NCBI GenBank assembly: GCA_964036045.1
Contig: OZ038378.1
Coordinates: 102,734,001 to 102,798,000 of the forward strand
DNA length: 64,000 nt
Direction: 5' to 3'
Origin: Eutreptiella sp. 'Long Island Sound 2002'
Taxonomy: Eukaryota; Protista; Euglenida
Position 1 is the first letter of the stretch. The number at the start of each line of letters is the position of its first letter. The position numbers and the translations under genes were made by a program. Below the pieces are notes generated by a model, which worked only from the letters and a program-made list of their open reading frames with translations, was not told the DNA's origin and ran no database searches. This document shows, piece after piece, positions 1 to 64,000 of this stretch.

Positions 1-1149
1 GCCGGTACCCATTAGTGTGGTGTTGGGTTTGTTCACGGAGCAGGAGTCTATTGCAGACGTTGGTGCCCTCATATGCAGTAATTTACGCATCGTTGATGGG
101 CTCAGCCCATTTCCTCGGAATGGAGCGTTTGAAAATTTCGCGCAGGGTTGCCATGTGGACCGCAACTGTGTGCCTAAGAAGGTAGAGGGAGAGCAGGAGT
201 CTGAAGATGAAGTGGAAGATGTGGATGCCAACCAAGACAATGCGGTGTATTGTACACCGAAGCAGGCACGGGGTCCTAGCAAAAAAGGTGGTCGCACACG
301 CAAGGGAGACGAGAACAAAGCCTCCTCATCCAAGACAAAAGGCAAAGGCAACAAAAAACCCCAGGCATCACCTCCCGATGAGCTTGCAGCCGCGGGATCC
401 GATTCTCAGTCGTCTGCTTCCAAGAGGGCCAAGATTGGGTTTCAGGCTTGGAAGGACCGATTCAATAGCTCCAAGAAGAACTAAAGGTGCATTGTTGTAG
501 TTGCTGTTGGTTGCACACTGTTGTTGTAAACGTGCTCAGTCACCACAGTACCTATTCATAACATGTAATCACTGTGGCACCCTGTTGGCGTGCCAGTCTG
601 CTCTCTGGGTCCCATTGGTCCGTTCCGACGATTTTCCCTTCACGAACACGCGACTGACAGTCGTTTGTCACTTTTTTATGACATTTTGTTGCGGACCACA
701 GTTCCTTTTGTGGAATACAATAATTTTTCACCATGTCACTCGTCTCATGTCTGGAACTAGGCAAGTTTTGGTGATTATTGTCCTTGTGCAGCAGACTGTG
801 GTAAGATTTTTCTGTTTCCAAACAACCCGCAGTATTTCACTGTCTGCAGACCAAAATTTGAGTAACATGGTACCCGTCGACGAGTAGTGCCTCCGCTGGT
901 GTAGTGATATTGAAGCGTGCATAGACACACATGCATTCCGTGGGGTTCTTCCTCAGAATTCGACTATCTTTCCCATATCTCTTAGGGCGGAGCCTCAAGT
1001 TGGTGTTGTGCACAAAGTGCCAAAAACGTATATGGGGGTGGTCAGAACCAAGGGGACACAGACGTGCGCTGCTTGTTGCTAAAAATTCACCCCTGTGGAA
1101 CGCGTTTTTGATAACCGTCATTTGGTGACATTTTTGTGGGGCTCCATTT

Positions 1150-2120
1150 GCGGGGGGGGGGGGGGGGCAAGTTGGGCCGACTAAGGTGGACCTCGAGCTC
1201 GCTCTCAGCGACCCCCGCCATGGCTGTTTCGGCTCGCGTCTTCCCTGCATCCACCGCGGCTATAGTTCCGCGGAGGGTTGCTCGCGCAGATAGGTCATGG
1301 AACCAAATGCCCGGCTTGACTTTGGGGGCAAGCACCCGTGGGGGGTAGGTGGCTAGGCCCTGCGGCACCAGAAGGGCCGGGTTCCCATTGTGCTCACGGA
1401 GGTGGGTATGTAGGGCCGGGTAGAGCTCCTCCGGCACCTTACCCACCGTGCAGAGCGAGTAGTATAGGGGCCCCTTGTGCGGGTGCCTCGGGCACGTGTG
1501 TGCCACACACTCCGCGGGGTACTTCAATTTCGTCACCGCATCTGGGGCAATGGCTATCCACGGCCACGGCGGTAACGACGCCCTGTTTCTGACTAGGTTG
1601 TTTTCAATGCCTCGGCCCATCTCTTGTACGTGTTTGCTGCTTGCTTCCACAGCCAAACGATGGTGGGCGCCCACATCCCTGCGTTATGTAGTAGCCCCGG
1701 GACGCAAGTTGGTGGTCCATAGTTGGGCGTGCAGGGGCGCGTTGACTTGTACTTGGACACCCAGAGGGGCCACTAGGAGGCAGGGTATCCGGGGGCTGGC
1801 AGCACAACCCGAGCTCCAGTGTCCAGTGATTGGCCTCCGTGGTGTCCTTCATGGCAGTCCTCACCTTGATAGCATAACCCGTGCGGTACACGGTCTCTAC
1901 CCGGGTGGTCTTGGCTACCTGCTAACCAATGACCGCTCCCGCACGGTATGTGGGCACTACGCTCGCAATTCAGTCCTTGGGCGCAGCTTGCCACCGCCGC
2001 TAGGCTACCCGCAGGAGGGGCGCCAAGACGGCACTGTGGCGGCCAAGCCACGCCCTAAGGCCGGGGATACCTTTGTGGGTGGGCGCCCTTTGGTTAAAGC
2101 TTCGTTCCTCTTTTATCCGG
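1150..2120 (-). mobile_element. Probable 3' fragment of a decayed non-LTR retrotransposon
   Basis: Minus-strand ORF 1087-1674 (PWPW...CVAHTCPRHPHKGPLYYSLC...ALLVPQGL) loosely parallels the post-RNase H region of the large LINE (PWLW...CSQCGQQH...C...LLVPLSL). It ends at a poly-C tract on the sense strand. No RT motif was seen. Confidence 0.3.
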
Positions 2121-2121
2121 C

Positions 2122-2392
2122 GATGTGATGTGATGTGATGTGATGGCGTGTGATGTGATGTGATGTGATGTGATGTGATGTGAGGTGATGTGATGTAATG
2201 TAATGTGATGTGATGTGATGTGATGTGATATGATGTGATGTGATGTGATGTGATGTGATGTGATGAGATGTGATGTGATGTGACGTGATGTGATGTGATG
2301 TGATGTGATGTGATGTGATATGATGTGATGTGATGTGATGTGATGTGCTATGATGTGATGTGATGTGATGTCATGTGATGTCATGTGATGTG
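2122..2392. repeat. (GATGT)n pentanucleotide microsatellite, about 50 units
   Basis: Directly visible tgatgtgatg run with scattered variants. It accounts for the spurious (ITSHH)n ORF 2094-2729. Confidence 0.97.
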
Positions 2393-3529
2393 CCGAAGGC
2401 GCTGTTACCAGAAGGGAGTGGCCGGGATGTCTACCCACGGCCACAAGTAAACGGGAGGGCTGTGCGTGTAGCGCGCGTGGTGTGTGTAAATGTGTGGTTA
2501 TCGGCGGAAAGAGGGGGGGTCGGAGAAATGTAAATGTTAATACACAACCCTGGTTCACATATTTGTTGCAAGTGGCAAATAGGAATGGGTGTGGTGGCAT
2601 GGCTGCAAACGTATCAAGAACGATGAAGTCGTTAGCAGTACACAGAGAAAAAGTTTCTACAACTCGAATTTGGGGGTCTCCATTGTACAATGCGTATGAT
2701 TGCCAGAGAAGTAATGCAAATGAATACAATTGGACCTATGTCCCTTGACACATCTTTCCATTATTGAGAACCAAGGGCTTTCGTTCCTCCCAACGTATGA
2801 GACGTAGTTACAAAGGTTATTGAAGTACTACTTAGGAACGATATGCCCTCAAGACTTGACATTGGGCACATAAGATGCCGAACATTGCGTCCATACAGTT
2901 CTATAGCCCTGGTGTCCCCTAGTCCTCGATATGGGTGCATCCATGTGGCCGCAAAGGCCAAAGTTGACATATCAGCACAGCGCCAACCAAGGTTTTCATG
3001 TACTCCACAACTTCGCATTGGGTATTCACCACTGACAGCATCGCCAAGCAACGAAATCCGACATTGCAACTGCCATTTTTTGGGAAAGAATGGTGTCTAG
3101 ATTTCGGCAAACACCATGGGTTGGATACACCGACATCATGCAGCAACATTACAAACCGGAAAGAAACACTCGCCACAACTATTCGGCCTTTTTGCGCTCC
3201 ATTTCGGCATCCACGACTTCACATTGTTAGCCCCAAATCATCGGTCCACCACTTGCACACATACCCATAGAATTTGGCCCTTTTAGCCAACCCGGATACA
3301 CAGGCCATTTGCTCCAAAAGCGCGTGTATCATGGTTGGCAAAAAAGTGCACCACCTCCAACGTGCATACTAAAACAATATGGTATCCTCCCTGCCGACGG
3401 GATTGATTGTGGCCGATTTCCGAATGCGCACGCCATTGCTCGCTACGGAGAAAACCGCAAGCATGATAATATGCATTCATGGCTTGTGGAAAGGGGACAA
3501 AATCATAATTGCCCACCTCAACCCGACCT

Positions 3530-4310
3530 TCTCGGGGGCCCAAAACTGGGCGAAAATGCTACATAACCCCTGCATTCTCGGGGGTCCCCAACAAACGGGA
3601 CAAAATCTCATTTGGCTGTCTGACGCGTGCCTTCTACATGGCCCACAAGTGTGCGGAAATGATATGTGACTGCTGTGTTCTCAGGGGTGCCCAATGTTGG
3701 GAACAAGGTCAGAAGTGGCTTGCTAATCCCTGCCTTCTCGGGCCCACAAGTGGGCGGAAATGCTCGATGACCCCTGCATTCTTGGGGGTCCTCAACAAAG
3801 GGAACAAAAATCAGAATTATTTGTGCCACCCCTCCCTTCTCGGGGGCGCATACATGGGCGGAATTGCTACATAACCCGTGCATTCTCGGGGGTCCCCACT
3901 TAAGGGGACAAAATGGGAATTGGCTTCCTCACCTTTGGCTTCTCGGCGGGCCACAATTGGGCGAAAATGCTACAAAAACCTTGCATTCACCGGGGTCGCC
4001 AACAAAGGGGACGAAATCAGAATGAGCTGCCTCACCTTATAGAGGGCCCACAAATGGGTGGAAACGGTACGTAACCGCTGCATTCTCTGGGGTCCCCAAA
4101 CAATAGGAACGTGATCAGCATTGTCTGCTTGACCCCTTTCTTCTCAAGGGCCCACAAGTGGGCAGAAATGTTGCATAACTCCTGCAGCCTCGCAGGTCCC
4201 CAACGAAGGGCTCAAAATCAGAATTGCTCGCCTTATCCTTGCCTTCTAGGGGGCCTAGAAGCGGGCAGAAATGCTAGATGACCCCTTCATTCTCGGGTTC
4301 CCCAACAAAA
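3530..4310. repeat. Degenerate ~102-bp tandem repeat, about 8 units, related to the 85-bp satellite in opposite orientation
   Basis: The motif gcccacaagtgggc(g)gaaat or a variant recurs near 3540, 3640, 3743, 3846, 3950, 4046, 4150 and 4253. It shares cccacaagtgggc, acccctgc and aaaatcagaa with the reverse complement of the 58.4-64 kb monomer. Confidence 0.85.
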
Positions 4311-4699
4311 GGGAACAAACCCAAAGCGTACAAAGGCAAAAATAAACAAAAGAACACGTTTCCTTTGAGGGCCCAACCCAGATTGGGAGCTTGCATATTA
4401 TCAATACTGGGGATGGAACCCATAATCTTTTAGCCGCAATAGCACTAGTTTACCCACTAGGGTATCGGCCATCTGTAACAAATGTTTGCACACGGATGGT
4501 ATTGATACTTGATCAATTACAATTTTCGGCAGAGTTGTGTTGAATACTGTGACTATTGTGAGTATACATACATGGGGTGAAAACCCATTTTCTCATCCTC
4601 TACGACATCAAGCAATTTTTCTTGCGTTTGCCTTTGGCGCCTTTGGTCCGGCACTTGCCCACCAACCTCCGAGAACGAGGGGGGGGGGTTCGGCTAAAG

Positions 4700-7140
4700 A
4701 CCCCCCTGCGCGACCACGTCCCCATGGGGCATCTCTCTCCCCATACAACCCTTCCCTAGTTGGGGGATGCCGGATGTTTCCACCACTCCAGGGTTTCTGT
4801 CTCACCCATACCACACCCCCAGACAACGTGCCTATCCGTACAAGGACCTTCCATGGCCGGGGGAACTCCGAAGTATCCGCCGCTCGCTGTGTGTGTCTCA
4901 CCCGCCTCATACCTTCATGGGATGTGCCTATTCCCAACACGGCGCTTCCATGCCCGGGGGGACTCCGGTTTATTCGCCGATGGGTGGTTGGGGCTCACCT
5001 ATAGCACAACCCCCACGAGGGGTTCAATCCCCCCACGGCCCTTCCAAGGCGGAGGGGACTCTTGTCTTTGCACCTCTCAGGGGTTGTTTCTCATCCCAAC
5101 CACACCCTGTGGGGCATGCCTATCCACACGCCGCCTTTCCATGCCCGGGGCTTTTGGGTGTCTCTGCCGCTCAAGGGTTCTAGCTCACCCGCAAAATACA
5201 CCCATGAGGCGTCCCTCTCCTCATGCGAGGCTCCCATGCTCAGGGGACCTAAGCGTATCAACCATTTGGGGGATGGGTCTCAACCGTAGCATAGCCTTGC
5301 AGAGCGGCCTTGGGGCCACACGATATTTACATGGCCGTCGGCAATGGGGTTTGTCCGATCCTGGAGGGTCGTGTCTCACCCGTACCATACCGTGGGGCAT
5401 CCGGATTCCCTCATGGCCCTCCCATGGCTGTCGTGAGGGGTGTATCTCTGGCTCGGAGATTGTGTCTCACCATGCCATACCAATGCAATGGGTGTCCCTA
5501 TCCCCAGATGGCCCTTTCATGGCCGCTGGGACTCGGGTGTATTCGCCGCTTGGGGGTTGGGCTCCACTTGTACCATACACCCACTAGCCGGGGGACAAGC
5601 GCGTATCCATCGTAGGGGGGTTCTGGCTGACTGCAACATACACCCATGGGGTGTCCCTATGACCATAGGAAGCTCCCATGGCCGGGTGGACAAGGGAAAT
5701 TCCGCCGCTCCGGAGGTGTTTGCAGCCCGTACAATACCCCCACGGGGTGGCATCGGAGCTATTAATGGCCATGGCGACTAGGTGAAATCCGCCGCTCGCG
5801 GTTGTGCCTAACGTATACCGTTCCCCACCATGCATCCCTCTCCCCACGCCGCCTTTCCATGGCTAGGAGGTGTCAGGTGTACCCGCCGAGAACGGTTTGT
5901 GTCTCACCCGTACCATACTCCCCCTAGCCGCCCCCATCCGGACTCCGTCCTCCCATGGGCGGGGGAACTTGGGAGTATCTCCCGCTTGGGGGCTGTCTCT
6001 CACCCTGAACATACCCCACTTGGGGTCCTTGTCCCCACAAGGCCCGTGCACGGCCGGGGGAAGTTGCGTGTACCCGCCGGTCGGGGGTTTTTTCCCGGTT
6101 GTACCATACGCCCATTGGGCGTTCCTATATCCACACGGCCCTTCCGTGGCTAGGGGGAGTAGCGTGTATCCGCTGCTCGGGAACTGTGTCTCACCTGCAC
6201 TAAGCGCCCATAGGGCGTCCCCATCCCCACATGGCCCCTCTGGGGCCAGGGCGACTCGGATATATGTGCCGCTTAAGGGTTCTGTCTCACCCGTACCATG
6301 CTTGCACTGGGTCTTCCTCTCCCCACACGGCCCTTCCGTGGTTGCACGGACTTGGTTGTATTCGCGGCTCAGGGGATCTGTCACACCCGCATCACACCCC
6401 CCCACTAAATGTCCTTCTTCCCGTACGGCCCTTGGATGGCTGTTGGGACTGGGGTACATCCGCCGCTCCATGATTATGTCTTAACCGTACCAAACAACCA
6501 TGGGGCTTTGCTATCCCACACGGCCCTTGCATGGCCAAGGGGACTCGGGTGTATCCGCCTTTCAACGTTTACGTCGCCGATGGATTGAAGTGTGGCCACC
6601 GCTGGGAAGATGTATCTCGCCCGCACCATACCCCAACTAAGGCCCCCTCCCCCTGCAAAGGCCATCTATGACCATGGGGACTTGGGTGTATACGCCGCTC
6701 CAGCGATGTATCCCAACTGTACCAATCTTGCTAAGGGGGTCCCCTACTCCACATTGCCGTTGGAAATCAAGACTCGGGCTCGTGTCACCCCGGGTTCCTT
6801 TATCCCCACAAAGTACTTCCATGGGGGGGGGGACTTGGGTGTATACGCAACTCGGACGTTGTGTCTCAAGCCTGCTCCACCAGAATGGGGTGTCGCCATC
6901 CCCACACAGCCTTTCCGTCCCCTTGACTGTTACATCCCACCCGTACCATACCCCCACGCGGTGTCGCGGGCCGTATTGGGCTTGAGTGTATGCACCGTTG
7001 GGGGGTTGTGTTTCACCCCCACCAACGGCCCACAGGGGTTGCGTGGCACCCCCTTAATACCGCCACTGGGCATGTCTACGCCACATAACGCTTACATGGC
7101 CGGCACTCGGGTGTATCCACCCCTTGGGGGATGTGTCTCA
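4700..7140. repeat. Degenerate ~96-bp tandem repeat array, about 25 units
   Basis: tgtctcacccgtaccatac-like and gggactcgggtgtatccgccg-like motifs recur at about 96-bp spacing (e.g. near 4797, 4893, 5372, 5898, 5994, 6186, 6282, 6378). Confidence 0.85.
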
Positions 7141-7257
7141 GCCGTAGTGAAAAGCTGACATTCCTATTGTATGAGCGTACTCCCACAGAGATGGTGGGTC
7201 TGTCGCAAGGCGGCTCGCAAAGAGGCGCCTGCAATCGCGGTGCACGCGGTGCCCCCT

Positions 7258-7520
7258 CGCAGCCTACAGCAACAACTATCAACAGACATGCCCCGAGCAT
7301 GCTGAGTAACACCCAGTTGCCGGGCATGGTGCTGCCAACGGCTGATCGAGAAATGTACCACCCATGTTGGGGAAGCACAACCCTCCCCCTCGCAGTCTAT
7401 AGCAACAACTGCCAACAGGCACACCCCGAGCCTACCAAGTAACACCTAGTTGCCAGCCCTGGCGCTGCCTGCGGGTGACCCAGAATATACCACCCATGTT
7501 AGGGAAGCATAGCTCTCATC
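7258..7520. repeat. ~133-bp tandem duplication, two diverged copies
   Basis: cgcagcctacagcaacaact...taccacccatgttggggaagca at about 7258 is repeated as cgcagtctatagcaacaact...taccacccatgttagggaagca at about 7391. Confidence 0.8.
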
Positions 7521-7799
7521 CGAGTTCGTCGAAGCTGTGGCAAGGCTTCCACAGAGGTAGAGGGTACAAGTGAAACGGTATTTCCATGTCTCTGTGTAGG
7601 CCCACTAGGTTCATCTCTTGGCGTGTGATGAGAAGGAGTGGGATGAAAGGCATGCAGGTCAGGGCATGTCGCACCGGTCTGTTGCCGAGGCCATAGAACA
7701 CGATAGAGCCCGGCATGCAGCATTGGCTGCAGCAGGGAGCAATGCTTTTTGTGTGATGATGGGGGTTGCCCCGAAGCAACCGACAGCTGCGCCAAAGAT

Positions 7800-8950
7800 G
7801 CTGCAAGCCTTCGTGGATGGGCATTGGCAATTGCAATTCACTGGTACAGGGGATGTAATGTGCATATGTTGTGCATGGGTTGCTCAAGCAGATTCTTCTG
7901 GGGTGAAGCGGCCACCGAACGCTACTACAGCCTTTGTTAATGGAACATATGGCATGGGCATGCGTATGATGATGGCCCGACCCAAGACATGGCGTAAGCA
8001 CGTGCTGAGGCCACCTGGGTGTGTCACGTGGTACACTTAGCAGCCGCAAGAAAATTGACAATCCGGGCCGCCACCTCTTGACTGCCGAGGAGAGTTTCCG
8101 GGTGCATTGTGCAAAACCTTTTCGGGCGCTGTGCCGTGGTGCATATGTGTGTGCAGCCAATGTGGCAGAGAACAACACCCTGTTCATTAGGGGTGAGGGC
8201 ATGGACCTCGGTGTACCTATGACCGACGCGGTGGCAGCCATTTTGTCATGGTTGGTGGAGGTATACATCGGGCTCCGCATGTGCACATCCATCCGTGCCA
8301 GCAGTGAGCGCATTCTTCTGCATTGCACCTTGACTTCCGAACCGGGGCATCATGCCTCACGTTGATGGATAGTTGAGAAGGCCATGGTTGCAATGCATGG
8401 TGCCATGCAAGATGGTGTGTCATAGACCCTGCAAAGGGCATTGTTCATTGCCTTGTTGTTGGATGGTTCTGACCGGCAGCAGGATCGCATCAACGAGTAT
8501 GCAATCCTGCTCCTCTTGCCAAGCACTGGGCCAGGGGGAATGTGTGACGTGTTCCTTGGTGTGGTTGATGTGGCATCAAGTGAGGCACAGGAGGTGAGGC
8601 TGCAGGCTAAGTGCATGGTGACTACCTGGCAGCCGTGGGTCGCCAACGTGCATTGGGCAACGTTGCGCGCCAGTGGAATGACCTTGAGAGGTGTGTCCAA
8701 GAGAACATGTGACCCGATACACGCACCGGGTTGCGTTTGATCCGTGCCAGGTACCGTATCCGGTGGTCTGAGGCAAATGCGCGTCGCAACAAGGTGTTCT
8801 TGGCCACTGGGCCGTGGGTGGCCAGGCATTTGGATTCCAAAGTCCACCTGAGAACCAATGCGGAGGATGTGTGGGATCATTGCCATAATGCAGGTTTGCT
8901 GTTGTGGGCAGTGGTATATGGAGACATACTACACAGCACATGCGGCTTCA
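7800..8950 (+). pseudogene. Decayed hAT (ZNF862-like) transposase, N-terminal zinc finger and first catalytic Asp region
   Basis: MCICCAW...TTAFVNGT...KTWRKH resembles a TTF-type zinc finger. FIALLLDGSDRQQDRINEYAILLLLP...VFLGVVDVASSEAQEV (8441-8740) matches the hAT pattern FSxxxDxSTD...E...FLG. Frameshifted. Confidence 0.6.
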
Positions 8951-10357
8951 ACAGTGTTGCACACTTGCATGCACCAACAGCTACCCACGTTGCCAAAGCC
9001 TTAAAATGTTGTAGGCACGGGTGGAAAAGGTGGCGAGGGAGGAGGGGCCAGGGTGGAGTCAATTGAAAGAGCAAACTATGACGGGCGCGTGGCATGGTGC
9101 CGCTTGACGGGGCGCGATTGTGGTGGTTGTGGGTGCCCTGGCAGCAACGACGACTGTGGGCAGGGGCAGGGAGGAGGGGGCTGAAGGGGCAACAACGAGG
9201 TGTGTTGGTGTGCGATCAGCCTTGGCAGGGTTGTTTGACCCGTCGGCAGGGGCCGCCTTGCTGGTGGGGAGTTGGGGACCTTCCAGACAGCGGGTTGGCG
9301 TAGGTGGGGGAGTTGGCATGGGTGGTTGGGGCGAAGCCAATTGTGATACAGGTTTGGCAGCATCGGAGTCCCATGGTGAGCGATCCCCCCCCATCGCCAT
9401 ACTGTAGCACTTCGGGTTGGTCCCCCCAGCAAGCTGAGAGGGGGGCCGCGGGAGCATACGGCAGAAAAGGCAATGCTTGCGACAGATTAAAAAAATGATC
9501 CGCCATTGTCCCTCTGAGAGAAGCGCCGGGGCAAGGAACTGATAGGAAAGGATGGGGCGGGGAGGGGCATGGGTTCGTTACCTACTGACTGGCGGATGGC
9601 TGCGGCGGCACGATAACCCGGATAAGCGGTTTGGGGGGCCTCCTCCGACTCGAAGAAGGTCCCCGCACAACTGCCCTGGTACCTTGCCACTCCGGCGGCT
9701 CTGTTGGTCCCGGACCTATGTACTCATACCGCCTCTCATGGGTGCGGGTGTTGCCATCGGGTGCAGTGTCGGGCATGGCGGGCAGAAAAAAAGGCAAAAG
9801 AAATGTGGTGTTTCACAATGTATCGCAACGTATCACAAGCAAAACCCAACTATTAACATAGGTTCGTTTTGCACAAAAAAGCGGCTATCGTCCATGCCCC
9901 TGATTGATCACACCGGTCCGTGTGTCGCTCTTCCCTCGTGGCATCCGAGGAGGTTAGCCGCGCCGTCGGGGCTCCGCGGACTGTTTTTCTGAAAGTACAC
10001 GGGTGGGTTGGTGGTCATCCAAAGTAAAAAGGAACCAAAAAAAGGAACCAACTGTTTTGCATTTTCCATTGGGGGCGCGGGGTGGGGGGTGGGAAAAGGG
10101 GTCAACATGGTGTATGATGTATGCGTCACAGTTTTATCGGGCAGCACAGTGAAAAGATTCTGCGCAAGTGGAGATGACATTCAACTTCAGAACAGGGGCT
10201 TGCCCGTTGGATCACGAAAATTCAATTTGCTCACTTTTGAAAATTGCTACGGTGGCGTTATGGGGGTCGGGGCACAATAGCAAGTAGGTCAAGCACAAAA
10301 GTACATAAAACATTCCCTGGAGCATCGTGTTCATTTACCTCCTTTTCTGGAAGGCAA

Positions 10358-10469
10358 AGCCTACACGAGCTGCGCGTAAAATTACGGGCACCCTTGACGG
10401 GTTGTCCGTGTAGGGGCAGCCTACACGAGCTGCGGGTAAAATTACGGGCACCCATGACGGGTCGTCCGA
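10358..10469. repeat. 60-bp tandem duplication
   Basis: agcctacacgagctgcg(c/g)gtaaaattacgggcaccc(t/a)tgacgggt occurs twice, 60 bp apart. Confidence 0.9.
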
Positions 10470-11254
10470 AGCAAACACTAGGTCAGAACACCGTGGAATC
10501 TTACGGTGTGTTTTGCGGCATGTTTTACACGGGGTCCGCACCCCCCCCCCCCGCAAGGGAAAATGCGACACATGATTTTGTCGTAGGACGAGCACTACGG
10601 TGCCATGTGGCGTTCCCTCGTCCCCCCTCCCTGGTGCATCAAGGCGCGACGAAAAGATTGGGCCACCCTTGTGAAGGTGTCTTCCCCATCTGCTCGCTTG
10701 CGTTCCTACTATGGATGGTCTGTCATGTGCCGCTGACACCGGCCCCAGCCCATGTGGGTTTCTCTTCCCTCCTGCCCACTCCCCCGGGGGAATGCAGGAC
10801 ACCCCCCCCCCCCCGTTCCAAACAGAGTGTGCTTTGCCGGTTTGGTGCTGTTGCCAAGGGGACACATGTTTCTGAGACACACAGCATAGAAGGTAAAAAT
10901 TGGATGGAAAATGCTACTCATATTGCTTAGGGTTTTTGAAAATGCCACCCATGTATGCTCACAGAATTCGGCTCATGTGACATGGTGGATTTTGAAAATT
11001 GCACGCAACATAGCATGGAAAATTTCTTTCCAGCGCCCCCAGGCATCTTGGCCAGAAAAATCCCCAGTATATCGCTACCCATATTGGTTGCGTTTTTTAA
11101 GGCGCTTTCCCGGCCAAAACTTCCGAGCGCTTTTCCGACCCGTTTTGACAACTTCTAGGCGTGTTTCCAACATCGTTGCGCACCATAGGAGATGCCATTA
11201 TACCTAGGCAATGCAAAGAGACATGCAAAAGAAAGGCAAGCATAAAGTTTTCAC

Positions 11255-12643
11255 TCAACTTGAAGTGCGAACGCTGTACCCTAATGCACCTAGCATACAT
11301 ACTGGACATGCATCATTGGACATGGCATCCACATCCACTACGTCCTTTTCAATATGTAGAGCCACACGGTGATACTTCTTGCTTCGCGATGTGGTTTCTG
11401 TGTTGCTGCTTGATGACGTGGACGAATCAGAATCAGTGGCACTTGCAGTAGAGCAACCGGATACGTCTTGCCCACCATTACCAGAGTCAGCGCCGGAGGG
11501 GCCTTCACTGCTATTGTCACTACTGCTGCTGGTGCTGATGCTGCTGCTGCTGCTCCAATGTGCCCATAGTTGGTGATCAATGTCACTATCAACAATGGGG
11601 ATACACATCCACTTAGCCTTTCGTGCAGGCTGAAGAAGTCGTTCCGTAGTAAGTACACCAGGGCCCTGAAATGAGGCTGCACGATCCTCCCTTTCACATG
11701 GAGGTGCAATGCCAAAGGAGGAAGTAGTTGGGTTAGGGTTAGGGGCTAGTTCGGCAGCACATTTTCCCTTGCCTGTTTTCGGAGACTTTCGATGTGCAGC
11801 ACGAGATATAAATTGGGCACGACCTCTCAAAACCAATGTGGGCCAAGCTTGCACAGTTTCCAACTCGGCTGACACCCACCTCCGCATTCCACGTTTTGCG
11901 CCACAACTCCCACACGCGCAAGACACATCCACTTTCTCTTTGGCACCTACGAAGGTGCACTTTATAGAGCGAGTGTTTGTGTGCATTAATATAGTACAGC
12001 CACCTGCTTCTTGCGATTGAAAGAGATGGTGTAACAAGTGTACAAAAATTGCGCCCCACAGCACATTGGCAGCCACCATGCAAGCCTCTAGTACAACATT
12101 TCGACGGACAGGTGCCCTAACTTTGGCAGAGGAAACTTTTTGTTTCTTACGCACGAGCTTTTGGTTGCGCTCGCGTTTCAAAGTCTCGCAGATATTGGCA
12201 TCTTGTTGTGTACTAGTATCAGGCGGGTACCTTTTTGCAATCATTAAGTCCCTGTCCCTTGCCTCACCCGAGAACAACCTGGGGGTGCGAGGGTTGAACC
12301 ATTTGTGTGTCCACCCATGCATATATAGAGTTGCAGTGCAACCCTCTTTGGCGAATTCAGGGATGATGTGCACGAGCACAATGAATGTGCACACCAAGCC
12401 CATAGCACGCCATGAACAAGTGGACAACTCTGTGCAACCACAACAGAGGTGCACCATGCGGCAATACGCCAAAATTAGGGAATGAAAGGGCAGAGGCAGA
12501 ACCATGCCACCTGCCAATCTGACCATTATTGTCCGAGCCTCACGGCCTATTAGGCTGATCTCAGGCTGGAAACCACCCCTCACCAAACGCCGGTGTTTCC
12601 GCCTATCAAGTGGTAGGGATCCAGGGTTGTAGCTTTTTGCCAC
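11255..12643 (-). CDS. Unidentified 462-aa ORF with a Cys cluster and a Ser/acidic tail, probably TE-derived
   Basis: Long non-repetitive open frame containing VSCACGSCGAK and a Ser-rich segment. No family recognised. Confidence 0.25.
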   Translation of the reverse strand: MAKSYNPGSLPLDRRKHRRLVRGGFQPEISLIGREARTIMVRLAGGMVLPLPFHSLILAYCRMVHLCCGCTELSTCSWRAMGLVCTFIVLVHIIPEFAKEGCTATLYMHGWTHKWFNPRTPRLFSGEARDRDLMIAKRYPPDTSTQQDANICETLKRERNQKLVRKKQKVSSAKVRAPVRRNVVLEACMVAANVLWGAIFVHLLHHLFQSQEAGGCTILMHTNTRSIKCTFVGAKEKVDVSCACGSCGAKRGMRRWVSAELETVQAWPTLVLRGRAQFISRAAHRKSPKTGKGKCAAELAPNPNPTTSSFGIAPPCEREDRAASFQGPGVLTTERLLQPARKAKWMCIPIVDSDIDHQLWAHWSSSSSISTSSSSDNSSEGPSGADSGNGGQDVSGCSTASATDSDSSTSSSSNTETTSRSKKYHRVALHIEKDVVDVDAMSNDACPVCMLGALGYSVRTSS

Positions 12644-12829
12644 ATGGGCATAACTTGCAGCAACTCATGATGCGCCTAAGGCGGAAGTGTGCGCCCAATG
12701 ACATCAAGCAGCCGTGATGCACTGCCCTTGGTGTTGTGCAACACATGCTGTATGATACATACATTTTCTAAGATTGAGACACCCTGAAACTAATGGGGCC
12801 CCCGAACCTGATTCAAACACCCCCCCCTT

Positions 12830-13570
12830 GTGCAAAAACACGTCCTTCACCCCGTGCTTACTCAGCCATGGGTTGAATTGGTCCGGTTTGATGCCGATGG
12901 CCAGATGTGCACAACCAGCCCCCTCTTTCCAACCATGGAGGCACGTGCAGCCACAGACCCATTGCTTACTAGCTTCAGGGAGGGACAGGGGACCATTGAC
13001 CCCCGTGGTGTTCTTGAGTGTGCTGTGTTTCATGACCATGGCCGTTTGCTCGCTCTTCCACCCGCCGAATGGGCCACATTCGGAGCGGATTTGCTGAAGC
13101 AAAACATGGCTACAAACCACGCTAAATTGGCAGCTGTGCATGTTAATGTTGGTCGTGCATTGAAAGAGTGGGCATCCTTCAAGGAGCATTCCATTGAGGC
13201 GTTTGCCAAGACCCCCATGTCCCAGATGTGGGAGGCCTTGGACCGGGAGTGGGAGCATCTCCCATGGGTGAATGTTTGGCGTTTATTGCCGTTGCTGCTC
13301 ACATATTGCCCTGCCGAGGCTGTTATTGAGCGTGCCATTTCGTTGCCAAGAAGGTTCACCAGCAGTATGCATGACATGGAGGACACACATGTCAGTAGCA
13401 TGTGCAGGGCTTTGCATTGTAATCCGCCTCCTTGGCGGCAGTGGGCGAAGGGGCAGGGTGTCCAGGTAGCCCGCAAGTTGGTAGCCAATGCACACTTTCA
13501 TGTCTATCCCCGGTATAGGCATTCACAGCGCATTGATCCACGTGCATCTGTGGAAGTGGCCATGCTGTAG
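12830..13570 (+). pseudogene. hAT transposase C-terminal (dimerisation) region
   Basis: EWASFKEH...MSQMWEAL...PWVNVWRLLPLLLTYCPAEAVIERAISL matches the hAT dimerisation-domain pattern EW..FK...W...L..L.L..P.S.A..ER.FS. Confidence 0.7.
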
Positions 13571-14599
13571 TGCCTTGAGGGGCAAGCGGCAGTGCCAGAC
13601 GATGGTGACATTTTGCCATCTTTTGGGGCGGGTGCAGGTGCCAAAGGCTTGCCAAGCCCCGACACGCAAACGGGCAGACCGACAGGCCCCGTCCGAGGAC
13701 ATTGTGGTCGAACCACATGATAGTCCTGCTCTGCATAGTGGCAACGATGACTTCTTCACTTTTTGAAGAGGCATGGAGTGTGCAGTGTGCAGGCAGTGTG
13801 TGCGCATGTGGTGCAACACATGTTTCGTTGGCCACACATGCTTTGTCAAAGATCCAAGGCCTTGTGGTGAGGCAATGGTGTAGTTTGTGGATGATGTAGC
13901 GGAGGCTGCTGAGAATAGCAATGAAGAGGAAGCAGTTGCACCACGGAAGTTCGAGTCAAAATGTGCTTTGGCCCGCGCACATGCCAAGCCGGTATATGCC
14001 GCAAAGGCACGCATGTTGCGTGACTGGACACGCACTCGCATTTGTGACTGCTTGGATGACCCTGGTGCGGAGGTGCCACATAGCACGAACGGGCGACAAG
14101 CGAAAGACATTCCTATGCAACAGGCTTTGCCTTTGCTAGCCCAAATGGACTCTGATTGGGTCCCCCCAACGGATCATGTTCCCCGTTCTGCTGCACCACC
14201 CAGCAACTCACAACCAAGCTCCTAGATGCCCATGGATGACATGGATGGACTCATTGATGAAGGAGTTGCGGTGCTGTTGTGCTTTTGAATGCTTGCTGTG
14301 CCAATGCCCATGGTGCTGATGTCATGCATGTGCCCATTTTCTCCTTCTCTGCAGGTCCATTCGTACGTTCACATCCATCATCATGAATTGTATTCTTTTT
14401 CTGCGGCATCCTGTGGTCTAGGAGGTCTGACATTTTCCCTTTTCTCCTGGTTTCTCCTTTCCCACATTTTTCTTAACCCCCCACTTTCCTAGAGGTTTGT
14501 GTGTCTTGGGGGGGGGGTCTCCACTTTTATGAGAGTTTTCCCACGTTTCCCTTTTCCACATTTTTCAACCCCATATCTTCTCCAACCCACCATTTTCCT

Positions 14600-14618
14600 A
14601 AACTGATCATTTGTGTGT
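14600..14618. repeat. Left target-site duplication of the large LINE
   Basis: aaactgatcatttgtgtgt matches aaactgaacatttgtgtgt at 29793-29811 at 18 of 19 positions and sits immediately next to the T13 tail. Confidence 0.9.
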
Positions 14619-14619
14619 C

Positions 14620-14632
14620 TTTTTTTTTTTTT
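14620..14632 (-). other. Poly(A) tail of the large LINE
   Basis: T13 run on the plus strand between the TSD and a ~145-bp 3' UTR that follows the ORF2 stop at 14777. Confidence 0.85.
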
Positions 14633-14776
14633 GATCAAATGGGCCAGTTCATAATGTGCCAAGGGCCACTGCTGGCCAAGTTCGATGCAGAGTACATATT
14701 TCAGCAAAGCGAGGGTGTGCATACGTGCTGCAGCTCATGACTACGCCCCCATGGTTTCCCGCTGGGGTGGTTGTGG

Positions 14777-17700
14777 TCATGTCATTGGTATTTTCCACTC
14801 GTTTGGGTCCCAGTGCGTTTTGTGGCGTTTTGGTAGTGGCTGCATCGGGACTTCCCACAAGGTTGGGTCCAAATGTTCTGGTGGCCGTTTCTGTATGAGG
14901 TATATCGTCTGTGGTGCTCGTCGGGTTGTTTGCCAGTATTGTGTCGTCTTATGTTTGCAGGCGTCATGGTAGCACTGTGTCATGTTTGCCAAGTGTTTCT
15001 GCTGGCACCACATGTAGAGTGCCTGTCGTAGGTGAAGGTCCAGCAGCTTCTCAGCGCCAGCGCACAGCCTCCAGTATCGTCCGCGGATCAACAGCAGCAT
15101 TTTTGCATCTGCATACCACATCGCTGCATCGTACTTTGCTTGTTCATACCACTGCCTGCGTATTTGGCACAGGTGTGTGTGTGTGTCCTGCAGTCGTTGT
15201 GCTGTCATCTGGTCTTTGATCACTTTTGTGACGAAGATGTGATAGTCCGTTTTGGCCCTTAGTGTGTTGGTGTAGTGCGTGTGCAGGGTGCGTAGGTGTT
15301 GCCGTGCCACCACAGCGGCGTGTGCCCTGTGGAATATGTAGTGTGTTTGCTGTGCGTGTTCTTGTGCCAACCTGCCTGCTGTCGTTTTGTACTATTCCCA
15401 TCGCTGTGCGTCAACGCTGAGACGATGACGTTTCTGGGTGGGTTCGTCTTGTGCTGTGTTAGTTGCTCGTATTCTTGTGAACCATGCCACTGCCTCATCG
15501 TCGTTTGCGCCGCGCGCATCACGTATCCATTGCTCGGGGTCGATGGGTTCCGCCGTCGCGACCTCGGTCCTACGTTTGCGTTCTGTGCCGCTCCGCATGG
15601 GCGCCCCGACGTGGTTTCGTAGGTTTTGCGGCGTTCCTCGCGGTGGAAACGCCTGAGCAACGTACTTGGTTAGCCATAGGGGCGACGGTGGCTGGTGAGG
15701 TGTAGGGTCTGCGTATTTCCGTCTTAGCGTTTGGACAGAGTGAATCATGCGAAACTGAAATAGGCCCACCTCCGTCCGAAGTTTATGCCGTTCTGTGGTG
15801 GGTATGGGGGTGATGAGAGACAGTGGTACGAGCAGCCTGGCACAGAGCCAGAGTTCTTGGCTGTTGGCCGTTTGCTGCCATTGGTACGTGTGTTGGGCCC
15901 AATCAGTCCAGCTCGTGCGCCATAGGTCCCAGAAATCGCCCCAGGCGGGACAGTAAGCCAGCCTCGACTGCACTCCTGCTCCGTGTTGTTGGCCACACTG
16001 GGAGCAGAGGGTGGGTGTTCGTTCCCAAGGGGCACCTACTCCCCACCACCTTACCTGCCCCCACAGCCATGGTGTCCACGCGTTTCGTCTGAAGTGTTTC
16101 ATGGGGAGCCAGCTCACCCAGTGTACCTCTGGTGTTTGTTTTTGTCTACACACTTGCATAATCCATGCCTTGGCAGGTGTGGGCATGATTTCTCCGATGA
16201 TGACAATATCATGGGGTTGTGGTTGTTGGGAGTCCATGGGCAGGTTGTCGCCCATATTTGCAAGGACATCGGAGTCTTTGTTCCCCTGTATGTCCTGGTA
16301 GTCTTTATACGTGGTGGCTTGTTCTAGGGTACGGTGTCCCGGTGCCCATTGTATCGGCAGTCGTTTCGAGGAGGTGTTGAGATAACCTATGTCGCGGTAG
16401 TCCTGGTCCTTGACCACTCCTTTGCGTTTTATAGGTGTGGCTTTCACCACACTCTGGTTGTCAAGTATGATGTCGTACCCTGGACTGGCCAGTTCAGAGG
16501 CCAAAGCGCAAAGGATTGTCTCGGCCCGATACACTTGCTGAGGCCCGTGCACCCGGAAAGCCGCGCGGTAGGTCCCGTTGTATATACCCCCTCCCGCTCG
16601 TCCGTGTCGTTTCGACCCGTCTGTATACCACCACGTGGTGGTCGGTTCTCCCGTGTAGTGTACGGTGATCCCGTGGATCTTTTGCTCGTGGGGTAGCGGC
16701 TGACAAACCTCGTGGGTTTCCTGAAGGGTTGGTTCGTCTGGCGGGCTCATCCAGCCGTAGTCCAGACGGTTGGTCGCCGGCTGTGTCTTCCCTGCGTGTG
16801 TCTCTTGATCCTCCTCCGAGCTCTCCGAATTGTATAGTTCCGCCGACAGGGGTCGATGTTGCCTGGGTTGGGATATACGCTGACCCACCGTGCCCCCTAG
16901 GGCTCGGACAGCGTCAATGTATTTATATTGGGTTGCGGTGAGCTGTTGTGTAGGGCCGTTATTCTGCAGTTCTTGCTGCTCTATTGTGACCCACCGGGTG
17001 ATGTAGGACCGCCATAAATGGCGGAGGCCAAGTTCCCCGTGGCTGAGGTTGGTAGTCAGCCGGTGTTCGTTCATTTGTTGTTCTATCCCGGGTGTGTCCC
17101 TGATGTACTGTAGTAGTATGTCGTCCCAATGTGCCATCCGTGTCCTATTCCCGAGGAAAAGCCCTCTGTAAGTCCATCGGGGGATGAGGACGGCATTTGT
17201 GATGCCTACCTTTTCGTAAGCGTCTAGCGGTAAGGTCCTGTATTCCGCTACGTCGTGGTTCAGTTGCGTGGTGACCATGTCCCATGCTGTGTCTTCTTGT
17301 GTGGGGTGGGCGAGCACGTGCCGTAGGTACGTCATTATGGGTGGCCGCAGGGGGATGAGCTGGTGCTGCCAAGTGATGGGTGTTAGGTTGTAGTCCTTAG
17401 TCCGTGGTACACTTCAGTTTTGTCCTTATTGAAGCCTAGCTGCATTGTGTAGGCCACGTCGTGGAGTGTATCTAAGGTGTGAAGTAGTGCTTCCTCCGTG
17501 GGTGCACGCACAGCAATGTCATCAACAAACACGTATAGTTAGCCTCCCGGGCACCGCTCTTTGGTTTCGCGTAGGAGTATGTCGTAGTATAAGAGAAATA
17601 GTGTCGGGGAGAGGGGGCACACCTCCTTCATACCCCTGGTGGGACGTATTGGGAGGTCCCTTCCGTGGAGGGTCAATACGGCCGGTGTGTGTTGGTATAT

Positions 17701-19936
17701 TTCCCCCAGCAGTCGGATGATGTTTTGTGATGCCCCTGCCTTCTTGACGATCCCAGTCACCATGGGTCCAGGGACCGATGGGAATGCTTTGGCCACATCG
17801 AGTAGGGCCACGTACCCGTCTTGTGTATGTAAATCGTTTAGTAGTTTCGTGCCTAGGGTCGTGGTGTTTCGGCCCTGTGTGGCGCCGTGTTGTATGTCTA
17901 GTAGTCCCGGGGTCATGGCCCTAGATATACGCGTCACGAGGAGCCGCGTGAGTATGCTATACATGGCCGTGGATACGTAGATCGGCCTCTAGTTTCTTGG
18001 GTCCTGGGGATCTTTGTTTTTATATATGAGCACCACCCTGGACTGCAGCCAAGCCACTGGGATGTTTTGTCCGTTAAAGACAGCTATGATTGCCTGGTAT
18101 AGTTGTTGCTGTATGTGGTCAGGTAGGTGCCGGAGCAGGTGCGGAGGAACACCATCAGGTCTAGCTGATTTATTCTTTGGTGCCCGTAGGCACAGTAGGT
18201 ACTCCTCGTATGTTGGGGTTGTGGTGTTCCATGTGTTGTGCCGTACATGTTTCCGTATTAGTCGTCGGCACGCGTCCTCGTCGTATGTAGGGTCGCCCGC
18301 AAAGTGGTTGAGGACGTACTGTGTCCCTCCTATCGGAGGTTGTGGCGTGTCTTGGGCTATGAGTCCGGTGCGCCATCTTTTGACCATTTTATAGAAGTAG
18401 CCTGAGTTGTGCACAGCTGCCTGGCGCAGTTTGCTGATTTGTCTCCGTATGTGTTGCTCTTGTGCCTCCCCGTATTCGCGTAACCGTGCCTTGGGGTCCG
18501 TGGTTTCCGACCAGGTTGCGGTGGGCGATGTCTTGGTGCGTGTAGGTTGTCGTGGTCGCGCCGCGTGTGCTATCGCCGATAGGATGCGCCGTGCTATGTG
18601 TAGGGGTGGGTCGGTGTTCTTTACGGGTAATGTTGATATGGAGTTGGTAAACCGTTGGAAGTGTGTGGTATACGACTTCGTGACAGTGGGCTGCGGTTTC
18701 CTGCGTGGTGGGTCGGGGGCCCCTATCCTCCAGCGGATTCCAAGTAGGACCAGAGTATGGTCCGATATGGGCATTTGTATGGTGTCGTAGTATGTCCAGG
18801 GTATGTTGGGTATTTGTTGCTTGATCAATATGGCGTCCAGGCGACGTGGTCGTCCATGCCTAGGTGTGCGGGTGTAGTACTGTCGGGGTTCGGGTGGCTG
18901 GCTACTCGCGTGTAATGGGTCGAGGAACACGCCGTTGCAAAGGTCTTCCCGCCACGGGCGTGTCGGGTTCGATGACCAAATGTCATCGTTGTAATCCCCC
19001 ATTACAATGTCATAAGGTTGGAGGGACTGCACGAATAGGTCTACCTCTTGCTTGTGCTTGCGGTTGAATTTGGAGTACACACACACTATGGTTCGGCGGG
19101 GGCTATTGGGGAGTTGAAGCCTGATGGCCCCTGCTAAACCGTTTGGTGAGTATAACGTTTCAAGTATGTGAGGGACCACAACGTGGCGGACGATGAATGC
19201 TACCCGTTGTTCGGTCCCAGGCGCAGCGTAGCACTTGTAGTTGTTGTTGAGCGATGTTGTGGCTGCATCCGGTTTAGGGAAACACGGGTCATATTCCTGC
19301 ATGCTGTAGAGGTCGATACAGCACTAACTGATCAGGTGGAGGGCACTGGCCCAGCACTGAAGGGTGACAGAGCCTTGTGCTCCTTGTATCTTCGAGGTGG
19401 CCAGTTTCATGTCGTGGTCCTTTGGTCGTGTCATCTAGGCTGTCGTACCGTCGATTTGTGTTGACCACCAAGTGTTGTGCATATTCCTCTATGGCGAGCA
19501 GCGGAACAGGGGGTCCCGGCACGTCCCGGCACCCGCGCCGGAGCCGGTATATTCTGCGGTGTCCGGGGTTGGGGTGGACATCTCCGCATTGGAGGACCCG
19601 GTTGTTCTTGTACTGTGTGTTGTGAGGGCTGCTCACCGTAGTGATGGACACAGGTGTGCGGTAGTAGCGGCTCGGCACCCCCTTGTCAGGGGCGGTCGGG
19701 GTGTGGAAAAAGCAGGCGATATAGAGGAGGAACAGGCCGGGCCGCCACATTTGGTAGCCGTGGGGGGTTGGGCCCGGTGAGTAGTCGTGCCGGTGCCGTA
19801 CCGGCGGGGTGTATCGCCTGCGTACTCTCCGATTTACAGGGAGCAGGTATACTCGTCCCTCTGTATGTGTAGTGGGCGCCAAGAGTAGGAGGAGGGCCGT
19901 AATGGCGATGCAGGGCATGAGTAACAGGCACCTCAC
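14777..19936 (-). pseudogene. LINE ORF2: hydrophobic leader, 2A, AP endonuclease, reverse transcriptase, RNase H, zinc knuckle, C-terminal extension
   Basis: APE: MKLAT..IQG (from 19410), MQEY, MGDYND, RRLDAIL, ISDH. RT: PDGVP, N*RPI, LLDVAKAFPSV, RGMKEVCPLSPTLF, FVDD (17518-17529). RNase H: YTDGS (16613-16627), YRAE, LDNQ, QWAPGH, GNKDSDVLA. CSQCGQQH...C at about 15950-16010. In-frame stops at 19328, 17989, 17539 and 15392, plus two frameshifts. Confidence 0.95.
19559..19594 (-). other. 2A/StopGo-like motif 5 (LQCGDVHPNPGH), upstream of APE
   Basis: Translation of ORF 19289-19936. The final His codon CAC is one substitution from Pro CCC. A 2A upstream of APE is the position known from L1Tc and animal CR1/L2/RTE elements. 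Confidence 0.75.
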
Positions 19937-20559
19937 TTTTTCCCTTTGCCCTGCGGGTTTTTTGACGGCCCCTTCCCTTTCCCTTTGTGTTTGGTGTCGG
20001 CGGTGAAGGCAGCCATGCCGTCTGGCTGCTGGTTGGATTGTGGTGATGTAGGTGTTGCCCTCTTCGTTTTGGGTGGCGGTGTGGTGTTTGTGGGGGTTTT
20101 TTGTGGTGTTTTGTTGTGGGCTTTGGTTTTCTGTGCCTGGTGTGGCAGTCGTGCGTGTGCTGTTGTGGGTTTGGCTGGTTTGTCTGGTTGTTGGTCGTGG
20201 GGTCCATCCGTGTCCATGGTGGCCAAGTGTGGGTGGAGATCCGTTGGTGTGACGTCGTCGTTGGTATGGCCGAGTTCGGTCAGGATGGCCTCATTCCACT
20301 CTGCCACGTTGATGGGTTCAGGCTGTGCGAGCAGCTGTTTCCCCCTGTTGATTTCTTTGATGACGCGTTCAGTCATCATGTCTGCACCTAGTTGTTTTCC
20401 TGCCTTCATTCGTCTGCGAAAGGCCGCGTCGTCACCCGTCTCCTGTGGCATTTTGTGTGAGAGCATCTGGTCGATGCGCTCCGTTGCTTGTGTGTCCGTG
20501 TTATTCCCCTAGCGTTATGTGGACGTATTCACCGGGTGCTACTCCGATTTATTGTCTGG

Positions 20560-20740
20560 CGCTGAGGGCAGGTACCGTGGCATGTTTGTATTGGAGCGAG
20601 GCGTAGGTGCAGCCTGCCTCGCTCCACATGTAGGGTTCTGGTTTCCAACTGCTCCAACATCCAAAGAAGGATGCCACAAGTGTCGCCGTGTTGTCTCCTG
20701 CGCCCTGCGTCCACCCTACGAACACCGTTGTGGCGTCGTT
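20560..20740 (-). other. Possible RRM-like domain in the C-terminal ORF1 product
   Basis: TVFVGWTQGAGDNTATLVASFFG...GCTYASLQY resembles RNP2/RNP1 spacing. RRMs are common in LINE ORF1 proteins. Confidence 0.35.
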
Positions 20741-22556
20741 TCTGGTCGGTTTTGGTGGCCGCTTGATGTCCCTGGAGCGGCTTGTGGACTGTGTCCAGTT
20801 GTTGCGGTTGAGTATGACATTGGTCATTACGTGAACCAGTTCGTAGCTTTTCATGCCCTTCAGTAGTTGGGCAATCAAGCGTCGGTCAGCGTCAGGGTGG
20901 AATTGTATCAGGAGACGGTATGAGTCTACCGGCCGGAAACCCTTAAGGAAGGATGCGATGCTCCTTCCCAGCTCTAGCTGTTCCCTGTCTATGTCGTCAA
21001 GGATTTCCTGTACTGACGTTATTTTGTCTTCTTTATGTTGTGTGTATTGTTCTCTCAGGTTGTACAGGCTGTCGTAGTCAGTTTCAGTGAGCCAGTAGGG
21101 TCCAGGGTTGCCGGCGTTTTCCTCCTTCTGTTTTATGGTTTGTAGTGCTTGCGTTAGACGAGGCAGCAGTTGCATGGGCAGGTGCAGTATCCAGGCATGT
21201 GACCGACTTTGCCCTGCGATGTGTTCTGAGGCGCACTTCCACTGAAAGGTGTTGCGTGGGTCCTTGCTTGCTATGGTGGATGCGACGTCAGGCTGGTGGC
21301 CGTTGATTCGTTTCATAAATGCGTCTCGCGTCCTAATGCCAGTTTCCGGTGGGCACTCCACTACGACTGTAGTTTTGGCATGTTCTGGTTGTAGTGTGGC
21401 TGTGTGGTTCTCCAGTCCCACTTGTATAGGTGTGCCCTTCGTGAGTGCGTATGTTTTGTGTGTGGGTTCGTGTCCCATCTTTATGGTGTTGTCCAGGTGG
21501 GGGACCATGATGGGCTTGCGCTGTAGGTGGTGGACTAAGGTATCGTGTTCTGGGGACCACTTGCGTACTGGGAATTTGTCGAATTTGGTATACTCCCCTG
21601 ACTTAGCGGGCTAGCTTCCGTAGTGGAGCGCGGTGGAGGCAATCCATTCGGTACGTTTGCAGTGCTGTGGTATCTTGTCGGTCCGCCTCATATGCCAGGA
21701 TCAGTTCCTTGGCCCCTGGGTCGCCGAGTGCCCGTAGGATTTGGTCGACTCGTTCGTCCTCACTTCCGCCCCATTCCGTTTGTATGGCTGCGCGTTGCAT
21801 CCGTCGGTCATGGTTGCGGCGGGTCCCGGTTGCCTGTGGTAGTAGTAGGTATGTTTTGTTCCGGGTGTCTTGGTTCCCTTGATGGTCGGCTTCTGTATGG
21901 ACTGTGTACCATTGCGCCTCGGCCATCTCCGATGCTGTGTGTATACCGCGGGAGTCTGCCTCATGCATCACCGTCATGACGTCGCGCAGTTTGTGTTGCG
22001 CAAACAGGGGGAGTTGGTAGGTGTTCCTGTCATACCATACCCCTTCTTGTGTCTGCCGCCTTATGTGTTTTGTGGTCACCGCACGGTTGGGGTGCTTTGT
22101 TAAGTACGCGTTCAGGCTGGTTTGTGCGCCGCACACGACTGAAGTTTTCAGTGTGTCTTGTTCTGCTGTTGTCATTGGCTGTTGCGGCGTGCCTGTATTG
22201 AGTTTCACTAGTTCTTCTATGAGCTGGTATTCCGTTGGTGTGTGTATGGGTAGTTTGTCTAGGGGGTTATTGCCGTCTTCGTGGAATGTGTATGCCTGTG
22301 CATCCTCCTGGGGAGGAAGGGGGGAGTAGCTAAACCCGTCTGCGTGATGGTCGGGTGGTGTGCTAGATTCCCCGTTCTGGGGGGATTCCCGTGCCGTGCT
22401 ATCCTCTAATGGGGGGTGTGGGTTTGTATCGAGGGTGTCCGGGGGGTTTTCCTCTGCGTCCCCTTGGTCGTGTGCGTCAGTATGTAGTCCGGATGTATTT
22501 CTTTCATAGTTTTTCGCCAGGGTGCGCACCATGCCATGGGGTGGGGCGTTGTTGTC

Positions 22557-22606
22557 TGGGCCTGGGTTCGGTTCCACATCGCCATTTGTGTGGCATGTGG
22601 GACCCA
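22557..22606 (-). other. 2A/StopGo motif 4 (WVPHATQ-[frameshift]-NGDVEPNPGP)
   Basis: Perfect GDVEPNPGP at 22557-22583. The upstream WVPHATQ is in the adjacent frame, so a one-base deletion lies inside the motif. Confidence 0.85.
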
Positions 22607-23047
22607 TTGTATGTGTTGTGGGTAGGCGTCATCCGTGGTGGCGTGTGGAGCCATATTGTGGCGCATATCTGGTGGGTGGTCACCTAGTACCCAGCCGGTG
22701 ATGTCGTACTCCAGGAGTAGGTCGTCTTGCCAGGGTTGGGCCACAAAGAGCCAGTACCGTATGGATATGGCCATTTGGAACTCATCTCTCGTGTCCGTAA
22801 GGCCATGCAGTTTGTGTCTTGCGATATGGCAGTAGGGTAGGGCAGTTCTGAGGTGTACCTCCCACAGCTAGCCTGTTGTGCTGGTAAGCCGTCTCCATAC
22901 GTTGTATGCCAGCTGCGATGGCGGTTTGAGAGTTGCACTATAGTCCGTGTACGTGAGCAGTCGGTTGTTGTAGATTTGTATGTGGAAATACGCATATGTT
23001 GGGTCATCCGGGGGTGGGGGGGGTACCCTTGGTTGCAGCGTGCTGCG

Positions 23048-23158
23048 GCACAGTGGGCATCTCAGCAGCCTTGGGTCGTTGGCGCAGGCCCGGCACAGCC
23101 TGTGCCTGGGGTCACAACTTAGGTTTGTACCCGCGGGGCTGTCCAAGCATATGGGGCA
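23048..23158 (-). other. RING-type zinc finger in ORF1
   Basis: CPICLDSPAGTNLSCDPRHRLCRACANDPRLLRCPLC shows C3HC4-like ligand spacing. Confidence 0.8.
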
Positions 23159-23332
23159 GTCCTCTGGGACGTGCTCACTGTCGTCCGCGTTCCCTGCTTT
23201 TTTGGGTACGTTGTCGTCGGGCTGTTGGGGGAGTGGTGTCCCCTGTAGGGGCGGCGACAGGGCGCTGTGGACCTCTATCTCCATGTCCCCTGGTGATGTG
23301 GTTTGCGTTGCTCGTTCTAATGTGGGTGCGGC

Positions 23333-23383
23333 TGGTCCCGGGTTGGGCTCCGTGTCTCTGTCCCGAGTCGGGTCGTGGACCCA
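23333..23383 (-). other. 2A/StopGo-like motif 3 (WVHDPTRDRDTEPNPGP)
   Basis: In frame with, and upstream of, the RING-containing ORF 22868-23284. Confidence 0.75.
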
Positions 23384-23791
23384 GTTCGTTGGTCTTGGGT
23401 AGGGGCGGGTGCGTAGATGTTGTGTTCTGCGGATCTTTCCCTGCGGTGTGTCATCCGCGGCATGTTCTGTGATGTCTTCATTTGTCCGCTTTGGGCGTAG
23501 GTTTTATCGAGTTGCGGGCGGGTGTTGCTCATCCTTGTGGGCTGTGCTCATGTGTCGTTTGGGTGCAGGTTGGTCCGAAGGCGCGACTTCCGCTTTTCGT
23601 TCGTGGTTGTTGAACGCGTGTGTTGTCGGTCGGTGCTCCTGGTATGCCGTGTGTAAGTTGTCTGTGCGTCTCCGTTTTTGGTCAGGTGGTGAGTTGTCCG
23701 TGGTGCGTTTGCGCAGCATCACGGGCGTTTGGTACGTGAGCGGGATGTCTTGGTTGTAACGTGTGCGTTTTGCAGAGGGGGCTAATGGGTT

Positions 23792-23842
23792 GTGGACGGG
23801 GTTGGGTTCAACATCTCCGTCGCTAGTGACGTCATGTATCCA
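23792..23842 (-). other. 2A/StopGo-like motif 2 (WIHDVTSDGDVEPNPVH)
   Basis: Within ORF 23504-24709. The terminal GP has decayed to VH by one substitution in each codon (GTC, CAC). Confidence 0.75.
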
Positions 23843-24478
23843 CCCGTTTGGGGTGTCTACCGTGGTCGGTTGTGGGCACGTCGTATGCGGTTTTGGCGTC
23901 GGGCAGGTATGTGTGGTGGTTGCAGGGACGGCCCCTTGCCAGGATCCTTGTTGTGGGTACAGGGTGTCTGGGGACATTACGGCATAGAGGCGTCGTGGTA
24001 CCAAGTCTGGGGTTTCCGGTTGGTGTATGGCGAAATACTTGCACGTGGTGCAGCGGAAGTAGACAAAGTCGGCCATGTTGCATCGGGGGCACACTACATC
24101 AATGGCTGTGGTCATGTTTAGTTCTAACGGTGAGTTGTGTTTTTGTGTTTTCCCGGTAGGCTCGCGTGTGTCCGGGGGGATTGGGCGCGGTGTGCCTCGG
24201 GCATGTGTCCTGTGTATCGGGGTGACTTTTGGTGATGGTACCTCTGAAGTGCCATGTGTAGACGCCGATTCCGTGCGTGGTGTGGGTGTGTTGTGTTCTA
24301 GGGGGGGGGTGGATGCCCGTCGATTGCTTTTGACTGCCTCCGTGAGCGCCTGGGTAGCGTATTTGTATAGTTTAACGGGGTAGTGGGGGTTGGAGGCCGT
24401 TTCGATTTCACTCGCCAGCCGTGTGACCATCTCTCTGTGGTGGGGAGGGATGTCGTTCTCCGTGGCCTGTGCGTCGAC

Positions 24479-24529
24479 GGGGCCCGGGTTTTTTTCGATG
24501 TTTGCATCGGTAGTGTGGTCCCGCACCGA
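24479..24529 (-). other. 2A/StopGo-like motif 1 (SVRDHTTDANIEKNPGP)
   Basis: Within ORF 23504-24709. S (TCG), A (GCA) and N (AAC) are each one substitution from W, G and D. Confidence 0.75.
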
Positions 24530-24741
24530 TCTAGTTTGGGCGGGATGGATTCGTTGTTTGTTGGGGTGTGTCCGCCGGGATGGTGGGTCATAGAGCAGTC
24601 CCCTTCCCATGGGGGGGAGGTGCTGTCCCGGGGAGGAGAGGAGCTCTGCCTGATGGTGAAGATAACACACGAGCAAATATGGAACACAACTTGCGCGTAC
24701 GCTGGTCACTGTCGCCGTCCCAGGCTTGGTGGCCTGTCAAG

Positions 24742-25400
24742 TCCGTTGCCCGCCTGTCTGGACCTGTGCTGTCTGGGCCTGCGCTGTCTGCGGCAGACGA
24801 TGGGCCGTCGGGTCGTCCGTGCGTGCCGTTGATTGCCGGGTTGAGGCCATATATAATGTTCCTGTCTTGCTGTCCTGTGCTGCCTGTCGCTGGCCAGCAA
24901 ACCGGGCATCACCGCGGGCGACAAATGCGTCCACACCAGTGTACCCAGCGGTGTAACCAGTGGCAGGGTAGGCGCTAGCCAAGGGCCTAGCCGAGTCGGC
25001 GCCAGCGGCACCAGTTACTCGCATGTATGATTGAAGGGCAGGCATGTCAGTACGGCCGGCCGCCTGTTCCGTCCGTTGCCTGTATGTCTGGACCTGTGCT
25101 GTCTGGGCCTGCGCCGTCTGCGGCGGACGATGGGCCGTCGGGTCGTCCGTGCGTGCTGTTGATGGCCGGGTTGGGGCCATATATGATGTTTCTGTCTGGC
25201 TGTCCTGTGCTGCCTGTCGTTGGCCAGCAAACTGAGCATCACCGCGGGCGACGGATGTGCCCACACCAGTGTACCCAGCGGTGTGACCAGTGGCAGGGTA
25301 GGCGGTGGCCAAGGGCCCAGCCGAGTGGGTGCCAGCGGCACCAGTCTTTCGCATGCATGATTGAAGGGCAGGCATGTCCTTACGGCCGACTGGCCACTGT
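24742..25400. repeat. 330-bp in-frame tandem duplication (110 aa) within ORF1
   Basis: gtctggacctgtgctgtctgggcctgcg at 24756 and 25086. The TARTDDPTAHR.PQTAQAQTAQVQT unit is repeated in ORF 24737-25723. Confidence 0.9.
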
Positions 25401-25598
25401 GCTGTCGGGTCGTCCGTGCGTGGGTTGACGCGGTCGTCCGCTCCAGGTTCATGCCCGTATCGGCTGCTCACTGTGGAGAAGGATGCAAGGCAGGTGTTGG
25501 ATGGGTCCGCAAGTTCCCCTGTTGTCCCCTTCATCCACATGCATGGGCATACCAGCACGTCAAGGGACGCGGAATCCCGCTGGTCGGCGGGAGTAATG

Positions 25599-26883
25599 CA
25601 GGGGGGGGGGAAAAATGCGATTCGCATTTTTTCGCATTTTCCGCATTTTTTTTCGCATTTTCTGGGCAGGTCCCTTAGTGTAATGTTCAAGAGGATACAT
25701 TCAAGTGGCATTGTGTAGTTCAACTAAAGGGTAGTTTTGTAGTCAAGTCAGTGTTTGCATACCTTCCCAACACCGCCACTTTTGTTTGTTACATGGCTCC
25801 TTTTCCCTTAGACATGTCACATGCTATGCCCTCCCATTGCCCTCCTTCTGAGCCCACATCTGATGATGGAAATACGGTCTTTGCCTTCGCCGGTGCCGGA
25901 AATTGTTTGATGTGATGGAGGAGATGCTCAATGCGTTGAAGAATCGCTTCGAGAAGGAGGCTGAACAACTTGAGTTCTTCCGGCAGCTGCGTGTGCTCAA
26001 CCCACGCAACCTCAGTGACATGGATACAAACTTGTCCTCCTACAAGTCGCTGAAGCTGGATGAAGTTCCTGGCGTCCAAGAGGAGTGGAATTTGTACCGC
26101 AGAACGGAGTTCCGGAACATCAACAACGGTGATGAACTTCTTGCATGGTGGGAGAGTCGGCCAGACTCCCTTTTCAAGGAGGCGGTGTTGTTCTTGATCA
26201 CCATCCCTACCAGCAGTGGGGCAGTGGAGAGGTTCTTCTCGCAAGCTGGCAACGTCTCCAAGAAGCAAAACAAGTTGTTGAATCAGATGAGGCGATTGGC
26301 TTTTATGGCGCGCTTCAACTTGGATGTCGAAGGGCGCCTTGTATAGTGTAGCTTCCGACAGCCGCCAACGTATACCTACGGGCGGTTAAGCTATCCAACT
26401 AGGGGCGAATAGTCGGGGGCAACGAACCGCGAAACGCATCGATACGCCAAGCTCACTGGACTGGGCACCCTGTGGGCTTGGGAAGGCTTCCGGCAGCCGC
26501 CATTGTATTCTTACGGGCGGTTAAGCTATCCATTGAGGGGCGAATAGCCGGTTGCTTCAATGGGGTATGGGGCGGAGGCAGTATTGGGGCTCTGCTGCTT
26601 CTTGCCGAGGGTGTAACGCCCCTCCTCCTAAACCACAGTAGAAGGGTGAGACTTGCCTACCACGCTTTGCATGTTGAGCCGGGGCCGTAGTCTTCACATT
26701 GATGGAGCGATGGTGTCAACAGATCAACATGCGTCTTGATAAACATAGGGGTTTTGGGAGTCCTATAGCATTGTAGCAAAACCGCATTTTATGCCGCATT
26801 TTTTCTCGCATTTTCCGCATTTTTTCCGCATTTTTCCGCATTTTTTTCCAATCCCGGCGACCGCATTTCCCCCCCCCCCCCTG
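25599..26883 (+). mobile_element. 1285-bp internally deleted hAT DNA transposon nested in LINE ORF1
   Basis: Termini CAG(G)n-AAAAATGCG and CGCATTT-(C)n-CTG. Flanking duplication AGTAATG at 25592-25598 and 26884-26890. Arrays of cgcatttt subterminal repeats at both ends. Carries a hAT dimerisation domain. Confidence 0.92.
25903..26346 (+). pseudogene. hAT transposase C-terminal dimerisation domain (truncated)
   Basis: EEWNLYR...LLAWWESR...LFLITIPTSSGAVERFFSQAG is the canonical hAT dimerisation signature. Confidence 0.92.
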
Positions 26884-28099
26884 AGTAATGGAGGGGATGT
26901 TGGGGATGACCGTCCCCAATTCCCCTTTGTGGGTCCTGGGTCGGCGCCTCCTCCATCGCTGCTGTCGGGGGCGTGCCTGTTGTCCTTGCTGTCCGGCCAC
27001 CAGGTCCCAGCCTCCAGCGAACGGGAAAACCCCAGCGTGTCCCCAGCCGGACGGTTCCGGTCCCTGTTCCGGTGCCTGTTCCTCGTCAACTCCGTGATGT
27101 GGTGCCCTTTCCCCATGGGTTTTGGGGGGGTCCGGGCTGGTGCACAGGGGGTTGGGTGTCTGGTGCGTCCGTTGTGTAGTACACTTGTTGGTGCTGCTGT
27201 GGGTGTCCCATTTCCGGTGCCGGTTGGAAGGACGGGTAGCCACCCTGGTCCATTGGTTGGTGACGGGGGGCGTGCGGGTGATCCGCCAGTGGTCGTGTTC
27301 GATCCCTCGAGAGCCAGGTGGACAGGTAGCCCAATGCCGGTTCTGCGTGTGTGCGTCGGTGCTTCGGTGCGTCGGTGCGGAGGACCTCTAGCGCGGCGGC
27401 GTTTTGTTCGCTGAACTGTGCCCAAGTCCCTAGCTTGTCCTCTTCCACTATGTGCTGGCCATGCCTGTCTACGACTGCCCGATACTGCATGTGTGGTTCA
27501 TATTGCGTCTGCAGTAGGTAGGGTGCTTCACTATGGTAATGTGCCGGCTGTGCCGTTGTCTGTTTTATGTGTGTGGCCGCGTGCAGTGGAGGGGGCTGAC
27601 GGTTCACGTCCCTGTGTCCGTGTTGGAGGGCAGGGACCGCACAGGGTACTTCCGGGCTGGGGGGGTTGCGGTAGAACCGCAGCGGTTCTGCCACAGGGGT
27701 CGGGGGTTGGGGGGCCGGGGCTTGAGGTTGATGTCAGGGTTCATGCAGGAGGACCTGCCGTTCACCTTGGCGTGTGTCGATGTTCACGCAATAGCGTCTG
27801 CGTGCCTGTGGCGGTTCAGGCTCGCCTTTTGGCGGCTCCGTCTGGTTGCGGATTCGGTCACCGTGTCTGTCCGTGCTGATGCGCTGTGGTGCCGAGGCTT
27901 CGGGGGTCACGGTTTGCAGTGGTTGCTGGATGGACCGGCAGATTCCTGCTACAGAGTCCGCAAGGGACGTCATGGCCCACAGGGCCTGGGTGAGTTCGCC
28001 CTTGGAGCTGTGCTTCCGAGACTTTTTCCGGCGGCTGTAACTGTCACTGTCACTGTCGCTGGTGCTGTCGCTGTCTGCGTCCCTACGTGACCGTCTACC

Positions 28100-28330
28100 T
28101 CCTCCCTTCAGACCCACCAGTCGCAACGTCATGTGGATGGGTCCGTGTGCGGTTGCGGTCGGGGTCGGGTCGTTGTCTCCGAGCGGTTGTCCTTGGTAGA
28201 ACAGTCGCTGGTGATGTGGTGGGGGTAGGTGTGGTGTGAGGTGATGGAGGGCATGTTTGATGCCCATGACTGACCTGGTTGCCGGGAGGCAAACCGGGGG
28301 TCCGGCGTCGCTCACGATCACCGACCTAGA
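28100..28330 (-). other. Ubiquitin-like domain ending in LKGG within ORF1
   Basis: TRSVMGIKHALHHL...PPPHHQRLFYQGQPLGDND...PIHMTLRLVGLKGG parallels ubiquitin TIENVKAKI...PPDQQRLIFAGKQLEDG...TLHLVLRLRGG. Confidence 0.6.
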
Positions 28331-29765
28331 GTGCCACGCAGGGTGGGGTTGGGAGGGGGGGATGGATTGATGCGAGAACGCCGTGTTTCGGCAAATCCTA
28401 TTTCGCGAGCGTTGCGGTATATGCAATGGCAGCGTTGTTATGTTCAACACAGGGTGTATGACCAGTTGTTGGTGTGAGTCCTTCGTGGAGTCGTACATGG
28501 CGTTTACGGTGTGGTCTGGGCAATGGCGCGGACGGGGAGCAGGGCTCCTCACCGTGGGTGTAGGCGTTGTTGGCGGGGAGCATTGCTTTGCTCTGCCGTT
28601 GGCCGTTCCATGGTGTGTCACTGTGTTTTGGCATGTTGTCAAGTTGGTGGTGTTGGCTGGCGGGGAGCAGGGCTCCACTCCGCCGTCTCCGTTGTGTTGC
28701 AGGAGCACGATGATTTTTATCATCAATCCTAAGGTGCACAGAGGTCGTGGCCTCCATGGGGTTCCGTTGGGTCTCACGGCGGTTTGCGAAGGGCGGGGAG
28801 CCAGGCTCCGCACCGCCGTCATGTTGTTCTTCGTCATGTTAGGTGTGTCCGGTTGTTGGTTGTCGTTGTCATGACGGGGAGCTGTGCTCCGCACGGCCGT
28901 TTGGGGCGTGTTTGGGCGGGGGACAAACCTGGCTCGGGGCGTTGCGTCTTCCGGGAGTCGGTTACATCCCATCCAGCCACGCTCTGGTCTCAGGCCATCC
29001 GAACGGCGAGCGTCTGCAGCATGATACGAAGCACTTACACAGGTGTCCTTGATTAGTGGGTCGGAGTAGTTGGATTCGATGACCGGTGGAGCAGCCTCAG
29101 AATTCTTCAGGACAGTGTTGTACATCAGCAACTGAGCGGCCTGCTTGGGGTTCATGGACTCAGCGTTGACAGAAGTCCTTGGGGCCTTTTGGTACCGTTG
29201 GTCATCCTCACTGTGTCCCCATATGTCGTGGTGTTCCGAGTCATAATAATTCCCCATAACCCCGTAGTCCCCGGGGTACTCGTCAGGTGCTTTCTCATTT
29301 TCTTCCGTTGTCTCAGTTATGTCTATCACCTCGCCGGCGTCCCCAGCGTTGCGCAGGGAGGAAGTACCGGGGGCATACTTGATATCCTGGCTGGTGGCCG
29401 TCTCCATAATTGCTTGTCCTTTTTCGGCATGGTCAATCTCTGTCCTCGGGACGTCCGACTTGTCGATGAACTCGTCCGTCACTTGGCCAAAGGTGGTGTT
29501 GATCTCAGGAGTGTCGCTGCCAGTTGCACAAGAGGAAGGACTGGCTGGGCCCGGCCCGTACCCTCCGTAATAGTGGGCAATACTTGGGTTGTGATTGTCC
29601 TCGGCGGGGGATGATCTCCGGACGATGCTGGCTCCCACGTTGCTCGTGTTGACGTTGACTTCGTGATCGGATAAGAACGCCTGCCGTAACAAGGCTAGGA
29701 GCAAGGCAAAGCATCTTACATCACGGTGCCCCATGCTGGGCTTTCCGTGGTCCATTTGTAGGTAC

Positions 29766-29792
29766 TGAAAAAAAATAGACACTCAGAAAGTG
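29766..29792 (-). other. Euglenid spliced-leader (SL) exon relic marking the LINE 5' end
   Basis: The minus strand reads (C)ACTTTCTGAGTGTCTATTTTTTTTCA, which matches the Euglena SL as I recall it (ACTTTCTGAGTGTCTATTTTTTTTCG) at 25 of 26 positions. It directly abuts the right TSD. Confidence 0.9.
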
Positions 29793-29811
29793 AAACTGAA
29801 CATTTGTGTGT
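29793..29811. repeat. Right target-site duplication of the large LINE
   Basis: aaactgaacatttgtgtgt followed by a T-run, matching 14600-14618. Confidence 0.9.
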
Positions 29812-31859
29812 TTTTTGGGGCGGGGTACTACACTTTTATCAGACTTTTCCTTGGACGTGCTGTAATTTGGGTCTACAACACGACATGCCAAATGTGATTT
29901 CAGACTGCATACTTTATACACATCGCTGCGTGGCACCCCTACAAACATGTTTGCAATATCATCTGGCGAAATTCTTTCTTTTTGTTTTCGTACATAACCG
30001 CTCCCGTGTTTGGGGCTAGTGCGCGCATATATAACCACCCCAAACTCATGGTCATAGAGAAAGCTACTGCTGCGCTACTTCTCGCAGCCCCAAACATGCG
30101 GGCACAACCTCATCAAAAAATGACCCTATTTGAGGGACGTGCTGACCGAGCAGCCCTAAACACACGAGATGGGTTGCGCATCCTTCGGGGCCTGGAATGC
30201 CTCCTTAATTATTCTCTCCTAGCCATCTGTGTAGTGGGACACTTCGTGCGTAGTTGCACTTGGGCTAGGCGGGCCGACGGGTCGGGTTTAGTAGCCACGT
30301 GTGTGCTTCACCGCTGTGTGGGTCTACTCGTCGACCTTGCCGGTCCAGCTGAGCGAAAATGCAGTATGTCTGCACCACATGCTGCGCACTTCTGTACACT
30401 ACGCAATGGCACAATGACACGCCCGCTGCCGCCCGTTTGGAGGAATGTTCTGAGGCCCTGCTCGCAAAATGCGGGCAGGGTGCAAGCAACAGCCGGACAA
30501 GCACACGGCACATGGGGCTGGTGTTCTTTTCTGCACCATGCCCCCCGTTAGCAGTCACGTGCAACGGACTCCCTCTCTTAAAGTGTGTGTGTAGAGGTGC
30601 GGGACACGGTATGGGCAATGATGTGTGGTGCAGGACGGGAGGTGCATCGCACTGTACGATGGTCCTCAGGTCTAGTGAGTGTGGTTTTAGGCAGAAAGAG
30701 AACAACGTACGTGTTCCCCAAAAAGGGAACCGGGGTACGCTAAATGTTGCGTTTATGAATTCTATTCGAAAGCGCTTTCTGCGCACCTTGGTAGGTGGAC
30801 AAGGGCTCCGCGATGATCCCATGGATTACATATGACAACATATCCCATCTAGGCCAGTTGTGAACCGCCGCGAGGCTCGGGCACCTATAGAAACAGTTGG
30901 GTTCATACCAATTGCAATGGAGCACACTGTTCCCCCAGTGCCAAATGCAATGTTCATTGATCATGTGCGTGCCCCCCTCCAGGAGGGTGTACCTGTGATA
31001 CTGGCCACACATGCCATAGATGTTGACGCCCTCTCTGATGGACCTGTACATGTTGTGCTCAGTGAGGATTTACGTGAATTTGGCCGGATAGATTTAGACT
31101 GAGCACGAGGGGGGTGGCAGTGCAAACCCCCTGCCCCGACAGCCCAATGGGCATTTTGATGTGTACACTCTATTATTGGTGTCTCCCAAACTTCTGGGCT
31201 CTGCAGAGCGGAGCTTTGTCTGACACTGAGTTTTGAGGGGTTTTATTACTGGTTCTTGTTACTCTGGCCCCTGCACAGCCCAGCCTGTCACCATTGCCCG
31301 ATATGTACCCCCATCTGGTCATTTTTTGTTCCTGTCTTAGGGCTGGGCCAGTCCAAGACCATGCCATCACCGTGCTTTCATCTATGCACACATCTCCATG
31401 CTTTCGTATTGTAGTGTGCACCCGTTGCGTCAGCCTTTGTGACCCTCAAAGAGGTGTGCCTGGCACCGTTGCACTGATACACTGATACATTGTGACGATG
31501 TTTGAAGGTAAAATGCCACAAGGAGGTTTGTTTCCGGTGTTGCAGGCCATTTGGACAGGCCCAATTTTACTGTTACTCCATACCTGAGTCAACGAGGGAG
31601 GTTTTGGTGGGCCTGTTTGATGCCATGACCATCAACGTGCACTATACATTGTATTTGAGACGCCTCCGCAGTGATTAGCTGTTTTGAAGACCGTTTTGCC
31701 TATTGCAAGCCCTGCGGCTGCCAAATTGAATGCTTTGTTCCAACTAATTTGCTGTCCAAATGTGCCATTTGCCATCATTGATGCTTTGAACTGTGTGCTT
31801 GCTGTGCTACTTTTCGTGACCTCATTTGTCTTGTAAAGTCCGCGTGTTTCTCATACATG

Positions 31860-34800
31860 TGTGACATACCAAACGACATCGCCATGGATGGCAACGCTGG
31901 TGAGACACCAGCGATGGACACCCTGGAAGCCGAGAAAGTGGAGGCACTGCAGCCAGAGCCCTCCATAGAGGAAGCTGCACAGGGCATCATTGTTGCTAGG
32001 GCCAGCTAGGTCAGTCACTCCCTATCGCAAGTGGGGAACAAGTCTAGTGTCGCAAGGAAGATGGGTAGCATCAAGGACTTGACAAGCGTACTGGCGGTTG
32101 CAATCTACGTGGAGGTGAGGAGAACCAAGGTGAATCGCAAGGAATTGAACATTGACAGGACCATGGAATATGGGCAATCACGGCTTGTCGATTGGGACCA
32201 GGTTGCAGAGGTAAAGGAGGACCTACTTGCAAACCCCCTTGATGGCCGACTGCAGCTTCCGGTCTGGGACGACGAAGGTATGGGAATGTCGCGTCGCAAT
32301 TTGATCAACGAAACAGGTTACTTTGTCTGCCTTGTGTTATGCGCCATGCCGTTGCATTCAGTGGGAGCCCTTTGGGTGATTGGAGGCCAACACGGCGTTG
32401 CGGCGTGTGATGACATTTGCAAGGATGTGATAGCAAGGATGGGCGCGGTCGAGGACTGGATGACCAACTTTGACGTGCGCATCATCAAGTCAGATACATC
32501 CGTTGACATCAGGCGAAAGCTAGGTCGACCACGGAATAGGGGACAACACAGTGGACGTGAGAGCAGCGTACCCTGACTGTTGAACAATTTCCTACAACTG
32601 GCGGCTGAGGACACAGAGTGTAAGAAGACAATTGTCAGCTTGATGTGTGAGGCAATGGTGGAGGCGGAGCTCACTGCGAAATCCGGCAACACGGAGACAA
32701 TCGTCAAGCAAATGAGGCCAGCTGCCCATATGGCCTTGACGTTTGGTACCACCTTGACGGACGCACTAGGCAAGATGGTGGAACGCAAGCAGGTGATTGC
32801 CCTTTATGCAATGCGATGCTTCGCTGGAATGCAACCCAAAAATTTGTGGCGCGTATGCAACTACATGGCCTCGCCAAAGACTACAGTACCAGGCTTCCAG
32901 AAGCTGGCAAAGGAGCTCTGCGCTAAGGAATGTTGGTGGTATCGCTTTGGTAATCCCGACATGCTCGTTGAGCGCATCCACCCTTCAAGACGTATGTTGT
33001 TGCCGTGTAAGCCCCCTGTGTTTTGTTATGAGACATTGTAATACAACCCCGATTCCATGGGCACGCTAGATGAAGTATAATGACCGATTTTAGTATGACA
33101 CCAAGCAATTTGAGTTTGCTGGGCTCTGCAGAGCTCAGGATCCCATGGGATGCAGATTGACTGGAACTACACAGACGGTGTGCCTGGTGGAACTTTCGTA
33201 ACTTTACAGATGTTCACTAGTGCAACCTTGCTTAATGATGTCCAAGGAAATCGCCCCCCCTCCCAGACATCCCACATTTCCCCATTTTGTTCGTGCTGGG
33301 CTCTATAGAGCCCACGTCCAGCAAATTGACCAATTTCAACCGTCAAGTTCCCAATTGGAGAGTACTGGGCTGTGCACAGCCCACGACCCCATGGGATGCC
33401 AATTGAATGGATCTACAGAGACGCTGTGCCTGTTGGAACTTCCGCAACTTCACTGCTGTTGACTGGTGCAACCTTGCCTGATGATGTCCGATGACAGCCC
33501 CCCCCCCCCTGACACCCCCTAATTCACCATTTTGGTCATGCACGGCTCTGCAAAGCCAAGATCAAGCACATTGACCAATTTCAGCCGTCATATTACCAAT
33601 TTGAGAGTACTAGGCTTTGCAGAGCCCGCGATCCCAAGGAATGCAAATTTACGTTGTGCCCGATCTCTGTGACTTGGCGGATCGCTGGTTCCTGTTGCAC
33701 CATGCTCTTCTTTGTGGCTCTCGTGCACACAGGCACTAAGACTGGAGTGGCTCGCATCTCCAAGAAGTTTAGTCACCATTTGGCGAATTTTGCTGCATGG
33801 CAAGGGAGCTGGGAGTTCAGCGAGTCCACGCCGTGGCCACCGCTTGAGGCGCTGTTGAAGGCTGGTTTGTGTGTCAGCGATTGAAAGGATGTCGAAGCAC
33901 ATCGCGGACTGCTTGTGAGACTAGTGTTGAAGCCGGCTGTTGAGGTGTCTAGTGGCGGATTGACAAAGGTCAATATCGGCAAGGGATCACAATGCGGAGA
34001 AATTTGGGCGTACAATGGATTAGTTCCCGCAGTGCCCAATGCGATCAAAATGCTAAGGTACAATGTCGTCATTGTTGAAGTCCCCCGGCGAGGAGGGTGC
34101 AGAACTCGTGCGCAAATCGTGCGTGTGCTGTCTCAAGGGGTACTTGGCGCCTTTTTTGGACGCCATGGGGATTTGGTCGCCGTGGAACAACACTTACATT
34201 GCAATCCGAAGATTTATACCCAACAGCTTTGCGCATGGCTGTCAACCTGGAACGCGGAGAAGAACCGTATTTGTTCGAGCAGTCAACTCTGTGGCTGGTG
34301 AAGACCCATGGTCTGGGTCTGCCGCACTTCCTCACACAAAAGTCGGTCATTGAAGGCCTTTGGCTCGGTTTGGCTATTCTGTGGTGGTTGGTGAATTTGC
34401 TGGAGGACCCCAACGATGACACGGACGACACACACATGGATATTGATGCATCGCGCTGCCTTTGGGCACTTTACTGTGGCCGCCGCCCCGACCTGATTAG
34501 TCTGGGCTGTATTCACAGGCTGTCTCGTTGAAATGCCCATGGGGTGTATTATTTGATGACCCCTACAATGCAGCTGATGTGGTGAACCTGCCGAAGACAA
34601 ACGTCCGGAAAGGCGACACGGAGGAGGACGTTGCGTGGCGGAGTGTCATGCACTAGGCAAGCATAAGCCGGCCGCTGTTCCAGCAGCAAGAGTTTCCGGA
34701 CCAAGCGGCTAACGCGGACAGTAGTGAGTCAAAATTCCAGAAGGTGCTGGTTCCGCAAGCTCCCAAACCAAAGGAGAAAACCGATAAACAACGGCAGTAG

Positions 34801-34950
34801 GAGCAGGAGAAGGCTAAGCGCGATTTGCGGAAGCAAGGGGAGGCAAGGGATCGGCAATGTAAAAAGGAGGAGAAGGAGAAGGAGAAAAAGGCGAAAGAGG
34901 ACGAGCGAGCCAAAATCGCAAGAGGAAAGAAGAAGAGGATGAATTAGCAA
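31860..34950 (+). pseudogene. Spliced pseudogene encoding a ParB/Srx-like domain protein, probably transposon-associated
   Basis: QSRLVDWDQVAEVKEDLLANP...WVIGGQHGVAA (GGQH at 32382-32393). Candidate GT-AG introns 32278-32361 and 32992-33732 join the exons in frame. In-frame stops, e.g. at 32577. Charged low-complexity C-terminus near 34800-34945. Confidence 0.55.
33100..33660. repeat. ~246-bp tandem repeat (about 2.3 copies) inside an intron
   Basis: aatt(t/g)gag...gggct(c)tgca(g)agc...cccatgggatgc...tgtgcctg.tggaact...tgcaaccttgc.t.atgatgtcc near 33105, 33352 and partly at 33598. Confidence 0.8.
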
Positions 34951-36999
34951 CGGCAGCCGCTGCGGCATCCCCATGGCAGAGAAAAAGGGCAGTCAAGGGC
35001 CTCTAGGCTACGCTGCAACGTGGTGTCCGGGTTGCCTTATCCAAGAGCAACGACAAGAGCAACGGCAAGTGACTGGAGGCCCCACTCCGCTAGATCATGA
35101 CTGTCGCTGGACCATAACGAACATACAGCTAGTGACACAAACTGTGTGACTGTGCTGGAGTTGTGAGGGCCTCATGTGACTGGGCCTGTCATGTGCTATC
35201 CCAAACAGCTCCGGGACAGTGAATGATGTGTGCCGTTTGTCTTTGTACCTGTTTTTGACTGAATTTTAATGTCCTTTGTAGAGCCCAACCTTCGAGATTT
35301 GATTGATTTGCCTCCGAATATGACGAATTTTGTACTGCTGGGCTCTGCATGGCCCAGCATGTTGTCTTAGTCAAATTTGCATGCTGCTTGGGGGGTTACA
35401 TTGTAGCCCTCATCTCAACGTTGTAGTACTGTCCCTGTGAGTGTGGTTGTAAGAATGCAACGTTGTGCTATAGCATTTGTTTTCGTACGTCCCTTGTTGA
35501 CACAGTGCTCGAACTGTCGAGTTTGATCACCATCGGTGCATCTACCGTGCCAAGTTTGTGTCTATGAGCCCTAGATGCTCTATTTATGTGCTATTTTTTC
35601 AACAGCCCATGCACTACAAACCTCAGATGCAATATGTACCCTCGATTGAGTCCTGACATGGTTTGTTACCTGTTCCTGGGCCCTACAGAGCTCAGGCGAA
35701 TGTGTTTGTCATTTTGAGTTCACCAGGTATGCCCAGATTTCGATCTCCACTGTGTATACTCGGCATAGGCTTGCCACAATTCGCTGGGCCACGTTACATT
35801 TGGCGCTATCATGTATGCCCCAATTTCATTGATCCGTCTGGCCAGGTCTTTTTTGTTCCTCCAGCGGTTGACGGTGCATATGTTGGGCACTGCTTTGCCA
35901 CTGCCCACTGTGCGATGATACACTTTTTGGTGCCATTTGTGACCGGTTTTCGTTGGTGTCGACCAGAGATTAATAATTCCTCATTCGCTCGGGATTTATA
36001 AGGGGGAACAGTCTTTGTGTGTCGAGGTTTAGTAGTTGCTTATGAACAACCTCTAGTGGCACATCAGTCCGCAGTTAGTACAACATCCAATTCCAGAGTT
36101 CTGACGGGCCTCGTATGGTGCATGTAAAGGTTTTTATAATTTCCATGCTTTGCTTTCCGTGTGTTTGTGCTTCATACTGGTTGGCTTGTATGTATGCAGC
36201 TTCCATGCCTTGTCTATGACCGGTGCTGTGGTGGTCTTTGGCATAGGTGGGGAATGCAATTTCCCGGGGGGGGGGGGGGGGGGCAAAACCATAGACTGCG
36301 CCCCTTATGGTATCCAATACCACAGTGGTGATCCGGTGTGTTCATCATTATCGTCATTTATGTGTTCTTTCCGTTGTTTCTATTGAGTTGGGCTCTGCAG
36401 ATCCCAACTAGTAGGAATTCCCTATTTCAGGCCTCGTTACTACTTGTTTGCCTATACATTGTTATGTTGATGTACAACCTTGTATTATTACCCCCGTTTT
36501 TAGTGAATTTCTTGGTTCTAGGCTCAACAGAGCCCGGCCTTTCGAAAATGCTCCTTTACACCCTCCGTTCATACAGGTGGTGTTCTTTGTTGGTCCGGGG
36601 TGCACCTTCTTCGCAGGCGGTCAATGTATGGTCATCATTGCCGTCACAGTACTACAATTGCTAAGACAACCGCACCACGTGCCGTTGACAAATACGTGCT
36701 CCATTCGGCATACCAGATCATGAAGCATACTTTTATGGCGGTGCTGGTCCATTATCCGTATTTCATGCCTCCAAAAATGGGAGAAAATAGTGACTTCGCT
36801 CGTATGATGTGGGGGCCCAAAATGGTGCCTTTTTGCTGCTTCGCACCCCTAAATTGTGTGTCGCGGCTCCTCCCCATACACCCTGGCTGGGAACACCCCC
36901 TCCATTACGCTTGGCTATGCAGCAGAGAGACTCGGCTCTGTGCACAACATGATTTTTTTGATAAAGCGATAGGGGGCACTATGGGCCTCCTAACACGAG

Positions 37000-39900
37000 C
37001 GTCAACGTGGGAGGACAGCAAGCCGCTTGTCGCCGGGACGGGGCACTACGTGCCCACCAAGGGCATGACACTGGAAGGGCAGAAGACCATTATCATGGTT
37101 GCCATTCACGCAGCGACAACTCGCCTCTAGGGCAGGGACCGGGTGTCCTTTGGGGAGCCGATGATGGCGTGGAGCAGGGAGAACCCCGTTGAAGAAGAAG
37201 CGGCGCCGGAAGAAGAACGCTTGGACCCAGATGCAGCGCGGAGGCTTTTTCCCGCAACCCAAGGCTCCCAGCCACGGAGAGTCGTAGCCTGGGCGCCGGA
37301 CGGCACCAGACAGCCCAGGGCAGCCCCGCCGAAGCCTCGCGCACAGGTGAGGCCTCAATGCAAGATATCTGAGGAGAGCCTAGAAGCCGGCGCAGAGGTC
37401 CGAGAACAAGCGTGCCAGAAGATCCTGCGGGAGCCTATGCAGAGCTACGCATGGCATCAGAGCCGGGGGAGGAGTGGATTGACGTCCTGCTCCGCGACGA
37501 GGAGCCGCTGCTGGCCATCAAAGCAGCCTTGCAAAGCCCTGCCCCAGGGCGAACGGCAGGCGCGCCCCATAGCTTTCAAGACGCGGTCGACATCACCCCC
37601 AGGCGAGTGAAGACCGAGGACATCAACCGGTACCCTGAGCTTGCGTTCGGGAACACCTTCCAGCCCCTACCGGAACCAACCGACGGCAAAGTCCGTCCGC
37701 AGTGTACACAGAAGACGGCCGATGCGATGTGCAAGGGGGTGCCCATCCGAGGAGAGGAGATCAGTGCGCACATGAAGAAGAAGCGAGACGCCGACGGCAA
37801 CGACAAAGGAGAGCCGAGCGACGATGAGGAGCGCGGGTAAAAGAGACACGGAGGCCGAAAGAGTGCCGACAAGGACGTTGAGAGCGGCAAGGCCAAGAAT
37901 TAGTTCGTATGCTGCTACGGATGCGGAGGCGACCACGGGTCTACAGCCTGCCGAGCCGCGGTCCCCGTCGGCTAGAAAGAGCGGTGTAGCCACTATGCCA
38001 AGAAGGGCCCCATCGCGAAAGTGTGCACGGAGGTAGCGGCGGCACGGGCTGCCTTCCTACTACGGCAAGCCGTGGGAGTTCGAGTCGAACCCGCTGCAAG
38101 ACGTCGAAGGGCAGCGGGACCGAGACCCCAGCCCGGAGAAGCGAGGAGCGGGTGACCGCGACCGCGACTACGGTTGCGACCGCCGACACAGAGAACACGG
38201 CACGGAGAAGACACATTCCGCAAGAAAGCGATCACGCGGCCGCGCTAGAAGCGGGTGCCGAGACCGAAGCGGAGACAGGAGCCGCCACAAGAGCAGGGAC
38301 AAGCGCAGGGACCCGAGCAGAGACAACCGCAAGCAACGCAGCAGGAGCCGCAGCCGCCAAAAGAGCCGCGACCCGAAGAAGTCGAGGGTATGAGACAAAA
38401 GACACAGCTGCAGCAGGAGCGACAGCCGAAACCGCCGGTCCGCGATAGGGGACAAGTAAGCGTGGAGGGGCTACGAGCCCTAGAGGATTCCCCCCGCACA
38501 TGGCCAGCAATGGCAAGGGCTTCCACCGCCGCCCCAAGACTGGCATCGGCTGACTAGAGGAGAGGCGTGGATGCTCCGGCTGCAGCAGGTGCATCCAAGA
38601 GGCCCGCCGCCTACGTGGAGCTTGATGAAGGGGTGGTAGTCGCAGGGGCTGCCGGGGCCAACGACGCCGATGTCCTGGAGCCCGTTGAGGAGGGTGCCGC
38701 CGCGGTATGAAGATGTGGTGTGACAACACCCCCGAGTGCACCTAACGAGCCCAAGATTGAATGTAATTCGCAGGCAAGCACGGGGTCCCAGTGTGGCGAC
38801 CCCCGGAGCCGACCAAGCATGGCTGTACCCCTAAGGGTCCGGCCAGAGTGGGCTCGATATGCCCCTAGTCAGGAGTGAGGAGTCAGGCCCGTGGGGCCCA
38901 AAGGCCCTGCCAGGTGGTGCGGAGATTGGCCTCAACCTTAGGGGGCCGGTGACCCCCATCAAGGCGGGCCTCAGGTGAATAGTATATCGCGCAGCGGTGT
39001 GGGTCATTCCCGAGGGTGGGCACGCCCAGAGCAGCATCATGGGGACGGGCCAACGGGCCTCGGCCACGGCTTCAATAAATGGTGAATCCTGCCATTGGCC
39101 GGGACCGAGTGACTTGGACAGCGAACACACCGAGCCAGCAATTGTTGATGCCGATGCAGTAGTGCGTGCCAAGGAAGTGCAGAAGCCAGAGGTAGGGCCC
39201 GACCACAAGCGAGGGCGACAAGAACACGGGAGAGCGTAGCCCGCAAGCCACGGACAGTCGGCAGCTCAAAAGACAGCCAGAAGCAATGGTGGCCTCCCTA
39301 GGGGCGACCCCGCGGGTGCCACCACAACGTGCGCGAGAGGCGGCAAGGGCGCCCGTGGAACACCCGAGGGGCGCGGACACGGGAGCACGCGCCGAGGCGC
39401 GCGTTCGGGTATGAGCCGCAGAGGCGGCACCGAAAAAAGCCGCCGCGGAAAGGAAGCCGGGGAGGCGAAGCGCCGCGGGAGTAGGGCAGGGCACAGAAGC
39501 GTCCGCTTCAGCGCAATGACCAGGGCGACAGAGTGGGGAGCGCGACCCGAGCGCACTGGTGTCAACCCCGAGACAGCAAGAAATCAGAAACAAGGGGCGT
39601 AGCACAAAGCACGGGCGGCGGCGATGGCGGAGAGGCGGATACTGATGAGAGAAGGGCATGATGCAGCGGGGGAATGCAGGGCAAAACACGAGAAAAAAAA
39701 ATGACAAGGGCAAGTGACGGTGGCGGGAAAAGGGTGCACAAGGCGGTCGTGGACTGTGCAGAAGCTAAAAGCGGGGGGCACCACCACAACCACCTCATCC
39801 ACCACCACCACCACGTCCTCGTCCAGCACTCCACCCCCCAAGCTGCGGGGGAAACCTCCCAAACGGGCCTCCAAACCCGTCCCCACCGCGAGCAACCCCG

Positions 39901-42900
39901 CCGCTGCCAAGGCCCACGCCCCGACGAGGCCCGCGCCCGCAGCCCGGCTGTAACCCAAGACCGCCGCCAAGCAGCCACCCAAACCTGTCGGCGCGCCGCG
40001 ACCGCAACCCGCAGCCAAACCCAAGCCCAAGCCCAAGCCCGGCGCCACGACGGCAGCGCGAGCCCGACCGCCCGAGGACGTCCTCTACGACATTCGGCCC
40101 CAGCCATCCCAGGCCCGGAGGCAGCAGCGCCCAGCACGGCGCCCCCCCACCGTCACCGACGCCGCCGCCTCCGCCTCTTTGCGGCTTGCACCCCCCCCCG
40201 ATCGGAGGTAGTGGCCCGTAGGGACCACAATGCGAGAAGAGAGAAATAGTGGGTGACGCGGCAGTGGCGCTCAAAAAGTGAGGGGCACAGAGCAGCAACG
40301 GAGGGCGTGAGGGCGCGTGAATGGACCGAGACTTAGACCGACCTAGACTTCCCGATGGAGGCGTGGCTCAAGGCAGTCCAGTCGCGAGAGCCACGAGGCT
40401 CAGGCAAGTCAGGCATGCTAACGGCGGCAATTAAACAGCTCACGGCGCTGTCCCTATGGACCCTGAGAGAGGCAGTGAGCAAGACAGGGGCTCTAGGGTA
40501 TATTGAGCCCATACTCAGGTTTGTACTACATGTGCCCATCCGCAAGCGCCCGGTGCCACGGATAGAAGAAGACACGCGGCCCATAGCAATGGAGCAAGAA
40601 ATAGCAAAGCTGGTGGCGATCATGATCATAGCCCAGACGGAGCAGTACGGTAGCGACAGGTAGTGGGCGTACCAGAGAGGGAGGCCGATGGGGATGTGGC
40701 CCGCATGCTAACAATGCTGCTCAACCACACACGAGAGCAGGGTAGCAGCGCGGTTCTGTACAAGCGGGACCGCAGCAACGCGCACGGCACCGTGGACTTG
40801 GTGGGAATGGCGCACCTCTTGCAGGAGGCGGGGGTGGACCTGCCCGAAGCGCGTTGGTGTCTCTGTTACGTCCAGTGGGTGCAGATATACTCAGTGACAG
40901 CAGCAGGCACCACCAGAGCCTGGCGGGTCCGAGTTGGAGCTTTCTGGGGTCGCCCCCGGGGCCGAGGGTATACTTGTACCAAGAAGTACAATACATGGAG
41001 GCCGGCATACACCGGCATCCTGAGTGTGTGGAACGACGGAGTGGAGCTAGCATTCGATAGAGAGCGGTACTTGGGTGACGCAATAGTGCCGGCAGCGACT
41101 GAAGAAACGCTTGTGGCGATGCTTAGCCAGCAAGACGCGGTGGCACCAAAGTTCAAAGTACGACATATCCCGTCTAAAGAGGAGTATTTGTAGATCACGT
41201 GGAGCGGCCAGGCGCGGGCCACGAAAGCCACCCGGCACGCAAAATACGGCAAAGCCCAAAGGAGGGACAAACGCCGTGGCATCTGGGTGCTGGGCAGCCG
41301 GGTCATCAGCGAGGCAGCCAGGACAGGGCTGAGACGCCGGGTCCGGGGAGCAGTGGCACAGCGGGCGACAGCGGCCATCCACCTAGCGGCAGTCCATGAC
41401 GACGCGAGAGTGTTCACGGAACAGGTGCTGGCACAGGTGGTAGCCAGGACGCAGGGGGCACTGCCGTCAAAAAAGGACGTGTATCGACTAGCAGCCCCCA
41501 TGGGGAGAGTATGGAGGAGGAAGATCCAGGTGCATTTCAAGCTGGACTTCAGCACGCTCTGGCACATCCTGTGGCTCGCATTCCGAGTACGCCATCCACG
41601 GACAGCGATGTACAGGGCTGCAGTGCGGCAACAGCTACGTGTCATGAACACGACGCGGCGAGCGCTTTCAACGTGGTCCACAGCTCACTGGTATCAATAG
41701 GGAGCCGCAGCGGTAGAAAATGTGCCGCGGAGAGCGCTCAGAGAGATTGGCTGGGAGATAGTAGATGTGACGGCGGAGCTCCGGCAGCGAGAAGGAAGAC
41801 TGACACTACATCTCCCCCGGGACACGTGGGCCGGCACAGTCCCGGCGGCGGACGTGGCGGTATACACGGACGCGGGTGCCCGCCAGGACTCAGATGAGGA
41901 GAAAGAGTGCGGCGTGGGTCTGGTGATCCGGGTCAGCGACAAGTGGTGGTGGGCAGAAGTACCCATGGAGACGTGGGTAGATAACACCACGAGCTACTTG
42001 GTGTGGTGCTTCGGCGGTATGTTGGAGAGCGCCTTCGCGACCTAGGGGCGCGGACGATAGAGCTAACGTACGACGCACAAGCAGCAGCGGTGTTAGCAGA
42101 GAAGCCACCGGAGCAGTAGAAGCATCCCCTGCGGAGGGCGCTGCAGTGGTCGATCGGGAACACCACGGCGGCGCACTAGTGGGTGAAATCCCACTAAGAG
42201 GTATCAGCACTAACAAGCGACGTCCCGAAGATGGGCATCATCGTGGCGGACGCGCAGGCCACAGAGGCAGTCGACAAGAGTGCCAAAGGATATTGTGCCG
42301 CTGCCATTGTCGGCGACGTACGGGGCGGATCCCACGGCGCAGGGCTGAGCAGACATGGAATTGCGCATTCACGCACCGAGCAAATGGAGACCACCGGGGG
42401 CCCTCCATCCCCGAATGGAACAGCTCCTTCGTGAGTCCCCAGAGACGGGCATAGTGCTCGTGCCGCTACACCTGGGGCTGTGACACCGACGTCTAGAGGC
42501 ATGCCCTCGATGCGAAAGGCACGAAGAGGTCACGACGCGGTACCGATGCCCGTGCCACAGGGCCAAATGGAGAAGAGCGCTGCAGGCGCTGAGTCCGCCA
42601 TGGAGACTCCATATGGGGCTGACCCTGCGCATCATCAGTGGTGTCTCCCAGTCACGCACGTGTTTCGCCGAGGAAGGGGAAGGCACACACGACAGGGCAC
42701 CAGTCCCAGCAGACCATGTGCACGTGGCAGCGGCATTGCGGGTGGTGGAGTCCCGCCAGTTGGCCACCATAGTACGGTTCTTCGCCCATGATAGGTGAGC
42801 AGGTCCATGACCCAGCGAGAACGCCGGGGCGGGCGGTGCGGAGGACCAATGGTCCAGGTCGTGGCACGCGGCACGGGCAGACACAAAGACGATGCGCGGG

Positions 42901-43037
42901 GATGAGCGCGACAAATACTGACGGTACACTCCGCATTCCCATGCCTTAGGTCGGGCGTGCACAGACAGTTAGGCGCCAGAGACCACGGCCCGGGTGCTAG
43001 CCAAAACCAAAACCAAAACCAACCCCCCCCCCCCCCC
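37000..43037 (+). mobile_element. Decayed non-LTR retrotransposon (RT plus RNase H, APE not seen) with a (CCAAAA)n/poly-C tail
   Basis: RT: VPIRKR...EEDTRPIAMEQEIAKL (40355-40663), VLYKRDRSNAHGTVD, RYLGDAIV. RNase H: VYTDAG...CGVGLVI...DNT (41722-42045), WVKSH...GIIVADAQA (about 42180-42270). The tail is ccaaaaccaaaaccaaaacc followed by C15. The 5' boundary is uncertain. Confidence 0.8.
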
Positions 43038-43069
43038 GCACCCTGAAAGTGGTACTAATGGGGAAGGAG

Positions 43070-43620
43070 TCGGCGTATAGCCCGTTGCCAACCCCCCCGT
43101 GGACATGGTACGGGTGAGCCACAACCCCTGAGCGGCCCATATACCCGTGTTCCCCTGGCCATTGGGATAGGGACGCCTCGCAGTAGAGTTCCCTCTACAT
43201 GCCCACCGCCGGATACACCCGAGCCCCTCCGAGGTGGGGATAGAGACAGCCCGGGCCTAAGTATCCCACACCCATGCCTAGCGCCGGACACACCCGAGTC
43301 CCTCTAAATGGTGGATAGGTGCTGCCCGCAGCGTAGTTTTCCCCCTATGTCCAGTGCCGGGTGCACCCGAGACCCTGCGAGTGGGGGATAGGGACTTCCC
43401 GTAGCGGAATTCTCTCCCCATGCCCACCACCGGATACACCCCAGTCCCTCCAAGTGGAGAATAGGGACGCCCCGTGGCTAGGTATTCCACACCCATGCAT
43501 AGTGCCTGATGCACATGATTCTCTCCGAGTGGGGGATAGGGACGACCTGAGGTTGGGCATACCCCATGTGTGCCCAGTGCCGGTCACACCCACGCTCAAG
43601 AGGGGGATAGGGACGGCCTA
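43070..43620. repeat. Degenerate ~74-bp tandem repeat, related to the 4.7-7.1 kb family in reverse orientation
   Basis: ggatacacccgagtccc-like motif near 43211, 43287, 43359, 43432, 43508 and 43581. It is the reverse complement of gggactcgggtgtatcc in the 96-bp array. Confidence 0.7.
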
Positions 43621-44103
43621 TGGCGGGAGGTGTGAGATCCGGGGCCTACATGACCGCTAGCCGGCCGGCCGCTTGCGAGGCTTGAAGCAGGCCGCCCGGC
43701 GCATGGCAGGGTTCCGGGCCCGGGCCGCGTACAACCTATCGGGGTTGGCACCACGACCAACATGGTGAGAGTGACCGGGGCACCCAAGTGACCGCGGGTA
43801 ACGCTTAGGGGGGTGTACCCATCCCTACACCGACACTGTGCCTACGGGCATGTGGGGCTATGCGGGGTGTGTGTGGTCTAGTCGTTGGCCTAAGGGGGTG
43901 CTGGGGGCGGATTTGGTCGTGATCAATGCACCGCGTGGCCTAGTTGCCCAACCGTGGTTTGGGTTATTGGGTATGGCCCACCACAACACTATGTGGGATT
44001 GTACGAGATCCCGGGTCCCGCACGATCGTCGGGGGCGCAGCCGCTTGCGCGATCTACTGATGGCCACGCTACGCATGGCCGGGTTCCAAGCACGGGTCTC
44101 GTA

Positions 44104-44177
44104 CAAGAAGCACAATTGCGCAAGAGAAGCACGGTTGCACAAGAGAAGCACAATTGTGCAAGAGAAGCACAGATGCA
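44104..44177. repeat. 19-bp minisatellite, about 4 copies
   Basis: aagagaagcac(aa/gg)ttg(c/t)(g/a)c repeated in tandem. Confidence 0.85.
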
Positions 44178-44199
44178 TGGAAAAATGCTCAAGCTGCTC

Positions 44200-45530
44200 T
44201 GCCTCGTCTTTTTGATTGTGCTTTTGAATGCTGATGTGGCGAGACATTCCGCAGCAGCAGCCATGATCACAACGGCATCCAGGAAACTACAGTGGACTTT
44301 GATGGGTTGGAAGCTAGCTATAGCCATAGTGCTGCACAACCTTCTTCACATTCAGATTAGGAGTTTTGAAGAGGAGGGGGGTATTGTCAGCAAAGGAGGA
44401 GGAGGAGAAGATGTAGTCCCCTGGTAGGGCGCACCCGCTCGCCCACCCCAGGGTGCCTGTCAGCCCCTACCAAATAGGAGAAGCGGTCGTCGGTGGGGTG
44501 ACCCCGGTGGGCCTACCGAGCTCAGCATCATGGCTGAGGCTCTCCTCTTTGTCTCCTCCCCAAGACTCTTGACTCACACAACACCATGACTATTTGTTGC
44601 GTGTACCACTCAGGCAGCCTTGGGGCAGGCGAGGCTCCATTTCCGGTCCGGCTGCCACCCCCCCCAGGGAATGGGGACATAGTCACACGGGTGTGAGCCA
44701 TTAGCCCGCCAGGTACTACCCCCATGGGCGGCGTTCCGCCGGCAGGTCGTGGGGGCCTGGTCCGTTGCCTGATCCCACACACCCCCGTACAGCCCCCATA
44801 CCCGCAGACACAGCATCCGTGCGCGGTAGGGCAAACCCCCTTCAGCTCTGATTCCGGACGGGAACATACCGAAGGTTGGGGATTGCCAAGATGATCACCG
44901 TGCTGGTTGCAATGCCAGCCCTTTACCCCAAATTCAATGTATGCCGTCGGCCGATTCTTCGGCAGACTTTCCACATACTTTGCAACCTACACGTCATCTA
45001 TGTTGCAGCACTCCTTTTCCTTCATGCCTTCATCAAATCTCAAATTGCCAACACTGACTAACAGGCCACAATCCACAATGTATTATTCGCACTTTTGAAT
45101 GAAGGCATCCAACACCGGTCTCAAGTCTTCCGGACAGCCATCCTCCCGCTCTGCGCCCGCAAGCTTGGCTTTTGTGGGATCATACTGAGAGGGCCGGGTC
45201 GCCGGGTCCTTGAAACCATGCTCAGATGCTTGCGGTTGCTCATGTTCCTCTTCCTCGTCCTCCTCCTCTTCGTGATATGAGTCTGATGACTTCGCTTCGC
45301 TGAAGTCTACTCCTGCTTTGTCGCCTTCTGCGTTGGTGTTGTCCACGGCAATTGGCCCGGCATCCTCTCCGGGCCGCCCGTGTCCACCGCATTGCTAGGC
45401 TCCTCTAGAACGGTAGGCTCTATGGCATCCATTTGGTTCTCCGCTGCATCCACAGTGATTCACGGCGACTTTGCAACGTCCACCTCTAGTGACGCCCCCT
45501 CCGAGGGGTCCATTTCCATTAGCGCCTGTA
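44200..45530 (-). pseudogene. Probable second, divergent ParB-like gene fragment
   Basis: Minus-strand LRFDEGMKEKECCNIDDV*VAKYVESLPKNRP (about 44930-45035) aligns with LNIDRTMEYGQSRLVDWDQVAEVKEDLLANP at 32.15-32.24 kb. Both are preceded by an acidic low-complexity region. Confidence 0.35.
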
Positions 45531-48399
45531 GAGCAGTATGCCAAAACAGGCGCTATATCAGAAAATTAACAGTGTCTGGTACATCATCTGTGCATCTCTT
45601 ATCATCTGTGCTTCTGTTGAAACTGAAACTGTAGTACAAAAATGGGTGCCAACGGGTTCCCATGCACTTTTGAGCACTTCCTCTGGCAGAAGGGGCACAA
45701 CAACTGATGCTATCCCCTTTGAAGTGCTTTGTTTGCGATTCTATTTCATTGGTGCAGGTATGATCCTATTCTTGGGGCTGAGGGACCCCTATGGGGACGG
45801 CGCCAGATTTATGGAGCTGCAAAAGGCGAGTGTGAGCTGGTGAAGGCAGGCCTCAGTGCTATATCTGGGGCAGAGTTGCGTGAGGTCCGGCGCATGGTGG
45901 TGGGGCATACGATTCAGAACAGTGTCCATTTTTACTGCGATGGAGGAATCGTGGCCACAGACGTGGCTATCTCCAGGTCCCTTGGATGGCATGACAACGG
46001 GGTTGGGCAGAGGGAAGGGAGAGAATCCATTTGTTTTACCTGCCCATGGATGCCACCAACCTCGAACCATGGCACATTGTCCTGCTCCTTGCACAGCTAC
46101 CACTGACCTATGGCACACGCCAACCAGCGATACCATGGGCAAAATGCCTGAAACTGCAGCGCACCCCTGATGTGCTGTCTGCAATTTTCCACATCATTTG
46201 TGGAGGAGAACACCCTGACAATCACCTCACAGAGCATTGTTAGATTCAGTGCAGGCATGAGAGCCCATACCTCCCATTATTGGGATTACTTGTGTAGCAC
46301 ACCCCAATGTATGATATTGGATGTCTAACCCCCTGTAAATTCATCATTTTGGGGGACAAAATTAGCCCCCTGTGATTTTTTTGATTTTAACCCTTCCATC
46401 CCCCCACCCCCCATCCCCCACCTGGGTACCACTTTCTGGGAGGGCCGAGGGGCCGGGGGGGGGGCTTGGTTGGCTAGGGCCGGCACTGTGTGTCAATCCA
46501 GACTCAGGCCTTAGAGAACTTTTTTCTTCTATATGGATCCCATAACCAATGACAGGGTCCCACTTTCTATCTTCAAGCTTCCAAGATCAGCCCCATTACG
46601 GGGCCCCACCAGTGAGGATTTTTTCGGTCCATTTTCGGGCCGGCATGGGTTGGCTGGAAATTCGGGATTTTCCGTGACCTCTGACGACCTCGAGGGACCC
46701 TTCAGCCGTTGTTGTGTGATCATTTGGTGACAATTGGACTGCAGATCAGCCCATGGGGCTTATTTCAATGTCAGTTTGTTGTGAAAGTGAGTTTTGGCCC
46801 AAGAAGGTAAAATCATGACCTTGATTGGGGATTGGATGATGGAGGATGATGGTGGTTTGAACCCAGAATTCGAGGCGTTGAACCAAAACCAATTCCAAAA
46901 ACCACTTGAAAAATGGTCTCTGCAACACTTTGCAATGGACCCATTTTGGGGTATGAAAGTCAGTTTTGGCCCAAGTAGTGACCGTGACTGGGGATTGGAT
47001 GATGGATGATGATGCTAGATGATCCCAGCATCGCAGATACCCATTCCAAACGACTAATTCCAACAACTAATTACACAGTTGTGCCTCAACAGTCTACAGT
47101 TGGCGTAATTTGATTTGGGTTTCGTATGAAAGTGAGTTGTGGCCCATGGGGGGCGTACCGTGCACTGTGCGCGCGTTGTGCACGCGCTGTGCAAAAAGTT
47201 GGTTGTTCTCCACCACCGGGAGTTCGGTAAGTTCAGAAGATTGAAAAGACGTCATTGAATGGCTGCTGCAGTGGATGGGGCTATAGGGGGCAGAATTTAG
47301 GTCCCTAGGACCCATGGCAAGCATCAGATGTTTGAATTTTTGTGCGATGACACCCTAGACAGCGCCGAGAATGTTATGGTTGCCCATCTCTGCAGCGACA
47401 CTAGCGTCTACACCGTCTCTGATGCTTGGGGCCCTGCCTGTGTCGCTGCCTGGTCAATTGACATAGCTTGCTCAACCATGGGGTTGAAGAAACCGGGGGC
47501 TCAAGAATACAAATACCACTCAAAATACAAGGCTCCCTCATACATGCGCGAAACCATTATTAGCTCGCTCTGCTCGCAAACATCAATTTTTGGGATTGGT
47601 GCAGATTCAAAGTCTCCAATTTTGGGAAGTGCATCATCTAATGCCGCAGGCGATGCTCATCCATCATTATCATCATCCTGTGTCCAACCCCCAATCAAGG
47701 ATTTGAGTTCGGAATATTCTGATAAAACCCACTTTCACATCAAACGAAAATCAAAATCAGTCCAATCTACGTTGTTGAAGACACTAGCATGGCTTACTTA
47801 GATTGGCTCAGTTTAAGCTTTGCCCATTTTGGGATCATCCATCATCATCATCCACCACCCACACATATACCCACATTTTCCTGCAAACATCCCCCGTAGC
47901 TTTTCAACCACTCGGCGTACATTCAGTCCCCATGGTGGCAGACACTAATCAATGAGTGTCTCGCAGCCCTGTCTGAATGAAACTACAGCAACACACCCAC
48001 CTGACTTTTGGCCCTCTTTTGCCTTGTTGGGCAACCATGGGGACGTTTTCGCACAGCCCGGGCACATCGCGCGCACAACGCGGGCACGGCGCCAATTATT
48101 ACGGTGATTATCCAGGTAACAACCTTGAAAACCACCCACCTGCGGAATCATGCACACAACCCACCTCGAGGCCTGGATGCTGCATTAGTGGCAGCGGAGT
48201 GCAAAGGCTGAGGTATCCGCTACTGAATTGCCGCCCTTTGTAGCGGCTTGCAGCTTGGGGAGCATGGAGTCTAGAGTTGGTGGTGGTCTTGGGGGCGTGT
48301 TGTGGATGCAAGGGCCTCGACGCTGATTGGCTTGCGGGTACTTTCATCAACTTTTTGTTGGAGCATATGTAGGTACCAGAGGGCTCTCGGGCACAGGAT

Positions 48400-51300
48400 G
48401 ACTGTGTCCGGGAGCTGGTGGAGGCATTCAAGCGTAAACGTGCTGAGGTGGAGTTGGCCAAGAGACCAACGGCAACATCTTTGACAAGCCAGGCCATCGA
48501 CCGGTTGGGGAAGCAAACCTTGAGCTTTGGTCGGATGAACACAATGGTGGGAGCGCTAAAAGGACTGCGAGATGCCTCGTTGCATGCCGACGGCTGGTCC
48601 AAGAAAGTGTTCCTCCAAAAAATGTGGTGTTTGCTCCACATGGACGTCCTTAGAACAAGATCACATGTGTCCGTGGTGCCCAGGGCCCCGGTAGTGAATG
48701 TGACCTCCAGTGAGAAATCACAGCACCAATTGTAGGCGGCTCTAGCATAGGACACAGTGACACAGGCAGCCCCCACAAACGGCCCTAGTACTTGTTGCAT
48801 CTGCATAGATCTGGGTCATTGGGCGAACGACTGCCTGAAGAAGGGCCAGTCTGAATCCCACGTAGTGTGGGATGGGAACAAATTTTGAAGGCAAGCGGGT
48901 GGCACGGAGTGGGATGCCTCCCCGGAGCTATCGATTGCATGTCACTTGTGTGCAGTTAAGTTGTGGTCTCACAAGCCAATGGCCACACGCGCAGGGCAAA
49001 AATTGCCAACGGGATAGGTGGCAATGATCCTTCAAGGGGGCGGTGTGGAGGCACCCATCATTGCGGGCTGGGGACGCCGCGGCCCTCACGTGGGGGGACA
49101 TCTACAAAACAGAGTGGATTTGGTTTTCTGATGACAAGGTTTATAAAGTACGAGTTGCATACGAGCTGTCACCCTTCATGGAGTCATGGAGGTAGTACCG
49201 GCTCCCCCACATGCGAGCCTCAACCCACTTGTATCGAGGGGCACAACTGAACTTGAAACGTCCCTCCAAGCCCTTCTCAAGGATGAAGACTTGCCTTTGT
49301 CACATGGCATTCGTGGAGAAAGCTCGGGGCGGCTTTTTGCATTTTTCTCACGGGTACGGTGCTCCGTCTCGAGTGATAGGGTTGGTGGAGGAGCAAATAA
49401 CACCGGTGTTACTGTGTGGTCCCGGATTTCCGAATGTTGCCCTCCAGGACTCAACTCCCCTTGCTTATGGGCACAACGCTCTCTCACCTCACTGATGTTG
49501 AGTGCAAATTGGATGCGCCGGTTGAGCTTCGGCCTAGGGAATCGTTTCACGACTAGGCAAAAGCCCCAGCCAAGCTACCACCGGAATTTGAGCCCTGTCG
49601 CCACCGAGTGACAATTCGGACAGCCACTCCACGGAAGATGATGGCATGGCCAATTGGTTGTTCCGGAAAACGGTGCCGGAGGCCAATCACTTGTGTCCCA
49701 TGGAGGAGGGCCCACCACAAGGTTGGGTTGCTTCGCCCACTAGAGCCCTCTGCCCATGTGTCCATCTTCTGGAGGGGACGTGCTAGCCATCGTCTAGTTC
49801 GTCATTCGAAATTTCGATGTTTTTAGGCAAGTTGGGATCGTCCTAAATGTAGTCCACCTCCGTGTCCCTACTGCATCTAGACGGGAGGTTCTGCAATGGC
49901 CGAGTTATCTACAACCGCAAGTGGTGACGTTTTTGTAGGAGGGGTTGCCGTCGTGGATGCTGGTGTTGTCGGCTCAAATAGTGGTACGTCCGAGGGAAGT
50001 TGTGTCCATCTGCAAGATGCTGACATGGGCGGAGCACTAGCCGCCATCCTCCTCAGCTTCTCGTTCTGAATTGCCCAGCAGTGCCTGACTCCCATGGACA
50101 AGTGTCCGGTGCTCGGTACACCGGGTTTGCGTAGTGTGTCACACGATGCTGCATTGAGGGACCACCTGGAGAAGGCGGCGTCGGTGGTGGCAAAAAAGCT
50201 CCATGTTGGCTCATGGACTACATTCTTCGCACTAGGAGACTTGACGGATTTCGCTCAACAAGCCAACCACAGTGAGTTCGGACGACAAGATCAGAATGGG
50301 AACTATTCCCTTTTTGCCTAATTCTCGAGCGGAAGAACGAGGCCCGCTCATAGAGTCACCCACGGAGAGGCTCGTCGACAAACATCAACACAATGGAAAA
50401 AGATTCCAATCCGGGAGGAGCACCATGTTGGAGGAGAGAGGGGGATTGGACTTGGTCCGGTGGGGGCGATCCGATACCCACAAACGTGTTGGACAACCTG
50501 GTCCCCTCGAACTTGGACTAGGCGCTGCACCAGAGCGATGGGTGCCCCCACTGGAAGGACTTAGGACTAAAGGCGCCAACGGAACGTTCATTGGATGGGC
50601 TTGAGCGGCAGTTGGACAGACGTAAGCCAAATGCACGTGCTTGTGTCCATCCAAACTCACTCGAGAAGCACAGCTTGATGGTCAACATGGTGCCCACCAA
50701 TAGACGATGTTTGCGAGGCCGTTCTATTCCATTGCCAACACTAGACCAGCCGGCGATGGTAACGGCGGCGGCGTGGAAGCAGTAGGAGTTCAAATTTGCA
50801 AAGCGGGATTTTTAAATATGTTTTTGAGCTGCCGTATGCTGCAAGCATGCCAGCAGTCGGTCGGAATTGGGGTGGGAGGGAGAGTTTATTCTTTTCCATT
50901 CGTACCGTTTCGCTAGATCACAAGCCCAACCGCAGCTGGGTGCCTGCTTGCCATGTACCTCTTGGAGACCTTCCCTGGTGAAGCGGTGCTAGTGCAATAA
51001 ATGGATGACATCTTGATCATGGGTCAATAGGAGTGGAAGGTCAAGAAGCAGTCACAGGCGCTCGTTCGCGTCCTACAAGACGCGGGGTGGGTGATGAGCA
51101 AGGGATTGATGGTGGACCCAAACAGGGACACCATTTGGATGGGGAAAAGGCTGCATGGGGCCACACACACAATATCCAGCACGGGCCGTTATTTGGCCCA
51201 CGTGGTATTGGTTTGGCGGAGGCTGGCGACCACGGGTTACCATCGAACAATAATGCGCCGACTATTGGGCAAGTTTCAATGGCTCTTCAGACCATGATGG

Positions 51301-51580
51301 GGGTGTGGTTGTTTTATGACGGGCGCACATGCATGGCTCCACAAAGGGGCACTTATGGCAAAATGTACACCGCCAACTTCGCTGAAGTCCCTGGCAGAAG
51401 CATTTGGAGCAGCTATCGTTCCTTGGAGAGCACCAATTCCGAGGGATGACCATCCTTTACAAACCGCGAATGCAGCGGCACGACCGGGGGTTTATTTGGT
51501 GGTGAGGTGGAGTACCCTTATTCCCGCAGGTGGGCGGGATACTAGGGCAGGCGATGTTGGTCTCCACGCATCAATCTAGC
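48400..51580 (+). mobile_element. Decayed tyrosine-recombinase retrotransposon in gag-YR-RT-RH order (VIPER/TATE-like)
   Basis: Zinc knuckle CCICIDLGHWANDC (48793-48834). YR motifs LRAGDAAALTWGDI (49061), WHSWRKLGAA (49305), GWWRS and Tyr (49410). RT: KRDF*NMF, FPFVPF, *MDDILI (50998), WMGK, RRLLGKFQW. An RNase H-like remnant follows. Confidence 0.8.
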
Positions 51581-51749
51581 GGCGGCATTCTGTGTCGTGC
51601 ATCGAAAAGCTAAATGAAGCCGTTCGGCGCACCATAGATTTCTCATACGGCTACATCATATGTTACGATGTTGAGGAATTCGTGTCGACTGTTGTTGCAT
51701 AGCGGGTGTATGTAACAAAGTTGATGCCGTGTCTCGATGGTGGAACTTC

Positions 51750-52430
51750 AGCACGGCGTTGCAGTGCGACTTGGCGGCCTAGCGCATTCACGGTGTGATG
51801 GCCTCCTAGGCTCTTTCGCACCTTTATATTGGCTTAGTAACTTATCGAGCAGAAGCCCGCGTTCTTTGGATTTTTGCTTCTCAACCATACGGGGGGGGGT
51901 TATGGGATCCGACCTTGACGCCTGCGGGTTATAGGCGTCAAGAGTGCGCATAGCGCATATGGCATGTAGAAGAGGCCACTCCGCTGTAGTGACAAATTGA
52001 TTGTTGCCACCCTTGTGTGTGGTCCGTTCCTCTTCGCGTAGCACAATGGATGTTAGCAAGCGGAGCGAGCTAGTAACGGTTTGCTGCATGTATAATGGAG
52101 CGTTGTGTGTTTTGGTGGCATTGGTATTCTTGAACCCCGAGTTTTTACCCCCCACCCACCCACCTATAGCATTGTCCATTAGAGGCAGCTTGTGCAAGTT
52201 ACTGATGCAAACACGTAAGGCCCGATTATTGAGGTTAATGCCGTGTAATGGGGAATTGTTTGTTGCCCGCTTGGTGCATGATCCGTTCCTTTTGCATAGG
52301 GAAAGCACTTATACAACTTCTTAAGTTAGAGAGCAACAAATTTGAAACAATGTCAAAACTCACTCGTACAGTTTTTCTTACTTCCCTTCCCCTCCGCAAT
52401 CTCAAACCAGTGCCTGCTGCGGAAGCAAAG
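51750..52430 (-). pseudogene. Possible hAT transposase remnant
   Basis: FPITRH (compare hAT TRW) and AEWPLLHAIC (compare hAT insertion-domain W..L) in broken frames. Weak. Confidence 0.25.
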
Positions 52431-54339
52431 GACACAAATCACCCCGAAGAGAGGTTGGTGCATCAAGCACAGGCGCGGGTGTCGTATACCCGCCAATTGC
52501 GGTTGTAGTTCGCGTAGCGTACCCCAAGCTTGGGGATGGGATGTCCAACCCCTTGTAGAATCATCATTTTGGGACAGAAAAGGACCCCGCAACGAATTTT
52601 CATTTTGCTACCCCCCCAACCCACCCCCACTGTGCCCATGTAACCTATTTTTGGGGAGGGGGTGTGGCCATTGGGGGTGGGTCAAATCTTCTTTGCGTAT
52701 TGCGGCCGGTATGTTTCGATTTAAACCTTACTCCTGGACAACTCTTTTTTTGTATATGGGCGTGCTAACTTATGGGGAGGGTCCTGGGTACCCCCGGTTG
52801 GCCCCATTATGGGCCCTTGCCGGCGAGGATTTTGCCGCTTTCACACTGCATAGGCTATTTGGTGTCACCTCAAATCACCTCGCAACCTTTGTTCGATGAA
52901 AGGCAAGCAGGCTTGCAAATAGGGTAAAACACCACGTACGCCCCCCCCCCCCCCACCCCTTGTGGCTCATTCGGGAACCCGAGATTATTTTTCCGATTAC
53001 TCGTTCTAAAATCATTATTTGGTCCAACCAATGCATTTGCCAATGATTTTTTGGTCCGGACCTCTCCCCCCCAAGTGTAACCGGGTTTTGTTTTGAGGCA
53101 GGCGGGTGAGGTCGTGGGGGTGGTGGGGGGTCACATATGTTGAAACCATGACCTCCCCTTTGGGGGTCAAAAATCATGATTTTGTTGGTTGTCTTTCGAT
53201 TTTCATTTCAAAAAAAGTCTTTGGCTCTTAATTGCATTGGGCGACCTTAGTCACCCTGTGGTATCTTTGAAGGGTACAAATTGGGATGTAGTCATCATGT
53301 TCACGTACTATGATCCAAAAGGACTTTTTTTTTGCGGACTCCAGCCTTGCCTATGGCGGGTCATGGTTACTGTGAAAGACAGGAAATGAACATCCTTCTA
53401 AAAAAGGTGTGGAGTTTTCGGTCGTTATTCTTCATCGACCTCTTTGGCCACTTTGATGACCCTGTGGTACCCACTCTACGGGGCTCCAGTGGGGACGTTG
53501 TGACGGCATATGCCTACTAGGCTACATAAGGACGTTTCTTGCAAGCTCTTGCCTTGTTGAGTGTTGCTCGTGGCCGGTGTGAAATATACAAAATCATTAT
53601 TTTCACCAATACGGCTTGCATGTATACATGTGGTAGTACACATCGTGCTAATGGCGCTTTTCACATTAGGACTCAAAAATCGAAATCACCCAGAGGGTGT
53701 TAGATCAAAGCCAAGCAGGCTTGTACATATTGAAGAACGCCACATACCCCCCCCCCCCCCAATCTGGACCTTGTTGGGCTTTTTTGCGTACCCTACCGCA
53801 AGGGGTTGAATTGTCAATTTAAACCCTTGCAAAATCATTATTTTTTCAAAAAAACACATCTCTCAATGAGTTTTTGGTTGGGACCCCCCCCCACTTGAAT
53901 TCCACTTTTTGGAGGGGGGGGGGGGCTCCACAAATTCGAAAAATGACCCCCCTCCCTTTTCTGGTGTCCAAAATCATGAAGGTTTTGGTTTGTTTCGATT
54001 TTGAACTGAAAAAGCGGTTTGGGGTCCCGAATCCATGGGTTTTTTATGAGGCAGAATAGGACGAGCGCAGTTGCAGTTTGTGAAGTTGTTGGTCGTTTTT
54101 TTTGTATCCTCTTTTTTGGGAACGTCAGTGACCTTGTGGTACGCACTGTAAGGGGTGCAAGCGGGGATGTTGTGACTGGATACGCCTTCTAGGATAGGAA
54201 AGGACAATTTTCGCATTCTGTACCCTAGCCGAGGGGCGATCCCAACTCGTGCCAAATACACCCAATGATTTTTTCCACCACTGATGGCCTACATGAGGTA
54301 CATAGGCGGCTAATGCAACTTTTCATGGTGCTACAATTA

Positions 54340-55274
54340 TATGATTACATTGGTGCGACGTTTTTTTTTTATGCCGATCATTTTTGTCGCTGAGAGAATC
54401 CACAATGATTTGGAAGTTGCAGATGAGGTTCCAACACACGTGAAGTGTATTATAATGAAGAAGACCACATTGGCACTATGTCCTAATCTCAGCAAACTAG
54501 TGCAACCTCTTTGTCATCACTATTAACCACAAAAGTGTGGCAAATGCACCAAGCCATGTTGTCTAGTGTGGAGTCAAATTGAACCATTTGCATCCACCCG
54601 GATGCAACTGCAAGAGGCCACGCACTTCGTTCATCGATTTCCATGTGGTAGAGCTCTTGGTTCAACCAACAAAAAATATCCTTGTCCGTCAACCAATCGC
54701 CCACCCCCAAAAGGGTCAGGATGGTACTCCACGTTTGGATGTGGGAGGGTAGACAGGGGGCGCACTTGGTAAGCCCTCCTTTCCCATCACCTGTTGCCGT
54801 GGCACAGGGGCCGTAGGAGGAGGCGCAAAAAGGTGCACCTCAACATCAGATAACTAGACCTCTTTTTTCTTCACCTCCTTACTCAAGGGGGAAGGCCAAA
54901 AAAGGATTCGAAAGACTGTCCAACTCCGGACCACCAGACACGGGCTCCTTTGGCAAGGTGCTAGTTTGTGTGTGCCTTTGACGGTCGTGTGTGGTTGGAG
55001 TGTTTCATTGTCTGGGTTTGGGAACCCTTGAGCTTCATTCATTTGATCCGTCCTTTCTTATCGGAGCTTAGGACAGCTTTGCTTGACCACTAAGCAACGG
55101 GCCTTTGGATTCCAAAAGGACGGTTGGTCTTGTGGTTTTCACAGCCTGCACCTCACAAATTTGGTGGTGGAACACCGGGGTCCGATTGGTCCAAGTTTTG
55201 TGGATTATGCTTTGAGCATTGTTCATGTTGATCGCACTGTGCGGGTCATTGAAGTGATAAGTGATGATTTATAG
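54340..55274. pseudogene. Ulp1-like (C48) cysteine protease fragment split by an internal inversion
   Basis: Minus strand 54493-54960: WLTDKDIFCWL...FVVNSDDKE..LH*F. Plus strand from 54961: *FVCAFD...WVWEPL...GFQKDGWSCGF (catalytic Q/C motif). Confidence 0.7.
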
Positions 55275-56599
55275 GGCGTGAGTGAGCTTCCTTGCCCACA
55301 TGAGTCCCCCCCTCCCCGCCGCACCCAAGTTGAAGGTGCACTGTCGGGGATTGAGGAGAGTCTTCGCGCCACCTCCACGCCACTCAAGGATGCCGAGCCA
55401 AGCGTGGAAGGTCCGGAGGCCAAGGCGCAACTATCCATGCCCCCTCCTGCCACAAAGGAGGACACCCACCCCAAGGTCCTCATCCGTGGAGACTAGCGCA
55501 ATGTACCGGAAGGCTACCCCAAAGATGCATGTGGCCAACTGGAGTGTGACCAGCAGTTAATCAATGAGCTAAGTAGCTGGGTTGCGCCTGGTTTGTCAGC
55601 TGAATGCCACATGTGGCTCAAACCCCAAGTCCAACGACACAAAAGCTAACCTCATCTGGAAGCGTACATTCTGCAACTACTTGTAGCGGGTGCATGTTGT
55701 GTAGCGTAATGTTTTCCTCTGACTATTTGGTGTACCGATGTGTTGTCCTCAACTGCAGCATTCACATCAGGACACGGCAACTATACAGTGCTCACAGTCT
55801 GCAACGATGCCGGATGCCATGGGTGTCGCAGATTTGGTTGTGCCCGCGGTATGGCAAAAAGAAAGACATGTGGTAGAATTGTTTTCACTAATTGATTGAG
55901 CTTGCTTCACGGTTCACGGTAGCGTAGAGGCACACTTGTTTGATATGGCAGAAGCCACACATGCACTCAAGAAATAAGTAAAAAACTTCCAACAAAAAGA
56001 ACCCACCCTCCTTTGTGACAAATGGAACTCGTGTACAAAGAAGTCATCAAGTCGTGTTACTTTTTTTTGGCGGTAAGTTGTGTAAATTATCCAAGAAAAA
56101 TTGAAAGAATTGCAAGTTTTGCATTACATGCGCAATATGTACAAATGCTTGTTCCGTACGGCACCACATAGCAACTCAAACGATGGGATGCCGAGTCCAC
56201 AAAAGCACCAAGTACCTTGTGTGGCCACCAAATAGTTGGGACTCGGCCAATCTAAGATAGTATCACATGGTGTCATTGGCACTAGAAACAAAATTAGGCT
56301 CAAGAAAATTGTATGTGCCGATTTTGCTAGAAACTGGACACAACAACTTTTTTTTTGAATGAAATAACGTCTTGGCCTACAATGGTGGCACTAACATTGT
56401 TCATGGGGCATGTCGGGTTTTCACTTCCGGGGGGGGCGGGGGGGGGGGGTCAATACAGCCCCCCAAAACTCGGGGGGGGGGTCGGGAAAAGGGCCCAATT
56501 GACAGACACCATTCTCACTGATGAAAAGGTTAGGATCCACATTTTTCAAGATTTTCTTTCTTGAAAATTTTGTCCCCTTTGCACGCACCCATGCTCATG

Positions 56600-56765
56600 T
56601 GCCTCTCTGCCCATGCCAGTGGTGATGCATCTGATGGGGATGACATTCTGATTTGGGAGGGTGCACATTGTGCCACGGTTGGTTGATGGCACCAATTGTG
56701 CCTGACACCTCCTCTCCAAAAGATTCCTACGGGTTGTTGTTTGTGTCCTGAGTGTGTTTCTGCAC
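56600..56765 (+). pseudogene. Decayed PHD finger followed by a Ser-rich tract
   Basis: DDILIWEGAHC...WHQLCLTPPLQKIPTGCCLCPEC matches the PHD pattern LLxCDxC...H..CL.PPL..IP.G.W.CP.C. Confidence 0.7.
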
Positions 56766-57339
56766 AGGTTGGACCAAGTAGCCGCTTGGCTGATCCTGAC
56801 TATGCACCATCGACGACTGCATCCTCGAGCTCGAGCTCTTCTAGCTCCACCGCTGCCTCTACCTGTGACCTCAGCTCCGACTCTAACTCTAGCTCTAGCT
56901 CTGACTCTAACTGTGCTTCCAACTGCGACAATGTCGCTGACTCTGCTAGCTCTGTGTGACTCTGCTGGCGACTGTGAGTCTGACTAGCTCATGTGGTTCT
57001 ATTGGGAGGCCATGGTGGGGCGCTACATACATGTAGCCGGAATTAACGAGGGGCCTTGTGCCCACTGACATTGGAACCACGGATGTCCATGGGTTGGTTT
57101 GTGGGGCATTTTGGGAGTCTCGTCAATTGAGCCCCTTTTGGGGTGGGTCCGGCCGGAGGGCTCCATCGACGCCCCCCCCCCCCCCCGGAAACGAAAACCC
57201 GGCCTCTAGGCCGTGTCACAACTCTTTTTCTTTTCTTGAGCCCACTTTTGTTCCTAATGCGGGCACGCTGATGTTGGCCATGGCCATGTCAGGACTGACC
57301 ATTGCGGTTACGCTAGGAATTTGTTATCTTCGGTCCGAT

Positions 57340-57520
57340 GCCACCCATACGTCCGGACATCCCCAGTCTTGCTTATTTTGATCACCTCTGTTTCCCTAGG
57401 ACTTTTTTTCCAGTCACCCATATGTCAAGACATCCCCTGTTGTGCTTATTTTGATCACGGCTGTTTCACCAGGAATCTTTTGCTGTCTGGTGCAACCCAT
57501 ATGTCCAGACCAAGCAGCCT
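57340..57520. repeat. ~75-bp tandem repeat, about 2.5 copies
   Basis: acccata.gtc..gac near 57343, 57417 and 57497; gcttattttgatcac occurs twice. Confidence 0.75.
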
Positions 57521-57959
57521 ACAAGCATCAAACAAATCATACATTGTGGTCATTTCCTAACGAAATGTGCAATGACCCTTTGCAAAAAAAACTCTTGCGC
57601 CCGTGCATTTGCAAATAATGACCATGGCAAAAGGACTGCAATTCTTTGACGATCCATTCATGGATGGTGCGCCGCTTAATTAAATTGCAGACGGTAATGT
57701 CCACAACAAATTGGAAATTCAGATAGCTTGGCACCATCACGGGCTCAGGTCAGGTGACTATTGTGGGGACACATTCAACAACGGAACTACACAGACGGAA
57801 ATCAGCAATTACTCAATGTACCTCAGAGTTGATGTAAAAAGGAACGAGTGAAGTGCAAAGGCTTGGATTGAGGTCAAGGCTTATCCAAAGTGTGGTGGCT
57901 ATAGCATAGCTCTTTGAAAAAGTTTCCCAAAATTTCATGAAAACTTTCGAAAAAACGTG

Positions 57960-58320
57960 TATCATCATAGGGGCCTGTACACCGCTTAATGATTTGGCAC
58001 AAGGGGTGTAGACCCCTTTATTATTTGGTGTACGGGGTGTACAACCCTTTATGATTCGGCGCAAGGGTTGCACCGAATCATAGACCATCTGATTGGGTGC
58101 AAGGGGTCCAGACACCGTTGCAATGCGGTGCAAGGGGTGCACCAAATCTTCGAGGGGTGCACACCACTTTATGATTTTGCACAAGGGGTGTGGACGCCTT
58201 TCTGATTTGGCGCAAGGGCTCTGAGCCCGAGTATGATTTGGCGTAGAGTGTCTAGACCCCTGCATGATTGTGGCACTAGGGATCTAGATGCCTTTATGAT
58301 TTTTGGCAAGGGATGCGCCA
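57960..58320. repeat. Degenerate ~31-bp minisatellite
   Basis: An atgatttggcgcaaggggtgtagaccccttt-like unit repeated about 10 times. Confidence 0.75.
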
Positions 58321-58449
58321 AATCTAGGGCCGTCCTTAAGGGACCAGGTTTTTTTTTTGATAAGGACAGCCCTTAAGGACAGCCCCTAGAGGCCTTTTCC
58401 CCCCGGCCGAACGTGGGCCATGTCTACCCCCCCCGGCCCTCTTTTGGGC

Positions 58450-61400
58450 ACCACTGCTGATTTTGCCCCCCGCTCTGAAGCGGTGGGGATCCCCGATACG
58501 GCAGGGGTGAGGTAGCCAATCTGCCCATTTGTGGGCCACTGCTGATTTTGCCCCCCGCTCTGAAGCGGTGGGGCTCCCGGATACGGCAGGGGTGAGGTAG
58601 CCAATTTGCCCACTTGTGCGCCATCTGATTTTGCCTCTCGCTCTGAAGCGGTGGGGCTCCCCGATACGGCACGGGTGAGGTAGCCAATTTGCCCACTTGT
58701 GGGCCACTTCTGATTTTGCCCCCCGCTCTGAAGCGGTGGGGCTCCCCGATACGGCAGGGGTGAGGTAGCCAATTTGCCCACTTGTGGGCCACTTCTGATT
58801 TTGCTCCCTGCTCTGAAGCGGTGGGGCTTCCCGATACAGCAGGGGTGAGGTAGCCAATTTGCCCCCTTGTGGGCCACTTCTGATTTTGCCCCCCGCTCTA
58901 AAGCGGTGGGGCTCCCGGATACGGCAGGGGTGAGGTAGCCAATTTGCCCACTTGTGGGCCACTTTTGATTTTGCCCCTCGCTCTGAAGCGGTGGGGCTCC
59001 CGGATACGGCATGGGTGAGGTAGCCAATTTGCCCACTTGTGGGCCACTTCTGATTTTGCCCCCCGCTGTGAACCGGTGGGGCTCCCGGATACGGCAGGGG
59101 TGAGGTAGCCAATTTGCCCACTTGTGGGCCACTTTTGATTTTGCCCCTCGCTCTGAAGCGGTGGGGCTCCCGGATACGGCAGGGGTGAGGTAGCCAATTT
59201 GCCCACTTGTGGGCCACTTCTGATTTTGCCCCCCGCTCTGAAGCGGTGGGGCTCCCCGATACGGCAGGGGTGAGGTAGCCAATTTGCGCACTTGTGGGCC
59301 ACTTCTGATTTTCCTTCTGCTCTGAAGCGGTTGGGCTCCCCGATACGGCAGGGGTGAGGTAGCCAATTTGCCCACATGTGGGCCACTTTTGATTTTGCCC
59401 CCCGCTCTGAAGCGGTGGGGCTCCCCGATGGGGCAGGGGTGAGGTAGCCAATTCGCCCACTTGTGGGCCACTTCTGATTTTGCCCCCCGCTCTGCAGCGG
59501 TGGGGCTCCCCGATACGGCAGGGGTGAGGTAGCCAATTTGCCCACTTGTGGGCCACTTTTGATTTTGCCCCCCGCTCTGAAGCGGTGGGGCTCCCCGATA
59601 CGGCAGGGGTGAGGTAGCCAATTTGCCCACTTGTGGGCCACTTCTGATTTTGCCCCCCGCTCTGAAGCAGTGGGGCTCCCGGATACGGCAGGGGTGAGGT
59701 AGCCAATTTGCCCACTTGTGGGCCACTCCTGATTTTGCCCCCCGCTCTGAAGCGGTGGGGCTCCCCGATACGGCAGGGGTGAGGTAGCCATTTCGCCCAC
59801 TTGTGGGCCACTTCTGATTTTGCCCCCCGCTCTGCAGTGGTGGGGCTCCCCGAGACGGCAGGGGTGAGGTAGCCAATTTGCCCACTTGTGGGCCACTTCT
59901 GATTTTGCCCCCCGCTCTGAAGCGGTGGGGCTCCCCGATATAGCAGGGGTGAGGTAGCCATTTCGCCCACTTGTGGGCCACTTCTGATTTTGCCCCCCGC
60001 TCTGAAGCGGTGGGGCTCCCCTATACAGCAGGGGTGAGGTAGCCAATTTGCCCACTTGTGGGCCACTTCTGATTTTGCCCCCCGCTCTGAAGCGTTGGGG
60101 CTCCCGGATACGGCAGGGGTGAGGTAGCCAATTTGCCCACTTGTGGGCCTCTTCTGATTTTCCCCCCCGCTCTAAAGCGGTGGGGCTCCCGGATACGGCA
60201 AGGGTGAGGCAGCCATTTCGCCCACTTGTGGGCCACTTCTGATTTTGCCCCCCGCTCTGAAGCGGTGGGGCTCCCCGATACGGCAGGGGTGAGGTAGCCA
60301 ATTTGCCCACTTGTGGGCCACTTTTGATTTTGCCCCCCGCTCTGAAGCGGTGGGGCTCCCCGATACGGCGGGGGTGAGGTAGCCAATTTGCCCACTTGTG
60401 GGCCACTTCTGATTTTGCCCCCCGCTCTGAAGCGGTGGGGCTCCCCGATACGGCAGGGGTGAGGTAGCCATTTCGCCCACTTGTGGGCCACTTCTGATTT
60501 TGCCCCCCGCTCTGAAGCGGTGGGGCTCCCCGATACGGCAGGGGTGAGGTAGCCAATTTGCCCACTTGTTGGCCACTTTTGATTTTGCCCCCGGCTCTGA
60601 AGCGGTGGGGCTCCCCGATACGGCGGGGGTGAGGTAGCCAATTCGCCCACTTGTGGGCCACTTCTGATTTTGCCCCCCGCTCTGAAGCGGTGGGGCTCCC
60701 CGATACGGCAGGGGTGAGGTAGCCATTTCGCCCACTTGTGGGCCACTTCTGATTTTGCCCCCCGCTCTGCAGCGGTGCTGCTCCCCGATACGGCAGGGGT
60801 GAGGTAGCCAATTTGCGCACTTGTGGGCCACTTCTGATTTTGCCCCCCGCTCTGAAGCGGTGGGGCTCCCCGATACGGCAGGGATTGAGGTAGCCAATTC
60901 GCCCACTTGTGGGCCACTTCTGATTTTGCCCCCCGCTGTGAAGCGGTGGGGCCCCCCGACACGGCAGGGGTGAGGTAGCCAATTTGCCCACCTTTGGGCC
61001 ACTTCTGATTTTGCCCCCCGCTCTGAAGCGGTGGGGCTCCCCGATACGGCAGGGGTGAGGTAGCCAATTTGCCCACTTGTGGGCCACTTTTGATTTTGCC
61101 CCCGGCTCTGAAGCGGTGGGGCTCCCCGATACGGCGGGGGTGAGGTAGCCAATTCGCCCACTTGTGGGCCACTTCTGATTTTGCCCCCCGCTCTGAAGCG
61201 GTGGGGCTCCCCGATACGGCAGGGGTGAGGTAGCCATTTCGCCCACTTGTGGGCCACTTCTGATTTTGCCCCCCGCTCTGCAGCGGTGGGGCTCCCCGAT
61301 ACGGCAGGGGTGAGGTAGCCAATTTGCCCACTTGTGGGCCACTTTTGATTTTGCCCCCCGCTCTGAAGCGGTGGGGCTCCCCGATACGGCAGGGGTGAGG

Positions 61401-64000
61401 TAGCCAATTTGCCCACTTGTGGGCCACTTCTGATTTTGCCCCCCGCTCTGAAGCAGTGGGGCTCCCGGATACGGCAGGGGTGAGGTAGCCAATTTGCCCA
61501 CTTGTGGGCCACTCCTGATTTTGCCCCCCGCTCTGAAGCGGTGGGGCTCCCCGATACGGCAGGGGTGAGGTAGCCATTTCGCCCACTTGTGGGCCACTTC
61601 TGATTTTGCCCCCCGCTCTGCAGTGGTGGGGCTCCCCGAGACGGCAGGGGTGAGGTAGCCAATTTGCCCACTTGTGGGCCACTTCTGATTTTGCCCCCCG
61701 CTCTGAAGCGGTGGGGCTCCCCGATATAGCAGGGGTGAGGTAGCCATTTCGCCCACTTGTGGGCCACTTCTGATTTTGCCCCCCGCTCTGAAGCGGTGGG
61801 GCTCCCCTATACAGCAGGGGTGAGGTAGCCAATTTGCCCACTTGTGGGCCACTTCTGATTTTGCCCCCCGCTCTGAAGCGTTGGGGCTCCCGGATACGGC
61901 AGGGGTGAGGTAGCCAATTTGCCCACTTGTGGGCCTCTTCTGATTTTCCCCCCCGCTCTAAAGCGGTGGGGCTCCCGGATACGGCAAGGGTGAGGCAGCC
62001 ATTTCGCCCACTTGTGGGCCACTTCTGATTTTGCCCCCCGCTCTGAAGCGGTGGGGCTCCCCGATACGGCAGGGGTGAGGTAGCCAATTTGCCCACTTGT
62101 GGGCCACTTTTGATTTTGCCCCCCGCTCTGAAGCGGTGGGGCTCCCCGATACGGCGGGGGTGAGGTAGCCAATTTGCCCACTTGTGGGCCACTTCTGATT
62201 TTGCCCCCCGCTCTGAAGCGGTGGGGCTCCCCGATACGGCAGGGGTGAGGTAGCCATTTCGCCCACTTGTGGGCCACTTCTGATTTTGCCCCCCGCTCTG
62301 AAGCGGTGGGGCTCCCCGATACGGCAGGGGTGAGGTAGCCAATTTGCCCACTTGTTGGCCACTTTTGATTTTGCCCCCGGCTCTGAAGCGGTGGGGCTCC
62401 CCGATACGGCGGGGGTGAGGTAGCCAATTCGCCCACTTGTGGGCCACTTCTGATTTTGCCCCCCGCTCTGAAGCGGTGGGGCTCCCCGATACGGCAGGGG
62501 TGAGGTAGCCATTTCGCCCACTTGTGGGCCACTTCTGATTTTGCCCCCCGCTCTGCAGCGGTGCTGCTCCCCGATACGGCAGGGGTGAGGTAGCCAATTT
62601 GCGCACTTGTGGGCCACTTCTGATTTTGCCCCCCGCTCTGAAGCGGTGGGGCTCCCCGATACGGCAGGGATTGAGGTAGCCAATTCGCCCACTTGTGGGC
62701 CACTTCTGATTTTGCCCCCCGCTGTGAAGCGGTGGGGCCCCCCGACACGGCAGGGGTGAGGTAGCCAATTTGCCCACCTTTGGGCCACTTCTGATTTTGC
62801 CCCCCGCTCTGAAGCGGTGGGGCTCCCCGATACGGCAGGGGTGAGGTAGCCAATTTGCCCACTTGTGGGCCACTTTTGATTTTGCCCCCGGCTCTGAAGC
62901 GGTGGGGCTCCCCGATACGGCGGGGGTGAGGTAGCCAATTCGCCCACTTGTGGGCCACTTCTGATTTTGCCCCCCGCTCTGAAGCGGTGGGGCTCCCCGA
63001 TACGGCAGGGGTGAGGTAGCCATTTCGCCCACTTGTGGGCCACTTCTGATTTTGCCCCCCGCTCTGCAGCGGTGCTGCTCCCCGATACGGCAGGGGTGAG
63101 GTAGCCAATTTGCCGACTTGTGGGCCACTTCTGATTTTGCCCCCCGCTTTGAAGCGGTGGGGCTCCCCGATACGGCAGGGATTGAGGTAGCCAATTCGCC
63201 CACTTGTGGGCCACTTCTGATTTTGCCCCCCGCTCTGAAGCGGTGGGGCCCCCCGATACGGCAGGGGTGAGGTAGCCAATTTGCCCACCTTTGGGCCACT
63301 TGTGATTTTGCCCCCCGCTCCGAAGCGGTGGGGCTCCCCGAAACGGCAGGGGTGAGGTAGCCATTTCGCCCACTTGTGGGCCACTTCTGATTTTGCCCCC
63401 TGCTTTGCAGCGGTGGGGCTCCCCGATACGGCAGGGGTGAGGTAGCCAATTTGCCCACTTGTGGGCCACTTCTGATTTTACCCCCCACTCTGAAGCGGTG
63501 GGGCTCCCCGATACGGCAGGGGTGAAGTAACTAATTCGCCCATTTGTGGGCCACTTCTGATTTTGCCCCCCGCTCTGAAGCGGTGGGGCTCCCCGATACG
63601 GCAGGGGTGAGGTAGCCATTTCGCCCACTTGTGGGCCACCCTTGATTTTGCTCCCCGCTCTGAAGCGGTGGGGCTCCCCGATACGGCAGGGGTGAGGTAG
63701 CCATTTCGCCCACTTGTGGGCCACTTCTGATTTTGCCCCCCGCTCTGAAGCGGTGGGGCTCCCCGAAACGGCAGGGGTGAGGTAGCCATTTCGCCCACTT
63801 GTGGGCCACCTCTGATTTTTCCCCCCGCTCTGAAGCGGTGGGGCTCCCCGACACGGCAGGGGTGAGGTAGCCATTTCGCCCACTTGTGGGCCACTTCTGA
63901 TTTTGCCCCCCGCTTTGCAGCGGTGGGGCTCCCCGATACGGCAGGGGTGAGGTAGCCATTTCGCCCACTTGTGGGCCACTTCTGATTTTGCCCCCCGCTC
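58450..64000. repeat. 85-bp satellite array (about 65 monomers, runs off the window end) with higher-order repeats
   Basis: Monomer ccacttctgattttgccccccgctctgaagcggtggggctccccgatacggcaggggtgaggtagccaatttgcccacttgtggg. Period is 85 bp (e.g. cgatacgg at 60361 and 60446). Variant patterns repeat at 1786 bp. Confidence 0.98.

Follow-up and report, generated by a model that had tools for sequence, protein, structure and literature searches.

The first open reading frame (ORF1) of a retrotransposon in the window, by which we mean the whole 64,000-nucleotide stretch of Eutreptiella DNA analysed here, is one long frame with four conserved 2A-type motifs. Judged from the sequence, the Gly-Pro bond of these motifs is likely skipped during translation, which would yield up to five products (~1,330, 229, 153, 259 and 875 aa), and we put the probability of this reading at about 0.7. 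LINE ORF1 is usually viewed as a single RNA-packaging protein. If ORF1 is indeed split four times, a nuclear retrotransposon would be carrying accessory-protein cargo as RNA viruses do.

The 2A array sits on the minus strand, in an APE-RT-RNase H non-LTR retrotransposon that is complete yet dead and measures 15.2 kb, or 13.9 kb without a later insertion (Table 1). The element has the features of the APE-type non-LTR class, namely APE and RT in ORF2, a poly(A) tail, a target-site duplication and no LTRs. For clade assignment the RT gave near-equal scores with R2 (47 bits) and human L1 (43-44 bits), a comparison of bit scores only. The closest full-length relative, P0201, is intact and was 30% identical over 656 columns of ORF2. 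Searches of metagenome_contigs with ORF1 or ORF2 queries returned no relatives, and viral_contigs contained no relative of the element. The window copy is dead through in-frame stops, frameshifts and a 1.3-kb insertion in ORF1. This insertion is a hAT-like DNA transposon remnant (Pfam Dimer_Tnp_hAT, E 0.0033), and the relatives P0024, P0030 and P0160 are continuous across its insertion site. The remnant has terminal repeats with G/C runs, and its ends were high-copy in the read contigs. At the 5' end of the element, a retro-copied euglenid spliced leader was found at the sole place in the window where at least 20 of the 28 letters match; the leader is identical in Eutreptiella and Euglena gracilis (PMC3621762), and the host is accordingly a euglenid. 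Rfam gave no score for it. Its presence at the 5' end suggests that the copied RNA was likely trans-spliced before reverse transcription, and our literature search found no account of a spliced-leader-headed LINE. The leader copy ends 10 bases upstream of the ORF1 ATG.

Uninterrupted relatives overlap and tile ORF1 (P0160, 29257-23957; P0112; P0171, 23350-19936). P0160 joins the N-terminal region to site 1. P0102, P0106 and P0112 each have the full set of four motifs undamaged in a single open frame, with coding sequence on both sides and spacings of 229, 153 and 259 codons, and in P0171 the stretch between site 4 and the ORF1 stop is 875 aa long. The original prediction had named the four motifs, and every one of its strings was found at its coordinates, on the minus strand. 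Its product lengths of 229, 153, 259 and 875 aa likewise held in the window and in intact relatives; the list of four products was incomplete, since ORF1 starts ~5 kb further upstream, giving a first product of ~1,330 aa. No further 2A motif was found in the first 1,330 ORF1 codons. The sequences between the motifs, described as unrelated, proved to be so: among five flanking segments the best blastp match had E 0.06, and the ten residues 3' of each site had 0-2 positions in common between sites. Three ExNPGP matches occurred in six frames of 19901-29800, compared with a mean of 0.003 and a maximum of 1 in 300 third-order Markov simulations. A profile of 29 family motif instances, which matches its own family by construction, scored sites 1-3 at 40.8, 33.3 and 27.8 bits. 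The split site 4 gave 14.2 and 12.1 bits for its halves, a fifth motif in ORF2 (at 19585) gave 6.0, and all else at most 4. The NPVH of site 2 is private to the window copy. So is the site 4 frameshift, a one-base loss, and contigs of all four sequencing runs have the extra base at 22586. Two other candidates were set aside. KEENAGNPGPYW at 21109, although conserved in relatives, does not have the D-V/I-E spacing and fell outside the best 20 profile matches; a GDxEENP look-alike at ~22463 was variable across nine relatives. Upstream of site 1, ORF1 has an in-frame 330-bp tandem duplication (24741-25388, 90%), and relatives differ in the number of such repeats.

Table 1 Features of the retrotransposon and its reading frames, in window positions
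Feature	Position	Strand	Details
Target-site duplication, 5' copy (19 bp)	29793..29811	-	18/19 letters same as 14600-14618
Retro-copied euglenid spliced leader, element 5' end	29766..29793	-	26/28 letters match leader in PMC3621762
ORF1, ~2,840 codons minus DNA-transposon insertion	19933..29755	-	ATG 29755, TGA 19935-19933; broken in this copy
Ubiquitin-like domain, product 1	28100..28330	-	ends LRLVGLKGG; weak but consistent evidence
hAT-like DNA transposon remnant in ORF1	25591..26890	.	8-bp duplication 25591-25598, 26883-26890
2A site 1	24479..24529	-	window SVRDHTTDANIEKNPGP; P0102 LLRDRTVDGDIEKNPGP; DIEKNPGP in 22/30 relatives
CxxC-x9-CxxC zinc-ribbon-like motif, 229-aa product	24041..24091	-	read in sequence; column conservation 0.91; Pfam E 0.11
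2A site 2	23792..23842	-	window WIHDVTSDGDVEPNPVH; P0102 WIRDVTSDGDVEPNPGP; DVEPNPGP in 29/40 relatives
2A site 3, non-canonical core	23333..23383	-	window WVHDPTRDRDTEPNPGP; P0102 WVHDPTQDGDTEPNPGP; DTEPNPGP in 25/30 relatives
C3HC4 RING finger, 259-aa product	23036..23164	-	zf-C3HC4_3 E 4e-4 in window, 9e-5 in P0163; below Pfam cut-off
2A site 4	22557..22606	-	window WVPHATQ / NGDVEPNPGP, two frames; P0102 WVPDATQDGDVEPNPGP; DVEPNPGP in 22/32 relatives
Ferredoxin/RRM-like domain, 875-aa product (tentative)	21077..21397	-	model pLDDT ~50-79, residues 70-160; best Z 7.2
ORF2: hydrophobic leader, 2A-like motif, APE, RT, RNase H	14777..19918	-	ATG 14 bases past ORF1 stop; broken in this copy
Fifth 2A-like motif, non-canonical (E to H, final P to H)	19559..19600	-	RVLQCGDVHPNPGH; ends 119-aa ORF2 leader
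Poly(A) tail	14620..14631	-	3' end of element
Target-site duplication, 3' copy	14600..14618	-	pairs with 29793..29811

Relatives were collected by three protein searches (31, 35 and 35 proteins) and extended by cluster look-ups to 189, nearly all ENA proteins. The family was mapped collinearly (186/189 match the minus strand), and the counts per site rest on this mapping; in the column analysis of 101 proteins, 38 of 222 HSPs were dropped at this step against cross-matching between sites. NPGP, whose lack in the family consensus had been named as grounds for rejecting the idea, was retained in 25/30, 32/40, 28/30 and 24/32 relatives at sites 1-4. The predicted D[VI]E core stood at sites 1, 2 and 4, where the canonical (D/G/C/N)(V/I)ExNPGP was present in 22/30, 30/40 and 22/32 relatives, and failed at site 3, which was canonical in 0/30 and has DTE instead. 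The DxTxDG register was seen with D, T, D and G at all four sites. The leading W of the proposed shared pattern is found at sites 2-4 only, and site 1 has V or L in the family (V 10/17). Assignment to the DLTxDG subtype was borne out in part: site 4 equals the 2A1 of Ectropis obliqua virus (EoPV) at 14/17 positions, but Leu is replaced at all four sites, the residue after the first Asp being H/R, V, P and A across them.

The signature columns D.T.DGD.E.NPGP (40 in all) were taken from the known motif after the first column tallies had been seen. Their agreement was 0.93, compared with 0.81 for residue-matched flanks, and none of 20,000 resamples was as high (101 proteins). Variants common to at least three relatives were found in 0/40 signature columns and in 129/404 matched flank columns (p 6e-7); with the 101 cluster representatives alone, the same contrast was 0/40 versus 81/395. 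Singleton changes occurred in both, at 0.054 per cell in the signature and 0.081 in the flanks. The presence of singletons and the lack of shared variants in the signature columns is what selection in active lineages, combined with decay in dead copies, would be expected to leave. The relatives are probably copies from one or few assemblies and not independent, and the p-values are therefore optimistic. Structured ORF1 domains reached conservation similar to that of the motifs. When seven relatives hand-picked for divergence, with flanks only 46-65% identical, were compared with P0102, 110/120 signature residues matched, as did 1,244/2,168 others. Between sites, identical residues were encoded by different codons in 26/48 cases. 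Read contigs came from four runs representing at most three samples and two studies. At site 2 the Gly and Pro codons had depths of 1538/1538 in X4 and 425/446 in X2, and among the variants listed two high-share ones inside this site were synonymous; at site 3 the read contigs have Gln and Gly codons. Based on conservation at the protein level, we regard the four motifs as a real, selected feature.

The sites were compared with published 2A peptides. Their register matches motif 4 of PMC12846837, the viral WV(R/K)DLTxDG-DVExNPGP, a representative of which is reported there as almost 100% active, and this match counts toward skipping. EoPV 2A1 has an activity of 0.99 according to supplements of PMC12338488, and site 2 is identical at 16/17 positions to the untested Symbiodinium class B entry WIRDVTADGDVEPNPGP. 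T2A is reported to separate efficiently in Trypanosoma cruzi, a euglenozoan (PMC10830525). In the viral block assigned to DLTxDG by its values, the Leu position is Leu in 89%, V in 1.9%, H in 0.4%, A in 0.2%, P in 0.2% and R in 0. GDTE had 0 occurrences in the Rao table and in the Li supplements, and Thr at the site 3 position was absent from the variants given in the accessible parts of PMC12846837, these supplements and this table. The activity of 2As is reported to be set by upstream context, and many LINE 2A-like motifs to be weak or inactive (PMC3708506). One screen found highly active 2As in only 43/580 retroelement contigs, most being mid-range (bioRxiv 10.64898/2026.09.24.754024), and many retroelement 2As are described as expression-reducing (bioRxiv 10.64898/2026.06.17.732966). 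Activity can survive an E-to-H change by itself, and also many changes at the last position (PMC12846837). Of the sites, 2 and 4 are the most promising for efficient skipping. Skipping at site 3 (DTE) and at the ORF2 motif (NPGH) is likely to be partial or to serve regulation and would give fused and unfused forms.

The motifs probably work by co-translational StopGo splitting of ORF1. The element RNA would be capped by spliced-leader trans-splicing and ORF1 translated from one ATG; each nascent motif would then jam the ribosome exit tunnel, the chain would be let go at NPG and translation would restart at P. The motifs might instead be mainly brakes, at each of which ribosomes stall or drop off, so that a falling product gradient limits the ORF1p core and ORF2. 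Such a role would agree with the reduction of protein abundance by 70% of the ORF1p-associated and 59% of the ORF2p-associated 2A-like peptides tested in bioRxiv 10.64898/2026.06.17.732966, and with several 2As of multi-2A picornaviruses that are reported to yield the upstream product only (PMC11512398); the non-Leu and DTE variants may also be attenuated. However, the title of the former study ties the abundance loss to Leu-rich peptides, a class to which none of these four belongs. A row of four strong terminators would moreover starve the last, most conserved product, and folded modules lie between the sites. We therefore consider brakes an unlikely main function.

Less probable still is selection at the protein level for something other than skipping, for example cleavage by a protease or binding through a short motif, with only a likeness to 2A. 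Conservation alone names no function, and the departures from the viral consensus are fixed, but ten positions fit the 2A register at four sites, and identity reaches 14/17 with an active viral 2A and 16/17 with the Symbiodinium entry. The residues 3' of the sites are not common between them, and no protease domain was found in ORF1 or ORF2 with Pfam and NCBIfam. We judge it very improbable that duplication or capture of cassettes left the motifs behind as inactive relics, or that the youth of the copies is the sole source of their apparent conservation. The copies are related, the window copy is damaged at all four sites, and a weak sixth look-alike 38 codons after site 4 is not conserved; against this, conservation holds in the diverged relatives, the signature columns are without shared variants, and read depth at 80% likeness peaks over sites 2 and 3.

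Of the predicted products, product 1 (~1,330 aa) is mostly low-complexity and has a putative ubiquitin-like domain (Pfam ubiquitin, E 0.014 in the window and 0.0068 in P0160), which among the relatives was found in P0160 only. Its PDB sequence matches were mostly ubiquitin/NEDD8, as were the top Foldseek matches of its low-confidence model (pLDDT 51; best E 0.005). At its LKGG end this domain might offer a further site of processing, one cut by a protease, and it shares the ORF with the RING finger. The 153-aa product is basic, with 29 K/R versus 16 D/E in P0112. For the 875-aa product, which has a Lys-rich C-terminal end, ACT and RRM domains tied as best structural matches of a low-confidence model. 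Pfam and NCBIfam gave no ORF1 domain above cut-off, Foldseek gave nothing at E 0.001 for either the ubiquitin-like or the 875-aa model, and ESM Atlas had no usable match for the last ORF1 product. The 875-aa product, with its modelled RRM-like fold and Lys-rich tail, is probably the RNA-binding ORF1p core, a role assigned because of its position and the layout of tick and limpet ORF1p. The upstream products, with the ubiquitin-like domain, zinc ribbon, basic 153-aa peptide and RING finger, are probably accessory modules freed from the ORF1p core. A bolder version, which we hold to be doubtful, is a virus-style accessory polyprotein in which four efficient StopGo sites (Leu-less, partly of a DTE class) and host-deubiquitinase cleavage after LKGG would release six proteins from one trans-spliced mRNA, including a RING ligase acting against host silencing or ubiquitin pathways.

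The count of four motifs was itself incomplete, as a fifth, non-canonical one ahead of the endonuclease had been missed. ORF2 matched Exo_endo_phos (E 2e-5), RVT_1 (E 2e-17) and RNase_H (E 7e-4), and an ESM Atlas search with the APE returned generic endonuclease clusters only. The fifth motif reads DVHPNPGH in 30/43 relatives and NPGP in 0/43, so it lacks the canonical core; its column conservation (0.95 versus 0.83) is as high as that of the other motifs. In P0201, LLLMAGDVHPNPGP (GDVHPNPGP) lies directly ahead of the APE, and the ORF2 leaders of the window and P0201 did not align in BLAST. Perhaps the ORF2 motif descends from an ancestral 2A of ORF2 and has since weakened. Among 148 further RT/APE relatives, HPNPGP- or ELNPGP-type motifs were present in five and an array like that of ORF1 in none, separate ORF1 proteins being outside this search. 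At the junction of the two frames (19918-19945, minus strand), ORF1 ends G AAA AAG TGA, and ORF2 lies in the -1 frame, which is open upstream. The ORF1 end is RKK instead of REK in 4/6 relatives, which would fit a slippery site of the form A AAA AAG. For the expression of ORF2, a restart of translation at its own ATG, 14 bases past the ORF1 stop, would be a simpler reading than frameshifting. Two distant RT relatives had unusual architectures: P0285 (3,489 aa) combines APE, RT and RNase H with PHD, PCIF1-like and C5 DNA methylase domains, and P0282 has two Leu-rich HPNPGP motifs within its first 230 aa.

Single 2As in LINE ORF1p and ORF2p have been published (PMC3708506; bioRxiv 10.64898/2026.06.17.732966), and hence only the array is new. 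The 2A-bearing APE-type LINEs of PMC3708506 (L1Tc, Ingi; Rex1, L2, L2A, Crack, CR1) likewise combine APE-RT with a 2A-like motif that lies in the leader of ORF2, and E-to-H variants as in the fifth motif are known from the Crack clade. As described there, those LINEs have one motif each, nearly always 40-80 aa into ORF2, and mostly lack ORF1, whereas the present element has a 2,840-codon ORF1 with four W/DxTxDG-type motifs and one more in ORF2. The 2A-like peptides of tick and limpet ORF1p (bioRxiv 10.64898/2026.06.17.732966) and of L2A-1_NVe (PMC3708506) precede the part of ORF1p that binds nucleic acid, as is probably the case here too, but the accessible text of these sources describes one peptide before a coiled coil and no array with folded modules. 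Multi-2A RNA viruses (Paavivirinae, Iflaviridae, Totiviridae) are closer in layout, with several 2As splitting one frame and up to five per genome (PMC11512398; bioRxiv 10.64898/2026.09.24.754024), a viral record to which the four sites come close. They share the DLTxDG subtype, corresponding to motif 4 of PMC12846837 and the class B-like Trp register of PMC12338488. In contrast to these viruses, the element is a nuclear retrotransposon, with Leu replaced at four sites and Thr in place of Val/Ile at one. Host entries with multiple 2As are already tabulated: the table of Rao et al. has Symbiodinium host entries (among them B72 and B19) that include the 16/17 match to site 2, and the protein A0A1Q9EWP5 has three entries, hence several motifs in one host-annotated protein. 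In the passages found, these motifs are listed with no description of an element or architecture. In our literature search, whose coverage of subscription papers was thin, no four-site (multi-2A) LINE ORF1, no 2A in Euglena elements and no 2A test in Euglena were found; recent 2A surveys did not contain 'Euglen' in the main text or 'Euglena' in the supplements searched. As natural, selected 2A variants unlike those tested so far (Leu-less, with a DTE core or an NPGH end), the motifs could be of use in mechanistic studies and as tools to express several genes in Euglena.

Elsewhere in the window, a GC-rich (~63%), A-skewed region with many short ORFs spans 37000-44000; four of these ORFs were checked and none had a Pfam match. 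Repeats include a GATGT microsatellite (2122-2392), a 103-bp array (3490-4319) and an 85-bp satellite with 65 copies at 93% (58451-64000).
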